From contig CAVOHP010000026.1 in NCBI GenBank assembly GCA_963695715.1, positions 818 through 64,817 on the forward strand: a stretch of 64,000 bases of DNA, in the 5' to 3' direction. Below, in pieces: positions 1 through 64,000 of this stretch. Under the pieces are notes generated by a model. The model was not told the origin of the DNA, did no database searches, and was given only the letters and a program-made list of their open reading frames with translations. Origin of the DNA: an uncultured Chloroflexia bacterium (GTDB taxonomy: Bacteria; Chloroflexota; Anaerolineae; CG2-30-64-16). The translations under genes were made by a program, and so were the position numbers. Each line of letters begins with the position of its first letter. The first letter of the stretch is position 1.

Positions 1-1134
1 GCCGGGGTGACCGGATTCGAGCAGGGTTTGGACGGTCTTGAGCTTCTCTGCATCGGTCACATCGGCGCGGATTTCGATGCCGCCCGCCGGGGCCAACCGG
101 AAGACGGCTTGCTGCGAGAAGTAGAGCGCGCCGACGCCGCGGTCGCCCGACCACTCGTCAACCGCAGCGTCGGGCGCATAATCCACCGGGGCGAAGGCCA
201 GCTCGTTGAGCCAGTCGGTAATGGCGCCCCCGGAGGTGACGTAGCCTGCGGCTTCGCTGGAACCGAACGCCAGGCCGAGGACGGCGTTGGCGTCGAGCGA
301 CATGGAGCCTGCCAGGGCGGTCACTTCGCCGTCATTGACGACTTCGAGCGGAACGCCGAATTCCGCGCCGATGCGCGTGAACATCTCGCGCACCCGATCG
401 TAGCGTTCATCGGGAACGCCGCGGAAGAGCGAGGCGACCCTGGGGCGGTTATCCACGTAGACGCCGGCCGCGCTGCCGCCAATGGCGTCGAGGCGCGGGA
501 GTTTTGCGCTTGCATTGCGGATGGCCGTGACGATGTGGTGGTAGTGATAATCGGGGTCCGTCTGTCCGCGCGGTTCCCAGACGATCTCTTCACTGAAGAT
601 CGCTTCGCCGTTGGCGACGGCGGAGACCTTCAGATCGGACGCGCCGAGATCGAACCCGATGCGATAGCCGTCGAGATGGCGGCCGAGGGATTTTTCCGGC
701 TCGTGCGCGGGCGGCACGTCGGAAGCGGCGCAGACGATGATCTGGAAGGGGCGTCCATAGACGGTATCGCCCATGAAGGTGTAGTCAAAGCGGCGCGCGC
801 CGGTCGGTGAGTAGGCGTGCGCGAGATATTCGCCGATGCCGGCCGGTCCGCCGACGTAGACGCGATATGCGCCGCGCTGCCACAGCAGAAACTTGAGAAG
901 GCGCTCCGCATAGGGCAAGTTGACGGTTGCGTCGGGGTGATGATCGGGGTAGACGACCGTCTCGAAGCGTGAGAGTGCGCCGTGGGGGCGCTCAAGGCCG
1001 AACACCAGGGGAACGCCCGCACCGGACGCGGATACCGCAGCGCGGAAGGCGCGGTTTGCCAGCACAGCCGGGCGATAGACAGGATCGAGCGGCGGCGCGG
1101 TGCGCGGCGGCGGGTATAAATGCTCAGTCATCAT
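1..1134 (-). CDS. ASKHA-fold sugar kinase, ROK/glucokinase-like (3' end lies beyond the left edge of the window)
   Basis: Not in the ORF track because it runs off the window. My own minus-strand translation from ATG at 1134/1131 reads without stops to position 1: MTEHLYPPP...GYRIGFDLGASDLKVSAV, IGGSAAGVYVDN, VVNDGEVTALAGS (ROK-like regions). The listed + ORF 7..810 is its antisense shadow. Confidence 0.6.
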   Translation of the reverse strand, partial: MMTEHLYPPPRTAPPLDPVYRPAVLANRAFRAAVSASGAGVPLVFGLERPHGALSRFETVVYPDHHPDATVNLPYAERLLKFLLWQRGAYRVYVGGPAGIGEYLAHAYSPTGARRFDYTFMGDTVYGRPFQIIVCAASDVPPAHEPEKSLGRHLDGYRIGFDLGASDLKVSAVANGEAIFSEEIVWEPRGQTDPDYHYHHIVTAIRNASAKLPRLDAIGGSAAGVYVDNRPRVASLFRGVPDERYDRVREMFTRIGAEFGVPLEVVNDGEVTALAGSMSLDANAVLGLAFGSSEAAGYVTSGGAITDWLNELAFAPVDYAPDAAVDEWSGDRGVGALYFSQQAVFRLAPAGGIEIRADVTDAEKLKTVQTLLESGHPG

Positions 1135-1331
1135 CCGTGGGGTCTCCGAGTATGCCCGTTCAGGCGCGATTATACCATATCCGTAGCGCCGGGATCAGCG
1201 ACGTAGGAATGCCAAATGCAGGCGCTTCTCAAATATTGGATTGGAGGCTTCAGCCGGTTTTACCGGCAACAAGGGTTGTGCGCTCGACCGGCTGCAGGTC
1301 TCGACTCCGAGTACGCTAATCAGTAGATCCG

Positions 1332-2075
1332 CTACCAGCGCGACAGAAGGTCGCGCACTTTGGCGAGCTGGATGGCAGACTCGGTATATTCGTTCTCGCC
1401 GCTGTGGTGCTCGACGCTGTAGCAGCCGGCATAGCCGGAGTCGCGCAGCATGGTCAGGCTGTCTGCGAGCGAATTCTCGGTGATCTCCCAGGAGATATGG
1501 GTGTGCATGGCCCAGGGCGCCATTTGCGCGTCGCCGGCGTTGCCGCGGAAGTGAAGCAACATGCCGAAGCCGGGGTGATCTACCGCTTTGCAGATGCGGA
1601 CCATGTTATCGGGAACGACTTCGGGGCCCCAGTGGTTCTCGGGGCCGACGCGGTAGCCATTGTCGAGGGCGCGCTGCGCGTATTCCTGGTAGCGGGTCAC
1701 GATAAGGTCCATCTGTTCATCGGTGAAGGTTTCGCCCTGGCCGCCGGCGTCAATGCGGAGGGTGCGCGCGCCGAGGACTTCGGCGACGTGCATATAGCGG
1801 AGCGCGTCCCTATAGTGTTGATCACGTTGCCCGGCGTCTTCTTCCCAGATGTGCGGGCCGTCTACACAGAGGTTGACCAGCGTCAGGCCGCGCTCATCCA
1901 GCCCCCGGCGGACTTTCACCAGATAGTCGTCATCGGTGCTGAGCAACATGCCGTTCCAGATGTCGGCGGCGTCGAGGCCATAGCGGTATTTGCTGCTTTC
2001 CAGGTAGCCGAAAAGGTCAATCATGCCGTCACGGAGCAGGCCGTGGAATGCGTAGGATGCGATCGCGATGTTCAT
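1332..2075 (-). CDS. sugar phosphate isomerase/epimerase (xylose-isomerase-like TIM barrel)
   Basis: Last 247 aa of ORF 1332..2408, from the internal ATG at 2073-2075 (MNIAIASYAFHGLLRDG...RIDAGGQGE...VGPENHWG...YSVEHHSGENEY). The upstream 111 aa of that ORF are read-through of a repeat element plus the tail of the neighbouring gene. Confidence 0.75.
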   Translation of the reverse strand: MNIAIASYAFHGLLRDGMIDLFGYLESSKYRYGLDAADIWNGMLLSTDDDYLVKVRRGLDERGLTLVNLCVDGPHIWEEDAGQRDQHYRDALRYMHVAEVLGARTLRIDAGGQGETFTDEQMDLIVTRYQEYAQRALDNGYRVGPENHWGPEVVPDNMVRICKAVDHPGFGMLLHFRGNAGDAQMAPWAMHTHISWEITENSLADSLTMLRDSGYAGCYSVEHHSGENEYTESAIQLAKVRDLLSRW

Positions 2076-2095
2076 CGGGTGTCCTTTCTTTTTGC

Positions 2096-2149
2096 CACGA
2101 ATTACACGAATTATACGAATTCTCTTCGGAATCATTCGTGTAATTCGTG
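2096..2149. repeat. intergenic hairpin element, CACGAAT family (perfect 16-bp arms, 22-nt loop)
   Basis: Arms CACGAATTACACGAAT (2096-2111) and ATTCGTGTAATTCGTG (2134-2149) are exact reverse complements. The 31-mer TTTGCCACGAATTACACGAATTATACGAATT (2091-2121) recurs identically at 15737-15767. Confidence 0.85.
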
Positions 2150-2161
2150 TGCAGGATTTTG

Positions 2162-3266
2162 TCAAAGCGCTGATAGCGGCAGCGGATCGAAGGTGGTGCG
2201 CAGGGTCTGGGTTTGCGCCGGTTTCGGCGGCGCGGTAGCCGGACTCGATGATGTCGATGACGTGGCGGGCGTGTTCGGCGGTGGCGATGGAAGGCTTGCC
2301 CTCGCGCACCCAGTCCACCAGCTGCATCATGTCCTCGAAGACGTGTGACTCGGCCATGTCGGTGTGCGGCCCGGTGACGTGCGGCTCGTGATCGCCGGGC
2401 AGGCGCAAGTCCTGATCGCCGAAGGTCGTGCCGATGATCGCGCCGGATGCGCCGTAGATGTTGGGTTGAAACCCTTGGTTACCGAGCCTGCGACCGTGCC
2501 GTAGACGAAGGCGAACAACGAATTGCCGAAATCCAGCAGCAGCAGGGTGGTGTCGTCCATCTCGCAGGCGATTTCCTCGCCGTGGTATTCGCGCTCGGGG
2601 ATGACCAGGCCGGACATGGCTGTGACCCGTTTGGCAGGCCCCATGATGCCGGTCAGGGCGTGGAGGCAGTAGACGGTCACGTCATACTGGGGGCCGCCGC
2701 CGGGGCGCTTGAAGTACCACGCGGGGTTGACATCGGTGAGGATATCTTCGCCGGTGCGGAACTCCTCCTTCATGTGGTAGTCGCCGACGCCGGACACGCC
2801 GGTGACGATCCAGCTCAGCCGGCCCAGCGCGCCTTCGAGGATCAACTTGCGGATGCGCCGGTTGTGCGGGTAGAGCATCATGCCGGGGGAGGCGACGATG
2901 ATGATGCCTTTCTCGGTCGCGGCTTCGATCAGCGCGTCGGCTTCGGCCACGGTGGTGGTCATGGTCTTGTTGAAGTGGATGTGCTTGCCGGCGCGATGGC
3001 CTGCATGCCCTGGTCGAAGTGGAGGCCGATGGGCGAGCAGAGCGTCACGGCTTGCACGTTGGGGTCGGCGAGCAGTTCTTCGTAGGTGAGATAGTGCGCG
3101 GCGACGCCGTACTTGTGGGCCGCGGCTTCGCGCGACCGGGGACAGGATCGCAGATGGCGGCGAGCCGGACGCGATCACCCACGTCGGGCTGGCTGAGGTG
3201 CCTCAGTGCGCCGCGGATGCCGATGGCGCCTGCGCCGACAACGCCGATGCCGAGTCGTTCAGTCAT
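2162..3266 (-). CDS. Gfo/Idh/MocA family oxidoreductase, needs about 4 frame changes in this assembly
   Basis: N-terminus MTERLGIGVVGAGAIG (ORF 3045..3314). Then an unlisted frame reads REAAAHKYGVAAHYLTYEELLADPNVQAVTLCSPIGLHFDQGMQAIA. ORF 2327..3178 gives AGKHIHFNKTMTTTVAEADALIEAA...GTVAGSVTKGF. The upstream part of ORF 1332..2408 gives NIYGASGAIIG...EHARHVIDIIESGYRAAETG. The last 18 aa, QTQTLRTTFDPLPLSAL-stop, are in yet another frame. Shifts at about 3145, 2992, 2462 and 2215. Confidence 0.75.
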
Positions 3267-3355
3267 GGGAACCTCCAGATTATTGCTAGCACACGAATTA
3301 CTCGAATGATTCACGAGAAAGTTCGGTCAATTCGCGAAATGTCGTGGCACGGTTT

Positions 3356-4243
3356 CTAGCGCCAGGCGGTGGTGTGCTGCCAGCCGACGGTCTCTTTGAG
3401 CTTGCGGTTTGAGAGAAGGCTGGCGTGACCGGGAAGGTCGCGGACCACGGGCAGCAGCTCGGGCCGGTATCGCTCGACCAATTCCAGCGTCGGTTCGAGC
3501 GCGGTGGTGTCGTCTGCGTTGCAGAAGTACGCGCCGTGCGGTTCGATCTCGTCGGCTTTTTCCATGAGCAGGCGATGCGCGGAGGCAACGTCTTCGCTGC
3601 CCACCCAGGCCCACAGCCACTCGTTCCAACCCGTTGCGGGGCGTGCGTTCTCGGCGATGCTGCGGCGGCGTTCGGCGCTGCAGATTCCCGCGGCGCGGAC
3701 GCCGTAGGTGCGGATGCCGTAAGCGCGGGTGTAGGAGGCCATCAACTCTTCATCGGCCAGCTTGGAGTAGGAGTACGTGTCTTCGACGAAGGATGGGTGC
3801 GCCTCATCGGCGGGCAGATACTGGAAGGGGAAGGGATCGCCGCTGATGCGATAGCCGTGACCGAGCGCGCAGTTGCTGCTTGTCATAACAAAGGTCTTGA
3901 CGCCTGATGCGACGGCCGCCTGCAGGAGGTAGTAGACGCCGAGGATGTTGGCGCGGATCGTCGTGTCGAACGGGAGATCGAGCTTTGCGGCCATGTCGCG
4001 CTGGCCCGGGTGATCGGTGGGCCAGGATTCCGCGGCGACGTGTTGCACGGCGTCATAGCCGCCGTCCAGCGCGCGTTGGCACGCCGCCCAGTCGGTGACA
4101 TCGCCTTCGATCCAGGGCCAGTCGCCCAGCGCGGGGTCGGGCCGGCTGCGCGAGAAGAGGGTGAGTTGGTGGCCGTGTGCGGCCAATTCACGGACGACGA
4201 ACGGGCCGGTTCTGCTGTTGGGCCCGGTGACCAGGACTTTCAT
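3356..4243 (-). CDS. NAD-dependent epimerase/dehydratase (extended SDR)
   Basis: Intact 295-aa ORF: MKVLVTGPNSRTGPFVV (Rossmann start), YSYSKLADE (YxxxK). AGGAG lies 8 nt upstream of the ATG. Confidence 0.85.
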   Translation of the reverse strand: MKVLVTGPNSRTGPFVVRELAAHGHQLTLFSRSRPDPALGDWPWIEGDVTDWAACQRALDGGYDAVQHVAAESWPTDHPGQRDMAAKLDLPFDTTIRANILGVYYLLQAAVASGVKTFVMTSSNCALGHGYRISGDPFPFQYLPADEAHPSFVEDTYSYSKLADEELMASYTRAYGIRTYGVRAAGICSAERRRSIAENARPATGWNEWLWAWVGSEDVASAHRLLMEKADEIEPHGAYFCNADDTTALEPTLELVERYRPELLPVVRDLPGHASLLSNRKLKETVGWQHTTAWR

Positions 4244-4262
4244 GTGGACGCTCCTAAGAATT

Positions 4263-4289
4263 CACCACCAAGACACGAAGGACACGAAG
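4263..4289. repeat. intergenic CACGAAG-family repeat (CACCACCAAGACACGAAGGACACGAAG)
   Basis: Sits 20 nt upstream of the SDR start codon. Its near-identical partner (25/27) is the reverse complement of 17990-18015. Confidence 0.7.
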
Positions 4290-4359
4290 ATAAGAAAAGG
4301 AAACAGGTAGACAAGGAAACAAGGGAGTGGTTGCCTGGATTGCGTTGCTCCTGGTTTCA

Positions 4360-5464
4360 TCAGACGGTCAGGGCGGTGGAGACGGATGCGGCTTTGACCT
4401 CGTCGGCGGTGACTTCACGGCCCAGGTCGCTGGAAAGATAGACGCCCTCGGCGATCAGCATGTGGTTGAGGGCGAGTTCGGCGGTGGGCAGCAACGGCAC
4501 GCGGCCTTGCAGCGCGGCGATCCAATGCTTCTCCGGGCTGTCGTAGGCGTCGCCGTTCACGCCGACGTTGTGGATGCGCCAGTCGAAACCGCCCAGATCG
4601 GCGCCGCCGTTGATGTCGAGGTCGCCGGCGCTGAAGAAGAAGCCGAACGGGTCGAGCCGGACGCCGCCGAGGCTGCCGACGACGTAGGAGCCGTCGAACT
4701 TGTCGAGGTGGATGGCCCACGACTCGATGAGGTCGAGCGTCAGGTCGCCGGAGAGGCGCACGAAGCCCATGCCCGAGCTCTTCCACGTCGTAGCCGCTGC
4801 GGTCGCGCCGCGCCTGATCCATGGGCGTCTTCTGGTAGGTTTTGCCGGAGATGCGCAACACCTCGGGGTTGTCCAGGAGATAAAGGATGCGCGCAATGTG
4901 ATAGACGCCCATGTCGAACATCGCGCCGCCGGCGGCATTGGCCTTCTGCACGAAGTTGGGCGTGCCGTAGCCGTCTACATAAGGGCGGCCGCGGCGGCGG
5001 AAGCCGGCGGAGCGCGCATGGTAGACCTCGCCGAGGCGACCCGCTTCGATCAACGCTTTGGCGGCCTTGGTCTCGTTGGAATAGAGCGTGCTGAGCTGGA
5101 TGGAGAACATCCGGTCGAGCCGGCGCGCCGTTTCGAGCATGACGGCGGCGTCGGCGTAGGAGCCGGCCATCGGTTTCTCGCAATAGACGTGTTTGCCGGC
5201 CTCCAGCGCCGCCACGGCGACGGGCATGTGGAGGTTGTTGTGGAGACACACGTCCACCGCGGTGATGTCGTCGCGGGCGAGCAGTTGCCGGAAGTCGGCG
5301 TAGGCGTTGGGGATGCCGTATTTTTCGGCCACGCGTTGCGCCTCGGCCTCGTTGAGGTCTGCGACCGCGACCATCTCGGCGTCGGGGACGCGGGTGTAGC
5401 GGTCTACGTGGGCTTTGCCGATCTGCCCGACGCCGATGACGCCGACGCGAATCTTTTCAGTCAT
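4360..5464 (-). CDS. Gfo/Idh/MocA family oxidoreductase, one frame change (about 4775)
   Basis: ORF 4415..5464 is good to ...[12 protein letters not shown] ([24 protein letters not shown] motif). It continues in ORF 4360..4938 as [25 protein letters not shown]...[27 protein letters not shown]. Confidence 0.8.
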
Positions 5465-5531
5465 GGGGATGCCTCCTTCTGTTTCTTGTTACGAACCACG
5501 GACTCACAGCACGGAACGCACCGATATTGAA

Positions 5532-6552
5532 TTATTGTTTCCAGGGCAACAGGAGAATCTTGGCAGCCTGGCCTGTCATTTGGATTTCGAACGCCTCGCG
5601 GACCTGGTTCATCGGCATGATGTGGCTGACCAGGAGATCGAGCAGCGGCGATTGTTGGATGACCTGCATGATCAGGGGATAGTCGTTCAGGTTGTAATGC
5701 CATGAGCCGATCAGCGTCAGCCCCTTGCGGATCATGTCGGGGCTGATTTTGATGGCGAGGTCGTCGTTGCATTCGCCGACGAAGGCGACTTTGCCCTTGC
5801 GTCGGGCGGCGTCAATGCACAGGCGTTGCGCCTGCACCGTGCCGGAGCAATCCAGCGCGCAGTCCACGCCCTTGCCGTCGGTGAGTTGCCGGATCTTCGG
5901 CAAGATGTCGGCGTCACGCGGGTCGAGGACCGCCGCCGCGCCCAACTGCGCCGCTCGCTCCATGCGCCAGGGGATGGATTCGACCGCGATGACGCGCGCG
6001 TTGCGGAAGCGCGCGTTGGCGACGCCGCCCAGCCCCACCGGCCCCATCCCGGCGATCAGGACCGTATCGAAGGCGCTGAGGGCCATGCTCTGAAATGCGC
6101 CGAAGGAAGGGCCGAGCGCGCAAAGCGCCAGCGCCGCGCGTTCATACGAGACGTCGTCGGGGATGCGCGGCAGGAGCCAGCCTGGTTTCAAGAGGTATTG
6201 CGCATAGGTGGCCTTGCCCTCGGGACCGCCGGTGAACGCATCGAAATTATACCGTATGCTCGCAGTGGATGTAGTCGCCGGCCACGCACAGCGCGCACTC
6301 GCCGCACGGATATTGCGGCATCACGACCACGCGATCACCGACCCGGACCCGGCCGGGTTGCGCGACCGCCACGACTTCGCCGACGGCCTCATGCCCGAGG
6401 AACTCCGACTGGTGGCCGGACTTGTACATCTTGTACTCGGTGCACATGGGGGTGATCATGACCTTGACCAGCGCCCAGTCTTCCTTCGGTTGAGGCTCGG
6501 GGGCTTCGACCAGCTCTACGTGTTGTTTTCCGCGAATGACCGCTTTTTTCAT
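5532..6552 (-). CDS. zinc-type medium-chain alcohol/polyol dehydrogenase, one frame change (about 6200-6245)
   Basis: N-terminal ORF 6247..6552 (GHEAVGEVVAV, CGECALCVAGDYIHC zinc motifs) plus C-terminal ORF 5532..6191 (LIAGMGPVGLG Rossmann). Confidence 0.8.
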
Positions 6553-6674
6553 GGGTGTTCCCTCCGCATTGAGACTATCCCGGTCGCCGGGCGCGTGCTT
6601 ACTTTTGGTGATGGCTCTATTGTAGCATTCTCATGACGGCGCTACCAGAACATTTAGTCTATCTTCTTTCTAGC

Positions 6675-6710
6675 GTAGTGGCGGCTCGCAGCGGCTGAAG
6701 CCGCCACTAC
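6675..6710 (-). terminator. GC-rich hairpin downstream of the fucosidase gene
   Basis: GTAGTGGCGGC (6675-6685) pairs with GCCGCCACTAC (6700-6710). There is no clear U-tract, so the function is uncertain. Confidence 0.35.
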
Positions 6711-6731
6711 GAAGGAAGGCGCCGCCCGAGA

Positions 6732-8193
6732 TCACACGGCGGGGGTGATCCGCAGGGCGTACGCAGGCGCAGGGGCCAGCGAGCCGGGGAGGGTCACGGT
6801 GAGACCGGCGGATGTGCGCGACCAGGCGACTGCGCCGGGAGCGCCGAGGAGGTTGACCTCGGAGATCGCGCCGGGGTAGTGCGCGCTGCCTTCGGCCAGT
6901 GACTCGATCTCGATGCGGCCGTCTTGCGGGTGGCCGAGCGCGAGGGCGTATAGCACATCGTCCTTCTTCGTGAAGCGGATATCCTCGGGCGGTGAAACCG
7001 GTGCGTGCGGTGTCATGGAAGGCGCCGCCGACAATCTGCGTGGGGCCTTCGCCGTAGATCACCCACGGGCGGGTACGCGTAGATCGCTTCGCCATTGACG
7101 GCCAGCCATGCGCCGATCTCCTCGAGGATGGCGATCTCCGGCTCGGGAATTGTGCCGTCGGGGCGGGGGCCGATGTTGAGGAGCAGGCAGCCGTTCTTGC
7201 TGACGATATCGGCCAGATCGCCGATGATGTCCTTCGCGGTCTTGTAGTCTTGCTCGGCGACGTAGCCCCACGAGTTCTTGGAGATGGAGGTGTCGGTCTG
7301 CCAGAAGTTGGGGAGCATTTCGGTGGCCTGGCCGCGCTCGATGTCGAAGACGGCGGCGTCGGGCGGGAAGGGATCGTACTTGTAGTTGATGGCGACGCCC
7401 AGCCCCCACTCCACGCCACGGTTGTAGTAATAGGCGGCGAAGCGCTGCATGTAGGGCTCGAAGGCGGCCTGCTCGATCCACCAATCGAACCAGAGGACCT
7501 GCGGGCGGTATTTGTCCACGATCTCGCAGGTGCGCGCCAGCCAGTCTTCCAGGAATTTCGCATCGGGGCGCGGCCGCCAGTCCAGGCTCTTCCAGGCGTT
7601 GTCGCTATGCGGGCCGTCGGAGTTGATGATCGAGGTCGCCGGGCCGTAGAAGTCGGCGTAGCGCGGGTCGTTGACGTCGGAATCGAAGGCGCGCCCGCCG
7701 TTCATGAACCACCAGTGTTCGGCGCGGTGCGAGGAGGCGCTGAAGACCAGCCCCTCGGCCCGCACGGCGTCGGCCAGATCGCCGATCAGGTCGCGCTTCG
7801 GCCCCATCTTCGCCGCGCACCATTCGGTCAGCGCCGAGTCATACATGGGGAAGCCGTCGTGGTGCTCGGCGACCGGCATCACGTACTTCGCGCCGGCGCG
7901 CTTGAAGAGGGCGGCCCAGGCTGCGGGGTCGTACTTCTCGGCCTTGAACATGGGGATGAAGTCTTTGTAGCCGAATTCGCTCTGCGGCCCCCAGGTTTTG
8001 ACGTGATGCTCGAACTCGGGGCGATCCTTGAGGTACATGTTGCGCGGGTACCATTCGTTGCCGAAGGCGGGCACGGCGTAGAGACCCCAGTGGATGAAGA
8101 TGCCGAACTTGGCGTCGAGATACCACTCGGGAACGCGGTAGGTTTTGAGGGATTTCCAGGTGGGTTCGAAGGGTCCGGTGACTGTCGAGACAT
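6732..8193 (-). CDS. alpha-L-fucosidase, GH29 (copy 1), at least 3 frame changes
   Basis: The core is in ORF 7013..8074 (AKFGIFIHWGLYAVPAFGNEWY just upstream of its Met, VAEHHDGFPMYDS, LWFDWW, LLLNIGPRPDGTIP). The C-terminus continues through TRPWVIYGEGPTQIVGGAFHD (frame of 6670..7563), then ...PEDIRFTKKDDVLYALALG...ITPAV (ORF 6732..7034). The ATG at 8193 with an AGAGAGG RBS is one base out of frame with VSTVTGPFEPTWKSL. Confidence 0.8.
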
Positions 8194-8299
8194 GTGTGTT
8201 CCTCTCTTGGTGAATGAATGCGATCGCGAACGATCTGTCGGGTCGCGTTGACGAAAACGTTGGTTCTGCGGCAGGCCGGGACCGCGGGACGTAGGCCGC

Positions 8300-9537
8300 G
8301 ATGAGCGCCAGCGCCAGGAGCCAGCAGGATCAAGGCACGAACACGAACGGCGCTTTGGTTGCCAGGTGTAAAGCGCGCCTGCCAACGGGCCTGCGGGCAG
8401 AGAGACAAGCAAGGTCAGGGCGGTCGCAGCCGAAAACGTCGGCCAGCGCGCTCGTGGTCGTCGATGATGTTGGCCCAGTAGCTCTGGTTGGCCGGTTGGT
8501 AGACTGCCATGCCGATGGCGTTGAGGCTGGTGTAGAGCAGGGCGAGCCACGACGCGCCGGGCCGCGCCAACACGAACACCAGGCCGCCGGCGATCCAGAG
8601 CGCGCCGCCGAGCATCAGGTTGCCGAACACCTGCGGCGAACCGATCCTGCGGGCGGCCAGCAGGATCAGGCCGAGGGTGACGATGGCCGCAACGAACGGC
8701 AGCAGCGAGATCACGCTTTCCGGCAGGCCCATGCCGTGCCGGGTCGGCCAGGTAGATGGCGGCGTAGGTGGTCCACATGACCCCGACGAAGGCGACGATG
8801 TTGCGCACGATGAGAAAGCTGCGCGTGGGACCGTGACTCACCAGGTGACGCATCACGGCGACATACTCGCGCGCCAGGACGGCCGGCGCGGTCGTCTTGC
8901 ACTGCCGACATGCGCTCGATGCCGACCGTCGTCTCGTTGAGGGTGAATTGCCGCGTGATCGGCAACGCCGAGCGCCGAGATCATGTTGACGAGTCATGAT
9001 GACACGGCCCGCCGGCACGATGCTCCATACGGCGACCATGATCCCGGCGACGGGCGCGAACAGACCCGCAGCAGAGTGAGGAACTGGAACATGTTGTAGA
9101 CCGTTGCCGCGCCGTTCCTCGGGTACATCCTCCACGAACAGACACTCGAAGCTGGGTACGACGAGATACACGAAGCCGTTGATGATGCGCCCGATCACAA
9201 AATACCATGGGTTGCGTGCGATGGCGTAGAGGAACATCGGGATGCCCCAGCAGAAGATGTCGCCGATGACCAGCACGCGTTTGCGACCGAACCGATCGGC
9301 GAAGTAGCCGCCGAGGAGCGTGCTGGCGAATTGCGAGGCCGTGAGCACGCTGACAAGCAAACCGACTTGCATCTCGGTGACGCCAAGGCCGAGCATGTAG
9401 AGCGGCAGATAGGTGGTGTACCACTGGAAGAAGATCGCTCCTACACCTTCGGTGAGAACGATGACACGGGCGTTGCCCTGGACGCCGGCGAAGGACTCGC
9501 GGGTCTGGTTGGCGCGGCGGAGCAGAGGTTGGATCAC
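8300..9537 (-). CDS. MFS transporter, several frame changes, 3' end unresolved
   Basis: The first ~150 aa of ORF 7879..9537 are clean MFS (LGGYFADRFGRKRVL motif A). The C-terminal helices are in ORF 8415..8732 (MGLPESVISLLPFVAAIVTLGLILLAARR...). The rest of the 552-aa ORF is out-of-frame read-through. Confidence 0.55.
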
Positions 9538-9616
9538 GCAGAGTTCTCAGACACTGGACAGACGTGAAATGGCATGGCCGGCGCGCCGGCCATGCCACAT
9601 GGATCCCATCTTGCGC

Positions 9617-10540
9617 CTAGCCCTTGATGCCGGACATGACGATGCCCTGGACGAAGAAACGCTGGGCGATGAAGAAGAGGACGATGATGGGGATGAGCGA
9701 GATGACAGCCACCGCCATCATGTAATTGTACTGGACGTTGCCTTGGGTTCCCTGGAAGCGTTGCAGCGCGAGGGCCAGGGTTTGCTTTTCCGGGTCGCGC
9801 AGGTAGATCAGCGGACCGAGGAAGTTGTTCCAGTTGCCGATGAAGGCGAAGACGGCGACGGTGGCGAGCGCCGGCTTGGTCAGCGGGAGCAGGATGCGCG
9901 CGAAGATGCCCCACGTAGACGCGCCGTCAATGCGGGCCGCGTCGTCCAGTTCGTTCGGGAGCGTCATGAAGAACTGGCGCAGCAGGAAGATGAAGAAGGG
10001 CCAGCCGAACCAGGCCGGCACGGTGAGCGGCAGCAGGGTGTTGGTCCAACCGAGCCGGGCGAAGAGCACGTATTGCGGGATCAGGGTGACCCACATCGGG
10101 ACCATCATCGTTCCAAGCACCAGCATGAACAGGATGTTCTTCCCCGGGGCGCGCAAGCGGGCGAAGCCGTAGGCGGCCAGCGAGCAGGAGAACAGGTTGC
10201 CCACGATGTTGGTCAGCGTGACGATCAGCGAGTTCATCAACGGGATGTTGAAGTTCGTGTACTTGCTCCACCCGTCCGGGTAGTTCTGCCACTGGATCGG
10301 ATCGGGAATCCAGACCGGCGGGAACTTGAAGATCTGTTTGGGCACCTTCAATGAGGTGGAAACCATCCACAGGAAGGGCAGGATCAGCAACAGGGCGATG
10401 GGTATCGCAATGGCGAAGAAAGCGATGACCTTGATCGCCTGGCGCGTTTCAGGACGTTTGTGCCATGCCGTTTTGTGATGGACGGGGACCGTTTCGGTCT
10501 GTCCGGCCCCATGTCGGGGATCTTCGACGACTTGTTGCAT
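9617..10540 (-). CDS. carbohydrate ABC transporter permease (MalG-like)
   Basis: Intact 307-aa ORF with the EAA loop region LDDAARIDGASTWGIFARILLPLTKPAL. Confidence 0.9.
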   Translation of the reverse strand: MQQVVEDPRHGAGQTETVPVHHKTAWHKRPETRQAIKVIAFFAIAIPIALLLILPFLWMVSTSLKVPKQIFKFPPVWIPDPIQWQNYPDGWSKYTNFNIPLMNSLIVTLTNIVGNLFSCSLAAYGFARLRAPGKNILFMLVLGTMMVPMWVTLIPQYVLFARLGWTNTLLPLTVPAWFGWPFFIFLLRQFFMTLPNELDDAARIDGASTWGIFARILLPLTKPALATVAVFAFIGNWNNFLGPLIYLRDPEKQTLALALQRFQGTQGNVQYNYMMAVAVISLIPIIVLFFIAQRFFVQGIVMSGIKG

Positions 10541-10541
10541 C

Positions 10542-11481
10542 TTACTCTCCCCCCTCCGTATCCCCTTCGTAATACACCCAGCGATTACTGGCTTTGAGCT
10601 GGACGAGGGTCATCGCCATGATGATCAGGAAAAGCACCCAGGCCAGCGCAGAGGCATAGCCCATCTTCTGATATTCGAATGCGTTCAGGTAAAGGTGCAT
10701 TACATAGACAAGCGTCGCCGTTCCCGGACCGCCGCGGGTCATCACGTACACGTTCGTGAAAATCTGGAACGATTCGATGATCGAAATGATGATCACGAAG
10801 AACAGGACCGGCGACAGCATGGGGATCGTGATGTTCCGAAATTCAGTCCATTTGCTGGCGCCGTCAATCTTCGCGGCTTCGTAAAGGTGATCCGGGATGC
10901 CCTGAAGGCCGGCCAGGATGATGATCATATTGGCGCCGATGCCCCACAGGCTCATGAAGATGAGCGCCGGCATGGCCCAGGTCTGGCTGTTCAGCCAGAC
11001 CGGGACCTTTGATGCCGATGAGGGAGAGCAGGTAATTGATGATGCCCACCTGCGGGTTGAACATCCAGATCCACATGATGGCGACGGCGACGCCGCTGGT
11101 GACCGAAGGCAGATAAAACAGGGTGCGAAAGATGGAGGTGCCCGGCACCTTCTGATTCAACAGCATCGCGGCCAGGAGCGCGCCCAGCGTGCCCAGGGCG
11201 ACGCTGGCGAACGCATAATAAAAGGTGTTCTTCAAGGCGATCCAGAATAACTTGTCCTGACTTAACATCGTCACGTAGTTCTGGATACCGATGAAGTTTC
11301 GCGTCGTGAGACCCGACCAATCGGTCAGGCTCATGATCATCGAAAAGAGGATGGGTCCGCCCGTGAACAGGAAAAAGCCGATGAGCCAGGGCGCGATGGA
11401 AATGTAGAAATCAATGCTCTCACGCTGGCGCATGCTCAGCTTTCGCTGTTTCACCGGCTGCGTGGCTGTTGATGCTGTCAT
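10542..11481 (-). CDS. carbohydrate ABC transporter permease (MalF-like), one frame change at the G-run 11002-11004
   Basis: ORF 10864..11481 is good to ...LSLIGIKGP. It then continues as VWLNSQTWAMPALIFMSLWGIG...EAAKIDGASKWTEFRNITIPML in ORF 10542..10973. Confidence 0.85.
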
Positions 11482-11508
11482 AGCTTCTCACCTCGTAAGA
11501 GCTGATTC

Positions 11509-11534
11509 GGGAGGGCGGCGTGCGCCGCCCTCCC
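11509..11534 (-). terminator. strong GC hairpin between the binding-protein and permease genes (intercistronic attenuator or stabiliser)
   Basis: GGGAGGGCGGCG (11509-11520) pairs with CGCCGCCCTCCC (11523-11534), a 12-bp perfect stem with a 2-nt gap. Confidence 0.5.
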
Positions 11535-11598
11535 GGCAGCTTGCCCGATGCGCTCACAGGCAGTCGGGCGCATCGGGGCAAGCGACAGACGGCTACGA

Positions 11599-13028
11599 TC
11601 AGCCGCCCTTCATCTTGGCATCCGCGGCCTGGAGGACCGGGGTGCCTTCGGCTCATGATGTTGGCCACGGCCTCATCCACGGTGGCGTCGCCTGTATTGA
11701 TGAGGGCCGTGTTGCGGCTCAAGATATCCGAGATCTCGCCGGCGGCCAGCGTTTGATACGGATGGCCGGTGATCGCATACTGATCCAGGGCATCCAGGAA
11801 ATACTGGGCATGCTCGGGGGCGGTCTCCGAATCCAGGTAGCTCTGGTAAGCAGACTTGCGCGCCGGGCTGCCGCGGCCCGATGCGCCCCACATGTACTCC
11901 ATGCCCTCTTTCGAGAGGTACTCGCGGAGGTAGGTCCAGCATTGATCCGGGAACTTGCTGTCGCGGGTGGTGCCGTAACCGGAACCGAAGGAACCGGTGA
12001 CCTGGGCCTTGCGGGCCCTTGGGCCACGGTGCAACATCCCAGTTGAAGTCACCGAACGTCACCATCTGCGGCACGCCCCAGGTGGCCAGGCCGAACATGG
12101 CGGCGACGCCCGCGATCCAGATGCCGGCGGGGAAGGAGTTCGAGACATCCGGCGCCGGAGCGACCTTATCTTTGTGGATCAAGTCGGCGAAGAACTGCAG
12201 GCCGGCCTTGGCTTCGGCAGAGTCGACGAGGAGCTTGCTCTCGTCTTCGCTGAACACTTCGCCGCCCCATGGGCCAACGAGAGCAATGCCGAGCTCGTTG
12301 CCGAGGCCGACGACGCCGCCGTAGTAGCCGCTGTAGCCCCAGATGGGATCCTTGGTCAGCTTCTTGGCTTTGGCCAGGAAATCGTCCATCGTCCAGTCCG
12401 CCGTCGGATATGGTTCGCCGGCGGCGTCGAAGATGTCCTTGTTGTATCCCATGATCATCGGTCCGTGATCGTAAGGGATCTCATATTGTTTGCCGTTCAA
12501 GGCGTAGAGACGGCGCGCTTCTTCCCAGACGTCTTCGACGTTGAACTCGGGGTCGTTGTCAATGTAGTCCTGGTTCGACATCATGATCCCCTCGTAGTTC
12601 CAGGGGAAAGCACGGCTGCCGTGGACGTAGATGATATCGGGCAGTTCACCGGCGGCGGCCCAGGTGGGCACGGTCTGGTTGTGATCGGCCCAACCGCTGT
12701 TGATCTGCTTGATGAAGATGTCCGGGTGCCTTTCCATGAAGGCAGCATCATACTTGATCTGCACGTCCATGAAGGCAGCTTCCCAGGCATGGGCGACCGT
12801 GAGTACCGCCTGCTCTTGCGAGACGACGACGGTTTCCTTGACGGTCACCTCTTTGGCGACCTCGACCGTCTGTTCGACGATCTTTTCCGTTTCGACCACG
12901 ACGGTCTCTTTGACGACCTGAGGGGCCGCGGCGGGGCCGCGCAGGCGGCGAGCACTGGCGCCGCCTGCGGTCAGGCCGCCAATCCTCAGAAAGTCGCGCC
13001 GCGTGAACTTGCGCGCTTTGTCAGACAT
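11599..13028 (-). CDS. ABC transporter sugar-binding protein (family 1) with a Tat-type signal, 2 frame changes
   Basis: Starts MSDKARKFTRRDFLRIGGLTAGGA at the internal Met of ORF 11673..13079 and is good to ...NWDVAPWPKGPQG (about 12010). It continues in ORF 11420..12052 (VTGSFGSGYGTTRDSKFPDQCWTYLREYLSKEG...DEAVANIM). The last residues, EGTPVLQAADAKMKGG-stop, are in a third frame. Confidence 0.8.
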
Positions 13029-13366
13029 CTCTGATTCTCCTTTGATAGTGCGTGATTGGGGACAGATGTCCCCTGACATTCGACTACATCGTCTTTCTCA
13101 TCAGAAATTCCGAAGACCACCCCCCTTCATGGAACGATGGGCCGATTCGTTACCCGGAGCGTCTTTTTGTGCGACGGTTGCACCGACTGAAGCAGCTTAC
13201 TTATACCGCAACGCTCCAGGAGCTGTCAACTTCCCGAGACTTCCGGGTACCGGCGTGATGCGCAGACGCATAAGCCGGCCCAGACGGATACGGATTCCGC
13301 CAGGATCGGCGGGCAGGGCGACGGCGAGATCATCGCGCCGTTTTGTCTGCCGAATGCAGCGCCGGT

Positions 13367-14651
13367 TCATAGCCCAGCAGGTGACATGTCGGTGTCTGCG
13401 CCGGCGCGGATGGACTTCGATGATGACTTCACCGCTTTGAGGTTGCCGCCAGGATTGTCGGCGTAGACGGAGCCGTCGCCCGCGGTGAAGCGGACGGGCG
13501 CGCCCTGCGTCGTGCGGCCTTCAGCCTGAACCCAGGGTCGAGTATCGAAGAGGCCTGCGCCGTTGACTTCGAGCCACTTGCCCGAAACCAAGCAGAAGCT
13601 CACGCTGGAACGTCGGGAATCGTACCGTCGGCCATCGGTCCGACGTTGAGCAGGAGGTTGCCGTTCTTGCTCACGATATCCACGAAGGTGTGAACCAGGC
13701 GTTCCAGCGAAAGGTACTGTTCCGGCCCTTCGTTCTGGTTGTAGCCGAACGAGAACCCGATACCGCGGGTTGCTTCCCACTTTTTCTCGCTGGCGTCGTA
13801 GGATGTGGCGTATTCGGGCGTGCGAAAATCGTGGTGGTTCAGATTCAAGATGCCCGAAGTGTTCGGGTCGAACTCGAAACGCTGCGTGAAGCGGTCGTTG
13901 ACCAGACCGTCGGGGAAGCGATTGTAGTAGCTCGAGAAAAGGCGAGGCAGGTCGGCCGCAGCAGGGTAGGCGATATCATTCCACAGGACGATCGGGGCGT
14001 ACCGTTCGATGAGCTCATTCCAATGCCCGTCGGCGTATTTGACATAATCTTCGGTCTGCGGGACGCCGGCGAACAGATCGCTGATATCCTTGATGACGAG
14101 ATCGTTGAAGTTCCAGTCGAGTCCGCCGGAATAGTAGAGGGCCATGCGCATGCCGCGCGCGCCGAACTGCTTCGGATAGATCGCCCACCAGGTCGCGCTC
14201 GGCGTGGTAGTCGGGCTTGAAGGGGTTGGGTTGCCGGCTGGGCCACATCAGGAAGCCGTCATGGTGCTTCGTTGTGAGGACGACGTAACGCGCGCCGGCT
14301 GCTTTGAACAGGTCCGCCCACCCTGAAGGATCCCAGTTGCGGACTGCTTCATTGAACATGGGCGCGAAATCATCGTAAGCGAAATCAGGCCCGTAGGTTT
14401 CCACATGATGCTGATGTGTTGGGCTGTCCGGTATCCGCAGAGAGTTCAGGTACCATTCGGCGTACGGGTTGTGGGTGAACCAGGTCTCCCAGCCCACTTT
14501 CTCGACGACCGCGCCAAGCTCGCCGGTCATCGGCGCCCAGGCAGGGACCGAGTAGAGGCCCCAGTGGACGAAGATGCCGAATTTGGCGTTGTGGAACCAG
14601 TCGGGCACGGGGTGCGTGCTGACGGATTGCCCAGGTGGGTTCGTAGGTCAT
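13367..14651 (-). CDS. alpha-L-fucosidase, GH29 (copy 2), at least 3 frame changes
   Basis: MTYEPTW... (frame of 14385..14666), then ORF 14015..14608 (PDWFHNAKFGIFVHWGLYSVPAW, TTKHHDGFLMWPS), then ORF 13600..14151 (LWNDIAYP, LLLNVGPMADGTIP). The tail is in the frame of 13367..13780. Confidence 0.8.
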
Positions 14652-14662
14652 GGTCTTACTCC

Positions 14663-15721
14663 TCATCGCCGGCTCAGTTCTTCATAGACTTCGTTGTAGT
14701 AGAGGCAGCTTTCGACGGGCGTGTTGGGCGGGATGTGGTTGCCGACGGCCATGAAGAAGCCGGGACAGTTGCGGCCCAGGGTCATGCAGCGCTCGACTTC
14801 GGCGCGGATTTCCTCGCGCGTGCCGTTGAGCAGGATGCGCGTGTCGGCGTTGCCGATGATGACGTGGGTCTGGCCGTACTTCTCGACGATGTAGCTCAGA
14901 TCGGTCATCGGCTCGAAGACGAAGCCGCTGACGCCGGTTTCCGCGACGTCGTCAATGAAACGGGTGAAGTTGCCGTCGGACGTGTACATGATCTTCTTAC
15001 CGGCCTCGCGCAGCGGCGCAAGGAGCTTCTTGTAGTTCGGGAAGACGTAGCGCCGGTACCAGGCCGGGCGGAAGATGGCCCCGGAAGCCCAGACCATGTC
15101 GTCGTGCACCATCACTACGGGCACATCCGACTCGGCCAGGGCATCGAAGTATTGCTGAATCCAGGAGGCGTAGCGGTTGGTGAGGTCGCCGAAGCGCTCC
15201 ATGTCCGTGCCCGCGGCGGTCAGCAGCAGATCCCATCCGAACAGGGCGATGAAGCCGGAGATGAGCGTCGGGTAGACGCCGGTCATGTTGACGCCCCAGC
15301 CGTGGCGGGCGCAATTGGCGCGATAGTGCTCCTCGAAGCGCCGGCGGAGGACGGTGGGGTCCTTCGGCCCCAACGTCTCCCAGGAGTCGAAGCTCAAGAC
15401 GTCTTCGGGGGTTTCGTAGGGAGAATAGATCGTGTCGCGACGGTCTACGCCGCCTGCTTCGTATTCGGCATGGCCCATGTCGGTGCCCCAGGGGCCGAAC
15501 TCATCGTGGCCGATGAGGGTGCTCCAGAAGAAGTCGTAGTTCCAGGCGCGCGTGAAGGCGAGGCTCGCCTGTTGTTGGATGGCGCGGTCGGTCTCCACGC
15601 CCACGGGGATGCCGGTGACCGCCGAGATCAGATCCCAGTGGAACTCGGCGGAATATTCGGTGCGCGGGATGCGCGCGGGCATTTCCAGGTTCAGCGCGGC
15701 CCAGCCGTCTTCGTATGACAT
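14663..15721 (-). CDS. uroporphyrinogen-decarboxylase (URO-D) family protein of unknown role
   Basis: Intact 352-aa ORF. Overall layout and the C-terminal ...ADTRILLNGTREEIRAEVERCMTLG...FMAVGNHIPPNTPVES resemble URO-D/MtaA-fold proteins as I remember them. Confidence 0.7.
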   Translation of the reverse strand: MSYEDGWAALNLEMPARIPRTEYSAEFHWDLISAVTGIPVGVETDRAIQQQASLAFTRAWNYDFFWSTLIGHDEFGPWGTDMGHAEYEAGGVDRRDTIYSPYETPEDVLSFDSWETLGPKDPTVLRRRFEEHYRANCARHGWGVNMTGVYPTLISGFIALFGWDLLLTAAGTDMERFGDLTNRYASWIQQYFDALAESDVPVVMVHDDMVWASGAIFRPAWYRRYVFPNYKKLLAPLREAGKKIMYTSDGNFTRFIDDVAETGVSGFVFEPMTDLSYIVEKYGQTHVIIGNADTRILLNGTREEIRAEVERCMTLGRNCPGFFMAVGNHIPPNTPVESCLYYNEVYEELSRR

Positions 15722-15741
15722 GAATCACTCCGTTGTTTTGC

Positions 15742-15852
15742 CACGAATTACACGAATTATACGAATTTCCTTCACATCTGATTGTGCTTCCTCTAAAGCA
15801 CTACGGAGCCCTAGAGGAAGAAAGAGATTCGTGAAAATTCGTGTAATTCGTG
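15742..15852. repeat. intergenic hairpin element, CACGAAT family (long version with a nested inner hairpin)
   Basis: Same 16-bp arms as at 2096-2149 (15742-15757 and 15837-15852). The inner inverted repeat is CTTCCTCTA...TAGAGGAAG. Confidence 0.85.
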
Positions 15853-15860
15853 GCTCGTCC

Positions 15861-17914
15861 TTAGAAGCCGATTTCGAGCATCAGGTGGCCGTTGATTTCC
15901 GGGACGACGAACTTGACGATGTCGTCGCCGTTTTGACGGAAGGGCAGGACACAATGTTGCGGGACGCAATGGATATAGCTCACCGGGCGGTCTACCTTGA
16001 CCTCGATGGCGACATCGTAGAGCGGGATGACGTCTTCGATGACGTCAATGAACTGACTGCGGCGCTCGGGGATGTAGTGCAGCAGGTGTACCACCAGGCG
16101 ATCTTCCGCGGGTTGCGCGTTGAGCGTCGCCCGCAGTGTGCTGGGGCCGTTGTGGCGCACGAGCGGGACGGGCAATAACATCTCCAGCGCGTTGAAGAGC
16201 AGTTGCTTCTCCCAGCGCGGAGCGATGCTGTTGTATTCCGTGAAGATGGGGTTGGCGAAGTAGATCGCACGACCCTTGCGCACCACGGCAGGCGCGCCTT
16301 CTGCGCCGGAGGACGGCGTCTGGCGGTGCGAGCAGAAGTGACGGTAGGTGCGGTCGAAGTAGGGCAGCACCTTGTGCGCCAGCACTTCGGCGGAGGGGTC
16401 GGCTGCAACGTCCATGCCGTGCAGATAGAGGACGTGCTCGGTGGGGGGCAGGCCCGCGCCGATCGCGCCTTCGGGCTGGATGTACTCGACGAAGTCGCCG
16501 CGCATGTAGACCTGGCCGCGCACCAGGTTGCCTTTGCCGTCACGCGGGCCTTCGCCGGCGAGGCTCACGCCCAGCGCGTCGTAGGTGAAGGCGGTTCGAT
16601 CTGCGTTCATGCCGGAGGCGAACGATGCGATCAGCCCGCCGCCCGCTTCCAGGTAGGCGTCCAGCTTGGCTCGCGAAGTCCGCGGATACGGGTATCTCGT
16701 CGGGCAGGATGAGGACTTTATAGCGGCTGAGGTCGGCCTGTGAGTCAATGATGTCGAACTGGTACGCGCCTTCTTCGAGCATCCGCGTGGCGCCCATGAT
16801 CGAGGCGGGCATGTCGCCGTGACCGCTATGATAGGTGTACTCCTCCGGGGTGAAGACGCCGATTTCCGTGACCGGTTGCGCCCCTTTGCACCACGGCTCC
16901 TTGCGCGCCACTTCGGAGTAGACCGATCCGATGAGGTCGTAGACGTAAGGGTCTATCTTGCCGCTCGGGTGAAGCTGGTCGCCGATGGAGCATTTGGCGT
17001 TGAGGGCCAGCATGTTGAAGCACTCGAAGGCAAGGGCGGGCTGGTTCTTGAAGGAGTGGAAGTCGCCCCAGGAGGTGTGGAACTTGCCGGTCATGCCCAT
17101 GCTGTCGGGCCCGAGGGTGCGAGCGTAGCGCTGCGCGATGGGGAAATGCAGATAGCCCCAGCCGCCGCTGGGCAGCGATTCCAACTCCCAATGGGTGTAG
17201 GCGTCCATCACCGCGCGGTGGCGCGCGCCGATGTGCCCGGCGTTGTAGAAGATGGTGCAGTCATCGTTGAACTGGCGCACGAAGCGGGTCATCTCCAGCT
17301 TGAAGCGGTTGAGCGAGGCCAGGCCATAACGCCGGCGCACGTCAATGTCACTGGGGTCGAGGCCCTCGGCTTCCATGCCGGCGCGGCAGATATTTGCAGG
17401 CGCAGGGGATGGGGCGGACGATATCGAAGAAGATGCCGTCGGTGGGCAGTGATTCCAACACCTCTTGCGTGTGCGGCTTGAGGAACTCCTCGACGTAGGG
17501 AGAGTTGACGCACATTTCCTGATAGAAGCCCGCTTCGAACGGCGGCGTGCCGATGATCTTGCCGTCGCCGTCAATGCAGACCCATTCGGGGTGCTGCTGG
17601 GCGGTGAAATAATCCCACTGGACGGTGATGTAGATCGGCACGCGGATATCACGCGCGTGGCACGCCTCGATCTGCTCCTTGAGGAGGTTGAGATTGGCGC
17701 CCAGGTGGGGGTGGCGGCGTTCAGGGAAGAGCTTCGTGTCGTAGTAGATCATGCCGTGATGGCCGCGCGCGAAGCAGGTGATCGAGTCTACGCTGGCTTT
17801 GGCCAGTGTGTCGGCGAACTCACGCGGGTTGAAGTCGGCGCCGATGCCTTCGATCTGCTCGCTGGTGTGGAAGTCCAGATGGATCTGGCGGAAACGAAGT
17901 TCTGGATGGCTCAC
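15861..17914 (-). CDS. GHL6-type putative glycoside hydrolase with a beta-galactosidase-trimerisation-like C-terminal part, 2 frame changes
   Basis: GTG at 17914 (AGGGAG RBS) gives SHPELRFRQIHLDFHTSE. ORF 17348..17953 joins ORF 16540..17652 at about 17400, which joins ORF 15861..16748 at about 16700. An alternative start is at 17953. Confidence 0.65.
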
Positions 17915-17949
17915 TGTGACGGTCTCCCTTTGAGATTGAATCAGATTTA

Positions 17950-18015
17950 CCACGAAGGAACGAAGTTTTGAACTTCTTCTGAAGAAGCGCTTCGTGTCTT
18001 CGTTTCTTGGTGGTG
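17950..18015. repeat. intergenic imperfect hairpin, CACGAAG family
   Basis: CCACGAAGGAACGAAG...CTTCGTGTCTTCGTTTCTTGGTGGTG. The right arm is the reverse complement of the 4263-4289 motif with 2 differences. Confidence 0.7.
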
Positions 18016-18024
18016 AGTCTCTGG

Positions 18025-18845
18025 TTAGTAGCCGCGCAGGTTGGTGCTGGCGCGGCGGGGCAGGCCCTCCCTGGGGGCGCGATGGAGTACGACGTATTCG
18101 ATATCGTTGGCCTCACAAAAGGCGCGTTTTTCCGGTTTGTCGCCGTCTTCGTTCACGGCATACATGTGGGGCCGGATGCGCGCGATCTCCGGTTCGGCGT
18201 CGAGCCAACCGTCGCCGGAGGAGATGAGCGCCTGCGTCACGTAGCGGATCGAGCCGGCCATGTAGCGCCGCAGGCCTTCCGGGAAGAGCGGGTGGCCCTC
18301 GCCCTTGAGCAGGCGAACGTTGGCGTCATGCCCGACGATGACGTAGAGGTCGCCCAACTGGGAAACTTCCTCGAAGAAACGCACGTGGCCGGAATGGAGC
18401 CAATCGTAGCAGCCGGTGACGATCACTCGTCTGTGGCCGGGATGGGCGACCGTCTCGGTGGGGCCGGGCGGAAAACCGGCCAGCTCAGCTTGACTGAACA
18501 CCCGATACTCTACACCCTGACGGCAAGAATTTTCACGTTTGGCGGGGACATCATCCTCGATTGGCACCGCCCAGATGTCAGGATGCAGGCCGGGGAGCGC
18601 CGGGAGCGTCGTTGGGGTCGCTGACGTTGGAGAGTACGGTCACGCCGTCAACGTAGCGGATGGCCTCCAGCAGATAACGGCGCTCGGCCAGCGGGAATTT
18701 CGGCGACCGGCCCGTGACCGTCTGTACTGTGGCATCATCCCACAGGGCGACGTGGAGACGGCCCATCATCGCAGGCCTCCTCCAGGAAGCGCATCTGGGG
18801 GAAGCGCAGATCGTCGAAGCCGCCGGTCGCGAGGACGTCCGTCAT
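18025..18845 (-). CDS. tandem cytidylyltransferase-like (HxGH nucleotidyltransferase) protein, 2 frame changes
   Basis: MTDVLATGGFDDLRFPQMRFLEEA (tail of ORF 18735..19733), then MMGRLHVALWDD...RYVDGVTVL (ORF 18578..18769), then ORF 18025..18567 with an intact second domain VTGCYDWLHSGHVRFFEE...IRYV. Shifts at about 18775 and at the G4 run 18592-18595. Confidence 0.7.
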
Positions 18846-19637
18846 ATGCGCACCTTCACTTGAAATGCGCCCGGGACCGGCTGCTTCTGAGACGACGAAG
18901 ATGTAGCCGCCGCCGCAGCCCGAGTACATCGCGCCGGGATAGCACGATTGATAGTGGCGCAGGAGCGCCATCAGATCGAGCCGGATGGTGTTGTGGCGGA
19001 CGGTGTTGGGCAGGATGGCTTCCCAGCATTCCATGCAATCGTTCATCGAGCGGCCCAGCGCGATGATATCCCGCGCCAGGATGGCGTCATAACATTCCAC
19101 GCCGGTCTGGCCGAGGCGATGAATCCAGGACGGGTCAAGGTTCTTTTCTTCCAGCGGATTGTAGCCGGGCGGGCGCGGCGCGACGGGCAGGATGTAGAAG
19201 ATGCTCTCCAGCCAGCGCGCGATTTGCGGGTCACGGCACGATTCGATGTGGCGCGGGAAGTAGCCGCCTTCCCACGCGGCGTCGTAGTCGAGGCGGCTGA
19301 TGCCCGGATAGATCAGGCCGATCATGTCTTGCGAACCGGATGGCTCCGGCAGGTTGCGGTTTTCTTCGGCATAGAGCTCGCGCACCAGTTGCGCGGGGTC
19401 GCGTTCGGGCAGGCGATGGCCCCACAACCGCAGGGCCACGCTCCGCGTGCCGCCGGCCATGCCGCAACGATCCATGAAACGGAACTCCGGCTCCAGCGCG
19501 ACGACGACCATCGAGCCCGGCGGCTCGGGGTTGAGCCGCGAGACGAAGGGCTGATCTATCCAGCCGCCGGCCAGCGCCATGCGGAACGGGATTTCGCCGA
19601 TCACATCGGTGATGCGGGATTCGGAGACAATTTGCAC
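18842..19637 (-). CDS. GHMP-kinase-superfamily protein (fucokinase/HddA-like ends, atypical middle motif), one frame change near the 3' end
   Basis: ORF 18735..19733: FRMALAGGWIDQPF (GHMP motif I-like), GMAGGTRS (weak motif II), GAMYSGCGGGYIFVV (motif III). Likely GTG start at 19637. The alternative frame VPGAFQVKVRI-stop ends in an ATGA overlap with the next gene. Confidence 0.55.
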
Positions 19638-19650
19638 GGGCAGTGATCTC

Positions 19651-20720
19651 TCAGGCCGGTTCGGCGACGACATCTTCGCGCACGACGGCCTCGCCGGCCT
19701 TGCGCGCGTGATATTGCTGCTCGATCCAGGCATAGGTTTTGGTCAGGCCATCGTAAAGCGACGTGCTCGGCTCCCAATCCAGCACGGAGCGGATGAAGGT
19801 GTTATCGCTGTTGCGCCCGGCGACGCCCTTGGGGGCATCCAGGATGTAGTTGCGTTGCAGCTTGACGCCGGCGATTTCTTCGATGGTGTCTACCAGTTGG
19901 TTGATCGAGACCATCTCGGCGCTGCCCAGGTTGGTCGGCGTTGCGATTGAGTTTGTCGCAGTGCGTGATCATATCAATGCCGTAGACGCAATCGTCAATG
20001 TACATGAAGCTGCGGGTCTGCTCGCCGTCGCCCCAGATGTCGATTCTTCAGGTCGCCGGTGTCTTTGGCCTCGATGACCTTGCGACTGAGGGCGGCCGGG
20101 GCTTTTTCGCGGCCGCCGTACCAGGTGCCCCAGGGGCCGTAGACGTTGTGGAAGCGGGCGATCCCGGTTTTGAGGCCGCGCTCGGCGGTGTATTCCTGGC
20201 AGAACATCTCGGAGATCAGCTTCTCCCAGCCGTAGCCGCGTTCGGCCATCGCCGGGTAGGCATCCGACTCTTTCAGGGCGCGCACGTTGGGGTCTTTTTG
20301 CAGGTCGGTGTTGTAGGCGCACGCGGAGGAGGAGAAGAAATAGCGTCGCGCGCCGGCGCGATAGGCGGCCTCGATGAGGTGTGTGTTGATCAGGATGCTG
20401 CGCAGGCACTCGATGCGATAGCGTTCGATGAAGCCCATGCCGCCCATGTCGGCGGCGAGGTTGTAGACTTCGACTGCACCCTCGACGGCCTGGATGGCGC
20501 TCTGCTCGTGGCTCAGATCGAGGCAGAGGCTCTCGACGCCGGGGATGCGCTGGTACCACATGGGGAGCGGTTTCTTGTCCACCGCGCGGATGCGGGTGAA
20601 GCCCTGATCGTGGAACCGACGCGCAAGCGCGCCGCCGATGAACCCACCGGCGCCGGCGATCAGAATCAGGTCGTCTTTTCTCAGATCCGGGGAAGTCGCG
20701 GCAATGAGATTGTCTGTCAT
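19651..20720 (-). CDS. GDP-mannose 3,5-epimerase-like extended SDR, 2 frame changes (about 20040 and 19940)
   Basis: MTDNLI...LIAGAGGFIGGAL; ARFHNVYGPWGTWYGGREKAPAALSRK; IDIWGDGEQTRSFMYIDDCVYG; GVAGRNSDNTFIRSVLDWEP. These align closely with the plant GME sequence as I remember it (FHNIYGPFGTWKGGREKAPAAFCRK, RSFTFIDECVEG, GVRGRNSDN). Confidence 0.75.
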
Positions 20721-20737
20721 GAAGTTGACTTCTTGGA

Positions 20738-21769
20738 TTAGGCCCGTTGCGGGCGAGATATTTCGGGTGGCATGCCGCTCGAGTCGCGCACGATCATGCG
20801 GATGGGCAGGATGATTTCCTGACATTCGGCCGGGGCGTGGCCCGAGAGACGCGCGAAGAGCAACTCGGCGGCGCGGCTGCCCATTTCGTAGGCCGGTTGC
20901 TCGATGACCGTCATGAACGGCTCGACGGCAAGACCGGCCGGGAGATCATCGAAGGCGACCATCGTCAGGTCGGCCGGGATCTCCAGACCGGCGTCGCGTA
21001 CGGCGCGATAGGCGCCGGCAGCGATAAAATTGTTGGCTGCGAAGAGCGCCGTGGGGCGCTGTGGGAGATCGAGCACTTGCTGCGCCATACGATAGCCTGA
21101 AGCCGGGACGAATTCGCCGTACACGACAAGCTCATCACTGCCGTTCAAACCGATCTCGCTCAGGGCGCGGCGATAGCCGCTGGCGCGATCCTGGGCCGTC
21201 GAGACGCCTGCGGGGCCGGTGAGCAAGGCGATGCGCCGGTGGCCGAGGCCGAGCAGGTAACGCGTCATTTCGTACGCGCCCTGTTCCGAGTCGCAATGGA
21301 CGGCGTCAACGTCGGCGGAGGGTACGCGCCGGTCTACCACGACCACCGGCACGCCCTGGCTTTGGAGCCACGTCACCGGCTGCAGAAGTCGAGCGCGCCG
21401 GGAACCAGCAAGACCCCGTCTACACGTTTTTGCAGCAATACCGTCAGGTATTGCGTCTGCTTGGCCTCCGACTCGTCGGTGTTACAGAGGATCAAGTTAA
21501 AGTCCTGCCGACTGGCGACATCCTCTGCGCCACGGACGAGGGTTGTGAAGAAAGGGTTTGTGACGTCGGTGAGGACCAAGTGCGACCGTGCGCGTGCTCT
21601 TGGAGCGCAAGCTGCGGGCCAGGCTGTTGGGGACGTAGCCGAGATCCGAGATGGCAGCCTCAACGCGCTCGCGTGTATCGGCGCTCACGTAGCCCGAATT
21701 GTTGAGGACGCGGGAAACGGTCATCGTTGAGACGCCGGCTCGTTTTGCCACATCGCGGATGGTGCTCAC
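20738..21769 (-). CDS. LacI-family transcriptional regulator, 2 frame changes (about 21610 and 21378)
   Basis: GTG start. The HTH is MSTIRDVAKRAGVSTMTVSRVLNNSGYVSADTRERVEAAISDLGYVPNSLARSL (ORF 21497..21769). It continues in ORF 21373..21663 and then ORF 20738..21376 (periplasmic-binding-fold effector domain). Confidence 0.85.
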
Positions 21770-21788
21770 AACATACGACCTCGTAGTG

Positions 21789-21818
21789 TGTTATGCGTAA
21801 CACATGTTATGCATAACA
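21789..21818. promoter_or_regulatory. two tandem LacI-type palindromic operators
   Basis: TGTTATGCGTAACA (21789-21802, one central mismatch pair) and TGTTATGCATAACA (21805-21818, perfect 14-bp palindrome), directly upstream of the LacI start. A third partial copy, GTTATGCGTA, lies near 21858. Confidence 0.65.
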
Positions 21819-21843
21819 TATACTGGAAAAAGCGAGTTGTCAA
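21815..21843 (-). promoter_or_regulatory. sigma70-like promoter for the LacI-headed operon
   Basis: On the minus strand: TTGACA (21843-21838), 17 nt, TATGTT (21820-21815). The -10 element overlaps the perfect palindrome. Confidence 0.5.
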
Positions 21844-21985
21844 GCCTCTATTTGAGAGTTATGCGTATCTTTAAGGTTGCACGCAACAATGCCAGGGGAT
21901 TGCTTTGGGCGTGTTGGGTGTTGTAAAATCGGTGAATCGAGATTCCGGAAGGGCAGCGATGGGAAGCTGAGAAGGGCAGGCGGAT

Positions 21986-22999
21986 ATGGTGAACTTGAAA
22001 CGCATCGGCTATATCTTGGCGATTGTGTTGAGCATCATCGGGATGGGGCTTGGGGTGATGGGCGTCGTTGGTGTCTGGCTGGCGAACGGGCCGCTGACTC
22101 AGGCTGCATTGACGGTGCTGATTCCAGCCGAAGCTACGTTGGCTTCGGTAGAGGCGCTTTCCGCGGAGGCAAGCCAGATCATGGCCGGCGCAACGGATAC
22201 GTTGCTGACGGTGCGCACGCGGGTAGACGCCGCCGGCGAAGAGGTCGCCAGCGCAGACCGCACGCTGGAGACGGTTGCCGGTATTGTAACGGATCGCGTC
22301 GGCCCGGCGCTCGATGTGCTGCGCGCCGGCGGAGGGTTGGTGCAAGAGGCCGCCGATAGCCTGGAGAAGGCGGTGGCCCGGCTGGATGGGCTGCCGCTGA
22401 TCCAGGTGGATTTGCCGGCGGTGGACAAGCTGCGCACGGTGCAACGCGATGTCACGAACACGGTCAGCGATCTTGAGATCTTGAAATCGGCGGCGACTGC
22501 GGAACAGGTTGGTCCGCTGGGGACGGCCTTCTCGCTGGTCTCCACGCCCGTGATCGAACTGGATGAGCAGATGCAGGCGGCGCGCGGTAAGGTGGATGAA
22601 ATACACCGACAGGTGGGAGCGGTGCACGCTACGGTCTCGATGTTGGTGCTCCGATTGCCGGTGTGGATTGATATCGCTTCCGTCGTTTTGACGTTGTTTC
22701 TTATATGGTTCGGGGTATCGCAGGTCGCGGTCTATAAATTGTGCAAGCAGAAATTGGACCGGATGAATCGGGACGTTCTACTTGCCGCAGGCGGACACGG
22801 CAGAGCTTGTATGAGGCCCACCCATCAGCGGCGAAGTCCGATGGGTGAGAGGAGCCCGGCCAATGAGCCGATTGCGCCTGCGACGATGGCCGTCAGGATG
22901 TCGGGTACAGAATCCGGCCCTCTAAACAGTGAGATGAACACGGCGCCGCCAACCCCGATGAGGGCCACGAGACTGATCGTGCCGACGGCCAGACGATAG
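21986..22999 (+). CDS. hypothetical membrane protein (N- and C-terminal TM helices around a long Ala/Leu-rich helical region); 3' end doubtful
   Basis: 337-aa ORF. It has TM MVNLKRIGYILAIVLSIIGMGLGVMGVVGVWL and TM LPVWIDIASVVLTLFLIWFGVSQVAV. The last ~60 codons overlap the convergent gene and look like its antisense. Confidence 0.5.
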   Translation: MVNLKRIGYILAIVLSIIGMGLGVMGVVGVWLANGPLTQAALTVLIPAEATLASVEALSAEASQIMAGATDTLLTVRTRVDAAGEEVASADRTLETVAGIVTDRVGPALDVLRAGGGLVQEAADSLEKAVARLDGLPLIQVDLPAVDKLRTVQRDVTNTVSDLEILKSAATAEQVGPLGTAFSLVSTPVIELDEQMQAARGKVDEIHRQVGAVHATVSMLVLRLPVWIDIASVVLTLFLIWFGVSQVAVYKLCKQKLDRMNRDVLLAAGGHGRACMRPTHQRRSPMGERSPANEPIAPATMAVRMSGTESGPLNSEMNTAPPTPMRATRLIVPTARR

Positions 23000-23163
23000 A
23001 TCATCACATCGGACTCCAGCGGCGGTAACGGTGGCACATCTTTGACGACCTCGGACGATAGCCGCTGCAACTCTGCGACCGGATCGGCTTTGAGGCGATC
23101 CAGAACTCCTGGTTCTGTCAACGCGCGCTTCACCAATTCATCCGCCGATCTGATTTGAGCCAT
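22825..23163 (-). CDS. small hypothetical membrane protein (soluble helical N-terminus plus two TM helices)
   Basis: Internal Met of ORF 22825..23280: MAQIRSADELVKRALTEPGVLDRLKADPVAELQRL..., then IYRLAVGTISLVALIGVGGAVFISLF and ILTAIVAGAIGSLAGLL. Confidence 0.5.
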   Translation of the reverse strand: MAQIRSADELVKRALTEPGVLDRLKADPVAELQRLSSEVVKDVPPLPPLESDVMIYRLAVGTISLVALIGVGGAVFISLFRGPDSVPDILTAIVAGAIGSLAGLLSPIGLRR

Positions 23164-23328
23164 TGGACGCCTCAGTTTCCCTGGTATCTTTGCGAATATT
23201 GCACGATATAAACTCATTGATTGAACTAACTTAATACAAGGATAGCATAGCCTCATCATACGTGCAAACCTGAATGACACAGGCAGATTCGCCGCGCTTG
23301 ACAGGGAAATGAAGATAGCTGACCGGCG

Positions 23329-23370
23329 CGTTGATGCGCACGGCAGAACGTTCCGCCGTGCGCATCAACG
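23329..23370 (-). terminator. perfect 16-bp hairpin downstream of the DUF2807-like gene
   Basis: CGTTGATGCGCACGGC (23329-23344) pairs with GCCGTGCGCATCAACG (23355-23370), with a 10-nt loop. Confidence 0.55.
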
Positions 23371-23398
23371 TGTTCGAACTGAGGAAGCGCTGAGGTTG

Positions 23399-24067
23399 CT
23401 ACGTGGTTTTCAGCGCGCGGATGCTGCCCGCGCCCGAAATGTGCTGATCAATCTGGGGCGCGCCCAGGTAGCGCACTTCGCCGGAACCGCTGATGTGAAC
23501 TTCGAGCGATTCCTGGGCGTTGACGTGGGCCTTGCCGGAGCCGCTGATGCGAATGCTGACTTCTTGCGCTTCCAGCGTGGCTGCCAGCACATCGCCGGAG
23601 CCGCTGATGTGACTGGATAGCTTTGAGGCTTCGCCGCCCAGCTTGAATTCGCCTGAACCGCTGATGCGGGTTTCGATGGTATCGGCGGTGATTTGTTCCA
23701 GCCGCATTTTGCCGGAGCCGGAGATGCCGAGTGCGCAGTTTTCAGTCTGGATTGGGCCGGCGACCAATGAGCCGGAACCCTTGATTTGCGCTCCGTCGAA
23801 TGCCTTCGTCGTGATGCGATAGTGTACCCGTTTGTCGGGCAGCGCGGCCCAGGTGGCCCAGTAGGTCAGCCATTCCCACCATTCGATATCCAGGCCCAGA
23901 TACAGCTTCCCATTCCTGACTTCGGCCTTGAGTCGGTCGAGGAGCGCATCGTCGGCCTCGATTTCGAGCGACTCAACGCCGGTCTGTTCCACCTCGGCAT
24001 CGCCAAAGCCTTCGATGATGATTTCGCTGAAATCGGAAACGTCGCGTGTTTCGGTCAGACGTGTCAT
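23399..24067 (-). CDS. DUF2807/GIN-domain-like beta-helical protein (ISGSG repeats)
   Basis: Intact 222-aa ORF with six periodic xSGSGx units (IKGSGS, ISGSGK, ISGSGE, ISGSGD, ISGSGK, ISGSGE). Confidence 0.7.
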   Translation of the reverse strand: MTRLTETRDVSDFSEIIIEGFGDAEVEQTGVESLEIEADDALLDRLKAEVRNGKLYLGLDIEWWEWLTYWATWAALPDKRVHYRITTKAFDGAQIKGSGSLVAGPIQTENCALGISGSGKMRLEQITADTIETRISGSGEFKLGGEASKLSSHISGSGDVLAATLEAQEVSIRISGSGKAHVNAQESLEVHISGSGEVRYLGAPQIDQHISGAGSIRALKTT

Positions 24068-24286
24068 GTGCTTGCTCCTTGTCTTCGAAGTTTCGACATG
24101 GAATATTATACGCTGAAGCAGGGCGGCGGTTGCATCGTGTTTTCGACGGGTGAATGCAATCGTCTGACGACAAATAAATATGTTACAATTTCGAGCGACG
24201 GATCGGGTCGCTCGCCCCGATTTGAGCTTCTGGAGATGACCACTGCAGAAGCGGCTTCCTCGGGATCATGGATTGAGGCAACGCGT

Positions 24287-26651
24287 ATGACCAACCTATC
24301 TTTGAACGGTGAGTGGCGGCTCTATCATTTTGCGGAGGGCGCGTTTCCGGGTGTTCGCCCGGTTGATCTGGCGACGCTCGGTCTGGAGTCAATCCCTGCC
24401 GAAGTTCCCGGTAATGTCGAATTGGACTTGCATCGCGCCGGGCAGATCGCGGATCCTTTTTATGCCGAGCACGTCCACACGCTACGCGGGTTGGAGACAC
24501 ATGAGTGGTGGTATTGTCACACGTTTGTCGGCCCGGATGAACCGGCCGGCGCGCGGTGGACGCTGGTTTTTGAAGGGGTTGATCCGCCGGCGACGATATG
24601 GTTGAACGACGTGGAGATCGGACAGGCGCATAATGCGCTGATCGCGCATCGGTTCGATGTCACAGACCTATTGCGGGGCGGCGCAGAAAATCGGCTCGTT
24701 GTGCGAATCGGTTCGGCGGTGAACGCGGCGCGACGTTTTCGTTATGATGCAGCGGATATGAGTTGGGAAGGGCGGGAGGAAGGGCTTCACATCCGCAAGG
24801 CGCCGCACGTTTGGGGTTGGGATATCATGCCGCGGGCCGTGTCGGCGGGCATCTGGCGCAGTGTCCGGCTCGAGCAAGAATTGCCGGACGCTATCGAGCA
24901 ATTGTATCTCTGGACTGACGCGCATCGAGCCTGAGGGCGCGGTGCTGGGAGTCCGGTTTCAGTTTCGTACACAGGCGCAAGAGCTGGCAACGGGACTGGC
25001 GCTGCGGCTGCACGGGACGTTGACGAACGGCGAGCATGAATTCGAGCATACACAACCGGTAGAGTTCATCGCTGGAGGATTTCGCGTGCGGATACCGGGC
25101 GCACAGCTCTGGCAGCCACGGGGGTATGGCGCGGCCGCGCTCTACGATGTGCGGGCCGACCTGCTCTATAAGGGCGAGGTGATTGCCTCACGGACGGAGC
25201 GGATCGGCATTCGCACGGTAGAGGTGCGGCGCACCGAGCGCGCCGCGCCGGTTCCGCCGCCGCGTTCTGCGCTTGAAATGGCGGGACGTTGGGATACGCC
25301 GCCTGATCCGGAGGGGCATTTCCAATTCATCGTCAACGGTCAGCCGGTGATGGTGAAGGGGTCAAACTGGGTCCCACTGGATGCGTTTCATAGCCGAGAC
25401 GCCGGGCGGCTGGAGCGGGCGCTGGCGCTCTTCGACGATCTGGGCTGCAATATGGTTCGCTGCTGGGGCGGCAACGTCTATGAGGATGACGCGTTCTTTG
25501 ATCGGTGCGACGAGTTAGGGTTGATGGTCTGGCAAGATTTTGCGTACGCGTGCTGCCGCTATCCTCAGACGGAGGATTTTCTGGCGCGGGTGCGGCAAGA
25601 GGCCGAGTCTATCATCGAGAAGCTGCGGAATCACCCGTCGTTGGTCATCTGGTGCGGGGATAACGAGGTGGATCAGGCTTACATCTCGGATGGGCTTTCG
25701 CCGGAGCAGAATCGGCTGACGCGCGAGGTGTTGCCGCAGACGGCGCACCGCTGCGATCCGTATCGCGCCTATGTTCCCAGCTCGCCTCACGTTTCGCCGG
25801 CGGCTGCGAGGGAGGCTGATCCGGGCCGGGCGACGCCGGAACAGCATCTATGGGGGCCGCGCGGTTACTACAAGAGTCCGTTCTACACGGAACACCGGGC
25901 CGGTTTCATCGGCGAGATCGGCTATCACGGGTGCCCGAATGTATCTTCCATCCGGCGCTTCATTTCGGCCGAGCGACTTTGGCCCTATGAGAATAACTCC
26001 GAATGGCAAACGCATTCGGTCTATCATTGGCTTTCGTCCGATGCCTCTGATCGCGACCGCATCACGCTGATGGCGAATCAGGTGCGCGAGTTGTTTGGTG
26101 AGATACCCGATACGCTGGATGATTTCGCCCTGGCCAGTCAGATCGTCCAGGCGGAGGCGAAGAAATTCTTCATCGAGTCGACGCGGTTACGCAAATGGCG
26201 CACCAGCGGCATCCTGTGGTGGAACGTGCTGGACGGCTGGCCGCAGTTTTCGGATGCCGTGGTGGATTACTATTTCGGCGTCAAGCTGGCGTATCACTAT
26301 ATCCGGCGCGTGCAGCAGCCGGTTTGCATGATGGTCGGCGAGCCAGGCCCCGGCAAATATTTGCCCATCGTGTTCGGCAATGACGGTTTGACGGATGCGA
26401 CCGTCACTTATCGCGTTTGGGAGGAAGGTGGGCAGACGCTTGCAGAGGGTAAGGCGCATGCGCCGGCCAATCAGAACTGGCAGGTTGCGCGCGTGCGGAC
26501 GTTCGCCGGGGATCGGCGGTTGTTGCTGATGGAATGGGAAATCGGCGAGAGGCGATTCGGGAATCACTACGTTGTCGGGATGCCGCCATTGTCGTTTGGC
26601 GCAATATCGAGGCTGGCTGACGGCGATTGCCGCGTTGCCGCGCGCGTTTGA
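24287..26651 (+). CDS. GH2 family glycosidase, beta-mannosidase-like, one frame change (about 24920)
   Basis: MTNLSLNGEWRLYHF... (ORF 23786..24934, ATG 24287 with a GAGG RBS) joins ORF 24861..26651 (NMVRCWGGNVYEDDAFFDRCDELGLMVWQDF, VIWCGDNE, GEIGYHG). Confidence 0.8.
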
Positions 26652-26727
26652 TGCGGCCGGCGTGGCGCGCTGAATCACCCCGAGATACGACGACTACAGA
26701 ACGTCTTTTGAGACACAGGAGAAATCA

Positions 26728-27991
26728 ATGTTTGGCGTACACTGGATACCAACCCATCGCGGAAATTTGAATGGCGTACCGGATCGGGATATCTTTGCCC
26801 GTTGGGCGCCGGGGATCATGAAGATCATCACCATTGACACCAAAGTGCCTTATCTGGAGGACGTGCCGCCGAACGCGCTGATCGTGGTGCGTAACCACCC
26901 GCTGAGTGAGGACGGCAACCGGGGACAATCGGGAGATCCTTCGCCGGCGCCTCCGGCTGCAGAATTGCCTCCGGCGGCGATCAGCCTGGATGCGCCGCCG
27001 GGACCGCGTCCGCCGTTGTTCGACGTGCAGGCGGATGCCATGCCTGCGGCGTCCGATGAGACTCCGTATCAGCGGGGGCTGCGCCATGCGGCTATCTGCG
27101 ACGAAATGGCGCGCTATTGCGAGAGCAAAGGCGTCCCACGAAGCCGGTTACGCTTTGAAGGGTTGAACGAGCCGCAATTGTGGTCGGGCGAACCGCCGGC
27201 GTGGACGGCCGAATACTATCGTGGTTTCTTGATTGGACTTCACAGTTACAATTTACTCGGCGTGGTTGGGAATTTTGGGGTTGGTTGGCCGGGCAATGGC
27301 GGAGTGCAAGACGCGCCGGTGGATTGGAAGTTTTTCGAGCCGGTCATCAAGGAATTCAAGCAAGGGCGACTACCTGGGCTTGCATGAATACTGGGCGCTG
27401 AACGGGCCGGGAGAGAACTGGCGCTGGTGGGCCGGGCGCTTCCTGCAATGCCCCTTCAAGGTTCCGATCCTGATCACGGAGACGGGGATTGATACGGGCG
27501 TCACGGGGCAGTGGTATGGCGGCTGGCGCGACCTGCCCGGGGGCAGCGAGAACGAGAAGGCCGTGCGTTACTCGAACGAGCTGGTGTGGTACGCCCAGCA
27601 GTGCCGCAATGATGGGCGCGTGCAGCAGGTGTTCCCGTTCACCTATGACATCGGGTCGAGCCACTGGGAAAAGTTCGATATCCGCAATCAGCCGTTTCTG
27701 GAGGCGTTCTTCGCGGTGAAGGATCAGGTGACGAATCCGCCGCCGCCCCCGCCGCCCCCACCCCCGCCGCCATCCGGGCTGGAAGACCAGATTCGCAACC
27801 GCGCCTGGGATTTGCAGGGGATACCGTATAACAAGGACGCGGCGCTGGCGCGTTATGCGCGCGAGAACGGGCTGGGCAACCCGGTGACGGTGGAATTTGA
27901 CGTGTCGGGTCAGCGGGCGCAAGGATTTGCCCGGAAGATCATCTACTGTCCTATCGGGCAGTGGAGCAATATCAAGGAAATGGACTGGTAA
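26728..27991 (+). CDS. clan GH-A-like TIM-barrel hydrolase with a 12-Pro linker and a small C-terminal domain, one frame change (about 27365)
   Basis: ORF 26728..27387 (FEGLNEPQLW, candidate acid/base NEP) plus ORF 27233..27991 (PILITETGID, candidate nucleophile; NPPPPPPPPPPPPSG at 27733-27777). Confidence 0.55.
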
Positions 27992-28002
27992 GGCTGCGCG
28001 CC

Positions 28003-28420
28003 TGACGGGCGCGGTACGAACTGTACCTTTGTTCCATGAGCCGATCTCGATGAGATTGCCGTCGGGATCGGCGATCATGGAGGAGCGCATGCCCCACGGT
28101 TCATCACGCGGCGCGTAGACGGGGCGTCCGCCCGCAGCGACGATGCGCGCGTATTCCGGGTCCACATCCTCGAAGCGCGGGAGGTCAATGGCCAGCTCAA
28201 ACGTGCCGTTAACGCCGGACGGATACGTGGGCGCAGCGCCGAGCAATTCGGGCAACATGCGCCGCGCATACATGGAAAAGCGAACGCCTTCGCTCTGAAA
28301 TTCCACGTGAGGCGATGCGCCGTCCCATTCGGCGGCAAAGCCCAGCACGTCGCGATAGAAGGCGACCATCGCGGGCATATCGTCTACGAACAGGCCGATC
28401 ATATCAATACGGGTCGTCAT
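28003..28420 (-). CDS. VOC/glyoxalase-family protein, 3' end uncertain
   Basis: The first ~135 aa of ORF 27356..28420 (MTTRIDMIGLFVDDMPAMVAFYRDVLGF...MIADPDGNLIEIG). The rest of the 354-aa ORF is antisense to the neighbouring hydrolase gene. Confidence 0.65.
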
Positions 28421-28466
28421 GGGGCAGCCTTTCGCGTCTCAGGCATGGGCCGGTCTCGGGATGGCT

Positions 28467-28577
28467 CTAACCCGAGGGCAGTCTCGCGCTGACCACGACG
28501 AAGTCGAATTGCACAGGAACGCGAGCGGGTAGACCATTGCGGGTCAGCGCTTTGACGACGCGTTCTTTAGAGTTCAT
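28467..28577 (-). pseudogene. 36-codon N-terminal remnant of a URO-D-family gene
   Basis: My translation gives MNSKERVVKALTRNGLPARVPVQFDFVVVSARLPSG-stop. It resembles the usual URO-D-like start (M..RERV.AAL.G...DRVPV). Only about 45 nt remain before the next gene, so it cannot be full length. Confidence 0.35.
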
Positions 28578-29621
28578 GACGATCTCCTGGAAGCAGCAAA
28601 TTGTCCAATTCGGGGATGGAGAGCTGGGTGTGCGCGAACATCATCCGGTACACTGAAAGCAGCGCCGGCGCTTGTTGTAGCATGACTTTTTCTGCGCCGG
28701 GGCGCATCCCCAGTTTTTCCGCGCCGATCATGACCGAGATGTAGAAGCTGTAGAGACGCTTGAGGCCGGCGGCGACCTCGAAGAAACTCAAGTCCTCGCC
28801 GGTCGGCCAAGCAATCGTTCGTATTCGGCGAGGGTGCGGGCGCGCCAATCTTCGCCCTCGACCGAACCGATCAGCAAGAGCGTCCAGGCGAGATCGAAGC
28901 GTGTGTCTGAGATATCTATCTGCGTCCAGTCAATGACGCTGGGCGAGCCGTTCGGTTGGATGAGGACGTTGTTGGGGTGAAAGTCCCAGTGAACGGGGCC
29001 CGGCCAGGCGGCGCGAATATCGGCCCGGCGTTCCATCAACCAGTTCAATGAACGCTGAAAACCCGGGGCGGGGTACTGATCGAAGACGGTTTGCCAGCGA
29101 TCCGTTTCCCGCCGGATCAATTGCTGAGGATCGGTCAGGTCGGTTGCGGACGGCCCGTCGGCGAAGGGTCGCCAATCGAGCGTATGCAGTTGTACGAGCA
29201 GACCGCAGAAGAGAGTGAGCAGACCGGCGCGGCCGGATTCCGGCCCGCGGAACAACAGGGGCCAGAGCGGCTGCCCGGCGACACGCTCCATGATGATGAA
29301 CGGCGCGCCGATCGGGGAAGCGTCGCGTTCGAGGAGGTACACTTCGGGGACAGGGTAGGCGGCGCGTTTCAGCAACCGCATACCGCCATACTCTCGCCCC
29401 GATTTTTGATAGGCGTCATGCCCCGGGTAGACGCGTAGTACCAGGGCCTCGCGCCGGCGTTCGATCGGGGGGCCGTGTTCGAGGTCGAGCGCGTAGACGT
29501 CGCTTTCCCACCCCGAGCTGATGTTGGTCAGGTTAAGGACCGTGGGATCGGTCCAGGCCGGGCCATGCGCCGCCAGGTATTCGCCCAGCGTCCCTTGTAG
29601 ATCGTGCGCCGATTCAGGCAT
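28567..29621 (-). CDS. phosphotransferase (APH/choline-kinase-like) family protein, one frame change (about 28800)
   Basis: ORF 28788..29621 (VHWDFHPNNVLI catalytic loop, VIDWTQIDISD) plus ORF 28567..28848. Confidence 0.75.
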
Positions 29622-29633
29622 GGACGCCGTCCG

Positions 29634-30410
29634 TTACAGAACGACCTGGGTGGAAACGCCGTTGACCTCCACGGTGTAAGTCCCCGGATCGAGGGCGCTT
29701 TCCGGTTCGATGATGACAGTCTCCTCGAAGGGGACGAGCGCCTGTGTACACATCATGTCGGCAGGCCGGACGGTGGTGATGGTCACAACGAAGGTGTTGC
29801 CCTCTTGCACCCAGGACGTATCATCAATCGAGGTGCAGCCATCGGGGAGGTAGCCGCGGGCGATGACGAGCAGCGATGTGGGTTCGCCGCCGAGGACCTG
29901 CACTTCGACGCTGTCTACCATGGCCAGGTCAGAGATCATGTCGGTGGCCTGGGCCTGCGAGGTCGCCAGAAGCTGCTGTGCGAACGCCGAGATCGCCGCA
30001 ACGTCATCCGCGGTGACAGGCTTCATCCCTTGACCATCAAAGGACATTTCGAGCGTCAGGCTATCCGCGACCGGGCCGTCCGTGATGGTGCGGTCGAAGG
30101 GTGCGAACTCGCCGTACCACTTGAAGAACTGCGCCGCCTGATCTGCTGTGAGGACGCTGTCATGCGTTGTTTCGACTTCGCACGACTGCACGGTCGTCTC
30201 GCCGTTCGCGTAGATTGTCAGGTCGTCGCAGAACCCCGCGACCCCGCCTTCGCGATGGAAGTTCAACGCGACGGCGTCGGGCGCGGGCGTTTCGATGCGC
30301 GGCGGCGAAGTTGGAAGCGCCGACGTCGGCGAGGGCGCCGCGGGAACAGGCACACACGCGCTAAGTACCAACGTCAGGCTAACCACGATGACCAGGTGTT
30401 TGGGCGTCAT
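29634..30410 (-). CDS. hypothetical lipoprotein
   Basis: Internal Met of ORF 29634..30455: MTPKHLVIVVSLTLVLSAC (lipobox LSAC), followed by a Pro/Ala/Ser linker. Confidence 0.6.
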   Translation of the reverse strand: MTPKHLVIVVSLTLVLSACVPVPAAPSPTSALPTSPPRIETPAPDAVALNFHREGGVAGFCDDLTIYANGETTVQSCEVETTHDSVLTADQAAQFFKWYGEFAPFDRTITDGPVADSLTLEMSFDGQGMKPVTADDVAAISAFAQQLLATSQAQATDMISDLAMVDSVEVQVLGGEPTSLLVIARGYLPDGCTSIDDTSWVQEGNTFVVTITTVRPADMMCTQALVPFEETVIIEPESALDPGTYTVEVNGVSTQVVL

Positions 30411-30521
30411 GGTCGGATACCTCCGGCTCAAGTTTCCCACGCGTAGAACCAACACAATGGGTTGATTATAGCACAGTGAAGCATGAAAGGGCGCCGAAAT
30501 CGGAGTAAACTTGTATTGTGA

Positions 30522-30550
30522 TTGACAGCACTTCTTTGTGGGTCTACAAT
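30522..30550 (+). promoter_or_regulatory. near-consensus sigma70 promoter upstream of the aldo/keto reductase gene
   Basis: TTGACA (30522-30527), 17 nt, TACAAT (30545-30550). Confidence 0.6.
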
Positions 30551-30617
30551 CGCAGCAATCTCTTCCTGTTTCGGGGAACTGAGAGAGATATCATGACATG
30601 GCAAGGAGTAATTAGAG

Positions 30618-31611
30618 ATGATCTATTCAGCCGCAGATGAACGGTACGACACGATGCAGTATCGGCGGAGCGGACGAAGCGGGCTGCTCTTGCCGGCGGT
30701 CTCGCTGGGCCTATGGCATAACTTCGGCGGGGTGGACACCGAAGAGAACGCCCGCGCGATGCTGAGGCGGGCGTTTGATCTGGGCGTCACACATTTTGAT
30801 CTGGCGAACAATTATGGGCCGCCGCCCGGATCGGCGCAAGACACCTTCGGGCGGATCTTCAAGCAGGATTTCGCGCCGTATCGTGACGAGCTGATCATCT
30901 CGGACAAGGCGGGCTATCGGATGTGGCCGGGGCCGTATGGCGAGTGGGGTTCACGCAAGTATCTCATCGCCAGCCTGGATCAGGGCCTCAAGCGGATGGG
31001 GCTGGAATATGTAGATATTTTTTACAGCCATCGCCTCGACCCGGACACACCGTTGGAAGAGACGATGATGGCGCTGGACTATGCGGTGCGCAGCGGGCGC
31101 GCGCTGTATGCGGGGATCTCGTCTTACCCGCCCGAACAGACGCGTGAAGCGGCGCGGCATCCTGCGCGAGCTGGGCACGCCCTGTTTGATCCACCAGCCT
31201 TCTTACAACATGTTCAACCGGTGGGTGGAAGATGGGCTGCTCGATGTGCTGTTGGAGGAGGGCATCGGCTGCATTGTCTTCTCGCCGCTTGCTCAGGGGT
31301 TGCTCAGCGATAAGTATCTTGAGGGTGTGCCGGAGGGGTCGCGCGCCTCGAAGCCGCATGGCTTCCTGCGCCCGCAGCACATCACCGACGAAAAGATCGC
31401 AAAGGTGGAGGCGCTGAACGTGATCGCGCAGGCGCGCGGGCAGAGCCTGGCGCAAATGGCGCTGGCGTGGGTGTTGCGCCATCCGGGCATGACTTCGGCG
31501 CTGATCGGGGCGAGCACGGTGGAGCAGGTGGAGGACTCCGTTGCGGCGCTGGATCATCTGGCCTTCAGCGCGGAAGAGCTCGAAGACATCGAAGCGGTCT
31601 TACGCGTGTGA
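30618..31611 (+). CDS. aldo/keto reductase, YghZ/Gpr-like, one frame change (about 31150)
   Basis: ORF 30618..31313 ([50 protein letters not shown]) plus ORF 31081..31611 ([30 protein letters not shown]). It aligns along its length with E. coli YghZ as I remember it. Confidence 0.85.
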
Positions 31612-31625
31612 GGGAGGAGGGCAAA

Positions 31626-32972
31626 ATGACAGATTTGCCGCGGATACAGGTGAGCGATAATCGGCGCTTTCTGATGACCGAGGATGGCGAACCGTTTTTC
31701 TGGCTGGGCGATACGGCGTGGGAGCTGTTTCACCGGTTGAATCGGGAGGAGGCGCGATTGTATTTCGCGGATCGGGCGGCCAAACGCTTCACCGTGATTC
31801 AAGCGGTGATCCTGGCCGAGTTGAATGGGCTGACCGATCCCAACGCCTACGGCGACCTGCCGCTGGATGGCGGCGATCCCGCGCGTCCGGTGGAAGCCTA
31901 TTTCCGATTGGTGGATGAGTATGTGCAGATGGCGGCGGACTACGGCCTGTACGTGGGGTTGCTGCCTACGTGGGGCGACAAGGTGTATGCCGCGTGGGCG
32001 CAGAACTCGCCGGCCATCCTGGACGCAGAGCGCGCCCGAGCGTATGGTCACTGGCTGGGGGAGCGATATCGGGAGCAGACGAACATCATCTGGGTGATCG
32101 GCGGGGACCGACCGGCCGTGCATGGTGATGTGGATGATCGCCCGGTATGGCGCGCGATGGCCGAAGGTATTGACGCCGCGACGGGTGGGGTCGCATTGAT
32201 GACCTACCATCCCAATGGAGGGTGCAGTACCTCTGCCTGGTTGCAAGACGAAGATTGGTTGGACATTCACATGATGCAATCGGGGCACGGCGGCGGGTCG
32301 GATGTGCCGGTTTGGGACTGGATCACGGCGGATTATGGGCTTGAGCCGGCGCGCCCCGTGCTGGATGGGGAACCCAATTACGAAGATCATCCCGTCAAGC
32401 CGTGGCCGACCTGGGATCCGCGGAATGGGTTCTATCGGGATCACGATATCCGCAAACAGTTATATCGCTCGGTGTTTGCGGGCGGGTGCGGCGTGACTTA
32501 CGGGCATCATGATATCTGGCAGATGTATGGGCCGGGAAAGCAATTGCGCAATCAACCGCCGGGTTACGAAGAGTATTACTGGTTCGAGGCGCTGAACCGT
32601 CCGGGCGCGGCCCAGGTGCGTTGGCTGAGAGCGTTAATGCTGTCGCGGCCATACCTGACCCGAATCCCGGATCAGAGCTTGCTGGTGTCGGATCCCGGCG
32701 AGGGCGGCGCACACGTGCGCGCGACGCGCGATCGGGAGGGCAGCTATGCCTTCATCTATCTGCCTCTGCCGACGCCGGTGACGGTGACACTCGAACCTCT
32801 CAGCGGCGAGCGGATCGTCGCATGGTGGTATGACCCCGTTTCGGGCGCAGCGAGTCGCATCGGTGAATTTCCCGGTGAAGGCGTGCGGACTTTCACGCCG
32901 CCGGGTCATCGGCCGGATTGGGTGCTGGTACTCGACGATGCGGCGAGGGGGTTTGCACCACCCGGCGCGTGA
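31626..32972 (+). CDS. DUF4038/GH140-like glycoside hydrolase
   Basis: Internal ATG at 31626 with a GGAGGAGGG RBS: [43 protein letters not shown]. The reading frame is intact to 32972. Confidence 0.65.
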
Positions 32973-32997
32973 GCCTGAGTAGTCTGTGTTGAATTCC

Positions 32998-33064
32998 GTC
33001 ATGTCGAACGGAGTGAAGCATCTCCGGTTACAGCGCCGAGACGCTTCACTCCGTTCGGTATGAC
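32998..33064. repeat. REP-like palindromic element or terminator after the GH140-like gene
   Basis: CGAACGGAGTGAAGC (33005-33019) pairs with GCTTCACTCCGTTCG (33043-33057), with flanking GTCATG/GTATGAC extensions. Confidence 0.6.
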
Positions 33065-33160
33065 AGAGGATCGAAGTGAGCGAGAGGGGCGGGAGTGCAA
33101 GAAAAACCAAATTAGAGCGTCCTCGGGCTGGACCGTTGGGACGGGGTTCTGGCGGGCAGC

Positions 33161-34696
33161 GTGTTTGTGTTGGGGTTTTCGCTTTACATAAGAACGCTCG
33201 CGCCGAGCGTGCTCCTGGGGGATAGCGCCGAGTTTCAGACGCTGGCGTATACGTTGGGGATGGCGCATAACACCGGTTATGCCGTTTATCTGCTGCTTGG
33301 CAAGCTGCTGACCTGGCTGCCGATCGGGGAGGCGGCGTGGCGAGTGAATTTGCTGTCGGCCATTGCCGCGGCAGTGACCCTGGCCGCGGTATATCTGGTT
33401 GCGCGACTGGTGAGCGGCCGGCGCGCGTATGGGGTCGTCGCGGCGCTGGCGCTGGGCGTCAACTATCTGTTCTGGTGGCAGGCGGTCATTGCGGAGGTCT
33501 ATACCCCGGCGGCGGCGTTCACCATGAGCGTGTTGCTTGCTGGTGATCCTGTGGGATCGAACGCGGCGCACGGGGTTGCTTTTCGGGGCGGGGGTGGTCG
33601 GTGGGTTGGCGTTCGGCGTGCATGCGCTGGTGGGGCTGATTGCGCCCGCAGTGGTGATCTATCTTCTGGCGGCAAAGGCGCACCGACGGGATTGGTTGTG
33701 GGCCGCAGGTGGGGCGATCACGGGGCTGCTGGGCGCGGCCGCAGCGTATCTGCTGATTGACGCGATCAACTCTCCCGCGAGCATCATTCACACGTTTCGC
33801 GCCCACGCGAATGCCTTTGGGTTGGAGCGCGCGGATTTCGACTCGGCGCTCACGCGGATCGGGTTCATTGTAACCGCGCGACAGTGGAGCGATCAGGTAC
33901 TCAACAGCTCACCGCAGCGGATGCTGGCAGGTGTGGCGCAGTATTGGGGCGCGATGTTGGAGACCTTTGGAGTCCTGGTGGTGGGGTTGATGCTGATCGG
34001 CGCAGTATATCTACTGATGCGGCGACCCCGACGAGAGGGCGCGCTGCTGCTGATGGCATGGCTGGGGATGTTCCTGTATCTGACGAACTACCATGTCGGC
34101 GACATTCAGGTGTTCTATGTGCCGAGCTATGCGATTCTGAGCGTGTTTCTGGCGATGGGCCTGGTCGGCATCGAGGATGTGGCGCGGCCTGTTGCCCATA
34201 GACTGACGCCGGGCGCGGAGGGTGAGCGCCGGCTGCTCACCGTGGTGCAAGGCGCGCTGGTGTTGATGGTGCTCTTTGCAATGGCGCCGCAACGCGACCA
34301 TGTGATCAAATCGGTGAAGCGGGGGCGCATCGCGTTTCTGAAGGAGCAGGATGCCGGATGGCCGTATCCGGTCAATGACCCCTATGAGCCGCGCCTGCGG
34401 CGCGCCGGCTGGCTTCGATGATCGGGGAGTCGGATGCGGTGGTCCTGCTGCCGTGGGATCGGCTTTACCCGTTCTGCTATGTTGCGCACGTCGAGCAGGA
34501 GAAAACGGGAACGACCTGCCTTGAAATCATGCCCTATGGGACGAACGGAGTGACGCAGTCGCTGCGCGAGACGCTACGTGACGAGATCGCCGTGCGCCCG
34601 GTCTATCTGGGGAGCGAGTTGAGGGAACTCCGTGGCGAATTCGATTTCACGCGCGTTTCGGGCATGGAGGAGCTTTATCGGTTGGAAAAGAAGTAA
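33161..34696 (+). CDS. DUF2723-type polytopic membrane protein (GT-C-like), 2 frame changes (about 33545 and 34405)
   Basis: ORF 33161..33760 (TLAPSVLLGDSAEFQTLAYTLGMAHNTGY), ORF 33537..34421 (multiple TM helices), and ORF 34418..34696 (AVVLLPWDRLYPFCYVAHVEQ). Confidence 0.65.
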
Positions 34697-34770
34697 CGCG
34701 CGCGGTCATTTGTGCGAAGCTTGCAAGCGCTTTATACTTTGACCATCATCATATCAAGGGAGAAGCAGTC

Positions 34771-35268
34771 ATGGCGGATGTGCAACAGGATTTGACGGTG
34801 GAGGATCTGGCGCTGCTGGGGCGCGCCCTGGTGTTGGCAGGGGGGACGGTCGCAATTGCGCGCTTCAGCGGCGCGCGCGGGACGATTCAAGAGTTCGAGG
34901 CGATCATCGCCGAGGCGGAAGATCTGCGGCGCGAAAATCCGGATAACCCGGCGCTGCAAGGCTTGCCAATCGACGCGATGCGTCAGGAGGCGATGGCGTT
35001 GGGCCGGGATTACGATGCGGATCCGACCCAATCGGCGTATCAGGATTTCAAGATGTCCGCGCTCAACCGGTTGAGCCAGGCCAACGAAGTGCTCATGCAG
35101 AAAGCGATGCCGGAACAGGCGGATGCGTATCGCCAGGGGGTGTTACGTGTTTGCGAGCGCGTCGCCCGGGCGCGCAGCGAGGGCGGCTTTATGGGGATCG
35201 GCGCGACGCCGGTGGATTATCGTGAGTCGGCCGCTATCGAGGAGATCGGCCGGGTGTTGGGTGGGTGA
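34771..35268 (+). CDS. hypothetical protein
   Basis: Intact 165-aa ORF with coding-like composition. No motif recognised. Confidence 0.5.
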   Translation: MADVQQDLTVEDLALLGRALVLAGGTVAIARFSGARGTIQEFEAIIAEAEDLRRENPDNPALQGLPIDAMRQEAMALGRDYDADPTQSAYQDFKMSALNRLSQANEVLMQKAMPEQADAYRQGVLRVCERVARARSEGGFMGIGATPVDYRESAAIEEIGRVLGG

Positions 35269-35287
35269 GCGCAGGGGCGAGCACGCG

Positions 35288-35454
35288 GATGCCTTTCCGG
35301 TGATCACGATGGGCAGCGACTACTGGGGACCGCTGCGCGATTTCATGCAGGATACGATGATCCGACGGGCACGATCGGCCCGGACGACCTTGCGTTGGCG
35401 AGCTTAACCGATTCGGTGGATGAGGCCATTGATATTATCAAACGAACACTGTAG
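35288..35454 (+). pseudogene. C-terminal remnant of a LOG/TIGR00730-family (lysine-decarboxylase-like) gene
   Basis: DAFPVITMGSDYWGPLRDFMQDTMI, then (shifted) GPDDLALASLTDSVDEAIDIIKRTL-stop. It matches the usual LOG C-terminus (P.....YW..L..........I...DL......D...EA). The ~150-aa N-terminal part is absent. Confidence 0.5.
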
Positions 35455-35456
35455 CG

Positions 35457-35894
35457 ATGAATCGTCGCAAGTCTTCCGGGCAGAGATAGGGCAACTGGAA
35501 GAAATGCGCCAATTCGTCGAGGTCAGGGCGGCAGAGCTGGGGGCGGTGGAAGCGGCCGTGCATGACGCAGCGCTTGCGACGGACGAAGCCGTCTGCAATC
35601 TCGTTGAGCACGGCTATGAGCGTAAGGACGGGCCGATCGAAATATGCGTCGAACGTGCGGGCGGATGATCTTCTCATCCGGATTCGTGACCGGGCGCCGG
35701 CGTTCGATCCCACCGCTTACCCTGCGCCCGATTTGACCGTGCCGTTGGAGCAGCGCAAACCGGGCGGCTTCGGCATTTACCTGATGAGGCAGGTTATGGA
35801 CGATGTCTCATACCGCCGTATGCCGGATGGACGGAATGAACTGTTGCTGGTGCGCCGGTCTGCTTTCGACCGCGAAAGCAGTCGGACTGTGTGA
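35457..35894 (+). CDS. anti-sigma regulatory factor, RsbW/SpoIIAB-type Ser kinase (HATPase_c), 1-2 frame changes
   Basis: ORF 35420..35668 (VFRAEIGQLEEMRQFVEVRAAELG...ALATDEAVCNLVEHGY) joins ORF 35562..35894 (DDLLIRIRDRAPAFDP...KPGGFGIYLMRQVMDDVSY) at about 35660. The start is not settled. Confidence 0.7.
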
Positions 35895-35914
35895 CTATGC
35901 GGGGAGCGTGAACG

Positions 35915-36325
35915 ATGGAAATCGTGGTATCACAGCAAGAGGGCCGAATCCCGATCACTGTGTTGGGGCTTTCGGAGCGCCTTGACGGATCGAATTACAC
36001 GCAACTGATTGCCAGGGCGCAGGAGGAATACATTGCCGGGGCGCGTGATTTCTTGCTCGATCTCAGCGAGGTGACTTATATGAGCAGCGCCGGCCTGATT
36101 GCGCTGCATGTCATTGCGATGCTCACGCTTTATGGGGTTGTGCCGGAGGAAGAGTCGGGCTGGGAATCGTTCAGGGCGCTCGGGCGCGATGTTAAGGGCG
36201 GGTATCAACCGCATCTGAAGCTGTTAAGCCCGCAACCGAAAGTTGAGAAGGTGCTCAACATGTCGGGGATGGATCAGTATTTGCAAATCTTCACTGACTT
36301 GCAGGCGGCGGTGGACGCGTTCTAA
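35915..36325 (+). CDS. STAS-domain anti-sigma-factor antagonist
   Basis: Intact 136-aa ORF with LLDLSEVTYMSSAGLIAL (phosphorylatable Ser context). Confidence 0.75.
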   Translation: MEIVVSQQEGRIPITVLGLSERLDGSNYTQLIARAQEEYIAGARDFLLDLSEVTYMSSAGLIALHVIAMLTLYGVVPEEESGWESFRALGRDVKGGYQPHLKLLSPQPKVEKVLNMSGMDQYLQIFTDLQAAVDAF

Positions 36326-37855
36326 GTTTCGCGCCGGGTGACGAACGGGCGGCCTTCGGCCTGACAGATCGCTTTGATGGCGTCGCGACCGGAGGCCGCC
36401 GACAATTGCACGTTGCCGCCCGGCTCGACCCAATGGCCGATCATATAGAAATTTTCAAGATTCGGCAGGGTCTTGTCCATGCCTAGGCCCGTCATCGTGG
36501 ACATCTTGCGCATTGACATCGCCCAACCGGCGAAGGCGCCCCGCCAGTTGCCGGTATAGCGTTCATAGGTGACGGGCGTTGCTACATCCACCGTTTCGAC
36601 CCTGGCGCGCAGGCCGGGGTAGCGCGCATCCAATGCGCCGATGATCTGCTCCGCAACGCGGTCTTTTGCCGCGTCGTAGGCCGTGCGATTCATTCGAAGG
36701 ACCTTCCAGAAAGCATAATCGGCCTCGCACCAGACGCTGAGAACCGATTTTCCCGGCGGCGCCATGGTCGGATCGAACGCGTAATGTTTCAACACGAGCC
36801 GGTCATGCAGGATGCCGGCCAGATTGAGTGGGCGGTGCAAGGGAAAATTGAGCATCGGCGGCTCGCCCGTGAAGTCGTGCGCGACGCCCAGCGCCACCTG
36901 GAGAATGGATTTGGCAGGCTTCATGTTCTGATAACGGCTGCGGATCGTCTCGTCTGTGTAGCGGGCGTCGAGGAGATCGAAGATGGTGCTGTGACCATCG
37001 CAGGCGGAAATGACGATGTCGGCGTAGTGCTTGCTGCCGTCTGCCAGCTCGACTCCGATGGCGCGACCGGGTTGACGATCGTCGGGGGTGTCCTCGATGA
37101 GGATGCGCCGGACGCGCGCCTTGTAGTGGATTGTCCCTCCGGCCGCTTCATAGCGCTCCGCCAGGGCCTGAGCCAGCGGCAGCGAACCGCCAATGGGGTA
37201 GCCGGATTCGTGATCGTTCATTTCGGCCAGCGTCGCCAGTGCGAACATGGCCGGGAAATCGGGCGGGGTGAGCTGGAAAAATGCGGGCAACGCGGCGCGC
37301 AGTAAAGGGTCCTGGAAGCGTTGCGCGAATTCGCGCAGCGGCACGGTGATCCAACTCAGCGCGGGAAGCGCGACGGGGAGCATTTGCCCGCCCAACTGCG
37401 CCCATTCGAGGATGCCGGCGGGTGTCAGATCCAGCGGCAGGGCCATGCGGGTGAATTGACGGATGGCCTGTGTGAACTCACGAATGGGCTCTTCGTCAAC
37501 CGGCGACGAGCGCGAGCATGTGCGCTTCGAGACGGTCTACATCGGCATAGAGTTTGAAGGCGCGTCCGTGGCGATCTTCATAGCGGGAGAATTCATCGTA
37601 GTAGTGGATGGGCGTATCTTGAAGGATGCCGAGTTCATCCCATAATGCGTGCGTGTCGGATTGTGGGCTGGTCCCGTTGAGATAGCGCACTGCGCCGTCG
37701 AAGACGTACTCTCCGCGCTGCCAGGAGGTGCAGAGGCCACCCGGCAAGAAGTGAAGCTCGAAGATCTGCGAATCATATCCATTGCGCTGGGCATAGCAGC
37801 CGGCCGATAATCCGGCCATGCCGGCGCCGATGATCAGAATTGTTTTGGCGCTCAT
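36322..37855 (-). CDS. phytoene-desaturase-family NAD(P)/FAD-dependent oxidoreductase, one frame change (about 37490)
   Basis: MSAKTILIIGAGMAGLSAG...FLPGGLCTS (ORF 37496..37957, internal Met) plus ORF 36322..37446. Confidence 0.75.
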
Positions 37856-37986
37856 TAAGGTACTCCCGTGAAGTGATCTTGAGATGAAGTACGTCAGAAC
37901 ATGTAGAAGGTCACGCGCGCGATGCAGACGGGCTTGACCGGTTGCGCGGGTTGGCATAGGATGGAGCGGAGAGGTTTGGCTTTGCT

Positions 37987-38866
37987 GTGTTAGAGAAGTT
38001 CACCGAACGGTTGAATGGTTGGTTCATACAGGCGGACGCGCGGTCGCATGGGACGCTTGGCGTGCTCGGCTCGACTGCGAAGCGGCTGAGCCTGGTGCGC
38101 GCGCCGGAGGCGGCCGCGAGCCTCGCCTATTACGCGTTGTTCACTTTGTTCCCTCTATTGATTCTGGTGGTGGTCGTTGGGACGTCCTATCTACGCAGCG
38201 ACGTGGTCTATGGGGCTGTCGCGGAGGCGCTCCACGGGATCTTCCCGGTGGTCGGCGAAGAACTGATTCGCGATAATCTTGAAACACTGATGCAACAGCG
38301 GACCTCAGTTGGGGTTTTCGGATTGGTCGCTCTGATTTGGGCGGCATCGAGCTTCTTTGCGGTGCTGGTGCAACACATCAATCTCGCATTTCCGGCGGCG
38401 CGTCCGGGCAACGTTATTCGGCATCGCCTGTTTGCCCTGTTGATCGTTTTGTTGGTATTGCTTCTGTTCATGGCATCGCTGATTCTCAGTGGCATCACCA
38501 GCGTCTTTCGCAGCGCGCAGTTCTTCTCCCTCTTCCCGACCGAAACGGTCTGGGAGACGGTATCGGTTGTGGCCCCGTGGGTGCTGTCGTTCCTGATGTT
38601 TGCGGCGTTGTATCGTTGGGTGCCGACGCATGTGGCGAGCTGGCAGGCAACCGCGATCGGCGCGTTGTGCGCGGCGATTGCGTGGCAGTTGGCCGCGATG
38701 CTTTTCGGCTGGTTTGTCTCCAGCGGAATGTTCTAACTATGAGCTGGTGTACGGGTCGCTGGCGGCGCTCATGGGCTTGCTGGTCTGGATTTACGTCAGT
38801 TGCTATATTGTGCTGCTGGGGGCGCATCTTGCGGGATCGGTGGATGTGCGGGTACGGCGGCGATGA
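37987..38866 (+). CDS. YihY/BrkB-family membrane protein, one frame change (about 38730)
   Basis: ORF 37987..38736 (AASLAYYALFTLFPLLILVV) plus the tail in ORF 38600..38866 (YGSLAALMGLLVWIYVSCYIVLLGAHL). Confidence 0.8.
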
Positions 38867-38883
38867 CGGGCATCTGCACTAAA

Positions 38884-38912
38884 AAGGGCATGGCGCACAA
38901 CGCCATGCCCTT
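38884..38912. terminator. bidirectional rho-independent-type terminator between convergent genes
   Basis: AAGGGCATGGCG (38884-38895) pairs with CGCCATGCCCTT (38901-38912), with a 5-nt loop. It is flanked by an A-run on one side and TGTGCTGTT on the other. Confidence 0.7.
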
Positions 38913-38932
38913 TGTGCTGTTCAGACGACAGT

Positions 38933-40595
38933 TCAGGAAGGCGGGGTGGGCGATTTCTGAGCCTGCTCAGCGGGCCGGCCCTGCGGGCGACCGAGAACAC
39001 GGCGCGCTGCGGGCAGCGGCGCGGTGTCGTTATAGCGGTAGTATGCGTAGTAGGACTTGCTGGCCATCGGCACATGGGTCAGCACGGCGCCCAGGACACG
39101 CGCGTTGACCTGTCGCAGGCTCTCGATGGCGCGGGCCGCCTCATCGCGGCGCGTGCTGCCGGCGCGAATGATCAGGAGGACGCCATCAACAAGGGTCGCA
39201 AGGGTCGTTGCATCGGACGCGAGATTGACGGGTGGGCTGTCAATGACGAGAATGTCCGCCAGTTCTTCGGTCCTGTCTACAACCTGTTTCATGCGTTGTG
39301 AACCCAACAGGATGGATGGGTTGGGCGGCAGCGGGCCGGTCGGCAAGACGCGCAGACCCGGCACGGCGGTCTCGAAGAGCACGCTTTCGGGGTCAATCTC
39401 AGGATCGCGCAATAGCGTGGTCAGGCCGACGTGGTTGCTGAGTTTGAAGCGGCTATGAATTGCGGGACGACGCAGGTCGGCGTCAATCAGGATGACCTGC
39501 TGGCCGCGCTGCGCCAGGGCGGCTGCCAGGTTGGCGGCCGTGGTAGATTTGCCTTCGCTGGCCGTCGGGCTGACGATGAGTACGCGCTTGATTGGTTGGT
39601 CCGGCGAAGTGAACTCCAGATTCGTACACAGGACGCGATAGGACTTCTGCTGCAGGGGTCAGGCTTTGGCGGACGATGATTGGCTCGTCGTCGCTTTGCG
39701 CGCCTTCGATCAAGGGCACGGATGCAAGCGTGGGCAGCGCCACGACCTTCTGCACTTCTTCCGTTGAATGCACGGTGTCATCCATGTAGTCCATCACGTA
39801 GCAAGCGGCGACCGCGAGCAAGAATCCGAGCGCCGTGTTCAGCAGGATGATGGGGATACGATTGGGATCAACCGGGCGGGTTGGGAACTCGGCTTGCTCG
39901 ATGACGCTGATCTGGTTGACTGCACCGCTTTGGAGATTATCGAGCAGTCCGCCATAGTTGGCGCGCAGATCGCTCAACTTCTGTTGCAGCACCAGGATAT
40001 CGTTCTGAGTGTCCGCAATCTCACGCGCACTCAGGAGGCTGGCGAGTTCGTCTTGTTTGCGGCTGATTTCGGTCTTGGTATCTTCGATGCCGATTTCCAA
40101 CTCGGCAAGCTGTCTGTTGATGAAGTCCTGGCGTTGCTGTTCTTCGGGGTTGAGATTGCTGGGGCTTTGCAGGACGAGTTGGCGCACGAGTTCATCGGCG
40201 ACAGCCTTCGTGCGCGCCGGATCAATATCTTCGACCGTGAGTTGAATCAACTGGGTGTTCGGCACGGTGGCGACCGTGTAGTCGGGAAGGGAGGTCAGAC
40301 CCAGCGTCCTCATGGTTGCGGTGCGGATCGGTTGCCGGCGCAAGACCTCGGCATAGGTGTTTGCGAGCTGTTGGGCCAGGGCGAGATCGTTGTTGGTCGG
40401 GTTGGATGTTTCGATGGCGCGACCGACCAGCACGGTGGTGCTGGCTCGATAGGTGGGCACGATGCGCCCTGTCGCGATGATGCTTGCGATCATCGCGATG
40501 AGCGGCGCCAGCACCAGAAGCCACCATCGCTCGCGTAGTGGGCGAATGAGGTCTTTTAGTTCCACAGAGGTTGTCGCTCCATTGGGTCCGGCCAC
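38933..40595 (-). CDS. polysaccharide co-polymerase / tyrosine autokinase (Wzz domain fused to a CpsD/Wzc-type kinase), one frame change at the G4 run 39655-39658
   Basis: ORF 39483..40595 (Wzz-like; coiled region; second TM). The kinase part has Walker A SPTASEGKSTTAANLA, ILIDADLRRP and ILVIDSPPV, plus a Tyr-rich tail SKSYYAYYRY (ORF 38933..39412 and its unlisted upstream extension, which I translated). Confidence 0.85.
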
Positions 40596-40853
40596 AATTG
40601 ACGGGCGATATGGCCCGATTAAAGTGCGCCGGTTGAGTTCGTTGTGTCAGCAATGGCCGGACATCAGGAAATACCGGGGTCATTGTACCCTTGTGCACGG
40701 CGCTGTGTCAACAAATACACTTCCATGAACATAGACGCTTCTCAAGTTATGGGGGATCGTCGTTGTATGCCCAACAGACATGGCGGCGAGGCGTCGGGGA
40801 CGCTGTAACGCCTCGCCGTATCTGGGATTGCGCGCCCTGCAAGCCTCGGCGAA

Positions 40854-42941
40854 TTATTTAACCCAGATAGGGGAATAATCCTCAAAGGACGACGTGAACA
40901 GAGGTCGCGGGTTGCCGCCATCGGCGTTCATAATCCATATCTGGCGGCGACCGCTGCCTCGATTTGACGTGAAGACGATCTGTGAGCCGTCGGGCGAATA
41001 CGAGGGATGCTTGTCCCATTCCCAGTCATTGGTGGTCAGCCGGCGTAGCCCGCTGCCGTCGCGGTTCATGACGTATAGCTCATCGTTGCCCGCCTCTTGC
41101 GAGACGAAAGCGAACTGGGCGCCGCCGGGGCGCCAGGCAGGGTCATAACTGTCGTCGGCGAAATCGGTAACTTGCGAACGTTGATTGGTCCGGTTGTTGA
41201 TGACGAAGAGCTGGAATTTTCCATCCGCATCCGCCTCAACCGACAAGGACAGGACGCCGTCTCCGCTGGCCGTGCGTTTCTCTGCAGCCTCGGCCCGGTT
41301 GAAGACCCAGGGTTGTGTGACGAAGCCAAGCTGCCCGTTGGCAGGATCGTAGAGCCAGACGTTGCTGCCGGCCAGGCCCATCGGCGAGGGGCGGTCACTG
41401 AGGAAGAGAATCTTGCCGGTGACCTCACGCGGGGCGGCATCCGGGACGGGTGTGGCGGTTGGTCGGGAAAGGTCCTGGTAAACGATCAAGGGTACCGAGG
41501 TCGGGTACGGCGTGAAGGTCGGGGTGATGGCGCGCGCGGGTTGCGGCGTAAACGTGCCGGTGGTCATGGCGACCGCGGTGGCATAGCGTGATAAGGCCGA
41601 CGCCGTCGCGGCGTTGAGAGGGCGCGGCGTGGCCGTTACGAGCACCGGCGTCGGCGTGAGGGTGGCCAGCACGGCATTGTAAGGCAGCGGCGTCAGCGTG
41701 CCGACGGCGCGATCCCTGGCGGCGACGGTGAGCATCAGCACGGCGGCTGTGGACACATTCTCGGGCATCGGCGTCGGGATGACGATGAAGGGCGTGACGG
41801 CGCTCTCGGGCGTCGGGGTGTAGGTTCCAGTCGCCAGGGCGACTGCGGTCGCGTAGCCCGCTTCCGCGGTGGCGGTGGCATTGTTCGCGGCCGGCGGCGT
41901 GCCGGCGACAACCGGCGGGAGGCTGTAGAGAGAAGCGATCGCCTGCGCGGTCGCGATATTTCCTGCCACGGGGGTGGCCGTCAGGTAGCGGAGCACCGGG
42001 GTGGGGGCGCCGCCTTCGGCCGCGACCGCGGTGGCCGTCAGGGCATTGGCCGCTGCGGTATAGACATTCTGTGGCGTTGCAGGCTGCATACCGATGATGA
42101 TCGGCTCGGTGGGCAGCGGCGGGGGCGTGTCGGGCGGCTGGTCTATGTAAATGCGCAATTGCGGTCGTACCCCGCGGGTGGCGGGGCCAAATCCGCTGTC
42201 CCAGGCGAACAACGTGTCGTCGCCGCCGGTCGGCCCGGTGAGGCGCACCCAGAGCTCGGTTGAGCCGTCGAGAAGCTGCTGTTCGATCCAGTCCAGGGTT
42301 GAAGGATCCAACTGCCAGATGTTGGAGCCGCCCGCGGACAAATCAGCCGGGAAGAGGGTGGGCAAAAGACTTGCCGCCGCGGGCGCGGTGGAAATGGCCT
42401 GGTAGTCGGCGGCGCGGTAATCGGGCAGCGCGTTTTGCGCCAGGATTTGGGCGGACCAACTACCGCCGCTTTCGGGGTTCAGGCGGTCATCACGCAAACC
42501 GACCAGTTCCAGGTCTGCCGACAGGATGGGCGCGCCGCGCGGCACCCGACTGAGATCAAACCGCACGGCAGATACCAACGCGCTGTTCTCCGAGAAACCG
42601 GCGTACAGGAACGAATCACCGATGTGATTGCGGATGTCGTCGTCGCTGTCCCACCAGATGACATCTACCCCGCCTGGTTCGCTGGCGATCAGACGCCCGG
42701 GCGGAGGTTCGGTTGGCTGAGCCGGCGCGTCGGGCGCGTTCAGCGCATCGGTGGGCTGCGCGGGCGGTTCAGGCGTCAGCGCTTCCGGCACGGCGGTGGG
42801 GCTGGGCAGCAGCGCGGGCGGCGTGATGTCGGGCAGCCGTCGCTCAAGGGCGCAACCGGATAGCAGCCCGGTGAGTATCAGCAAGGCAAGCCAGAGAAGT
42901 GGTCGCCTGCGGGTTTGTTTTGATCGCGATGTGTGGCTCAT
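40854..42941 (-). CDS. lipoprotein with an N-terminal beta-rich domain, Ala/Thr/Pro repeat region and a C-terminal TolB-like (PD40) beta-propeller
   Basis: Internal Met of the intact ORF 40854..42995: MSHTSRSKQTRRRPLLWLALLILTGLLSGC (lipobox). It has five N(V/A/I)xTA...ATAVAxxTGT(Y/F)TP(T/Q)P-type repeats. The C-terminus reads DPAWRPGGAQFAFVS...YSPDGSQIVFTSNRGSGRRQIWIMNADG. Confidence 0.75.
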   Translation of the reverse strand: MSHTSRSKQTRRRPLLWLALLILTGLLSGCALERRLPDITPPALLPSPTAVPEALTPEPPAQPTDALNAPDAPAQPTEPPPGRLIASEPGGVDVIWWDSDDDIRNHIGDSFLYAGFSENSALVSAVRFDLSRVPRGAPILSADLELVGLRDDRLNPESGGSWSAQILAQNALPDYRAADYQAISTAPAAASLLPTLFPADLSAGGSNIWQLDPSTLDWIEQQLLDGSTELWVRLTGPTGGDDTLFAWDSGFGPATRGVRPQLRIYIDQPPDTPPPLPTEPIIIGMQPATPQNVYTAAANALTATAVAAEGGAPTPVLRYLTATPVAGNIATAQAIASLYSLPPVVAGTPPAANNATATAEAGYATAVALATGTYTPTPESAVTPFIVIPTPMPENVSTAAVLMLTVAARDRAVGTLTPLPYNAVLATLTPTPVLVTATPRPLNAATASALSRYATAVAMTTGTFTPQPARAITPTFTPYPTSVPLIVYQDLSRPTATPVPDAAPREVTGKILFLSDRPSPMGLAGSNVWLYDPANGQLGFVTQPWVFNRAEAAEKRTASGDGVLSLSVEADADGKFQLFVINNRTNQRSQVTDFADDSYDPAWRPGGAQFAFVSQEAGNDELYVMNRDGSGLRRLTTNDWEWDKHPSYSPDGSQIVFTSNRGSGRRQIWIMNADGGNPRPLFTSSFEDYSPIWVK

Positions 42942-43522
42942 TGGGTTCCTAACGCAGGTTGAGATACGTTTCGTTCGAGTGCATGATAAATCCAATCCAC
43001 TGCGGCTGGCAAGTCATCAACGATTGCAAACGCGTCGAGATCGGAAAGCACTGTGGATTGAAGCTGTGCGACGCCGCGCCCTGTGCGTACCATGATGGGA
43101 TAGACGCCGGCTGCGTGGGCGGCCTGGATATCGGATAGGGCGTCGCCGACCAGGAAGCTGTGCGTAAGGTCGAGGTGCAGGGCCTCGGCGGCCGCGAGGA
43201 CCAGACCGGGCGCGGGTTTGCGACAGGCGCAGCCCGCTTCCGGCGTGTGGGGGCAATACCACACGCCATCAATGCGGCCTCCGGCGGCTTGCACCTCGGC
43301 GACCATGCGCGTGTGGATGGCTTCGACGGTTTCCCGCGTCGCCAATCCCCGACCGATGATGCTCTGATTGGTGATGACCGCGATGGGCCATGCCAGGTTG
43401 GCCAGGCGACGCAGGGCGGCGAGCGCACCGGGTAGGAATTCGAACTCGGTCCAGGACTTGACGTGATCGGGACGGTTCGCGTTGATGACGCCGTCGCGAT
43501 CGAGCAAGATTCCCGGGCGCAC
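42938..43522 (-). CDS. gmhB: D-glycero-D-manno-heptose 1,7-bisphosphate 7-phosphatase (HAD-IIIA)
   Basis: Intact 194-aa ORF with LLDRDGVIN (DxDxT-type motif I) and CPHTPEAGCACRKPAPG (GmhB zinc-loop signature). Its stop overlaps the next start as ATGA. Confidence 0.85.
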   Translation of the reverse strand: MRPGILLDRDGVINANRPDHVKSWTEFEFLPGALAALRRLANLAWPIAVITNQSIIGRGLATRETVEAIHTRMVAEVQAAGGRIDGVWYCPHTPEAGCACRKPAPGLVLAAAEALHLDLTHSFLVGDALSDIQAAHAAGVYPIMVRTGRGVAQLQSTVLSDLDAFAIVDDLPAAVDWIYHALERNVSQPALGTQ

Positions 43523-43525
43523 CGG

Positions 43526-44920
43526 TCAGGCTGCCTCGGCGGTTCGGGGTGCGGCGATTCCCTGGGGTCGGCGCGCGTCTGCCCGGCGCGTGCGCAGGGG
43601 CCAGTCGCGCTGGGCTTGTTCGTATTTGGAAGGCGTGCCTATGTCCAACAGATACGCGTCATCCGCGAGGGTCCACCCATAGATGGATTTGCCCGCATCG
43701 AGCAGGGCCGGGAAGAGATGTAAGCCAAAGTCGTAGAAGGTCGCATCCGGGATTTGCTCCACAACCCAGGGTTCCATCACCAGCACCCCGGCCGAGGCGA
43801 GGTCGGTGAACACTTCTTCTGGTCGAGGTTTTTCGACGAAGCGATGGATGCGCCCGCGGGCGTCCATGTCTACCAGGCCCACTTCAGTCGGATTCGGGAC
43901 ATGATAGAGGCTCATCGTGATGGCGGTGTTCGGGTCGCGAATGACGTTCTCATGGTGATAGGCGATCAGCGCGGCCAGGTCGAGATCGGTCAGCACATCG
44001 CCGTAGACGATGACCAGCGGCGACGCGCCGGCAAATCCGTTCAGCTTGCGGACCGCGCCGGCCGTGCCCATCACGGGGTCTTCCAGGGAATAGGTGAGCT
44101 TTACCCCATGCGCCGCGCCGTCGCCGAAGTAGTCTGTGACGACCTGGGGCAAATAGCTGAGGTTGATGGCGATATCGGAGATGCCGTAATGCTTCAACCA
44201 GGCGATGGTGTATTCCATCATCGGGCGACCGGCGATCGGCAGCATCGGTTTGGGCCGGTCGAGCGTGTAAGGCCGGAGGCGCGTACCTTCACCGGCGGCG
44301 AGAATCAGCGCGCGCGGCGGCGTTACGCTGCGCTGCGAGATCGCGGCGATGCGCGCTTTCAGCGCAGTGGAGAGCATGTGGCTCAGGACCAGGTGCACGT
44401 CTTCCTGCTGGTAGATGGCGCCGATGGGGGAGAGGACACAGATATCCACTTCGCCGGCCATTTTACCGCCGGTGTCGCCGGTGATGCCGATGGTCGAAGC
44501 GCCGATTTCGGAGGCAAGGCGCAACGCGGTGAGCACGTTGCGACTGTTGCCGCTGCACGAGAAGGCGATGACGACATCACCCGGTCTGCAAAGCCCATGA
44601 AGTTGCTCGGCGAAGACGTGGTCATAATCGGAGTCGTTGGCCCAGGCGGTGATCAAGGGGACGTTATCGGCCAGCGAGACGGCGCGCAGACGGCGCTGCG
44701 TGGGGACAATGGTCAGTTTGTTGAGGTCATTGGTCATGTGCGAGGCCATGGCCGCGCTGCCCCCGTTGCCCATCAGGAAGACGTGACGCTCTTCGCGCCA
44801 GGCGCGCGCCAACTCATCAACAACTTGCTCCAGGCTATGGCGATCAATGTCTTGTAAAGCGATGTTAATGGCGGAAATGTAATCGTCAAAGAAGTTCTTT
44901 ACGCTGTCGGGTGATCCCAC
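43526..44920 (-). CDS. fusion protein: SIS-domain sedoheptulose-7-phosphate isomerase (GmhA-like) plus heptose-1-phosphate guanylyltransferase (HddC-like)
   Basis: Intact 464-aa ORF. The N-half has MGNGGSAAMASHMTNDL and FSCSGNSRNVL (GmhA-like). The C-half has ALILAAGEGTRLRPYTLDRPKPMLPIAGRPMMEY (sugar-1-P nucleotidyltransferase). Confidence 0.8.
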   Translation of the reverse strand: MGSPDSVKNFFDDYISAINIALQDIDRHSLEQVVDELARAWREERHVFLMGNGGSAAMASHMTNDLNKLTIVPTQRRLRAVSLADNVPLITAWANDSDYDHVFAEQLHGLCRPGDVVIAFSCSGNSRNVLTALRLASEIGASTIGITGDTGGKMAGEVDICVLSPIGAIYQQEDVHLVLSHMLSTALKARIAAISQRSVTPPRALILAAGEGTRLRPYTLDRPKPMLPIAGRPMMEYTIAWLKHYGISDIAINLSYLPQVVTDYFGDGAAHGVKLTYSLEDPVMGTAGAVRKLNGFAGASPLVIVYGDVLTDLDLAALIAYHHENVIRDPNTAITMSLYHVPNPTEVGLVDMDARGRIHRFVEKPRPEEVFTDLASAGVLVMEPWVVEQIPDATFYDFGLHLFPALLDAGKSIYGWTLADDAYLLDIGTPSKYEQAQRDWPLRTRRADARRPQGIAAPRTAEAA

Positions 44921-45046
44921 GAATTGTCTCCTCAGTTTCCTGGTGCGCGATTATGACCAACCAACCACGCACCGAATTCACCTGTACCACGGGGCATCGC
45001 CGTCAGGACTGGATGACGTTCCCCGGCTCGTTCATTCACGTTCTGT

Positions 45047-46520
45047 TCAGCGCCGGCGCATACTTTGCCGGACGCGCCTTGCCGATACTGCGACCGACTG
45101 GAACAAGATCTGAAGATCGAGCCAGGGGGTCCAGTTGCGGATATAGTACAAATCGAAGCTGCGCTCGTCTCCTGGCGACCAATAAGTCCAAACCGACCAG
45201 GGGCCGATCATCCCCGGCTTGAGGGTGCGCTGGTTGCGGGTGGCGCGTTCGTCGCGCGAGTCGGGGGTGGCGGGTTGGGCCCGTGGGCCGACGAGACTCA
45301 TTTGGCCGGCGACTACGTGAAAGATCTGCGGCGAGCGATCGAGTTCGGTCCGCTCGAGCCACCGACCGTGTATTGACAGCGACCCATCGGGGCGACGGGT
45401 GCGGAAACGGAGCATGCTCAGGACGGCGCCATCGGGGAGCAGGACCGGACTTCGACTGAAGACCGGAAGATGGCGATCTTCTAATTTGATGAACAACGCC
45501 AGTAAGCCCAAAAAGGGCAGCGTCAGCAGCAGCATCGGGACGCCCAGGCCATAATCGAGGGCTGCCTTGACGGCGGCGTCTGCGCCGACGAGCCGGGCAT
45601 CGTGAACCGTGAGCAGGGGCACGAACTGGCGGTTGGTGACGGCGACGCTGGTAGACATGATTTCATAGAATCCGGGAGAGAGCCGCATGGTGTAGTCGCC
45701 GTCGCAGTTGCCGTTGACGATGATCTCTTCGAAGGTTTCCCAGGCGATGGCGTTGGGCACGACGACCACTTCATCCACGTTGTATTGGCCGACGAGCTCA
45801 TGAAGGTTTCTGGGGCGGCCGAGGACTTTGACGCCTCCCCCGACATCCGTGCCGTAGGCTTTGAAATCGTCGAGAAAGCCGACGACCTCGATGCCTGACG
45901 AGGGGGAGCTGGTCCATTGATGCGCCATGGCGAGCCCCTGGTCGTTTGCGCCCACGAGCAAAACCCGGTTTGTGAGACGGCCGCGCCGGCGCAAGCCATA
46001 ACCGATGCGCCGGGATAGAAAGCGCTGGATTAGCAGGAAGGCAATGCTCAACGCCCAGGCCGTCATGAGCCAGCCCCGTGAAACGAGGGTAAACTGGTCG
46101 CGCCACAGGAATGAAAGCAAGACGATGGCAATGACGCCGCTCGTGCCGGCTTTGAAGAGCAGTTGATACTCTTTGATGCCCCCCAACAGATTGTCGCGAC
46201 TATAGAGTCCGAAGAAGGCAAAGAGCGCCAGCCAAATCGGTAAGCTGTAGAAGGAGAGCACGCGGTAGTCGCTTACGTTCTCCGGGCCATAATATTCGAG
46301 CAACCCGCTGGAGATGCGGAAGCTGTGGGCGAGCCAGAGGCTGAACAAGTATGGTGATGCTATCTATGACGACAAGGTAGGCGATGAAGGCGCGCCATTC
46401 GCGTTGAAGCTCCGGGCGTTCACCTTTGGCGAGCGTTGTCGCGCCGGCCTCCGCGCCCAGGGGCGCGCTGACCGGCAGGGTCGAGGGAATCAGCGATTTA
46501 TAGGGGCCATGACTGGCCAT
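45047..46520 (-). CDS. polytopic polyprenyl-phosphate glycosyl-1-phosphate transferase (WcaJ/WbaP/EpsB type), one frame change (about 46335)
   Basis: MASHGPYKSLIP...REWRAFIAYLVVIDSITI (ORF 46200..46520, GGAAAGGAG RBS) joins ORF 45047..46348 (TM region, VLLVGANDQG Rossmann-like middle, C-terminal sugar-transferase domain ...DLYYIRNWTPWLDLQILFQ). Confidence 0.8.
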
Positions 46521-47563
46521 AGGGGCAGCTCCTTTCCTGGCAGGGGCAGCCGCAGCCCGGCATTGAATAAGACTCGTGCGCCATCATATTCGAAAGAGTA
46601 TTCCATACGTCTGAAGTCCCCGGTTTCACGCAGGGCTGCTTCGACGCGGCCCGCCGCGCCATCTTCGCAGTACAGCATCAGGAAACCGCCGCCGCCGGCG
46701 CCTGTGAGTTTTCCGCCCAGTGCGCCGTTGGCCCGGGCGATGGCATAAAGATTGTCCACCTCGTCACTGCTGATGCCACGCGCGAAGCGTTTCTTGTGTT
46801 GCCAGGCCTCGTCGAGCAGCCCACCGAAACGATCGAGGTCGCCGCGCAGAAGGTAGATGCGCGCCTGAGTTGCCAGTTCCCGAACTGCACCTAACGCTTC
46901 GATCACGGCGGGGTCACGTGTTTCGCTGGACTTGCGCTGGCGCGACAAGATGTCCGCCGAATTGCGCGCGGAGCCGGTGAAGATCAGCACGAGATTGGAT
47001 TCCAGGCGTGCGATTGTCTCAGGAGGCAGATTCAGCGGTTCGGTGCGGATGCCGCGGCTGCTGAAAGAGTGCCAGTTGAAACCGCCCGTTGACGCCGCGT
47101 ATTGATCCTGGACCCCGATGGGCATCCCCAGCCGCTCAAGCTCGATTTCGCATGCGAGCGCGGCCAACTCGGCGCGGTCGAGGTGGCGACCACACGCAAC
47201 GGTGATGGCCTTGGCCAGCGCGACGGTGACGCTGGATGATGACCCCAGACCCGTGCCCGGCGGCACTTCCGAAGCGAGAAAGACGGAAATGCCATCCTCG
47301 ATGCCGAAGTGCTGGAAAACGGCGCGCGGTAGGCTGAGGTCGCCTTCCCAAAGGAGCGGTTGGCCGCGGGGATGCCGGTAGAATGTGCGGTAGTCGGAAG
47401 ATGTGATCTGCAGCGGGTGCCCTTGATTCACCGATAAGATGGCATAGACATACTTATCAATGGACGCACTGAGCACCGCTCCGCCGAATTCATTGTAGTA
47501 GGCGGGAAGATCGGTGCCGCCGCCAAAGAAGCTCACGCGCACAGGGGCGCGGGCGATTAACAT
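46490..47563 (-). CDS. hddA: D-glycero-alpha-D-manno-heptose 7-phosphate kinase (GHMP family)
   Basis: Intact 357-aa ORF with RAPVRVSFFGGGTDLPAYY, PPGTGLGSSSSVTVA and GKLTGAGGGGFLMLY (GHMP motifs I-III). Confidence 0.8.
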   Translation of the reverse strand: MLIARAPVRVSFFGGGTDLPAYYNEFGGAVLSASIDKYVYAILSVNQGHPLQITSSDYRTFYRHPRGQPLLWEGDLSLPRAVFQHFGIEDGISVFLASEVPPGTGLGSSSSVTVALAKAITVACGRHLDRAELAALACEIELERLGMPIGVQDQYAASTGGFNWHSFSSRGIRTEPLNLPPETIARLESNLVLIFTGSARNSADILSRQRKSSETRDPAVIEALGAVRELATQARIYLLRGDLDRFGGLLDEAWQHKKRFARGISSDEVDNLYAIARANGALGGKLTGAGGGGFLMLYCEDGAAGRVEAALRETGDFRRMEYSFEYDGARVLFNAGLRLPLPGKELPLWPVMAPINR

Positions 47564-48226
47564 TCAGTATGCGCCCTTTCCAAATAACACTGCCGGCAGG
47601 GTCAGAAGCAGGATTTTTATGTCTTGCCAGATATTGCGGGTGCGGATGTACTGGACATTCAGGAGCACGCGATCCGCATAGGGCAGATCGGCGCGTCCCG
47701 ATATTTGCCAGAGTCCGGTGATGCCGGGCCTGACGCTCAGGAGTTCATCGGCATGAGCGCCGAAGCGAACGAGTTCGGGCGGCGAAATCATCCGCGGGCC
47801 GACCATGCTCATCTCGCCGCGTAGCACGTTGCCGAGTTGCGGAAGCTCATCAATGCTGAAACGACGCAACCAATAGCCGACCCGCGTTATACGCGGATCG
47901 GTTTGCAGTTTGCCATCTTGTTGCAGTTGCTCCAGGAGGTCGGGCCGGGCAGCCAGGATCGCGTCGCCGTCTATCCGCATGGTGCGGAACTTGAAGGCGT
48001 CGAATTGGGTTCCGTTGAGACCCAACACACGACGCCGATAAAACACCGGCCCGGCGCTGTCGGTTTTGATGAAGAGCGCGACGAAGGGCAAAAAGGGTAT
48101 CAGGAACAGCAGGCTTAACCCCGAGACGACGATGTCGAGCGCGCGCTTCAGCCCGCGGTCAAAACCGCCGGCCGAGTTTGTCGTGTCTTGGGGCGATAGT
48201 CGATTATCTATCGACGCTTTCTCCAT
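47564..48226 (-). CDS. small monotopic phosphoglycosyl transferase (PglC/WbaP-C-terminal type sugar transferase)
   Basis: Internal Met (48226) of ORF 47564..48487: MEKASIDN...KRALDIVVSGLSLLFLIPFLPFVALFIKTDSAGPVFYRRRVLGLNGTQFDAFKFRTM...DELPQLGNVLRGEMSMVGPR...GITGLWQISGR. Confidence 0.8.
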   Translation of the reverse strand: MEKASIDNRLSPQDTTNSAGGFDRGLKRALDIVVSGLSLLFLIPFLPFVALFIKTDSAGPVFYRRRVLGLNGTQFDAFKFRTMRIDGDAILAARPDLLEQLQQDGKLQTDPRITRVGYWLRRFSIDELPQLGNVLRGEMSMVGPRMISPPELVRFGAHADELLSVRPGITGLWQISGRADLPYADRVLLNVQYIRTRNIWQDIKILLLTLPAVLFGKGAY

Positions 48227-49421
48227 AAATCCCTTCGATACGGGCGGCAATGGCGTCCCACTCGTGATGCGCTTCGACGTACTCTCGGCCTGCCTGCCCG
48301 ATGCGCCTGGCAAGCTCCGGATTCGAGAGCAGATGGACGATCTGCTCAGCGGCCTGGGCGGCGTCATCGAAGATGAGGAGCTGCTCACCCTCGATTGCCG
48401 AAAAGGCCGCCGTGGCGCGCCGCGCGGCGACCACCGGCGTGGCGCAAGCCATGGCTTCGAGAATCTTGTTCTGATTCCCCGCGCCATACACGATGGGCGC
48501 GACGCTCACGGCTGCATGTTGTACATATGAGCGGATATCCGGCACACTCCCCGTGATGGTGACGCGCTCCGGGTATGGCGCTGCTGCTTTGTAAAGCGCG
48601 GGGTCAGGATCTTTCCCCACGATCCACAGGTGGGTATCAGGACGTTTGTACCATACCTGCGGCATGATTGACGAGAGTAAGTGTAGTGCTGCGGTGATAT
48701 TTGCATGATAACTCATTTTGCCGGAAAACACCAGCGCGGAAGGATCACGCGTTTCGATGCCCGGTGTGAAATAGGCGAGGTCTACGCCGTTCGGGACGAC
48801 TTCGACGATTGGGGCGAGCGATGATGCGCGCGACGTGGCGGGTAAAGCCAGCAGGGCTTGCCGATCAATCGCAGATGTGATCAGGGTGCGATCCACACGG
48901 TCGCGCACCAGGGCTTCGAAACGTCTGGTGCGCTCCAGATCAAGACCGGTCAGCAAGCGCCAGCGCGGATTGCTGCTGTTTTTCGCCGCTTGCGCGAACA
49001 GATAGGAGATACAGTCCACGCTGTCCCAGATGACCGGAACCGGGCAGCCGGCCGCTTTGAGCTGCAAGGCATAGCGCGCGCCGCGCAGATGCTCAACGTG
49101 CACGACATCAAATTGGTTGGCGGCCGCGGCTGCGGCCAGATCATCGGCCAACGAAGGGAGCCACGAATAGGCGGCTTGTAACGACATGCCGGACGGCAGC
49201 GCAGCCAGCGCATTCCACATCGGTCGCCAACGGGGGGCGCGCCAGGCCCTTACCTGCGCGCCCAGCGACGCCAGGCGGTCGGCGTCCTGACGCTCGTCCT
49301 CTCCGGTGTATTGCGTGAACACGGTTACCGCATGCCCGCGGTGGAGCAACGCCCGGATGATATTGTAGGGTCGGGCGCGGATCAGATTCGGCACGTAGGG
49401 CACGACAAAGGCGATCCGCAT
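48204..49421 (-). CDS. glycosyltransferase family 4 (GT-B)
   Basis: Intact 405-aa ORF with a C-terminal ...GAGNQNKILEAMACATPVVA EX7E-type region. Confidence 0.8.
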   Translation of the reverse strand: MRIAFVVPYVPNLIRARPYNIIRALLHRGHAVTVFTQYTGEDERQDADRLASLGAQVRAWRAPRWRPMWNALAALPSGMSLQAAYSWLPSLADDLAAAAAANQFDVVHVEHLRGARYALQLKAAGCPVPVIWDSVDCISYLFAQAAKNSSNPRWRLLTGLDLERTRRFEALVRDRVDRTLITSAIDRQALLALPATSRASSLAPIVEVVPNGVDLAYFTPGIETRDPSALVFSGKMSYHANITAALHLLSSIMPQVWYKRPDTHLWIVGKDPDPALYKAAAPYPERVTITGSVPDIRSYVQHAAVSVAPIVYGAGNQNKILEAMACATPVVAARRATAAFSAIEGEQLLIFDDAAQAAEQIVHLLSNPELARRIGQAGREYVEAHHEWDAIAARIEGIYGESVDR

Positions 49422-49473
49422 GGGTTATCGGCTCCCGCGTTCCGTCATGCACGGTTCCCTGAGCGGAAGGAAT

Positions 49474-50859
49474 TCATTGACTCTCGCGATCCATGATGCG
49501 GACCATGGCGATGACCCCGCCGAGGAAAAGCCAACCCAGGTAGGATGATTTGAAGCCCACAAGCCCGACATTGTAGACGAAGGGCAATACCCAATCTCCG
49601 AATATCCCGGCGATCACCATGGCGGCCAATCCTCCGAGGCTGCCATAAATATAGCCGCGCGCAAACCCTTCGGGCGCTCGCGTCCCGGCGAGCCAGCTAA
49701 ACCAACCCATCGAAATCAGAAACCACAGATAGGCCAGAAGCCCCAGGATGCCGGCCTGCGCGACCATGTCTACATATTGATTATGCGAGTTGAACTGAAG
49801 GCCGTAATAGCCCGAGATCGGAAAGAGCGGCGTGTACCAGTAATAATTGGCGGGGCCGAGACCGAGGATCGGGTTTGCTTTGATGATTTCGACCAAGATT
49901 TGCCATGCCTGTACACGGGTGGTGTAGCTGTAGGCATCACCGGACAGGAGATTCTGAAGCGCCTGCGGGGCGAGCAACAGCGCGCCGGCGAGGATCAGAA
50001 GGAAGGTCCAGCGCGAGCGGAGGACGAGGATCACGAGGATACCGGCCAGCGCGGGCAGCCAGCCCGAAACCCAACCGGGCACGCTGACATACACGGCGTA
50101 CACCGCAATTGCGGCCAGTCCAGCGAGGCTGAGCCGCAAAATCGGATGGAGCCGGCGATTGAAAACGGCCTGGCCCAACGCAAGCGCCGGCAACCAGGAG
50201 AAACACTGGCTGCTGATCGAGCCGGGTTCGTAGAGCTGTAGCAGGTAGGGCTTCAAGGGGGGGATCAGAACACCGACGGCGAAAATCGAACCCAGGATGA
50301 GAAAGACGCTGACCAGGGCGATCAATCCGCGCTCGGTTTGCATCTGTTCGGCGGTGACGAAGAAGACGGCGACGGACACGAGCACGAGCGCCAGGCCGCC
50401 AAGTTGTGCGGTCAAGGGCGCCCGTCCTGCCAGGGGCATCCAGTTGCCCTGACCGACGAACAGGGCGACGATAAAGATGCCGGACAGCACCAGAAGGGCG
50501 ATTTGCGGTCTGGTCAGATGCGATGGTCTGCGACTCGGATCGGCAACGATGGTCGCGATCCATAACAGGGTGATGCCGATTGCCCACAGGAACGTGGCGC
50601 TGATTTCCGTGCGCGTGCCGGTGCCGATGCTGAATGGCACGAAGAAGGTGATCGGGATCAGCAGGATGGGACCGAGAGCAGGCCACCGAAGCAGCAGGAG
50701 AGCCACCATGCCCAGGCCCATGACGCCCAGGCCGACCAGGGGAAGCGTGGTAGAACCGCTGAGCGCAACCAGCGCGGCGATCAGCAGCACGGCGAGCGAG
50801 ATCGTGACGGTCGTCAGACGCAATGAAAGGGGCGAGGCGGTCGGCATACGTCGGATCAT
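49474..50859 (-). CDS. O-antigen ligase/polymerase-family (Wzy-like) polytopic membrane protein
   Basis: Intact 461-aa ORF with at least 10 hydrophobic segments and a large loop containing ...GLGPANYYWYTPLFPISGYYGLQFNSHNQYVDMVAQAGILG, typical of Wzy_C proteins. Confidence 0.7.
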   Translation of the reverse strand: MIRRMPTASPLSLRLTTVTISLAVLLIAALVALSGSTTLPLVGLGVMGLGMVALLLLRWPALGPILLIPITFFVPFSIGTGTRTEISATFLWAIGITLLWIATIVADPSRRPSHLTRPQIALLVLSGIFIVALFVGQGNWMPLAGRAPLTAQLGGLALVLVSVAVFFVTAEQMQTERGLIALVSVFLILGSIFAVGVLIPPLKPYLLQLYEPGSISSQCFSWLPALALGQAVFNRRLHPILRLSLAGLAAIAVYAVYVSVPGWVSGWLPALAGILVILVLRSRWTFLLILAGALLLAPQALQNLLSGDAYSYTTRVQAWQILVEIIKANPILGLGPANYYWYTPLFPISGYYGLQFNSHNQYVDMVAQAGILGLLAYLWFLISMGWFSWLAGTRAPEGFARGYIYGSLGGLAAMVIAGIFGDWVLPFVYNVGLVGFKSSYLGWLFLGGVIAMVRIMDRESQ

Positions 50860-52091
50860 CGGCGTAACTCCACGGCGGGATGAGGGTTCGCATCGAGCTG
50901 TCTGACCGGGTATCGATGCTCTTGCGTTGATATGACGGCTTCAACAGGGTCAGGAATTGTGGCGCGATGACCTCCCAATCATAGCGCTGTGCGACCAGGC
51001 GCCCGGCTTCCCCGGTGAGCGATTGCCGGAGGGCAGGATCGCGCAGCAGCCGAACGGCGGCATCGGCGAACTCGACCGGGTCGTCGGCAATCAGCAGATG
51101 CCGGCCGGGTTGCGGCATCGAGACCCTCCGCGCCCTTCGTCGTCGCGATGACCGGAACGCCCAGGGCCATCGCTTCCAGGATTTTCAGGCGTGTGCCGCC
51201 GCCCTGGCGCATGGGCACCACGGCTGCCCACGAGCCGGCGATCAGCGGGCGCACGTCGGGCACAAAACCGGTTCGCGTGATATCGGGCGCAGGCGGCAGC
51301 GGCAGGTCGGCGTGATTGCCGGTGATCGTGAGTCTGGCGGCGGGATACTGGTCCTTGATACGCCCGTAGACTTCACCGACAAACCAGGATGCTGCATCGT
51401 AGTTGGCATGATAGGTGAACGCACCGGTGAAAATGAGGCTCCCCGGTTCGGGCCGGGCGGATATTCCGATGTAGTCGGGGAGATGCACGCCGTTCGGTAT
51501 GACCTCGACGGCGTGGAAATCAGGCGCAAGTGTTGCGCACCAGGTCACGCTCTTGTTGCGATGCGACGGTGGCCGCGGCGTACTGTTCGAGCAGGCGATT
51601 GAGATATCGGCTGTGTTTGGCCCACGTCAGGCCATAGCGCAGCCGGTGGGCGACATCGCTTGCCCCTGCGTATTGGCCGTGCATCAGGCCGAGTTCGATC
51701 TCCTCGAAAAGCGCCGGGTAACCCGCGAAGCAGGGAGCATATACGGCCGTGTCAAACTGGGAAGCGATGACGGCGTCATACGGCGTCTGTCCCAACTCGC
51801 GCTCGATCAGGGAAGCGAATTCGTCAGACCACGTTTCGATGACGGATCGCGGGCGGGGATTGAGCAAGGCCAGACGCGCGCTCATGCGGTTGGGGATGAA
51901 TGGCTTGCGACGCACGACGTGTACGTCGCGGCAAATCGCCCGCAGACCGGCGGCGTCAATCGGCTCGTCCGGTTCGGCAAAGCTGATCAGCGTGACCTCA
52001 TGTTGTGTGGCGAGAATGCGTAGCAAATTGTAGACGCGCAACTTCGAGCCATTGGTCGGCGGGTGGGGAAACCAGCGCGAGAGAAAGAGCA
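50856..52091 (-). CDS. glycosyltransferase family 4 (second copy), about 3 frame changes
   Basis: MSRLLFLSRWFPHPPTNGSKLRVYNLLRILA (ORF 51520..52413, internal Met) joins ORF 50979..51548 (GGTRLKILEAMALGVPVIATTKGAEGL), then the frame of 49937..51118 (LLIADDPVEFADAAVRLLRDPALR). The last residues, ...QLDANPHPAVELRR-stop, end in an ATGA overlap with the Wzy-like start. Confidence 0.7.
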
Positions 52092-52097
52092 GTCGGC

Positions 52098-53006
52098 TCA
52101 TGTCGGGCGCATTCCCCAGCGGCCGCGCAGGAAATCCACCGTGCCTTGCCACAGGGCATCCCGATGCGCGCGCATGTGACGCCAGCGAGGTTTGATTGTC
52201 CAGCTTGTGAGCGTACGTATGGTTTGAAACCAGGCTCCGGCCCAGGCTGCGGGCGGGGCATGATGAAGCGACATCATCAAGAAGTGATTCCGGGTATTGT
52301 AGTAGGTGACGGATGGGCCGGGCTGATAGTTGCGCTGAACGCCTTTGTGCCAGAGGCGCGCCCCGGGTTCCAGCACGATCTTCCAGCCGTGGCGAGTCGC
52401 CCGGACGCACCACTCGGTTTCTTCAAAGTAGTAGAAAAAGCGTTCATCGAGCGCGCCGAACTCGCGAATGGCGGCGGCGCGCGCCAGGAGGGCGCAACCG
52501 GAAAGCGCAGGCGTCTCGTGCGCCAGGGCAAACTGACCGCAATCGGGTTCATTCTTCCCGAGATGCCGGGAATCCCAGGCGCGGTTCAGCGTGACGCCGG
52601 CAGACTGGATGATCTCCGGTTCATCGTAGTGGAGCACCAATGGGCCGACAAACGCGATGCGCGGGTCGCTCTCGCCGGCGGCAACCAGACGCTCGATGCA
52701 TTCGGGAGCCAATACGGTGTCTTCGTTAAGCACCAGCACCCAGTCGGCGCCCTCTTGCAGCGCCGCAGCGATGCCGACGTTGTTATTTCCGGCGTAGCCT
52801 TTGTTCTCTTCGATGGCGATGATGCGAACATCAGGGTGGGCGGCCCGGATGGCTTCAACAGAGCCATCGGTCGAGGCGTTGTCCAGCACGATCGTCGAGA
52901 AATTCCGATAGGTGTTGCGCTCGAGTGACGCAAGACAGGCCAGGGTGTCCTCACGCCGGTTGGTATTGAGGATCACGACCGTGACACGCGGGTTCATTCC
53001 AGCCAT
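52098..53006 (-). CDS. glycosyltransferase family 2
   Basis: Intact 302-aa ORF with VTVVILNTNRREDTLACLASL, VLDNASTDGS and LVLNEDTV (DxD-type). Confidence 0.85.
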   Translation of the reverse strand: MAGMNPRVTVVILNTNRREDTLACLASLERNTYRNFSTIVLDNASTDGSVEAIRAAHPDVRIIAIEENKGYAGNNNVGIAAALQEGADWVLVLNEDTVLAPECIERLVAAGESDPRIAFVGPLVLHYDEPEIIQSAGVTLNRAWDSRHLGKNEPDCGQFALAHETPALSGCALLARAAAIREFGALDERFFYYFEETEWCVRATRHGWKIVLEPGARLWHKGVQRNYQPGPSVTYYNTRNHFLMMSLHHAPPAAWAGAWFQTIRTLTSWTIKPRWRHMRAHRDALWQGTVDFLRGRWGMRPT

Positions 53007-53990
53007 GCCGGAGGCAAATTACGCATGATCTCGATGTCCTCGAAGCGGCGACCGGTGCGCGCGCCATACGTGCGCACCCATTGCGCCATGCGCTGCAACC
53101 CTTCCTCCAATGAATAACGCGGCTTGACGCCGAAGACATTGCTGAGCTTGGCGTGCGAGGAATATGCGTCCTGCACTTCGTTGCGCGCCGGCAGGTGGGT
53201 GATCTTGCGGCGCAACGCCCATCGCGCCGGCCACGGCTTCGGCCAGGGCGTTCACGCTGTATGCCTGGTCGGCCCCGATGTTGAAGACCTGATTATAGGC
53301 GGCGGGCGTCTCGGCGGCGGCGGCGATGATGGGCGCGACATCGCCGATGTAGCTGAAGGCGCGCGTCTGTGTACCGTCGCCGAACACCGTCATCGGGTGA
53401 CCTTGCAGGATCTGATTCATGAAGATGCCCACGACGTTGCGATAGCGGTCGCCGATGTTCTGGCGTTCACCGTAGACGTTGTGGGGACGGAATATGACAT
53501 AGTCCAGGCCAAACATGCGCCGGCTGGCCTCCAACTCCTGTTCGACGGCGAGCTTGGCAATGCCGTAAGGGTCTTCGGGGTGTGGCGGCGTTTCCTCGGT
53601 CATGGGCAGTTGCGGACTGGCGCCGTAGACGGCGATCGAGGAGGTGAAGATGAAGCCCCGCGTACCGTGATTGATGGCGGCGTTGATGAGGTTGACGCTG
53701 CCCATCAGGTTGTTCTGATAGTTGAATCGTTTGATGAAGTGGCTCAGGCCCTCGGCAGCGTATGCGGCCAGGTGGTAGACATAATCAAAATGATATTCAT
53801 CGAACAGGCTTTCGATCAGCGACACGTCGTTGATATTGCCCGTGACGAGACGCGCGTCGCCGGGTACGTTGTCCGCAAATCCGCCGCTCAGGTCATCGAG
53901 GACGACCACCCGATGGTCGCGGGCCAACAGCTCTTCGGCTACGTGCGACCCGATGAATCCTGCCCCACCCGTCACCAATGTCGTCGGCAT
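52994..53990 (-). CDS. NAD-dependent sugar-nucleotide epimerase/dehydratase, one frame change (about 53215)
   Basis: MPTTLVTGGAGFIGSHV, YGIAKLAVE (YxxxK) in ORF 53019..54005. The tail RRKITHLPARNEVQDAYSSHAKL...RNLPPAWLE is in ORF 52994..53215. Confidence 0.8.
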
Positions 53991-53997
53991 GTTGTCC

Positions 53998-55108
53998 TCA
54001 CCCAAAGATATAACGATAGTAACGGTTGGCCGGTGTTCGGCTTACCAACCACATCAGGCCGAGCGGGACGGCCAATCCGACGGCGATCAGGAGCGGCTGT
54101 AAGATGATCTGGTGGCCGAGCAGGGCCGGTACAAAGTGATACAGGGCGCGGGCGAAATACTCCATGCCGATCATATGAATCAGGTAGATGCCATAGGTGC
54201 GCCCGCCCAGCCATTCGACGGAACGGGCGAACGGCAGCGCAGTCTGGCTTACGGCGAGAATCGCAAGGATGAATGCGGCGGAGTAGAGGACATCTACGAA
54301 GGTTTCGCGATGGGCCAACCATTCCGATGACCGCCGGGCCATCCACTCCCATTCGATCATGCCGACCGGTATGAGGACAAGCGCTGCGCCGATCAGCCAG
54401 ACTCTGGATTTGTCGAGAAATCCCTTGAGGGCGGGAAGATGGAAGCCGGCGACGATACCGCTCGAAAATGCGAAGATCCGTGTGATGAAGAGCCATTTCG
54501 GAACCAATTGCCCCAGGGCAATCAGTTGCGGGTTCTGCGCGCCAAGCAGAAGCGGATAGTAAGAGAGCATGACGGCGAGCTGGATCAGCCCTGTGACCAC
54601 GAGCAGCGTGACGGGCTTTTTGCGGGCGATGGGAATCAGGAACGGCGCCAGCAGATAGAGTTGGATCAGCAGCGGGACGTAGTAATACGCCGGACTGATG
54701 CTGCCGGTGAGATACATCTGTACGAAGCCGATTGGCCCGGGGCGACGGCCTTGCACGAAGGCGAGGGCAAACAGCACGAGCGTCCACAGGGTGTAGGGGA
54801 TGAGCAGGCTCTTGATGCGCGGCGAAGACGGAACTCCATGCCACGGTGCGTTGGGCGCGGCCGGTTGCGAAGGCCACGAAGAAGCCCGATATGAACATGA
54901 AGGCGGGAATCGCGAAGACGCTGATTTGCTCCTCGGCGCGCAGGAGCCAGTAGGACAGGCTGCCCGTCGGATCGGCGCTCGCGAGGTTGGCTGCGTCTGT
55001 ATAGCGATGCGCCCACGCGAACATGGCGACGAACCCCAGGCCGGCGGCATGGAAGATGATGACGGCGAAGATGGCGAGTCCGCTCAGATAAAGTAATCGT
55101 CGAACCAT
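53998..55108 (-). CDS. acyltransferase-3 (AT3) family membrane O-acyltransferase, copy A, one frame change (about 54850)
   Basis: MVRRLLYLSGLAIFAVIIFHAAG...FMFISGFFVAF (ORF 53972..55108) joins RIKSLLIPYTLW...YGIYLIHMIG...RYYRYIFG (ORF 53998..55050). Confidence 0.8.
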
Positions 55109-55168
55109 GCTCGGGCCTTTCAGCGATGTTGGCGGCGATGATGAAGGATGACGATGGCGTTAAGACGT

Positions 55169-55414
55169 CTATTGAAGTTGGCTGAGGTAATCGGAGAGCG
55201 CCCTGACGCTCTTGAAATTCTCATAGGTTACATCTTCATCCGGGACGCGAAGCCCGAAACGCTCGTCTACGAAGGCGACGATCTGGAGGATGCCCAGCGA
55301 GTCAATCGTGCCGTTTGCGAGCAGGTCGTCATCGGGTGAGATGGTTGATTTGCGGTCGCGGATGAGATCGTTCTTGATGTAGTCCATGAGGATGGTCTCG
55401 GTGCCTTGAGTCAT
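55169..55414 (-). CDS. 81-aa acyl/peptidyl carrier protein (DltC-like)
   Basis: Internal Met of ORF 55169..55504: MTQGTETILMDYIKNDLI...DDDLLANGTIDSLGILQIVAFVDERFG. DSLG is the phosphopantetheine-Ser context. Confidence 0.8.
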   Translation of the reverse strand: MTQGTETILMDYIKNDLIRDRKSTISPDDDLLANGTIDSLGILQIVAFVDERFGLRVPDEDVTYENFKSVRALSDYLSQLQ

Positions 55415-55449
55415 TGTCGGTTTGCTCCTTTGTGATTGGATGACGGCGT

Positions 55450-56626
55450 TTAGCCGAAGAGATAACGATAATAGCGCCGGAACGGCGAATGGTCTACCAG
55501 CCACATCAGCCCCAGCGGGGTGATCAAGGCGGCGGCAAACAACAGCGGCTGCAACAAAAGCTGGTGCGGCAGCAGGCCCGGCAGCAGGCGACTGATGGCT
55601 TTTGCCGCCAGGATGATGCCCAGCGTGTGGACGAGGTAAATCCCGAAGGAGCGCACGCCCAACTTCTGCAGCGCATCGGCCACGCGGGGCGCCAGCGCGC
55701 CGCCGCCGAGAAAGGCGAGGATGATCGCCCCGGAAAAGAGTTCATCGGTAAGGGTGCGAAACTGACCGGCCCATGGGGTCGGCGTCGCGCGGACCACAGC
55801 TTCCCATTCTACCATGCCGGCGATTAACAGGACAGGTATGGCGATCAAGGCGATGCGATGCACCCGGTCTATCCAGGCGCGGAAGGGCGCGACATGGGTC
55901 CCTGCCACGATGCCGGTCGCAAACCACAAACACAGACCGGGGAAGAACCATGCCGGGGTCAGCCATGCCAGCGCGGACGTCAGTGCGCCGGTAGGGGCCA
56001 GTTCTTTGAGATAGATCGCGAACATTGCCGTCAGTTGCAGGATCAGCGCCGCGATCAGCAACCACTTCCAGCGCCGTTGCGCCAGTAAGACCATAAACGG
56101 CGCCAGCAAGTAGTATTGGATGAGGAGCGGTATGTAATAGAATCCCGCAGCGGCGCCGCCGAAGGCAATCCGGCGCGCGTAGGAGATCGGCGCGTAGACC
56201 GACCCCAGCGCCGCATCCAGGCCGAGATAGAATGCAGACCATAGCAGATATGGGATCACCAACATCTTGATCCGGCTGCCGACGATGCTCCAGACGCCGG
56301 CGTTGGACGCCGTCTGCGCCGTCAGCCCCAGACGCTGCCGACGAGCGCGCCGTTTGTTGTTTCGGCGCGTGGACGGCGCGGCTCAGGGCGAAGGCTGCAA
56401 AGTAGCCCGACACGAAGAGAAATGCCGGCACCGCGAAGGCGGCAAGGCCCTCGCCGGTGCGTAATAGCCAGTAATCGAAGCTGCCCACGGCGTCGAAGTT
56501 CGGCGCGGCGACGGCGCGATATCGGTCCGCCCACCAGATGAGGGCAATGAACCCCCATCCTACGGTGTGGTTGAGCACGACGCCGAGGATCGCCAGTCCG
56601 TTGAGCAGCAGCAGGCGTCGAACCAT
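55450..56626 (-). CDS. acyltransferase-3 (AT3) family membrane O-acyltransferase, copy B (paralogue of copy A), at least 1 frame change (about 56350)
   Basis: MVRRLLLLNGLAILGVVLNHTVG...FLFVSGYFAAF (ORF 55742..56626) joins SRIKMLVIPYLLW...FGIYLVHTLG...RYYRYLFG (ORF 55450..56265). Confidence 0.8.
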
Positions 56627-56635
56627 TTGCTCTGC

Positions 56636-57902
56636 TCAGTCAATCGGGACTGTTGACAATTGGCTCTTGAAGATGTGGTTGTCGGAGGCTTCCACGGCCT
56701 TGATATAATTGCGCATGGCGTCCAACACCGGTACATCCTTTCGATCGAACACGATTCCCTGGAGCAACTCCTTGATTTGCGTATTGTACTCTTCAGATTG
56801 AACGAAATGCGTGAAGAGGGGCAACAGCTTATAGTAGAGCCGGATGAACTCATACCAGACGCTGACACCGGACCGAATCTTCTCCTCGTACGGGCTGAAC
56901 GTTGCAGCCGAGAAGTCTGCCTGTCTGGAAGGCACAGCGAATGCTGTCCTGTAGCGAACCGGGCGCTCATCATCGCAACACTGACGCCCGAAGAGAAGAT
57001 CGGATCTACGAAGCGCGCGGCGTCGCCGACCAGCATCCAGCCGTCGCCCACGAAGTGTCTGCATCTTGTAGCTGTAGTCGCCCTCGGTCTTGAACTCGTT
57101 GATGCGCTCGGCGGGCGCAAGTGCGCGGGCCAGGGCCGGATTCGATCCAATATAGGTGTTGAAGTATCCTTCCACATCTTTGCGCGCCTGTCGGAACACC
57201 TCGCGCTCGGCGACGATGCCCACCGATGTGATCTCGTCGGTGATCGGGATCTGCCATGCCCAGCCCCGGTCTACGGGGAGGAAGTGGATGTGGATATAGT
57301 CGGCGGTTTCGCTATCACCGCGATCCAAGCCTCTTGTACCAGGCATGTACTGCGTACTGGTCGAAGATGGGATCATTATCCTTGATCGTGAGCTGGCGGC
57401 CAAGCAGTGTGTGCCGACCACTGCAATCTACGACGATCTTGGCGTGCAAGTCGAACTCGGCTTCGGCCACCTGGGCACGGACGCCTACGGCCTGGCTGCC
57501 ATCGAACAATACCTGCTTGACACGCACGCCCTGGTATACCTTGGAGCCGAGCTTTTCGGCATGCTTCGTCAAGAGGTGATCGAACTTGCTGCGGTCAACA
57601 TGGTAGATATAGTCGCGATCTATGCCGTGCTTGGGGAATGCGCTGAAGGGGATGGCGAACTCTTTGCCGCTGAAGGCGTGCCAGGCTGCGCCATACTTCC
57701 GAACGAACCCCATTTCTTCCATGGTGTCGAGGAAGCCGATTTCCTTGAACGGAATGTAGGTGGACGTCACGAGGGATTCGCCGACATGAGGGCGTGGATG
57801 ATTGGCCTGCTCCAGGATGACGTTGTCTATGCCGGCCAGAGAGAGATAACTGCCCAGGGTAGCGCCGGCCGGCCCGCTGCCGATGATGATCACATCGCTC
57901 AT
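56636..57902 (-). CDS. FAD-dependent halogenase-like oxidoreductase (GxGxxG plus WxWxIP), 3 frame changes
   Basis: MSDVIIIGSGPAGATLG, PRPHVGESLV (ORF 57315..57902); DRGWAWQIPI (ORF 56636..57421); HFVGDGWMLVGDAARFVDPIFSSGV (frame of 56560..57177); then back to the 56636..57421 frame to the stop. Shifts at about 57335, 57060 and 56940. Confidence 0.7.
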
Positions 57903-58031
57903 TTTCCAAAAACCTCCAATAGATGGTCGCCGGTGTACCGGGCAACCGTGAAATGCCGTTCGCCGCTGGCGCTGCGAAGGGCATCAATCCGAACAGGGAG
58001 CGATGATGAGAGCGATGCAATGGATGGGTTT

Positions 58032-59608
58032 TCATGATTTTGATTGATCGGCGAGCGTGCGGCGGTCAATCTTGCCGGTGGATGTGCGCGGGAACTCCGC
58101 GACGATCGCGATGCGCGCCGGGATGGCATACCAGGGCAGGCGGCCGCCCAGATGCTCGGCCAGGTCGTCGGCCGTGGGCGCCGCGCCGTCTTTGGCGGTC
58201 ACGGCCGCGTAGATCAGATTGGCGCCTTCTCCTTCCTGGTCGGGCATTGCGTAGACGGCTGCTTCCTGAACTCCTTCGTGGCTCAATAGCGCGACCTCGA
58301 TTTCGTCCAGCTCGACGCGATAACCGCGTGTTTTGATCTGGCGGTCCTGGCGCCCCAGGAATTTGAGGTTGCCGTCCGGCATCTCCAGCACCAGGTCGCC
58401 CGTGCGATAGTAAGGCTCGGTATAGCCGGGGTGGAACGCCTGATGAAAGAAGCCGCGCTCGGTCAGCTCGGGGCGGCCCCAGTAGCCGCGCATGACGATC
58501 GGGCCGCGAATCAGCAACTCGCCCGGCGAACCGGGGGCGACCGGCTGATTTTCGGAGTCCACGATCAGCGCGTCGGCGTTGGCGCAGGCGACGCCGATGG
58601 AGATCGGTTCGTCGGTGTCATCGGGCACGGCGTTCACATGATAGTATGTGCAGACGTTGGTCTCCGTTGGGCCGTAGAGGTTGCTGAAACGGACGTGCGG
58701 CAGGGCGGCCATCAATTGGCGCAAGTACTTGGTCGGGAATACTTCGCCCGCGAAGAGCAGCCAGCGCAAGTCCGTCAGGTCGCGCGTTCCGATGTTGCCG
58801 CGCAGGAGCATCTGCGTCAGGGCGAACGGCACGGAATACCAGACGCTGATGCGCTCATCCTGCATCAGTTTGGAGACGCTGGCGGGGAAACGCGTCACGG
58901 CCTCGGGGATGATGACGGTCGTCGCCCCGGCCAGGGCGCCCGCGAACAGATCGAAGGTGGACAGGTCGAAGTGCAGCGGCGCATGATTGCTGAGGCGATC
59001 TATCGAGCGCAGGCTGTACTCATCGGCGGCCCAGCGCGCGAAGGCCAGGGCGCTGCGATGCGTGTGCATGATCCCTTTGGGGTCGCCGGTCGAGCCGGAC
59101 GTGTAGAGGATGTAGGCCAGGTCTTGCTCGATTGTGCGCGTTTCGGGCAGGGCGGCGGGCGCTGCAGCGACATCGGCCCAACTTGCCGTGCGCACAGGCC
59201 AGGCTATCCTGCGCCGATACGCCGATGATTTGCGCCAGGTCCGGGGCCAATGTCGAGCATCTGGCGGAGTTGCTCGGCCTTGTCATCCCGGCTGATGAGG
59301 CAGCGTATGCCGCAGTCACGGATGACGAACGCAAGGCGCGCCACGGGCGCGAACGGGTCGAGCGGCACGTAGGCCGCACCGGCCAGCATGATGCCATATA
59401 AGGCGATGACCGATTCCAGGCTCTTGTTCATGTAGATGCCGACCCGGTCGCCGCGGGCAACGCCATTCTCGGCCAGGAAGCGGGCCAGTTGCGCGGCGCG
59501 CTCGGCCAGGGCTGCGTAGGTCAGACCGACGCCTGCGAAGCGGATGGCCTCGTGGTCTGGTGAGCGTCCGGCGGCTTCGGTGATCGCGTGCGAAAGCAGA
59601 TAGATCAT
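58032..59608 (-). CDS. stand-alone NRPS-type adenylation enzyme (DltA-like amino acid--carrier protein ligase), 2 frame changes (about 59235 and 59195)
   Basis: ORF 59204..59608 (LTYAALAERAAQLA), then ORF 58032..59195 with core motifs LAYILYTSGSTGDPKG, HFDLSTFDLF, NLYGPTETN, GELLIRGPIVMRGYWG, YRTGDL, GRQDRQIKTRGYRVELDEIE, LPWYAIP, TGKIDRR. Confidence 0.85.
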
Positions 59609-59690
59609 CCCATTCCTCGAGAAGAGAGTAAGATCGGCTCTTGATGGCTACTCTGAGCTGATGGCGCCGTCCGTGGCCTGGATGTTGTCG

Positions 59691-60980
59691 TCACAATACC
59701 GATTCCTCGGCGCCGGGCGATGCGGACACCAGTTGCAAGGATTGCCCCGGGAGCAGCCACCTGATCATGGGAGCAGACAGTAATGAAGTGGCGATGGCCA
59801 TGATCACCACCGTAACAAATATCCGCTCGTCAATGATGGCATAGGCTAGACCAATGCCGGCCAGGATGATTCCCGTCGCGCCGCGAGCGTTCAGCCCAAA
59901 TGCGATCGCCCATACCTCGCGGTGAGCGGCATGCCGGCGAGCCGTGCACCCAAGATGACCCCTCCGACCTTGCTGATACATGCAACGACAAATACCACCA
60001 GCACCTGGGCCAGGTCAAAATTCACGGCGAAGTTGACCGTGAGACCCATGGAGACGAAATAGATTGGGGCAAAGAAGCTCAGCGCAAAATGGGAGATCAC
60101 GTCGTGTGCTTCGTTCGTCTCGCCGTTGTGCCCGCCTAATGCGATGCCAACCAGGAAGGCGCCCAGGAAAGCATGCACTGCCCAGGACTTCCGCGAAATG
60201 CTTCCCACGACCAGGATGAGCAGCGTTGTCAGAGCGATGAAGCCGCTCGGCCAGGGCAAGCGTTGTCTGGCAAAATGCAGGGCGCGCGGCCCCAAACACG
60301 CGCCCAGCCACCAGGACTATGACGACGAACAGGACGATTACCCCGAGGCCCAGTGAGAGGCTGGACACGGTCGTGTCTACAGGAGACACCTGACGCAGGA
60401 TCATCGCAAATAGGGTCCAGTTGATCAAGTCATCGAAGATGGTAGCCGTCATGACGACCGTCGCCGATGTGCTCCTTGAGCAGACCGAGATCCATCAGGA
60501 TTCGAGCAATCACGGGTTGGCGGAGTTCGCCAGGTTCAGCCCCAGAAACAGCGCGAAGGCAAAGAACTGTCCCTGGACACCCGGCCCCCAGAACGTGCTG
60601 GGCATCAGCGTAGGCCAGGCCCAGGCCGGCAACAATCGGAATGATTGTTCCGACCAGGCCGATGGAAGTGGCCTGCGGACCGAGCCGGCGGATATCGGAT
60701 TGAGATCCACCTCAAGGCCGGCGATGAAGAGAAAGAACATCATCCCGAGCTTGATCGTCAGCATCGCGCACGACAGTGACGTTGGCGGATGAGTGAAACA
60801 GCCAGTTATACGAAGCAGGCGCCAGCGCGCCGAAGATCGTTGGCCCAGGATAATGCCGCCAATCATCTCGCCTAGTACGGCCGGTTGTCCGAGCTTGCGC
60901 ATGATCTGCCCGCACATCAGACGCCACGCCAGCATCGCAGCGATCTGGAGAGCGAACAACACGAAGTCGTGGGAACTCAC
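59691..60980 (-). pseudogene. cation:proton antiporter (CPA2/Kef-NapA type), at least 8 frame changes; genuine decay or a local assembly problem
   Basis: Fragments appear in all three frames in the order expected for one protein. They are LGQPAVLGEMIGGIILG, PTIFGALAPASYNWLF, LTIKLGMMFFLFIAGLEVDLN, RRLGPQATSIGLVGTIIPIVAGLGLAY, FFAFALFLGLNLANSA, PVIARILMDLGLLKEHIG, TATIFDDLINWTLFAMIL, VHAFLGAFLVGIALG, FFAPIYFVSMGL and AIAFGLNARGATGIILAGIGL. Confidence 0.6.
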
Positions 60981-61026
60981 TTATACGATCCCTCGATCAG
61001 AGATTTCGTTGACGCCTGATCGTTCA

Positions 61027-62172
61027 CTAAAGTCCTAACAGGCGAGCAATGATGTTGCGCTGGATATCGGAGGTGCCCGAGTAGAGCGTGCCGCCGATGG
61101 CGTCGCGCAAATCGCGCTCCACCTCGAACTCGGTCATATAACCGTAGCCGCCATGAATGCGGATGGCGTCGAGGCTGGACTGGACGAAGGCTTCGCTGAT
61201 GTAGAGCTTGGCCAGGGCTGCGTCCATCGGCGCAGGCTTTTCCAGCTTCTTTTGCCACGCGACCCGGTAGAGGATGAGACGGGCCGTTTCGAGGCGCACC
61301 TTCATGTCCGCAATGCGGTTGGCGACCGATTGGAACTTGCCGATCGGTTGGCCGAACTGTTCGCGCTCGCGTGCGTATTGGATGCATTCCTCCAGTTGCC
61401 GCTCCATCGCGCCGACGTGACTACCCAGGATGCACGCCCGCTCCCACTCCATCGAGTGATTGAAGATGCGCGTGCCGATGCCTTCCGCGCCGAGGCGATT
61501 CTCTTCGGGGACCAGGCAATCTTCGAGGATCACTTCGCCCATCGGGGCGGTGCGCAACCCCATTTTGTGCAGGTCGCGGCTGACGGTCAGGCCGGGGGTG
61601 TCGCGTTCGACGATGAACCCGGTGACGCCCCACATGCCCTTGCCGGGGTCTACCGTGGCGAAGATGATCGCCAGATCCGCCACGGGCGCGTTGGTCACGA
61701 ACATCTTGCTGCCGTTCAGGACATAGCCGCCGTCGCGGCGCTCGGCGCGCGTGTGCAGGCTATAGGCGTCTGAGCCGGAGTCGGGTTCGGACATACCGTG
61801 CATTCCTATCAGATCGCCGTTGCAGAGGCCGGGCAGGTATTTGCGCTTCTGCGCCTCGGACCCGAAGGCGAGGATCGGCATCTGGACGCTCCAGAGTTGG
61901 GCGTTCATCGCGAAGATGAGGCCGTTGTCCCGGCTACCGTAACCCAGACCCTCCATGGTGAGCATGGTGGTGAGGATGTCTTCCCCGGCGCCGCCATACG
62001 CTTCAGGGATGGGCAAGCCGAGGATGCCGAAGCGGGCGCACTTACGCCAGTTCTCCAGCGAGAACGCGCCTTCCTGGTCGCGTTCGATCAGCCCTTCATT
62101 CAGCTCTTTGCGGGCAAACTCAATGACGGCTTTCTTGTATGCGAGTTGTTCGTCTGTCCAGGAGAAATCCAT
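61027..62172 (-). CDS. acyl-CoA dehydrogenase-family flavoprotein
   Basis: Intact 381-aa ORF with MDFSWTDEQLAYKKAVIEFA, GMSEPDSGSD, FVTNAP and a C-terminal ...YSGTSDIQRNIIARLLGL. Confidence 0.85.
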   Translation of the reverse strand: MDFSWTDEQLAYKKAVIEFARKELNEGLIERDQEGAFSLENWRKCARFGILGLPIPEAYGGAGEDILTTMLTMEGLGYGSRDNGLIFAMNAQLWSVQMPILAFGSEAQKRKYLPGLCNGDLIGMHGMSEPDSGSDAYSLHTRAERRDGGYVLNGSKMFVTNAPVADLAIIFATVDPGKGMWGVTGFIVERDTPGLTVSRDLHKMGLRTAPMGEVILEDCLVPEENRLGAEGIGTRIFNHSMEWERACILGSHVGAMERQLEECIQYAREREQFGQPIGKFQSVANRIADMKVRLETARLILYRVAWQKKLEKPAPMDAALAKLYISEAFVQSSLDAIRIHGGYGYMTEFEVERDLRDAIGGTLYSGTSDIQRNIIARLLGL

Positions 62173-62274
62173 AGCACTCTTTCCGTTGTGTTTATGCCCC
62201 CGGGGCTGCGGGCATGGGATCCAATTGAGCCGTCCCGACGCGCCAGTGGCGACCGTATATCAGGTAACTCACTG

Positions 62275-63464
62275 CTACCTTGCCCTGAACCACGGGGCAG
62301 CCGTGGTGTCCGTCATGAAGAAGCTCATGAGCATATCTGCGACTTTGCGCGCGCCGGCGGGCGACGGATGGGTGCAGTCTTGCTCCATATCCGGCCCCTT
62401 CCAGGTTTGCCCGTCTGCCCTGGGGTTTTCGCCGTCAATCCAGAGATACGGCCCCCAGGTGATGTAGGGCGCACGCACTGCGCCCAGCTTCGGGTCGAAG
62501 TTGAGCGCCGGGTCATTCCGAAGCTGTCTTTCGATTAACCACTTAACGGCGAAGCCGGTTTCGTAGGCAATCGGTTCGGGACTCAGCCCGCGGAAGTAGG
62601 TATAGGAGCGCGTCCGGCTGGAGAAGTAGATCATCTTCAGGTTGGGGAACTCGGCCAGCAGGTTGTGCGTGATGTCTTCCAGCGCTTTTTCCAACTCTTC
62701 GGCTTTCTGCGGGGAACGTCCCGGCCGCGGGTCAGGGTTTGCTTGACCCAGGCGACCTGGACCTGTTCCGGTGTGACTTTGCGGTGTTTCAGGCGGGCGA
62801 GCAACTCCGGCCAGGGTCGCCCGTTCGGATCGGCCCATTTTTCGGCGGTCTGGCCGGCGAGCGCGCCGTTGATGATCACGAGGTTCGGATTCAGGTCCTT
62901 GCGTTCTTTGGCCATTCGCTCGAACTGACCGAACTCGATGGATGTGTTGGACATGCCCACGGAGATGAAGACGACCTTGCCGTTGGGATCGGGTCGGCCC
63001 TGGGCGTCGAGCGGCTGAATCTGCTTCGCGGCGGCCAGCCCGGCGGCTTCGTGGGCGGGGGGTCGCACGTTGGACCCACCCGGATAGAGGCCGCCCGTGA
63101 AGCCGGTGGGGCCGCCTTCCATGCGGACGTATTCGGATTTGCCCAGCTCGGTCAACGGCCTGGCGACGGGCTTGAAAGGTTCGGCGCACGTCGCGCTCTT
63201 GTCGCGTGTCGGTTGAGGGGGTCGTGTCGGGCGCGGGGGTGGGGTGGGGCGAGCGACCCGCGTCGGTTGGGTCTGAACCGCACGCTGCGCGAGCCGCGTG
63301 GGGGTCGCCTTGTATCCCATCGTCGCGCCGTTAACGTCACGCGCGCTGACCAGAACGGACGAAAGCCCGGTGATGGTAAGCGTGACGAGGATCACGACGA
63401 TCATCATGAGCGGCGTCCGTTGGCGTCGCGGCTTGGAAGTATTGCCCTTCATGTTCTTATCCAT
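62275..63464 (-). CDS. signal-anchored SGNH-like hydrolase/acyltransferase-fold protein, one frame change (about 62700)
   Basis: ORF 62637..63464 has an N-terminal TM (PLMMIVVILVTLTITGLSSVLV), a Pro-rich linker, and VVFISVGMSNT as a candidate block I Ser. ORF 62275..63189 has DCTHPSPAG as a candidate block V DxxH. Confidence 0.5.
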
Positions 63465-63493
63465 CTATTTCTGGTCAAGAAACCAGCTTTTCG

Positions 63494-64000
63494 TCAGGAG
63501 TCTGTGACGTGGAATGCCATCAGCATATCTGCCACGGCGTCAATGCCCAGGGGCGACGGGTGGGTGCAATCCTGGGGTGAGATTCGCACCGGTCCACGAC
63601 CAACCGTCGGCACGCGGGTTCTGGCCGTCAATCCACAAATAGGGTCCCCACGAAAGGTAGGGGGCCGCGACGGGGCCGACTGTCTCATCGTAGTTCAGCG
63701 CCGGGTCACCATTGATTTGCTGTTCGATCAACCACTTGACGGCGAAGCCCGTTTCGTACGCAGATGGTTCGGGACTCAGGCCGCGATAGATGTTGTATGA
63801 ACGCGTGCGGCTGGACAGGAAGACGATCTTGAGATTCGGGAAGCGCGCGTGCAGCAGGTGGATGATGGTCGTGAGGTCGCCCTGGAGTTGAAGCGCCTGG
63901 TCGGGGAACGCGCCGCCCGTAGCGTAGGTCAGCTTGATCCAGACGACCTGAACCTGTGCGTTTGTAAGATGCCTCCTGCTCAACTCCGTATCCAGCGTCG
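63494..64000 (-). CDS. paralogue of the SGNH-like protein (5' end beyond the window), one frame change (about 63600)
   Basis: ORF 63540..63983 (FPNLKIVFLSSRTRSYNIYRGLSPEPSAYETGFAVKWLIEQQ) plus ORF 63494..63688 (QDCTHPSPLGIDAVADMLMAFHVTDS). It is colinear with 62275-62750 at the protein level and partly at the DNA level. Confidence 0.5.

Follow-up and report, generated by a model that had tools for sequence, protein, structure and literature searches.

Why enzymes of carrier-bound amino acid chemistry should be encoded within a surface-glycan cluster is the question raised by the last 10 kb of the window, the whole stretch of 64,000 nucleotides from an uncultured Chloroflexia bacterium (Table 1). 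We consider it fairly probable that a thiotemplated (halo)pyrrole-2-carboxyl pathway is here wired to a surface-glycan acylation machine. The six genes that a first-pass annotation had named, coding for a dehydrogenase, an adenylation enzyme, a halogenase, two AT3 acyltransferases and a carrier protein, were all confirmed by Pfam as co-directional genes on the minus strand, whereas the interval 59609-61026, which it had left out, contains a CPA2 gene. The intergenic gaps across the cassette range from -8 to about 130 nt, and no terminator- or promoter-like signals rise above chance. The same block recurs in relatives of several phyla, so that the association of these genes is more than chance.

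Table 1. Features of the cassette and of the adjoining surface-glycan cluster.
Feature	Position	Strand	Evidence
SGNH-fold secreted protein A, 3' part only	63465..64000	-	85% identity to L001 355-aa protein
SGNH-fold protein B	62275..63464	-	Family alignment, AF2 model, Foldseek
Predicted prolyl-S-carrier dehydrogenase, acyl-CoA dehydrogenase fold, intact	61027..62172	-	Pfam Acyl-CoA_dh_N/M/1
CPA2-family cation/proton antiporter-like membrane protein, heavily frameshifted	59691..60980	-	Pfam Na_H_Exchanger and TIGR00932 (CPA2) in homologues
Stand-alone adenylation enzyme, predicted L-proline:carrier ligase	58032..59608	-	Pfam AMP-binding + AMP-binding_C
FADH2-dependent halogenase, PltA/Mpy16 (pyrrolyl-S-carrier) clade	56636..57902	-	Pfam FAD_binding_3, Trp_halogenase; PDB
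AT3 membrane acyltransferase a, N-X10-H subfamily	55450..56626	-	Pfam Acyl_transf_3
81-aa carrier protein, serine in IDSLG, intact	55169..55414	-	Pfam PP-binding
AT3 membrane acyltransferase b, S-X10-H	53998..55108	-	Pfam Acyl_transf_3
Surface-glycan cluster remainder	39483..54005	-	Pfam
Epimerase	53019-54005	-	Pfam
GT2	52098-53006	-	Pfam
Wzy_C	49474-50859	-	Pfam
GT4	48204-49421	-	Pfam
Bac_transf	47564-48487	-	Pfam
GHMP kinase	46490-47563	-	Pfam
Bac_transf+CoA_binding_3	45047-46348	-	Pfam
SIS+NTP_transferase fusion	43526-44920	-	Pfam
Wzz/GNVR	39483-40595	-	Pfam

Regarding the loading of the carrier, the specificity code of the adenylation enzyme (DLFYLALVCK) is identical to that of PltF in 9 of 10 positions, the pocket codes for comparison being DLLYLALVC in PltF and DLFYIAWVC in a second solved prolyl ligase (7thn). 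PltF (6o6e) is also the best single-domain PDB match of the enzyme. The code is thus of the Pro type, and together with the profile of the pocket region (175 bits for PltF versus 89 bits for DltA) it indicates that the substrate is proline and not D-Ala, which was rejected on the pocket scores. The same Pro code is found in every cassette adenylation enzyme, at least 30 loci, actinomycete pyrrole clusters included. In turn, the PDB matches of the carrier protein include the carrier domain of Bmp1 (6cxt_A) and PltL; the protein is 98% identical to its counterpart in the closest relative, L001, and two other metagenome contigs encode an identical one.

The prolyl-carrier oxidases outrank ordinary acyl-CoA dehydrogenases as matches of the dehydrogenase, as inferred both from PDB scores, with AnaB (4irn, 478 bits, 2e-142), Bmp3 (6cxt, 363 bits) and PigA (5zw0, 327 bits) above the best ordinary enzyme (292 bits), and from NCBIfam, where PigA (454 bits) and RedW (422 bits) come first, each under its equivalog cut-off. 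AnaB, the closest solved dehydrogenase, halts after a two-electron oxidation, so that pyrrole formation by the cassette enzyme is not certain. As for the halogenase, PltA (409 bits, 1.8e-121) and Mpy16 (394 bits) lead the PDB ranking, with ChlB4 also among the matches, whereas other flavoproteins score far lower (CndH/CmlS-type about 170 bits, geranylgeranyl reductase 76, Trp halogenase 33); the enzyme therefore groups with the carrier-dependent pyrrole halogenases. The GxGxxG motif, the Lys of R-K-Y-G-A-A-W and the G-W-A-W-Q-I-P (WxWxIP) motif are all present in it and invariant across 31 relatives. Cassette halogenases share 57-81% identity across phyla and only about 48-50% with actinomycete cassette enzymes; their hosts are not the classic producers but uncultured Chloroflexota, Acidimicrobiia, Acidobacteriota and Verrucomicrobiota. 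The specificity code and the two rankings support the earlier suggestion of an acyl group loaded on a carrier, oxidised and possibly halogenated, and as predictions from sequence these three steps are well supported. All of the refuting checks listed in that annotation which sequence analysis can address, gene neighbourhood in relatives included, turned out in favour of its reading.

Indeed, a stand-alone Pro ligase, a stand-alone carrier, an oxidase of the acyl-CoA dehydrogenase (ACAD) fold and an FADH2 halogenase also make up the thiotemplated pyrrole cassettes of pyoluteorin (PltF/PltL/PltE/PltA), bromopyrroles (Bmp4/Bmp1/Bmp3/Bmp2), prodiginines (PigI/PigG/PigA and RedM/RedO/RedW) and anatoxin (AnaC/AnaD/AnaB), whose enzymes top the PDB and NCBIfam matches of the set in the window and have a nearly identical specificity code. 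Unlike these cassettes, the set is followed by no PKS, NRPS or thioesterase, and the genes around it are those of a Wzy-type glycan cluster, AT3 and SGNH genes among them. The CPA2 product, stop-free and 52% identical to the L010 homologue after about 10 frame corrections, may be an accessory of the halogenation step; 20 of 83 loci have a homologue close to the halogenase, and such homologues track PltA-type halogenases across phyla.

The two SGNH-like proteins matched no family in Pfam or NCBIfam searches. Their family alignment has invariant G-x-S-N and D-x-x-H, the Asn being also kept, and its members bear signal anchors, C-terminal membrane anchors or T9SS tails. SGNH-B (1409 homologues) starts with a signal anchor at the N-terminus, followed by a Pro-rich linker and then by a catalytic domain that bears Ser (GMSNT), Asn and D-x-x-H; after one frame correction it is 82% identical to a 387-aa protein of L001. 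The gene for SGNH-A continues past the end of the window, and the last 176 codons, which lie within it, match, after two frame corrections, residues 180-355 of a 355-aa L001 protein with 85% identity and retain the D-C-T-H-P block V of the family. In an AlphaFold (AF2) model made on a 91%-identical relative (pLDDT 90), the predicted fold is closest to glycan O-acyltransferases, the top Foldseek matches being PatB (7tlv), the OafB SGNH domain (6se1) and the OatA C-domain.

The glycan gene families of the window also flank the cassette in other Anaerolineae loci, the block being conserved beside glycan genes in relatives. In fact, the order GT4-GT2-GT4-[ACAD or CPA2]-A-PCP-HAL-AT3-AT3-epimerase-GT2-sulfotransferase-GT4-Wzy-GT2 is kept in L005, L010, L013, L018, L020, L022 and L055, so that at least seven Anaerolineae genomes have the block in the middle of a conserved glycan cluster; a near-identical block is present in L001 and L090, and variants of the cassette extend to six or more phyla. 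In the seven conserved Anaerolineae clusters the AT3s are present with no SGNH-like gene within 8 kb, whereas Acidimicrobiia loci have SGNH-like genes but no AT3, which indicates that a relay from AT3 to SGNH protein is not universal. Most relatives have AT3s without SGNH-like genes, so that the AT3 and SGNH proteins, combined in the first-pass annotation, are not a fixed pair. Loci devoid of AT3 have other membrane or SGNH partners instead, either a protein with about 13 TM fused to GDSL or one that is AlgX-like or LpxL/AlmG-like; overall, a membrane or SGNH partner is found in 37 of 68 halogenase loci and none of the partners in 15.

The position of the cassette in mid-cluster, and not at the edge, in at least nine genomes argues against a possible but unlikely alternative, namely that the halopyrrole is made and then passed to an acceptor elsewhere (membrane lipid or glycolipid, peptidoglycan, protein or small glycoside) or released free, like the tetrabromopyrrole of Bmp1-4. 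The same is suggested by the carrier, a bare 81 aa, by the absence of thioesterase, condensation and PKS/NRPS genes within the cassette, and by the partner SGNH proteins, which are extracytoplasmic and structurally nearest glycan O-acyltransferases. What keeps this alternative alive is that L003, a complete Chloroflexota genome, has HAL-PCP-AT3 on its own without any glycan gene, that glycan genes lie within 8 kb in only 29 of 68 halogenase loci, that a lipid-A-type (LpxL/AlmG-type) acyltransferase, PF03279, is paired with the cassette in L038, L044 and L071, and that the acceptors of AT3s include antibiotics and Nod factors besides polymers (PMC9558356).

The AT3s themselves are of a distinct subfamily: the TM1 motif RR-x4-N-G-x9-H is common to 27 of 28 cassette AT3s, and the R/K of R/K-X10-H, essential and a predicted acyl-CoA binder according to a review (PMC9558356), is N or S in all of them. 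AT3 a is 84% identical to its L001 counterpart after one frame correction. This replacement weighs against taking the AT3 and SGNH proteins for ordinary acetyl-CoA-dependent glycan O-acetyltransferases merely located beside an unrelated halopyrrole cassette, a reading we find improbable even though O-antigen and EPS clusters commonly contain a stand-alone AT3 O-acetyltransferase and all characterised AT3s take acyl-CoA, none being known with a carrier-protein donor (PMC9558356). Moreover, the genes for AT3s, carrier and halogenase are intermingled in the window (AT3-PCP-AT3) and in L009, L010 and L018 (A-PCP-AT3-HAL-AT3-AT3), form a duplicated unit in L007 and L011 (HAL-AT3-PCP, then HAL2-PCP-AT3), and stand together by themselves in L003; in 5 of 5 independent look-ups that started from AT3 homologues, genes for AMP-binding and PP-binding proteins were adjacent, with the ACAD, the halogenase or both missing in 3.

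Frameshift-aware alignment yielded about 11 indels in the cassette and SGNH genes, and about 21 frame corrections in 10 kb with CPA2 included. The adenylation enzyme has two +1 insertions (59239 and 59202), the halogenase four (57332, 57058, 56943 and 56924) and AT3 b one (54820), AT3 a takes one +1 correction (56332), SGNH-B one of +2 (~62722) and SGNH-A one of +1 (63575) and one of -1 (63498), while the dehydrogenase and the carrier take none. Most likely these are assembly errors; if real, the cassette would be dead in this organism. That it is a decaying remnant without product, as the density of corrections (about 10 in the CPA2 gene alone) and the loss of the CPA2 gene from L001 might suggest, is very improbable, since single-base insertions account for nearly all of the indels, the corrected frames run through about 3,300 codons with no in-frame stop, the intact dehydrogenase and carrier are 96% and 98% identical to those of L001, the 54820 insertion is missing from two independent relatives (L001 and L085), and similar breaks split a glycoside hydrolase that lies at a distance from the cassette, pointing to assembly noise.

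Returning to the favoured glycan acylation, close homology to characterised enzymes suggests that the adenylation enzyme would activate L-proline and load the carrier, that the ACAD-fold flavoprotein would oxidise the prolyl-S-carrier, most likely to pyrrolyl-2-carboxyl-S-carrier, and that the PltA-type halogenase would chlorinate or brominate the tethered pyrrole, the halogen being probably chlorine. A putative transfer across the membrane onto the glycan could follow, judging from gene neighbourhood, motifs and fold: the two AT3s would accept the acyl group as the carrier thioester, and not as acyl-CoA, and bring it to the outer side of the membrane, where it would be esterified to the adjacent Wzy-dependent, probably heptose-containing polysaccharide, either directly or via the two signal-anchored SGNH proteins, with a Ser-His-Asp acyl-enzyme as in PatB/OatA/OafB.

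Parts of this scheme have known parallels. In clorobiocin and coumermycin (CloN1/N2/N7, CouN1/N2/N7) the noviose 3'-OH receives a (methyl)pyrrolyl-2-carboxyl group from a carrier protein, the acceptor being a small cytoplasmic antibiotic and the transferases soluble. The proposed product would likewise be a carrier-derived pyrrole-2-carboxyl ester on a sugar hydroxyl, but the candidate transferases are AT3 membrane proteins and secreted SGNH proteins, and a polymer beyond the membrane is the presumed acceptor. A further parallel is offered by the AT3-SGNH glycan O-acyltransferases (OatA, OafA/OafB) and the MBOAT-SGNH pairs (PatA/PatB, AlgI/AlgJ/AlgX), in view of the AT3 domain, which has the TM1 histidine, and of the extracytoplasmic SGNH fold; unlike in these systems, AT3 and SGNH are here separate genes, sometimes apart, the R/K-X10-H position is N or S, and the donor would be an acyl-S-carrier protein in place of acetyl-CoA, with an aromatic heterocycle as acyl group. 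The term Dlt-like, used in the first-pass annotation, holds for the logic of adenylation enzyme, small carrier, polytopic membrane acyltransferase, SGNH-like partner and envelope polymer seen in DltABCD teichoic acid D-alanylation, but not for membership: with on-carrier tailoring, a PltF-type ligase pocket and AT3 instead of MBOAT, this is analogy and not homology of systems. Carrier-protein-dependent (amino)acyl modification of a Gram-negative surface glycoconjugate is likewise found in AlmEFG, which adds glycine to Vibrio cholerae lipid A, and in the acyl-CoA-ligase/ACP genes of PEP-CTERM/exosortase EPS loci. Unlike in AlmEFG, no PF03279 gene was found in the window, and the NCBIfam model TIGR03098 of the exosortase loci reaches 318 bits, below its cut-off of 592. 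AsnB-like genes flank relatives of the cassette, as in exosortase loci.

In the literature we found no description of halopyrrole decoration on a surface glycan. If our reading is true, a (probably chlorinated) pyrrole acid would decorate a cell-surface polymer in many uncultured environmental bacteria.

The genes between positions 53998 and 64000 lie on one strand with intergenic gaps of −8 to about 130 nt, and the ORF list and Pfam assignments confirm all the gene coordinates of the first-pass annotation. Its inventory of the named genes stands, but the stretch 59609-61026, which it had left undescribed, holds a further gene, encoding a membrane protein of the cation/proton-antiporter family CPA2. 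A simple scan of the cassette for promoter and terminator signals returned none exceeding chance, and tRNA and Rfam scans of the whole window gave no matches.

Genes of the cassette, further features of the window and related genes at loci of other genomes (handles L; L001 is the nearest relative)
Feature	Source	Positions	Strand	Assigned by	Identity to L001	Frame corrections	Remarks
Acyl-CoA-dehydrogenase-fold protein	window	61027-62172	-	ORF list, Pfam	96%	0	
AMP-binding adenylation (A) enzyme	window	58032-59608	-	ORF list, Pfam	87%	2	
FAD_binding_3/Trp_halogenase protein (halogenase)	window	56636-57902	-	ORF list, Pfam	78%	4	
Acyl_transf_3 membrane protein AT3a	window	55450-56626	-	ORF list, Pfam	84%	1	
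Acyl_transf_3 membrane protein AT3b	window	53998-55108	-	ORF list, Pfam		1	aligned with the window's own reconstruction as query
PP-binding carrier, 81 aa	window	55169-55414	-	ORF list, Pfam	98%	0	between the two AT3 genes
SGNH-B, signal-anchor paralogue	window	62275-63464	-		82%	1	upstream
SGNH-A, signal-anchor paralogue	window	63465-64000	-		85%	2	upstream, cut off at window end
CPA2-family (Na_H_Exchanger) membrane protein	window	59691-60980	-				lies within 59609-61026
SIS (GmhA-like)-nucleotidyltransferase fusion, GHMP kinase, two Bac_transf	window	43526-47563	-				
GH2 glycoside hydrolase, split	window	23786-24934, 24861-26651	+				overlapping ORFs; N-terminal domains / TIM barrel
TM-GDSL and GDSL proteins	L023	3814-6732, 6806-7930					
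TM-GDSL and GDSL proteins	L024	6728-9628					
TM-GDSL and GDSL proteins	L050	3095-7146					
TM-GDSL and GDSL proteins	L060	4200-7118					
TM-GDSL and GDSL proteins	L071	3338-6746					
PF03279 (AlmG/LpxL family)	L038	14220-15164					
PF03279 (AlmG/LpxL family)	L044	14268-15284					
PF03279 (AlmG/LpxL family)	L071	11286-12299					
~300-aa protein, 7-8 TM	L039	7467-8420					
~300-aa protein, 7-8 TM	L040	7406-8329					
~300-aa protein, 7-8 TM	L058	6073-6978					
~300-aa protein, 7-8 TM	L059	7459-8355					
Asparagine-synthase-like amidotransferase	L001	1-233					
Asparagine-synthase-like amidotransferase	L005, L013, L055						at locus starts
Asparagine-synthase-like amidotransferase	L086	3802-5802					
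Asparagine-synthase-like amidotransferase	L087	2354-6892					
Asparagine-synthase-like amidotransferase	L090	15037-15116					

Most cassette genes are broken as they stand, and DNA alignment to the closest relative found (L001, GCA_038214535.1, DNA identity 81–91%; all near relatives are Chloroflexota) attributes nearly all of the breaks to single-base insertions in the window. Frameshift-aware protein-to-DNA alignment, for which L001 mostly served as reference, yielded full-length products with no in-frame stops. The insertion at 54820 is missing from two independent relatives, and a GH2 glycoside hydrolase gene well away from the cassette is broken up in a like manner, so that frameshifting indels are not confined to the cassette, which fits contig-wide assembly noise. 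On these three grounds we read the cassette indels as assembly noise, with the exception of the CPA2 gene, which takes about 10 frame corrections in 1.24 kb and is absent from L001.

The loading enzyme could be assigned closely. Among solved structures the top single-domain match of the A enzyme is PltF, the L-proline:PltL ligase, and its ten Stachelhaus positions, taken by motif register (GrsA-PheA numbering, checked against its known code residues), read DLFYLALVCK, the corresponding codes of PltF (6o6e) and of a second solved prolyl ligase (7thn) being DLLYLALVC and DLFYIAWVC. All cassette A enzymes of the fetched loci, actinomycete pyrrole clusters included, carry DL[F/L]YLALVCK, and the pocket-region profile gives 175 bits for PltF and 89 for DltA, the next non-prolyl match reaching at most 93 bits. 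The amino acid postulated in the first-pass annotation is thus specified by a proline code; D-alanine and tyrosine are ruled out as substrates by the code and by the DltA and PltF scores. The carrier belongs to PF00550, with the phosphopantetheine serine in IDSLG, and its best structure matches in the PDB include Bmp1-CP and PltL.

The two flavoproteins had been proposed to act on a carrier-bound substrate, and their rankings place both accordingly. Against the PDB the dehydrogenase scores 478 bits with the prolyl-ACP dehydrogenase AnaB, 363 with Bmp3 and 327 with PigA, and at most 292 with ordinary acyl-CoA dehydrogenases, while its top two NCBIfam matches are PigA (454) and RedW (422), both under the equivalog cut-offs of 500 and 650; it falls in the prolyl-S-carrier clade, and the same rankings rule out a fatty-acid or primary-metabolism enzyme. 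The halogenase falls in the PltA/Mpy16 pyrrolyl-S-carrier clade by bit score (PltA 409, Mpy16 394, ChlB4 388), with Bmp2, CndH and CmlS at about 160–190; geranylgeranyl reductase (76) and Trp halogenase (33) are ruled out by comparison with PltA. In 31 halogenase relatives GxGxxG, the catalytic Lys (K69) of R/K-K-[FY]-G-A-A-W and W-x-W-x-I-P (W214, W216, I218 and P219) are invariant, and the corrected window protein has all three. The four cytoplasmic proteins are, by their predicted functions, a full set of parts for the thiotemplated formation of a (halo)pyrrole-2-carboxyl group from L-proline.

How far the oxidation proceeds is a matter of prediction. AnaB stops at the pyrroline, a two-electron oxidation, and we know of no sequence determinant that separates this outcome from the four-electron oxidation to the pyrrole. 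Since a PltA-type halogenase is present and needs a pyrrole, we infer that the oxidation goes on to this product. Of the solved structures, the nearest to the dehydrogenase is that of AnaB, an enzyme of the anatoxin-a pathway, ahead of PigA and Bmp3, and the cyanobacterial anatoxin starter module may have derived from this widespread cassette family.

Relatives of the halogenase number more than 4,000 at E ≤ 1e-5, of which the best 120 are 62–81% identical. A scan at one genome per species returned 80 loci, with halogenases of 52–67% identity to the query in Chloroflexota (mostly Anaerolineae), Acidimicrobiia, Acidobacteriota, Verrucomicrobiota, Gemmatimonadota, Myxococcota, Planctomycetota, Calditrichota and others; actinomycete natural-product halogenases come next, at about 48%. 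A Litorilinea aerophila protein is among both the halogenase and the SGNH-like matches, and cultured relatives may carry this compact cassette. PltA/Mpy16-like halogenases of ocean MAGs have been tallied as natural-product enzymes (bioRxiv 10.1101/2025.05.17.654656).

A different context is found in the window. Downstream and on the same strand, Pfam identifies an epimerase, a GT2, a Wzy_C polymerase, a GT4, two Bac_transf initiating transferases, a GHMP kinase, a SIS+NTP_transferase fusion and a Wzz/GNVR protein, and as these glycan genes follow directly in the same orientation, the cassette belongs to a surface-polysaccharide cluster of Wzy type that spans 25 kb or more. The GHMP kinase and the SIS (GmhA-like) fusion look like a putative GDP-heptose route feeding the glycan. 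The gene families at 43526-47563 also adjoin an A enzyme-carrier-AT3 triad in another genome (L089).

The association recurs in relatives. In 68 loci every ORF up to 8 kb from the halogenase was assigned to a cluster, and the clusters were named by Pfam: the carrier is found in 39 loci, the A enzyme in 31, the dehydrogenase in 30, GT4 in 18, the epimerase in 17, AT3 in 15 (29 copies), CPA2 in 14, the GDSL/SGNH family in 13, the window's SGNH-like family and GT2 in 12 each, Wzy in 10 and a sulfotransferase in 7. Glycan genes occur in 29 of the 68 loci, and at least one candidate membrane or SGNH partner in 37. Synteny beside glycan genes extends to seven Anaerolineae genomes sharing the order GT4-GT4-GT2-GT4-[dehydrogenase or CPA2]-A-carrier-halogenase-AT3-AT3-epimerase-GT2-sulfotransferase-GT4-Wzy-GT2; in L001 and L090 the genes are ordered as in the window, dehydrogenase-A-halogenase-AT3-carrier-AT3. 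Asparagine-synthase-like amidotransferase genes recur at cluster edges, where they recall exosortase-associated EPS loci, and at L087 the amidotransferase is fused to an adenylation enzyme with a carrier adjacent.

The two AT3 proteins of the window match PF01757 at 3e-15 and 2.5e-18, and the histidine of TM1 (H20) is invariant in 26 members of the subfamily. In a review of AT3 proteins the motifs R/K-X10-H and RxxR are described as essential and proposed to bind acyl-CoA, and acyl-CoA, not ACP, is argued to be the physiological donor (PMC9558356). The canonical R/K of the first motif is absent from the motif-bearing cassette AT3s of the fetched loci and from both window proteins: N-X10-H is found in 27 of these 28 sequences, the Ser of the remaining one being a spurious match in a truncated ORF, and at this position AT3a has Asn and AT3b Ser. 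In cassette AT3s two adjacent basic residues stand five residues upstream of the position, and an invariant R118 (in S-R-I-K), which may belong to an RxxR motif, precedes a conserved Pro.

This altered motif is one of four lines of evidence for a coupling of the AT3 to the carrier. The second is a complete Chloroflexota genome (L003) in which halogenase, carrier and AT3 stand isolated amid unrelated genes; the third, two loci (L007, L011) in which a halogenase-AT3-carrier unit is followed by a second one, whose halogenase is distant and comes with a carrier and an AT3. In the fourth, five look-ups were seeded not with the halogenase but with AT3 homologues 40–43% identical, and AMP-binding and PP-binding genes directly adjoin the AT3 in all five. 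The remaining parts vary: L087 and L089 have A enzyme, carrier and AT3 only, the code of L087 being different (DYYPTTMRVK), L088 has dehydrogenase-A-carrier-AT3 without a halogenase, and L086, which has no dehydrogenase, combines an A enzyme of Pro code with two AT3s and a flavin halogenase of a different kind (34% identity). A-carrier-AT3 thus looks like a general module. The gene neighbourhood argues for an acyl-S-carrier instead of acyl-CoA as the AT3 donor, and the cassette AT3s, those of L003-L024, L055 and L086-L090 included, would be, judging from their sequences, a subfamily adapted to a protein-bound donor.

Neither SGNH-A nor SGNH-B matches a Pfam or NCBIfam family, and their profile finds in the PDB only a GDSL-like protein at E=0.027; as these searches were uninformative, the assignment was settled by structure prediction and Foldseek. 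The family has 1409 detectable homologues, nearly all unnamed, and its alignment shows the counterparts of SGNH blocks I (G-x-S-N, invariant), III (a conserved Asn) and V (D-x-x-H, invariant). For a relative that shares 91% identity with the L001 protein, the AlphaFold2 model (mean pLDDT 90, pTM 0.90) has as its best PDB matches PatB, YxiM, a sialate esterase and an acetylxylan esterase, with OafB (periplasmic SGNH domain) and OatA (catalytic domain) also among the top matches (probability 1.00, E 6e-6 to 8e-4, TM 0.36–0.59). At the N-terminus a signal anchor precedes a Pro-rich linker; the relatives from Acidimicrobiia have an extra C-terminal membrane anchor, and those of one Calditrichaceae genome appear to bear a tail for type IX secretion, judging from the one on a neighbouring beta-helix protein. 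Given the fold matches, conserved blocks and signal anchor, SGNH-A and SGNH-B are surface-exposed SGNH enzymes of the glycan acyl-transfer kind.

SGNH-like genes and AT3s occur together only in the window, L001 and L024, and a relay from AT3 to SGNH protein is thus one option among several. Where AT3 is lacking, loci encode proteins of about 970 aa in which about 13 predicted TM segments precede a GDSL/SGNH domain at the C-terminus, together with secreted GDSL paralogues of 370 aa; neither Pfam nor NCBIfam has a match for the TM part, and these sets are candidate translocase/transferase partners. Some AT3-less loci have instead an AlgX-like SGNH protein or an acyltransferase of LpxL/AlmG type. 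Such a PF03279 acyltransferase adjoins halogenase, dehydrogenase and carrier in loci of Acidobacteriota and Calditrichaceae, which suggests a lipid or LPS acceptor in these lineages. In Acidimicrobiia the window's SGNH-like family adjoins halogenase-carrier, and directly upstream of these genes is encoded a conserved, roughly 300-aa protein that has 7–8 TM segments and belongs to no known family, a candidate membrane partner where AT3 is missing. Other neighbours in Acidimicrobiia (Suf-type ABC genes with an aminotransferase, luciferase-like and metallo-beta-lactamase genes) were set aside as seemingly unrelated housekeeping genes.

The CPA2 gene follows another pattern. In 20 of 83 loci, from several phyla, a homologue sits no more than a few kb from the halogenase (L008-L010, L015, L018, L028-L034, L037, L046, L075, L077, L079, L080, L082, L083), and the homologues are 47–57% identical among Anaerolineales, a Cytophagia MAG and Chthoniobacterales. 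In Bellilinea and relatives (L009, L010, L018) CPA2 replaces the dehydrogenase and three AT3s are present; the Verrucomicrobia CPA2 loci are without carrier, A enzyme and dehydrogenase, and in Chthoniobacterales only a second, distant halogenase is conserved in the neighbourhood besides. Homologues of 32–42% identity stand beside halogenases of natural-product-type actinomycete loci (L075, L077, L079, L080, L082, L083). Its presence in these loci and in Chthoniobacterales indicates that the transporter tracks the halogenase, not the glycan genes. Similar transporter genes may occur in halogenated glycopeptide clusters, and our guess is a putative role in ion or halide supply.

Taken in order, L-proline would be loaded onto the carrier by the A enzyme, the prolyl-S-carrier oxidised by the dehydrogenase, presumably as far as the pyrrole, and the tethered ring halogenated by the PltA-type enzyme, the three steps resting on close homology. 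The AT3s would then draw the acyl group from the carrier, and it would be esterified to the polysaccharide outside the membrane, either directly or by way of the SGNH proteins with their Ser-His-Asp triad. As the AT3 and the SGNH protein are each present twice, there may be two sites of acylation. The loading, oxidation and halogenation chemistry is like that of PltF/L/E/A and Bmp1-4. A carrier-bound pyrrole acid is also esterified to a sugar in clorobiocin and coumermycin, although there by soluble enzymes acting on a small molecule.

The membrane logic, in turn, resembles that of the AT3-SGNH proteins OatA/OafB, of PatA/PatB, of DltABCD and of AlmEFG. The cassette had been described as Dlt-like, and to the extent of this resemblance the description holds; however, no DltA-type D-Ala ligase is found in it, the A enzyme having a Pro code, and DltB is an MBOAT protein, whereas the membrane proteins here are PF01757 Acyl_transf_3 and no MBOAT occurs in the cassette. 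Of the proposed AT3 and SGNH logic, the AT3 histidine and the SGNH fold are retained, with the Ser-His-Asp SGNH domain present as separate genes, but the R/K of the donor motif is not. The window holds no AlmG, and with the exosortase/PEP-CTERM-associated acyl-CoA ligase family TIGR03098 the A enzyme scores 318 bits, below the NCBIfam cut-off of 592. For these reasons the cassette is a whole member of none of these systems.

The literature covered, which included few subscription journals, gave no account of this cassette, of a pyrrole-acylated polysaccharide or of a carrier-dependent AT3; we rate the protein families as known, and their combination and donor as new. The biosynthesis of the acyl group is well supported, while the case for its destination is circumstantial. 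We thus offer tentatively, as a reading that could nearly as well hold as not, that a class of carrier-fed AT3/TM-GDSL acylation systems exists in abundant uncultured phyla of soil, sediment and wastewater (Chloroflexota, Acidobacteriota, Acidimicrobiia, Verrucomicrobiota, Gemmatimonadota and Calditrichota), and that a widespread form of it places chloro- or bromopyrrole-2-carboxylate on surface polysaccharides.

If this reading is true, these bacteria make polymer-bound organohalogens, and AT3s, which are not known to use donors other than acyl-CoA, accept acyl-S-carrier donors. An aromatic halogenated heterocycle would be a new decoration of bacterial surface polysaccharides, with likely effects on surface hydrophobicity, resistance to phages and grazers or antimicrobial contact activity. 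The new AT3 donor would tie thiotemplate natural-product chemistry to envelope tailoring, comparable to what Dlt and AlmEFG achieve with amino acids, and PltA-like halogenases of metagenomes, whose clade of more than 4,000 relatives often lies beside envelope-acylation genes, would have to be re-read. It would also suggest a pool of macromolecule-bound organohalogens, bearing on the natural chlorine cycle and on organohalide respirers.

Follow-up and report, generated by a model that had tools for sequence, protein, structure and literature searches.

A conserved gene set of the Chloroflexota probably makes a pyrrole bound to a carrier protein and attaches it to a surface polysaccharide. In this study, we analysed a 64,000-nucleotide stretch of DNA from an uncultured Chloroflexia bacterium (the window). 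Its unusual part is a carrier-dependent halogenase pathway set among acyltransferase-3 (AT3) membrane proteins and SGNH-like acyltransferases, in a polysaccharide locus (Table 1). The best explanation overall, which we favour with measured confidence, is that the halogenase and a pyrrole-on-carrier pathway feed polysaccharide acylation and that the frame breaks in these genes are artefactual.

Table 1. Features of the halogenase cassette and its surroundings in the window.
Feature	Position	Strand	Remarks
Polysaccharide assembly genes	43529..54005	-	Downstream of the cassette, same orientation; Pfam and synteny with L003
SIS + nucleotidyl transferase	43529..44950	-	Pfam
CoA_binding_3 + Bac_transf	45050..46363	-	Pfam
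GHMP kinase	46493..47563	-	Pfam
Bac_transf	47564..48226	-	Pfam
GT4	48204..49421	-	Pfam
Wzy_C polymerase/ligase	49477..50940	-	Pfam
GT4	50860..52101	-	Pfam
GT2	52101..53018	-	Pfam
Epimerase	53019..54005	-	Pfam
AT3 membrane protein b (AT3b)	53998..55108	-	First transmembrane helix S9-X10-H20
Carrier protein, 81 aa	55172..55414	-	DSL phosphopantetheine-attachment motif; translation, PDB matches
AT3 membrane protein a (AT3a)	55450..56626	-	Begins 9 nt past the halogenase stop
Flavin-dependent halogenase (predicted), PltA/Mpy16/ChlB4 type	56636..57902	-	420 aa once four single-base insertions are removed
Halogenase frame break 4	56918..56918	-	Extra base in ACAGGCAGACTTCTC (AFQTG / DFSAAT)
Halogenase frame break 3	56944..56944	-	Extra base in GCTACAGGACAGCATT (SARFAT / DSIRC)
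Halogenase frame break 2	57058..57058	-	Extra base in ATGCAGACACTTCGTG (YKMQ / HFVGDGW)
Halogenase frame break 1	57329..57333	-	Extra base in TACAAGAGGCTTGG (WYK / GLDRG); exact site ambiguous within 5 bases
Stand-alone adenylation (A) enzyme, PltF-like	58032..59608	-	Probably L-proline-specific; Pfam AMP-binding
Na+/H+-exchanger-family membrane protein	59754..60980	-	Split into at least four reading-frame pieces
Acyl-CoA-dehydrogenase-family protein, 381 aa	61027..62172	-	Intact; most like prolyl-carrier-protein dehydrogenases
Membrane-anchored SGNH-like protein	62278..63464	-	Orthologue of L001 'hyp387'; frame break near 62720; tblastn
Second, paralogous SGNH-like protein, C-terminal half	63468..64000	-	Orthologue of L001 'hyp355'; runs off the window end

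The product of the gene at 56636-57902 is almost certainly a PltA/Mpy16-type flavin-dependent halogenase, as judged from its profile matches, motifs and predicted fold. An earlier note on this DNA had named four peptides of this gene, and all four were found on the minus strand, matching far above chance. IIIGSGPAGATLG and PRPHVGESLVTST share the frame of the ATG at 57902, RGWAWQIPI lies in a second frame and GDAARFVDPIFSSGV in a third. The ATG has a GGAGG Shine-Dalgarno sequence 9 nt ahead of it, and the TGA stop occupies 56636-56638. The gene is 1267 nt long as sequenced and 1263 nt long after repair, which corresponds to 420 codons and the stop.

The repaired protein scored 84.5 bits against Pfam Trp_halogenase (PF04820), for which the cutoff is 21, and 76 bits against FAD_binding_3; the N-terminal fragment alone scored 47.5 bits against Trp_halogenase. 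A phmmer search against the PDB matched Mpy16 (E 4e-119), ChlB4 (9e-116) and PltA (3e-114), and residues 3-417 aligned with these proteins, including the C-terminal helical region. Over its full length, the protein shared 44-46% identity with PltA and Mpy16, and it has the same motifs. The AF2 model had a pLDDT of 90.1 and a TM of 0.91-0.92 to ChlB4, PltA and Mpy16. The best profile and solved-structure matches were of the carrier-dependent class (Mpy16, ChlB4, PltA, FasV, Bmp2, and CndH). The earlier note had read GxGxxG together with WxWxIP as a halogenase signature and had suspected a likeness to PltA and CndH; both readings are borne out by these matches. The best NCBIfam match was the CmlS halogenase model NF033113 (170.9 bits, short of its equivalog cutoff of 900). 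In a database of 5.8 billion proteins, 3923 homologues were found at E<=1e-30, of which the closest was 81% identical and 420 aa long. A search with one genome per species gave a best match of 68% identity.

We then located the motifs in the repaired protein. GxGxxG, which has been defined for flavin-dependent halogenases as the dinucleotide-binding motif (PMC8407142), is G8-S-G10-P-A-G13; G8 and G10 are invariant in the family, and at least 90% of its members keep G13. The Fx.Px.Sx.G tunnel motif described in these enzymes (PMC8407142) is F297-V-D-P300-I-F-S303-S-G305 if its spacing is taken, as we read it, as F-x-x-P-x-x-S-x-G, and it is invariant in 39 family members. GDAARFVDPIFSSG is invariant in the same set, as are W214, W216, Q217, I218, and P219 of the WxWxIP motif (W214-A-W216-Q-I-P219), which holds the substrate off the flavin in flavin-dependent halogenases. 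Alignment with PltA also found the catalytic Lys, the presence of which the earlier note had left to be checked. This residue is K69 in RKYGAAW; its counterpart in PltA and Mpy16 is the second K of KKFGAAW, and all 39 family sequences have it. We take the aligned Lys to be the residue numbered K73 in PltA.

The NCBIfam matches also included GG-red-SF (TIGR02032, 139.7 bits), QhpG, and LodB. Together with the FAD_binding_3 score, these would fit a related flavoprotein resembling geranylgeranyl reductases or aromatic monooxygenases instead of a halogenase. However, the GG-red-SF score was below its cutoff of 158.8. By sequence, the best halogenase E-value was about 1e-119 versus 1.5e-16 for the digeranylgeranyl reductase 3oz2, which ranked only 42nd by fold (TM 0.69 versus 0.91-0.92). 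The nearest relatives by both profile and fold were halogenases, and with WxWxIP and the catalytic Lys present and invariant, we regard the related-flavoprotein explanation as very improbable.

The earlier note had correctly recognised that the halogenase gene changes frame, but its count of three does not stand. A DNA alignment with four intact homologues revealed exactly four single-base insertions. Between the last two of these lies DSIRCAFQTG, a stretch of 9-10 codons in the third frame that had been overlooked. The breaks were located by alignment to the intact homologous genes; a coarse GC3 phase plot could not resolve them. The repaired frame ran through 420 codons without a stop, and every invariant family residue was kept. 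The dN/dS of the repaired gene against its closest allele was 0.084, and its branch carried 18-23 unique changes versus 31-32, with no acceleration. These comparisons show a gene under purifying selection.

Frame breaks were also found outside the halogenase gene. At the locus, they affected the A enzyme, both AT3 genes, the epimerase, a GT4, the Na+/H+ exchanger, and an SGNH-like gene. At least seven unrelated genes elsewhere in the window had domain halves in different frames, a lower bound because the tally covered genes in which the halves of a Pfam domain fall in different frames. This spread indicates a window-wide cause. All eight indels that could be polarised with at least two references proved to be +1 insertions on the window side, with no deletion among them, whereas pseudogene decay in bacteria is generally biased towards deletions. 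From these patterns, the halogenase frame breaks are likely to be sequencing or assembly insertions, and the organism's gene is likely to be intact. A genuine, recently inactivated pseudogene, in a locus that adds unhalogenated pyrrole-2-carbonyl or nothing, would be at odds with the intact repaired frame, the low dN/dS and the breaks in other genes. Some observations nevertheless favour it. The four breaks fall within 1.27 kb, which is on the high side for the locus, and no break was seen in the roughly 3.3 kb that make up the dehydrogenase, GT4b, Bac_transf, and carrier genes. None of the four halogenase insertions extends a homopolymer run, as a typical homopolymer error would. Moreover, the halogenase ORF is the only locus segment that is strongly diverged from two related loci, L001 and L003 (about 72% versus about 90% nucleotide identity), which shows that the gene turns over between strains. 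Weighing both sides, we consider inactivation in the organism to be rather improbable.

The earlier note had proposed a carrier-bound substrate from next door, and in this study we found that a carrier protein, a PltF-like A enzyme, and a prolyl-carrier-protein dehydrogenase all neighbour the halogenase. Two single-base insertions, near 59248 and 59203, disrupt the A enzyme gene. Its product scored 394 bits against the amino-acid adenylation domain model TIGR01733 (cutoff 317) and 264-267 bits against DltA models, under their cutoffs. It matched PltF (PDB 6o6e) at E 1e-96, although a linear gramicidin synthase module ranked ahead of PltF as the top solved match. Specificity was assessed by empirical comparison of the pocket columns among halogenase-adjacent A domains. 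The pocket positions read DLFYLALV, and the halogenase-adjacent A domains from Frankia, Streptomyces, Catenulispora, and Actinomadura have either DLLYLALV or DLFYLALV there. We presume that this code denotes proline, a link that draws partly on published codes. The carrier protein matched peptidyl carrier proteins (E 9e-11) and PltL (6e-5) in the PDB and was 98% identical to the PP-binding genes of L001 and L003. The dehydrogenase was 96% identical to its L001 and L003 orthologues. Its best solved match was AnaB (4irn, E 2e-142), followed by the L-prolyl-PCP dehydrogenase 5zw0 (E 1e-96). The two best NCBIfam models, PigA (NF053553, 453.9 bits) and RedW (NF045652, 421.5 bits), have equivalog cutoffs of 500 and 650, and neither was reached.

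From these neighbouring genes, we infer that the halogenase substrate would be a pyrrolyl-S-carrier. The closeness of the dehydrogenase to AnaB speaks against this reading, as AnaB stops after a two-electron oxidation, at dehydroproline, short of pyrrole. Since a flavin halogenase requires an electron-rich ring, full oxidation to pyrrole is favoured here over dehydroproline. ChlB4, an equally close relative of the halogenase, has 6-methylsalicylic acid as its postulated substrate. Residues S304, V308, and W348 are of the Mpy16 kind at the positions that separate Mpy16 from the tetrabrominating Bmp2, and this may hint, with less assurance than for the enzyme class, at the addition of one or two halogens. 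As the earlier note had stated, there was no flavin reductase in the window, here among 72 scanned coding segments.

The same four parts, that is, a stand-alone proline-type A enzyme, a small carrier, an acyl-CoA-dehydrogenase-family oxidase, and a carrier-dependent flavin halogenase, make up the PltA/PltF/PltL/PltE set of pyoluteorin and the Mpy16, Bmp1-4, HrmQ, and Clz5 sets. Unlike those sets, the window locus has no PKS, NRPS, or thioesterase partner; its neighbours are AT3, SGNH-like, and polysaccharide assembly genes, and its hosts are mostly uncultured Chloroflexota. The start of anatoxin-a synthesis (AnaB/AnaC/AnaD) follows the same proline-on-carrier logic and provides the nearest solved dehydrogenase, but the anatoxin set has no halogenase.

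We examined the AT3 proteins on either side of the carrier gene. Each of the two genes contains one single-base insertion, at about 56332 in AT3a and about 54820 in AT3b. The intact L001 and L003 orthologues scored 81.8 and 97.7 bits against Pfam PF01757 (cutoff 31), and the window copies scored 107.6 bits combined. An R-X10-H motif in the first transmembrane helix has been stated to be absolutely conserved in AT3 proteins (PMC9833829), and its Arg has been modelled as the binder of the CoA 3'-phosphate. AT3a has N9-X10-H20 at this place. Among 29 cassette AT3 sequences, at least 90% have Asn instead of this Arg, and the His is retained. The comparison set was E. coli WecH, E. coli OpgC, and phage Sf6 Oac. 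WecH and Sf6 Oac show R-X10-H when aligned beside the cassette AT3s; OpgC shows it too, but there the motif was read unaligned because OpgC misaligned in this region. The cassette AT3s also retain the FFxISG-like motif and lack one arginine of RXXR. A sequence search found no solved AT3 structure.

The two remaining neighbours are SGNH-like. For the protein at 62278-63464, no Pfam family was found, with Lipase_GDSL reaching only E 0.11. However, its AF2 model (pLDDT 87.8) had PatB, PAF acetylhydrolase, GDSL lipases, and the OafB SGNH domain as top Foldseek matches (E 4e-5 to 4e-4, target-normalised TM 0.45-0.66). Two invariant motifs, GMSN (G155-x-S157-N158) and DCTH (D347-C-T-H350), correspond to the block I Ser and the block V DxxH. 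The model thus places these unannotated neighbours in the SGNH fold, nearest to PatB, which is an O-acetyltransferase of peptidoglycan, and to the periplasmic domain of OafB. The family comprises 1409 proteins at E<=1e-5, and the best 120 of these 1409 have no Pfam domain.

The gene order is common to the window, L001, and L003: two SGNH-like genes, dehydrogenase, A enzyme, halogenase, AT3, carrier, AT3, epimerase/GT2, GT4, and Wzy. Halogenase-AT3 adjacency was found in at least 16 related loci, whose titles name Anaerolineae or other Chloroflexota in nearly every case; greedy longest-ORF picks that selected antisense ORFs in high-GC related loci were left out of the counts. A homologue of the Na+/H+ exchanger recurs beside the cassette in other loci. 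PltA-type flavin halogenases are known only from small-molecule antibiotic pathways, and what is new here is such an enzyme embedded in cell-surface polysaccharide machinery, in an arrangement kept across these loci.

The halogenase pathway and the AT3/polysaccharide genes could, however, be mere neighbours. The halopyrrolyl group would then go into a small molecule, as in every pathway served by a characterised PltA-type halogenase, and the AT3s would O-acetylate the glycan from acetyl-CoA. Co-location need not imply shared chemistry, and all characterised AT3 donors are acyl-CoA, although ACP has been raised as a candidate donor in the AT3 literature. Outside Chloroflexota, many members of the halogenase family have no AT3 nearby, and in one such locus (L061) the homologue lies beside a 2802-aa ORF. 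On the other hand, Pfam scans of the window detected no domain of the condensation, ketosynthase, or thioesterase kind, and the genes listed for the L001 and L003 loci include none either. The carrier gene lies between the paired AT3 genes in an order kept in the related loci, and the Arg that is modelled as the CoA 3'-phosphate binder is missing from the cassette AT3s. In Acidimicrobiia, sets of halogenase, carrier, A enzyme, and dehydrogenase are accompanied by the SGNH-like partners even though AT3 is absent. On balance, we consider it unlikely that the two groups of genes are unconnected.

We propose the following pathway for the joint reading, in which the carrier-bound pyrrole is passed to the polysaccharide. 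The A enzyme would very probably load L-proline on the 81-aa carrier, and the dehydrogenase would probably convert prolyl-S-carrier to pyrrole-2-carbonyl-S-carrier. The halogenase would then take FADH2 from a reductase encoded elsewhere, together with O2 and chloride, and hypohalous acid would be made at the flavin; WxWxIP would keep the substrate off the flavin while K69 passes the halogen to the pyrrole ring. In the last step, the two AT3 and two SGNH-like proteins would bring the (halo)pyrrole-2-carbonyl group to the other side of the membrane and join it in ester linkage to the polysaccharide that the downstream GT/Wzy/Bac_transf genes produce. For this step, based on synteny and motif loss, we put the chances at about even. 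In its most specific form, the proposal is that Anaerolineae-type Chloroflexota put chlorinated pyrrole-2-carbonyl esters on a Wzy-dependent polysaccharide through an AT3 fed by a carrier and not by CoA, and this we advance only tentatively. Literature searches returned no halogenated or pyrrole-acylated polysaccharide and no halogenase or pyrrole-2-carbonyl in polysaccharide or AT3 contexts. To our knowledge, there is no earlier example of a halogenated bacterial glycan or of a carrier-protein-fed AT3.

The last step would follow the principle of DltABCD, except that AT3 replaces MBOAT and the acyl group is tailored while on the carrier. The shared scheme would be one in which a stand-alone A enzyme charges a small carrier, the acyl group is handed to the outside by a polytopic membrane acyltransferase, and its transfer to a cell-surface polymer is finished by an SGNH-like protein outside the cytoplasm, a role that falls to the SGNH-like DltD in the Dlt system. 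The window is nevertheless Dlt-like in its working and not a Dlt system. Scans of the window found no MBOAT protein of the DltB type, and AT3 proteins (PF01757) occupy that place. Moreover, the acyl group would be oxidised and halogenated on the carrier, and the acceptor is presumably a Wzy-dependent polysaccharide. The pairing of AT3 with SGNH to acylate extracytoplasmic glycans is also seen in OafA/OafB, OatA, and WecH with PatB, and the window AT3s keep the first-helix His and the FFxISG-like motif of these O-acetyltransferases. They differ in that AT3 and SGNH are separate genes with two copies each and in the missing arginines of R-X10-H and RXXR. The proposed donor also differs, being a carrier protein instead of acetyl-CoA, with an aromatic acyl group.

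If the acylation step is true, halogenated aromatic esters would join bacterial glycan chemistry, and a second superfamily of membrane acyltransferases would come under the Dlt principle. The large unannotated SGNH-like family would gain a function, and the cassette would offer a test case for carrier-protein donors of AT3, with N-X10-H as the sequence marker. Under the chloropyrrole-glycan reading, loss of the arginine that binds the CoA 3'-phosphate would be a sequence signature of a carrier-fed AT3. Even on a conservative reading, these 420-aa, short-loop enzymes form a clade of their own among the carrier-dependent halogenases, and this clade is widespread in uncultured phyla. The loop after the catalytic Lys has 18-19 residues in this family, versus 32-33 in the halogenase-adjacent actinomycete homologues scanned.

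The gene had been proposed in the earlier note as a flavin-dependent halogenase with three frame changes. The four peptides quoted there were all found on the minus strand across three reading frames of the gene. The window gene was compared with four intact homologous genes of the related loci L004, L005, L001 and L003, which encode P0001-P0004. As shown by this DNA alignment, it carried exactly four single-base insertions, at about 57329-57333, 57058, 56944 and 56918, and was otherwise equal in length. The fourth frame change had been overlooked because just 9-10 codons (DSIRCAFQTG) lie between the last two insertions. None of the four insertions extended a homopolymer run, the longest run in the gene being 4. 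Removal of the four bases from the 1267-nt gene left 1263 nt, that is, 420 codons and a stop, and 420 aa is the modal length in the halogenase family.

Apart from the number of frame changes, the halogenase interpretation was upheld by profile, structure and motif evidence. The repaired protein scored 84.5 bits against Pfam Trp_halogenase (cutoff 21) and 76 bits against FAD_binding_3. The best sequence matches among solved structures were Mpy16 (E 4e-119), ChlB4 (9e-116) and PltA (3e-114), followed by FasV, Bmp2, CndH and CmlS. The substrates of these best-matching halogenases are carrier-tethered in every case (PMC8407142). An AlphaFold model, built from an input alignment of 39 sequences (mean pLDDT 90.1, pTM 0.91), superposed on ChlB4, PltA and Mpy16 with TM 0.91-0.92. 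No NCBIfam model reached its equivalog cutoff, the best being CmlS (170.9 vs 900). Identity as a geranylgeranyl reductase was rejected, since digeranylgeranyl reductase 3oz2 ranked only 42nd by fold (TM 0.69) and the NCBIfam geranylgeranyl-reductase model stayed under its cutoff (139.7 vs 158.8). In the family alignment, the catalytic lysine K69, aligned with the KKFGAAW lysine of PltA and Mpy16, was invariant, as were G8 and G10 of GxGxxG (G13 at least 90% conserved), W214, W216, I218 and P219 of WxWxIP, and F297, P300, S303 and G305 of the tunnel motif, all of them kept in the window protein. The Bmp2 mutations Y302S, F306V and A345W were made to shift that enzyme toward Mpy16-like limited halogenation (PMC5577590), and the window protein has the Mpy16 state at these positions (S304, V308 and W348). 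In its family, the loop that follows the catalytic lysine is shorter than in PltA and Mpy16, at 18-19 residues compared to 32-33 in the scanned halogenase-adjacent actinomycete homologues. The halogenase itself is a member of a known enzyme kind.

The frame breaks in the halogenase gene are probably an artefact. Indels were polarised where two or more intact references were available, and all eight were +1 insertions in the window, with no deletions: four in the halogenase, two in the PltF-like adenylating enzyme (A), and one in each of two acyltransferase-3 membrane proteins (AT3a and AT3b; PF01757). Natural gene decay in bacteria is generally deletion-biased. If the breaks were instead real, their density in the halogenase (4 in 1.27 kb, where the locus averages about 1.3 per kb) and their absence from the dehydrogenase, the carrier gene, one GT4 and Bac_transf would be in keeping with this, but breaks also occur in the epimerase/GT2, GT4, Na/H-exchanger and one SGNH-like gene of the locus. 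In seven other gene regions, Pfam domain halves lie in different frames, making frame disruption window-wide. Moreover, the repaired halogenase had no internal stop, retained every invariant residue, gave a dN/dS of 0.084 against the nearest allele with dS saturated, and had 18-23 lineage-specific changes, fewer than the 31-32 of that allele. L003 is not an error-free reference, as L003:8299-9871 has its own single-base gaps against both the window and L001 and its gene for the adenylating enzyme has been annotated as two separate pieces (117 and 376 aa).

Features of the halogenase locus and split-frame genes in the window
Feature	Coordinates	Strand	Remark
GFO/IDH/MocA oxidoreductase	2330-3202		split-frame
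Zinc alcohol dehydrogenase	5535-6630		split-frame
Alpha-L-fucosidase	6735-8329		split-frame
ABC solute-binding protein	11423-13097		split-frame
Epimerase	19654-20945		split-frame
Aldo-keto reductase	about 31069-31608		split-frame
Amine oxidase	36325-37957		split-frame
SGNH-like gene 1	beyond window end to 63468	minus	first in transcription order
SGNH-like gene 2	63464-62278	minus	
Acyl-CoA-dehydrogenase homologue	62172-61027	minus	intact
Na/H-exchanger homologue	60980-59754	minus	fragmented; between dehydrogenase and A
Adenylating enzyme (A)	59608-58032	minus	directly precedes halogenase in transcription order
Halogenase	56636-57902	minus	ATG at 57902; TGA stop 56636-56638; GGAGG 9 nt upstream of ATG
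AT3a	56626-55450	minus	after halogenase in transcription order
Carrier protein	55414-55172	minus	between AT3a and AT3b
AT3b	55108-53998	minus	after carrier gene
Epimerase, GT2, GT4, Wzy_C, GT4, Bac_transf, GHMP kinase, CoA_binding_3+Bac_transf, SIS+nucleotidyl transferase		minus	after AT3b, in this order

Every gene between 43.5 kb and the window end lies on the minus strand. The A enzyme scored above the cutoff of the amino-acid adenylation domain model and matched PltF (1e-96), a match outscored by that to a gramicidin synthase module. Its substrate-pocket columns read DLFYLALV. This or DLLYLALV, which we take to be the pocket code of stand-alone prolyl-AMP ligases, occurred in 31 of the 38 adenylating enzymes encoded next to a halogenase, among them those of Frankia, Streptomyces, Catenulispora and Actinomadura. 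Among solved structures, the dehydrogenase matched the prolyl-ACP dehydrogenase AnaB of anatoxin biosynthesis (E 2e-142, 478 bits) better than L-prolyl-PCP dehydrogenase (1e-96, 327 bits); PigA and RedW were its best NCBIfam models, neither reaching the equivalog cutoff. AnaB performs a two-electron oxidation only, so homology does not fix the extent of oxidation here. The carrier protein has a DSL motif and a weak PltL match. As the earlier note had stated, the window showed no flavin reductase (Flavin_Reduct domain in 0 of 72 scanned coding segments). Most likely, given strong homology and what is established for the Plt, Mpy and Bmp systems, proline would be adenylated and loaded onto the carrier, prolyl-S-carrier would be oxidised to pyrrole-2-carbonyl-S-carrier, and the halogenase would add one or two halogens with FADH2 supplied by a reductase whose gene lies elsewhere.

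The Na+/H+-exchanger gene of the window is in at least four frame pieces, with just 26% identity to the L003 copy. A gene of this family recurs beside the halogenase cassette in L003, L014, L018, L019, L023, L025, L026, L031 and L032; ion or halide supply is one possibility for its role.

The two SGNH-like genes (window 62278-64000; L001:4885-7128) encode membrane-anchored paralogues. No Pfam family was assigned to them, Lipase_GDSL reaching just E 0.11. Their family, marked by invariant G-x-S-N and D-C-T-H motifs, comprises at least 1409 proteins. The modelled structure of one member (pLDDT 87.8) combined a membrane helix at the N terminus with an SGNH fold and had its best fold matches to peptidoglycan O-acetyltransferase PatB, PAF acetylhydrolase, GDSL lipases and the periplasmic SGNH domain of LPS acetyltransferase OafB. 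The R-X10-H motif of AT3 proteins, whose Arg was modelled as binding the CoA 3'-phosphate, has been termed absolutely conserved (eLife 2023, PMC9833829). In this study, we found that the cassette AT3s retained both an FFxISG-like motif and the His in transmembrane helix 1, and appear to keep only one Arg of RXXR. Of 29 cassette sequences (L001-L051), at least 90% had Asn where the R-X10-H Arg would be, and AT3a and AT3b had N9 and S9 there. R-X10-H was present in WecH and Sf6 Oac aligned with them, and in OpgC when read directly from the sequence, the alignment being wrong in that region. The CoA 3'-phosphate group is absent from carrier-bound phosphopantetheine.

In the last step, the AT3 pair and the SGNH-like ectoproteins would take over the acyl group and use it to esterify the polysaccharide built by the downstream genes. 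The main rival is glycan acetylation alone by the AT3 proteins, with the halopyrrole having another destination; the demonstrated AT3 donors are acyl-CoAs, with ACP just a candidate (2022 AT3 review). We infer transfer to the polysaccharide from the conserved gene order, the AT3 motif loss and the lack of another off-loading enzyme: a Pfam scan of the window found no condensation, ketosynthase or thioesterase domain, and the gene listings of the closest related loci contain none either. Such transfer would follow the same logic as teichoic acid D-alanylation by DltABCD, with AT3 in the place of MBOAT.

The closest relatives, L001 (NCBI MAG) and L003 (ENA contig), share with the window the order SGNH-like x2, dehydrogenase, A, halogenase, AT3, carrier, AT3, epimerase/GT2, GT4, Wzy. 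A scan with one genome per species gave 80 loci, and 84 were annotated with close relatives included. AT3 genes directly adjoin the halogenase in at least 16 of the 84, and in most of these, genes for the carrier, A, the dehydrogenase and glycosyltransferases lie close by as well. In almost every case the title names an Anaerolineae, Anaerolineales, Bellilinea, Ardenticatenaceae or Chloroflexota MAG. Members of the 420-aa family were also seen in Acidimicrobiia, Verrucomicrobiota, Acidobacteriota, Gemmatimonadales, Planctomycetota and Myxococcota, and no AT3 near the halogenase was detected in their annotated loci. In loci without AT3, an SGNH-like gene often joins the halogenase, carrier, A and dehydrogenase (L047, L048, L056, L059, L061, L062), and SGNH-like proteins accompany such halogenase-carrier sets in Acidimicrobiia and Promineifilaceae. 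A 2802-aa ORF adjoins the set in the Promineifilaceae locus L061, so the halogenase family is not tied to one fate. What is new is that the halogenase is consistently linked to AT3 and SGNH-like acyltransferases within a polysaccharide locus and that the cassette AT3s have lost the CoA-binding arginine; this combination is a variant of known systems. No description of this arrangement was found in the searchable literature.

Nucleotide identity of the window to L001 and L003 was about 0.9 on either flank of the halogenase, fell to ~0.72 exactly over its ORF (56640-57900) and recovered on both sides, and that between L001 and L003 stayed about 0.85 over the ORF. The window protein groups with P0001 of L004 (83% aa identity, vs 76-77% to the alleles of the syntenic relatives). 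The drop looks like a gene-precise allele replacement. These results suggest that lineages have exchanged the halogenase gene as a single piece.

Two further proteins are encoded upstream of the sugar genes: a ParA/AAA_31-type P-loop protein (38936-39658), possibly a BY-kinase-like chain-length regulator, and a 719-aa Pro/Thr/Ala-rich protein (40857-43013) with C-terminal PD40/DPPIV beta-propeller repeats. A predicted protein at 27233-27988 has 12 consecutive prolines between two domains.
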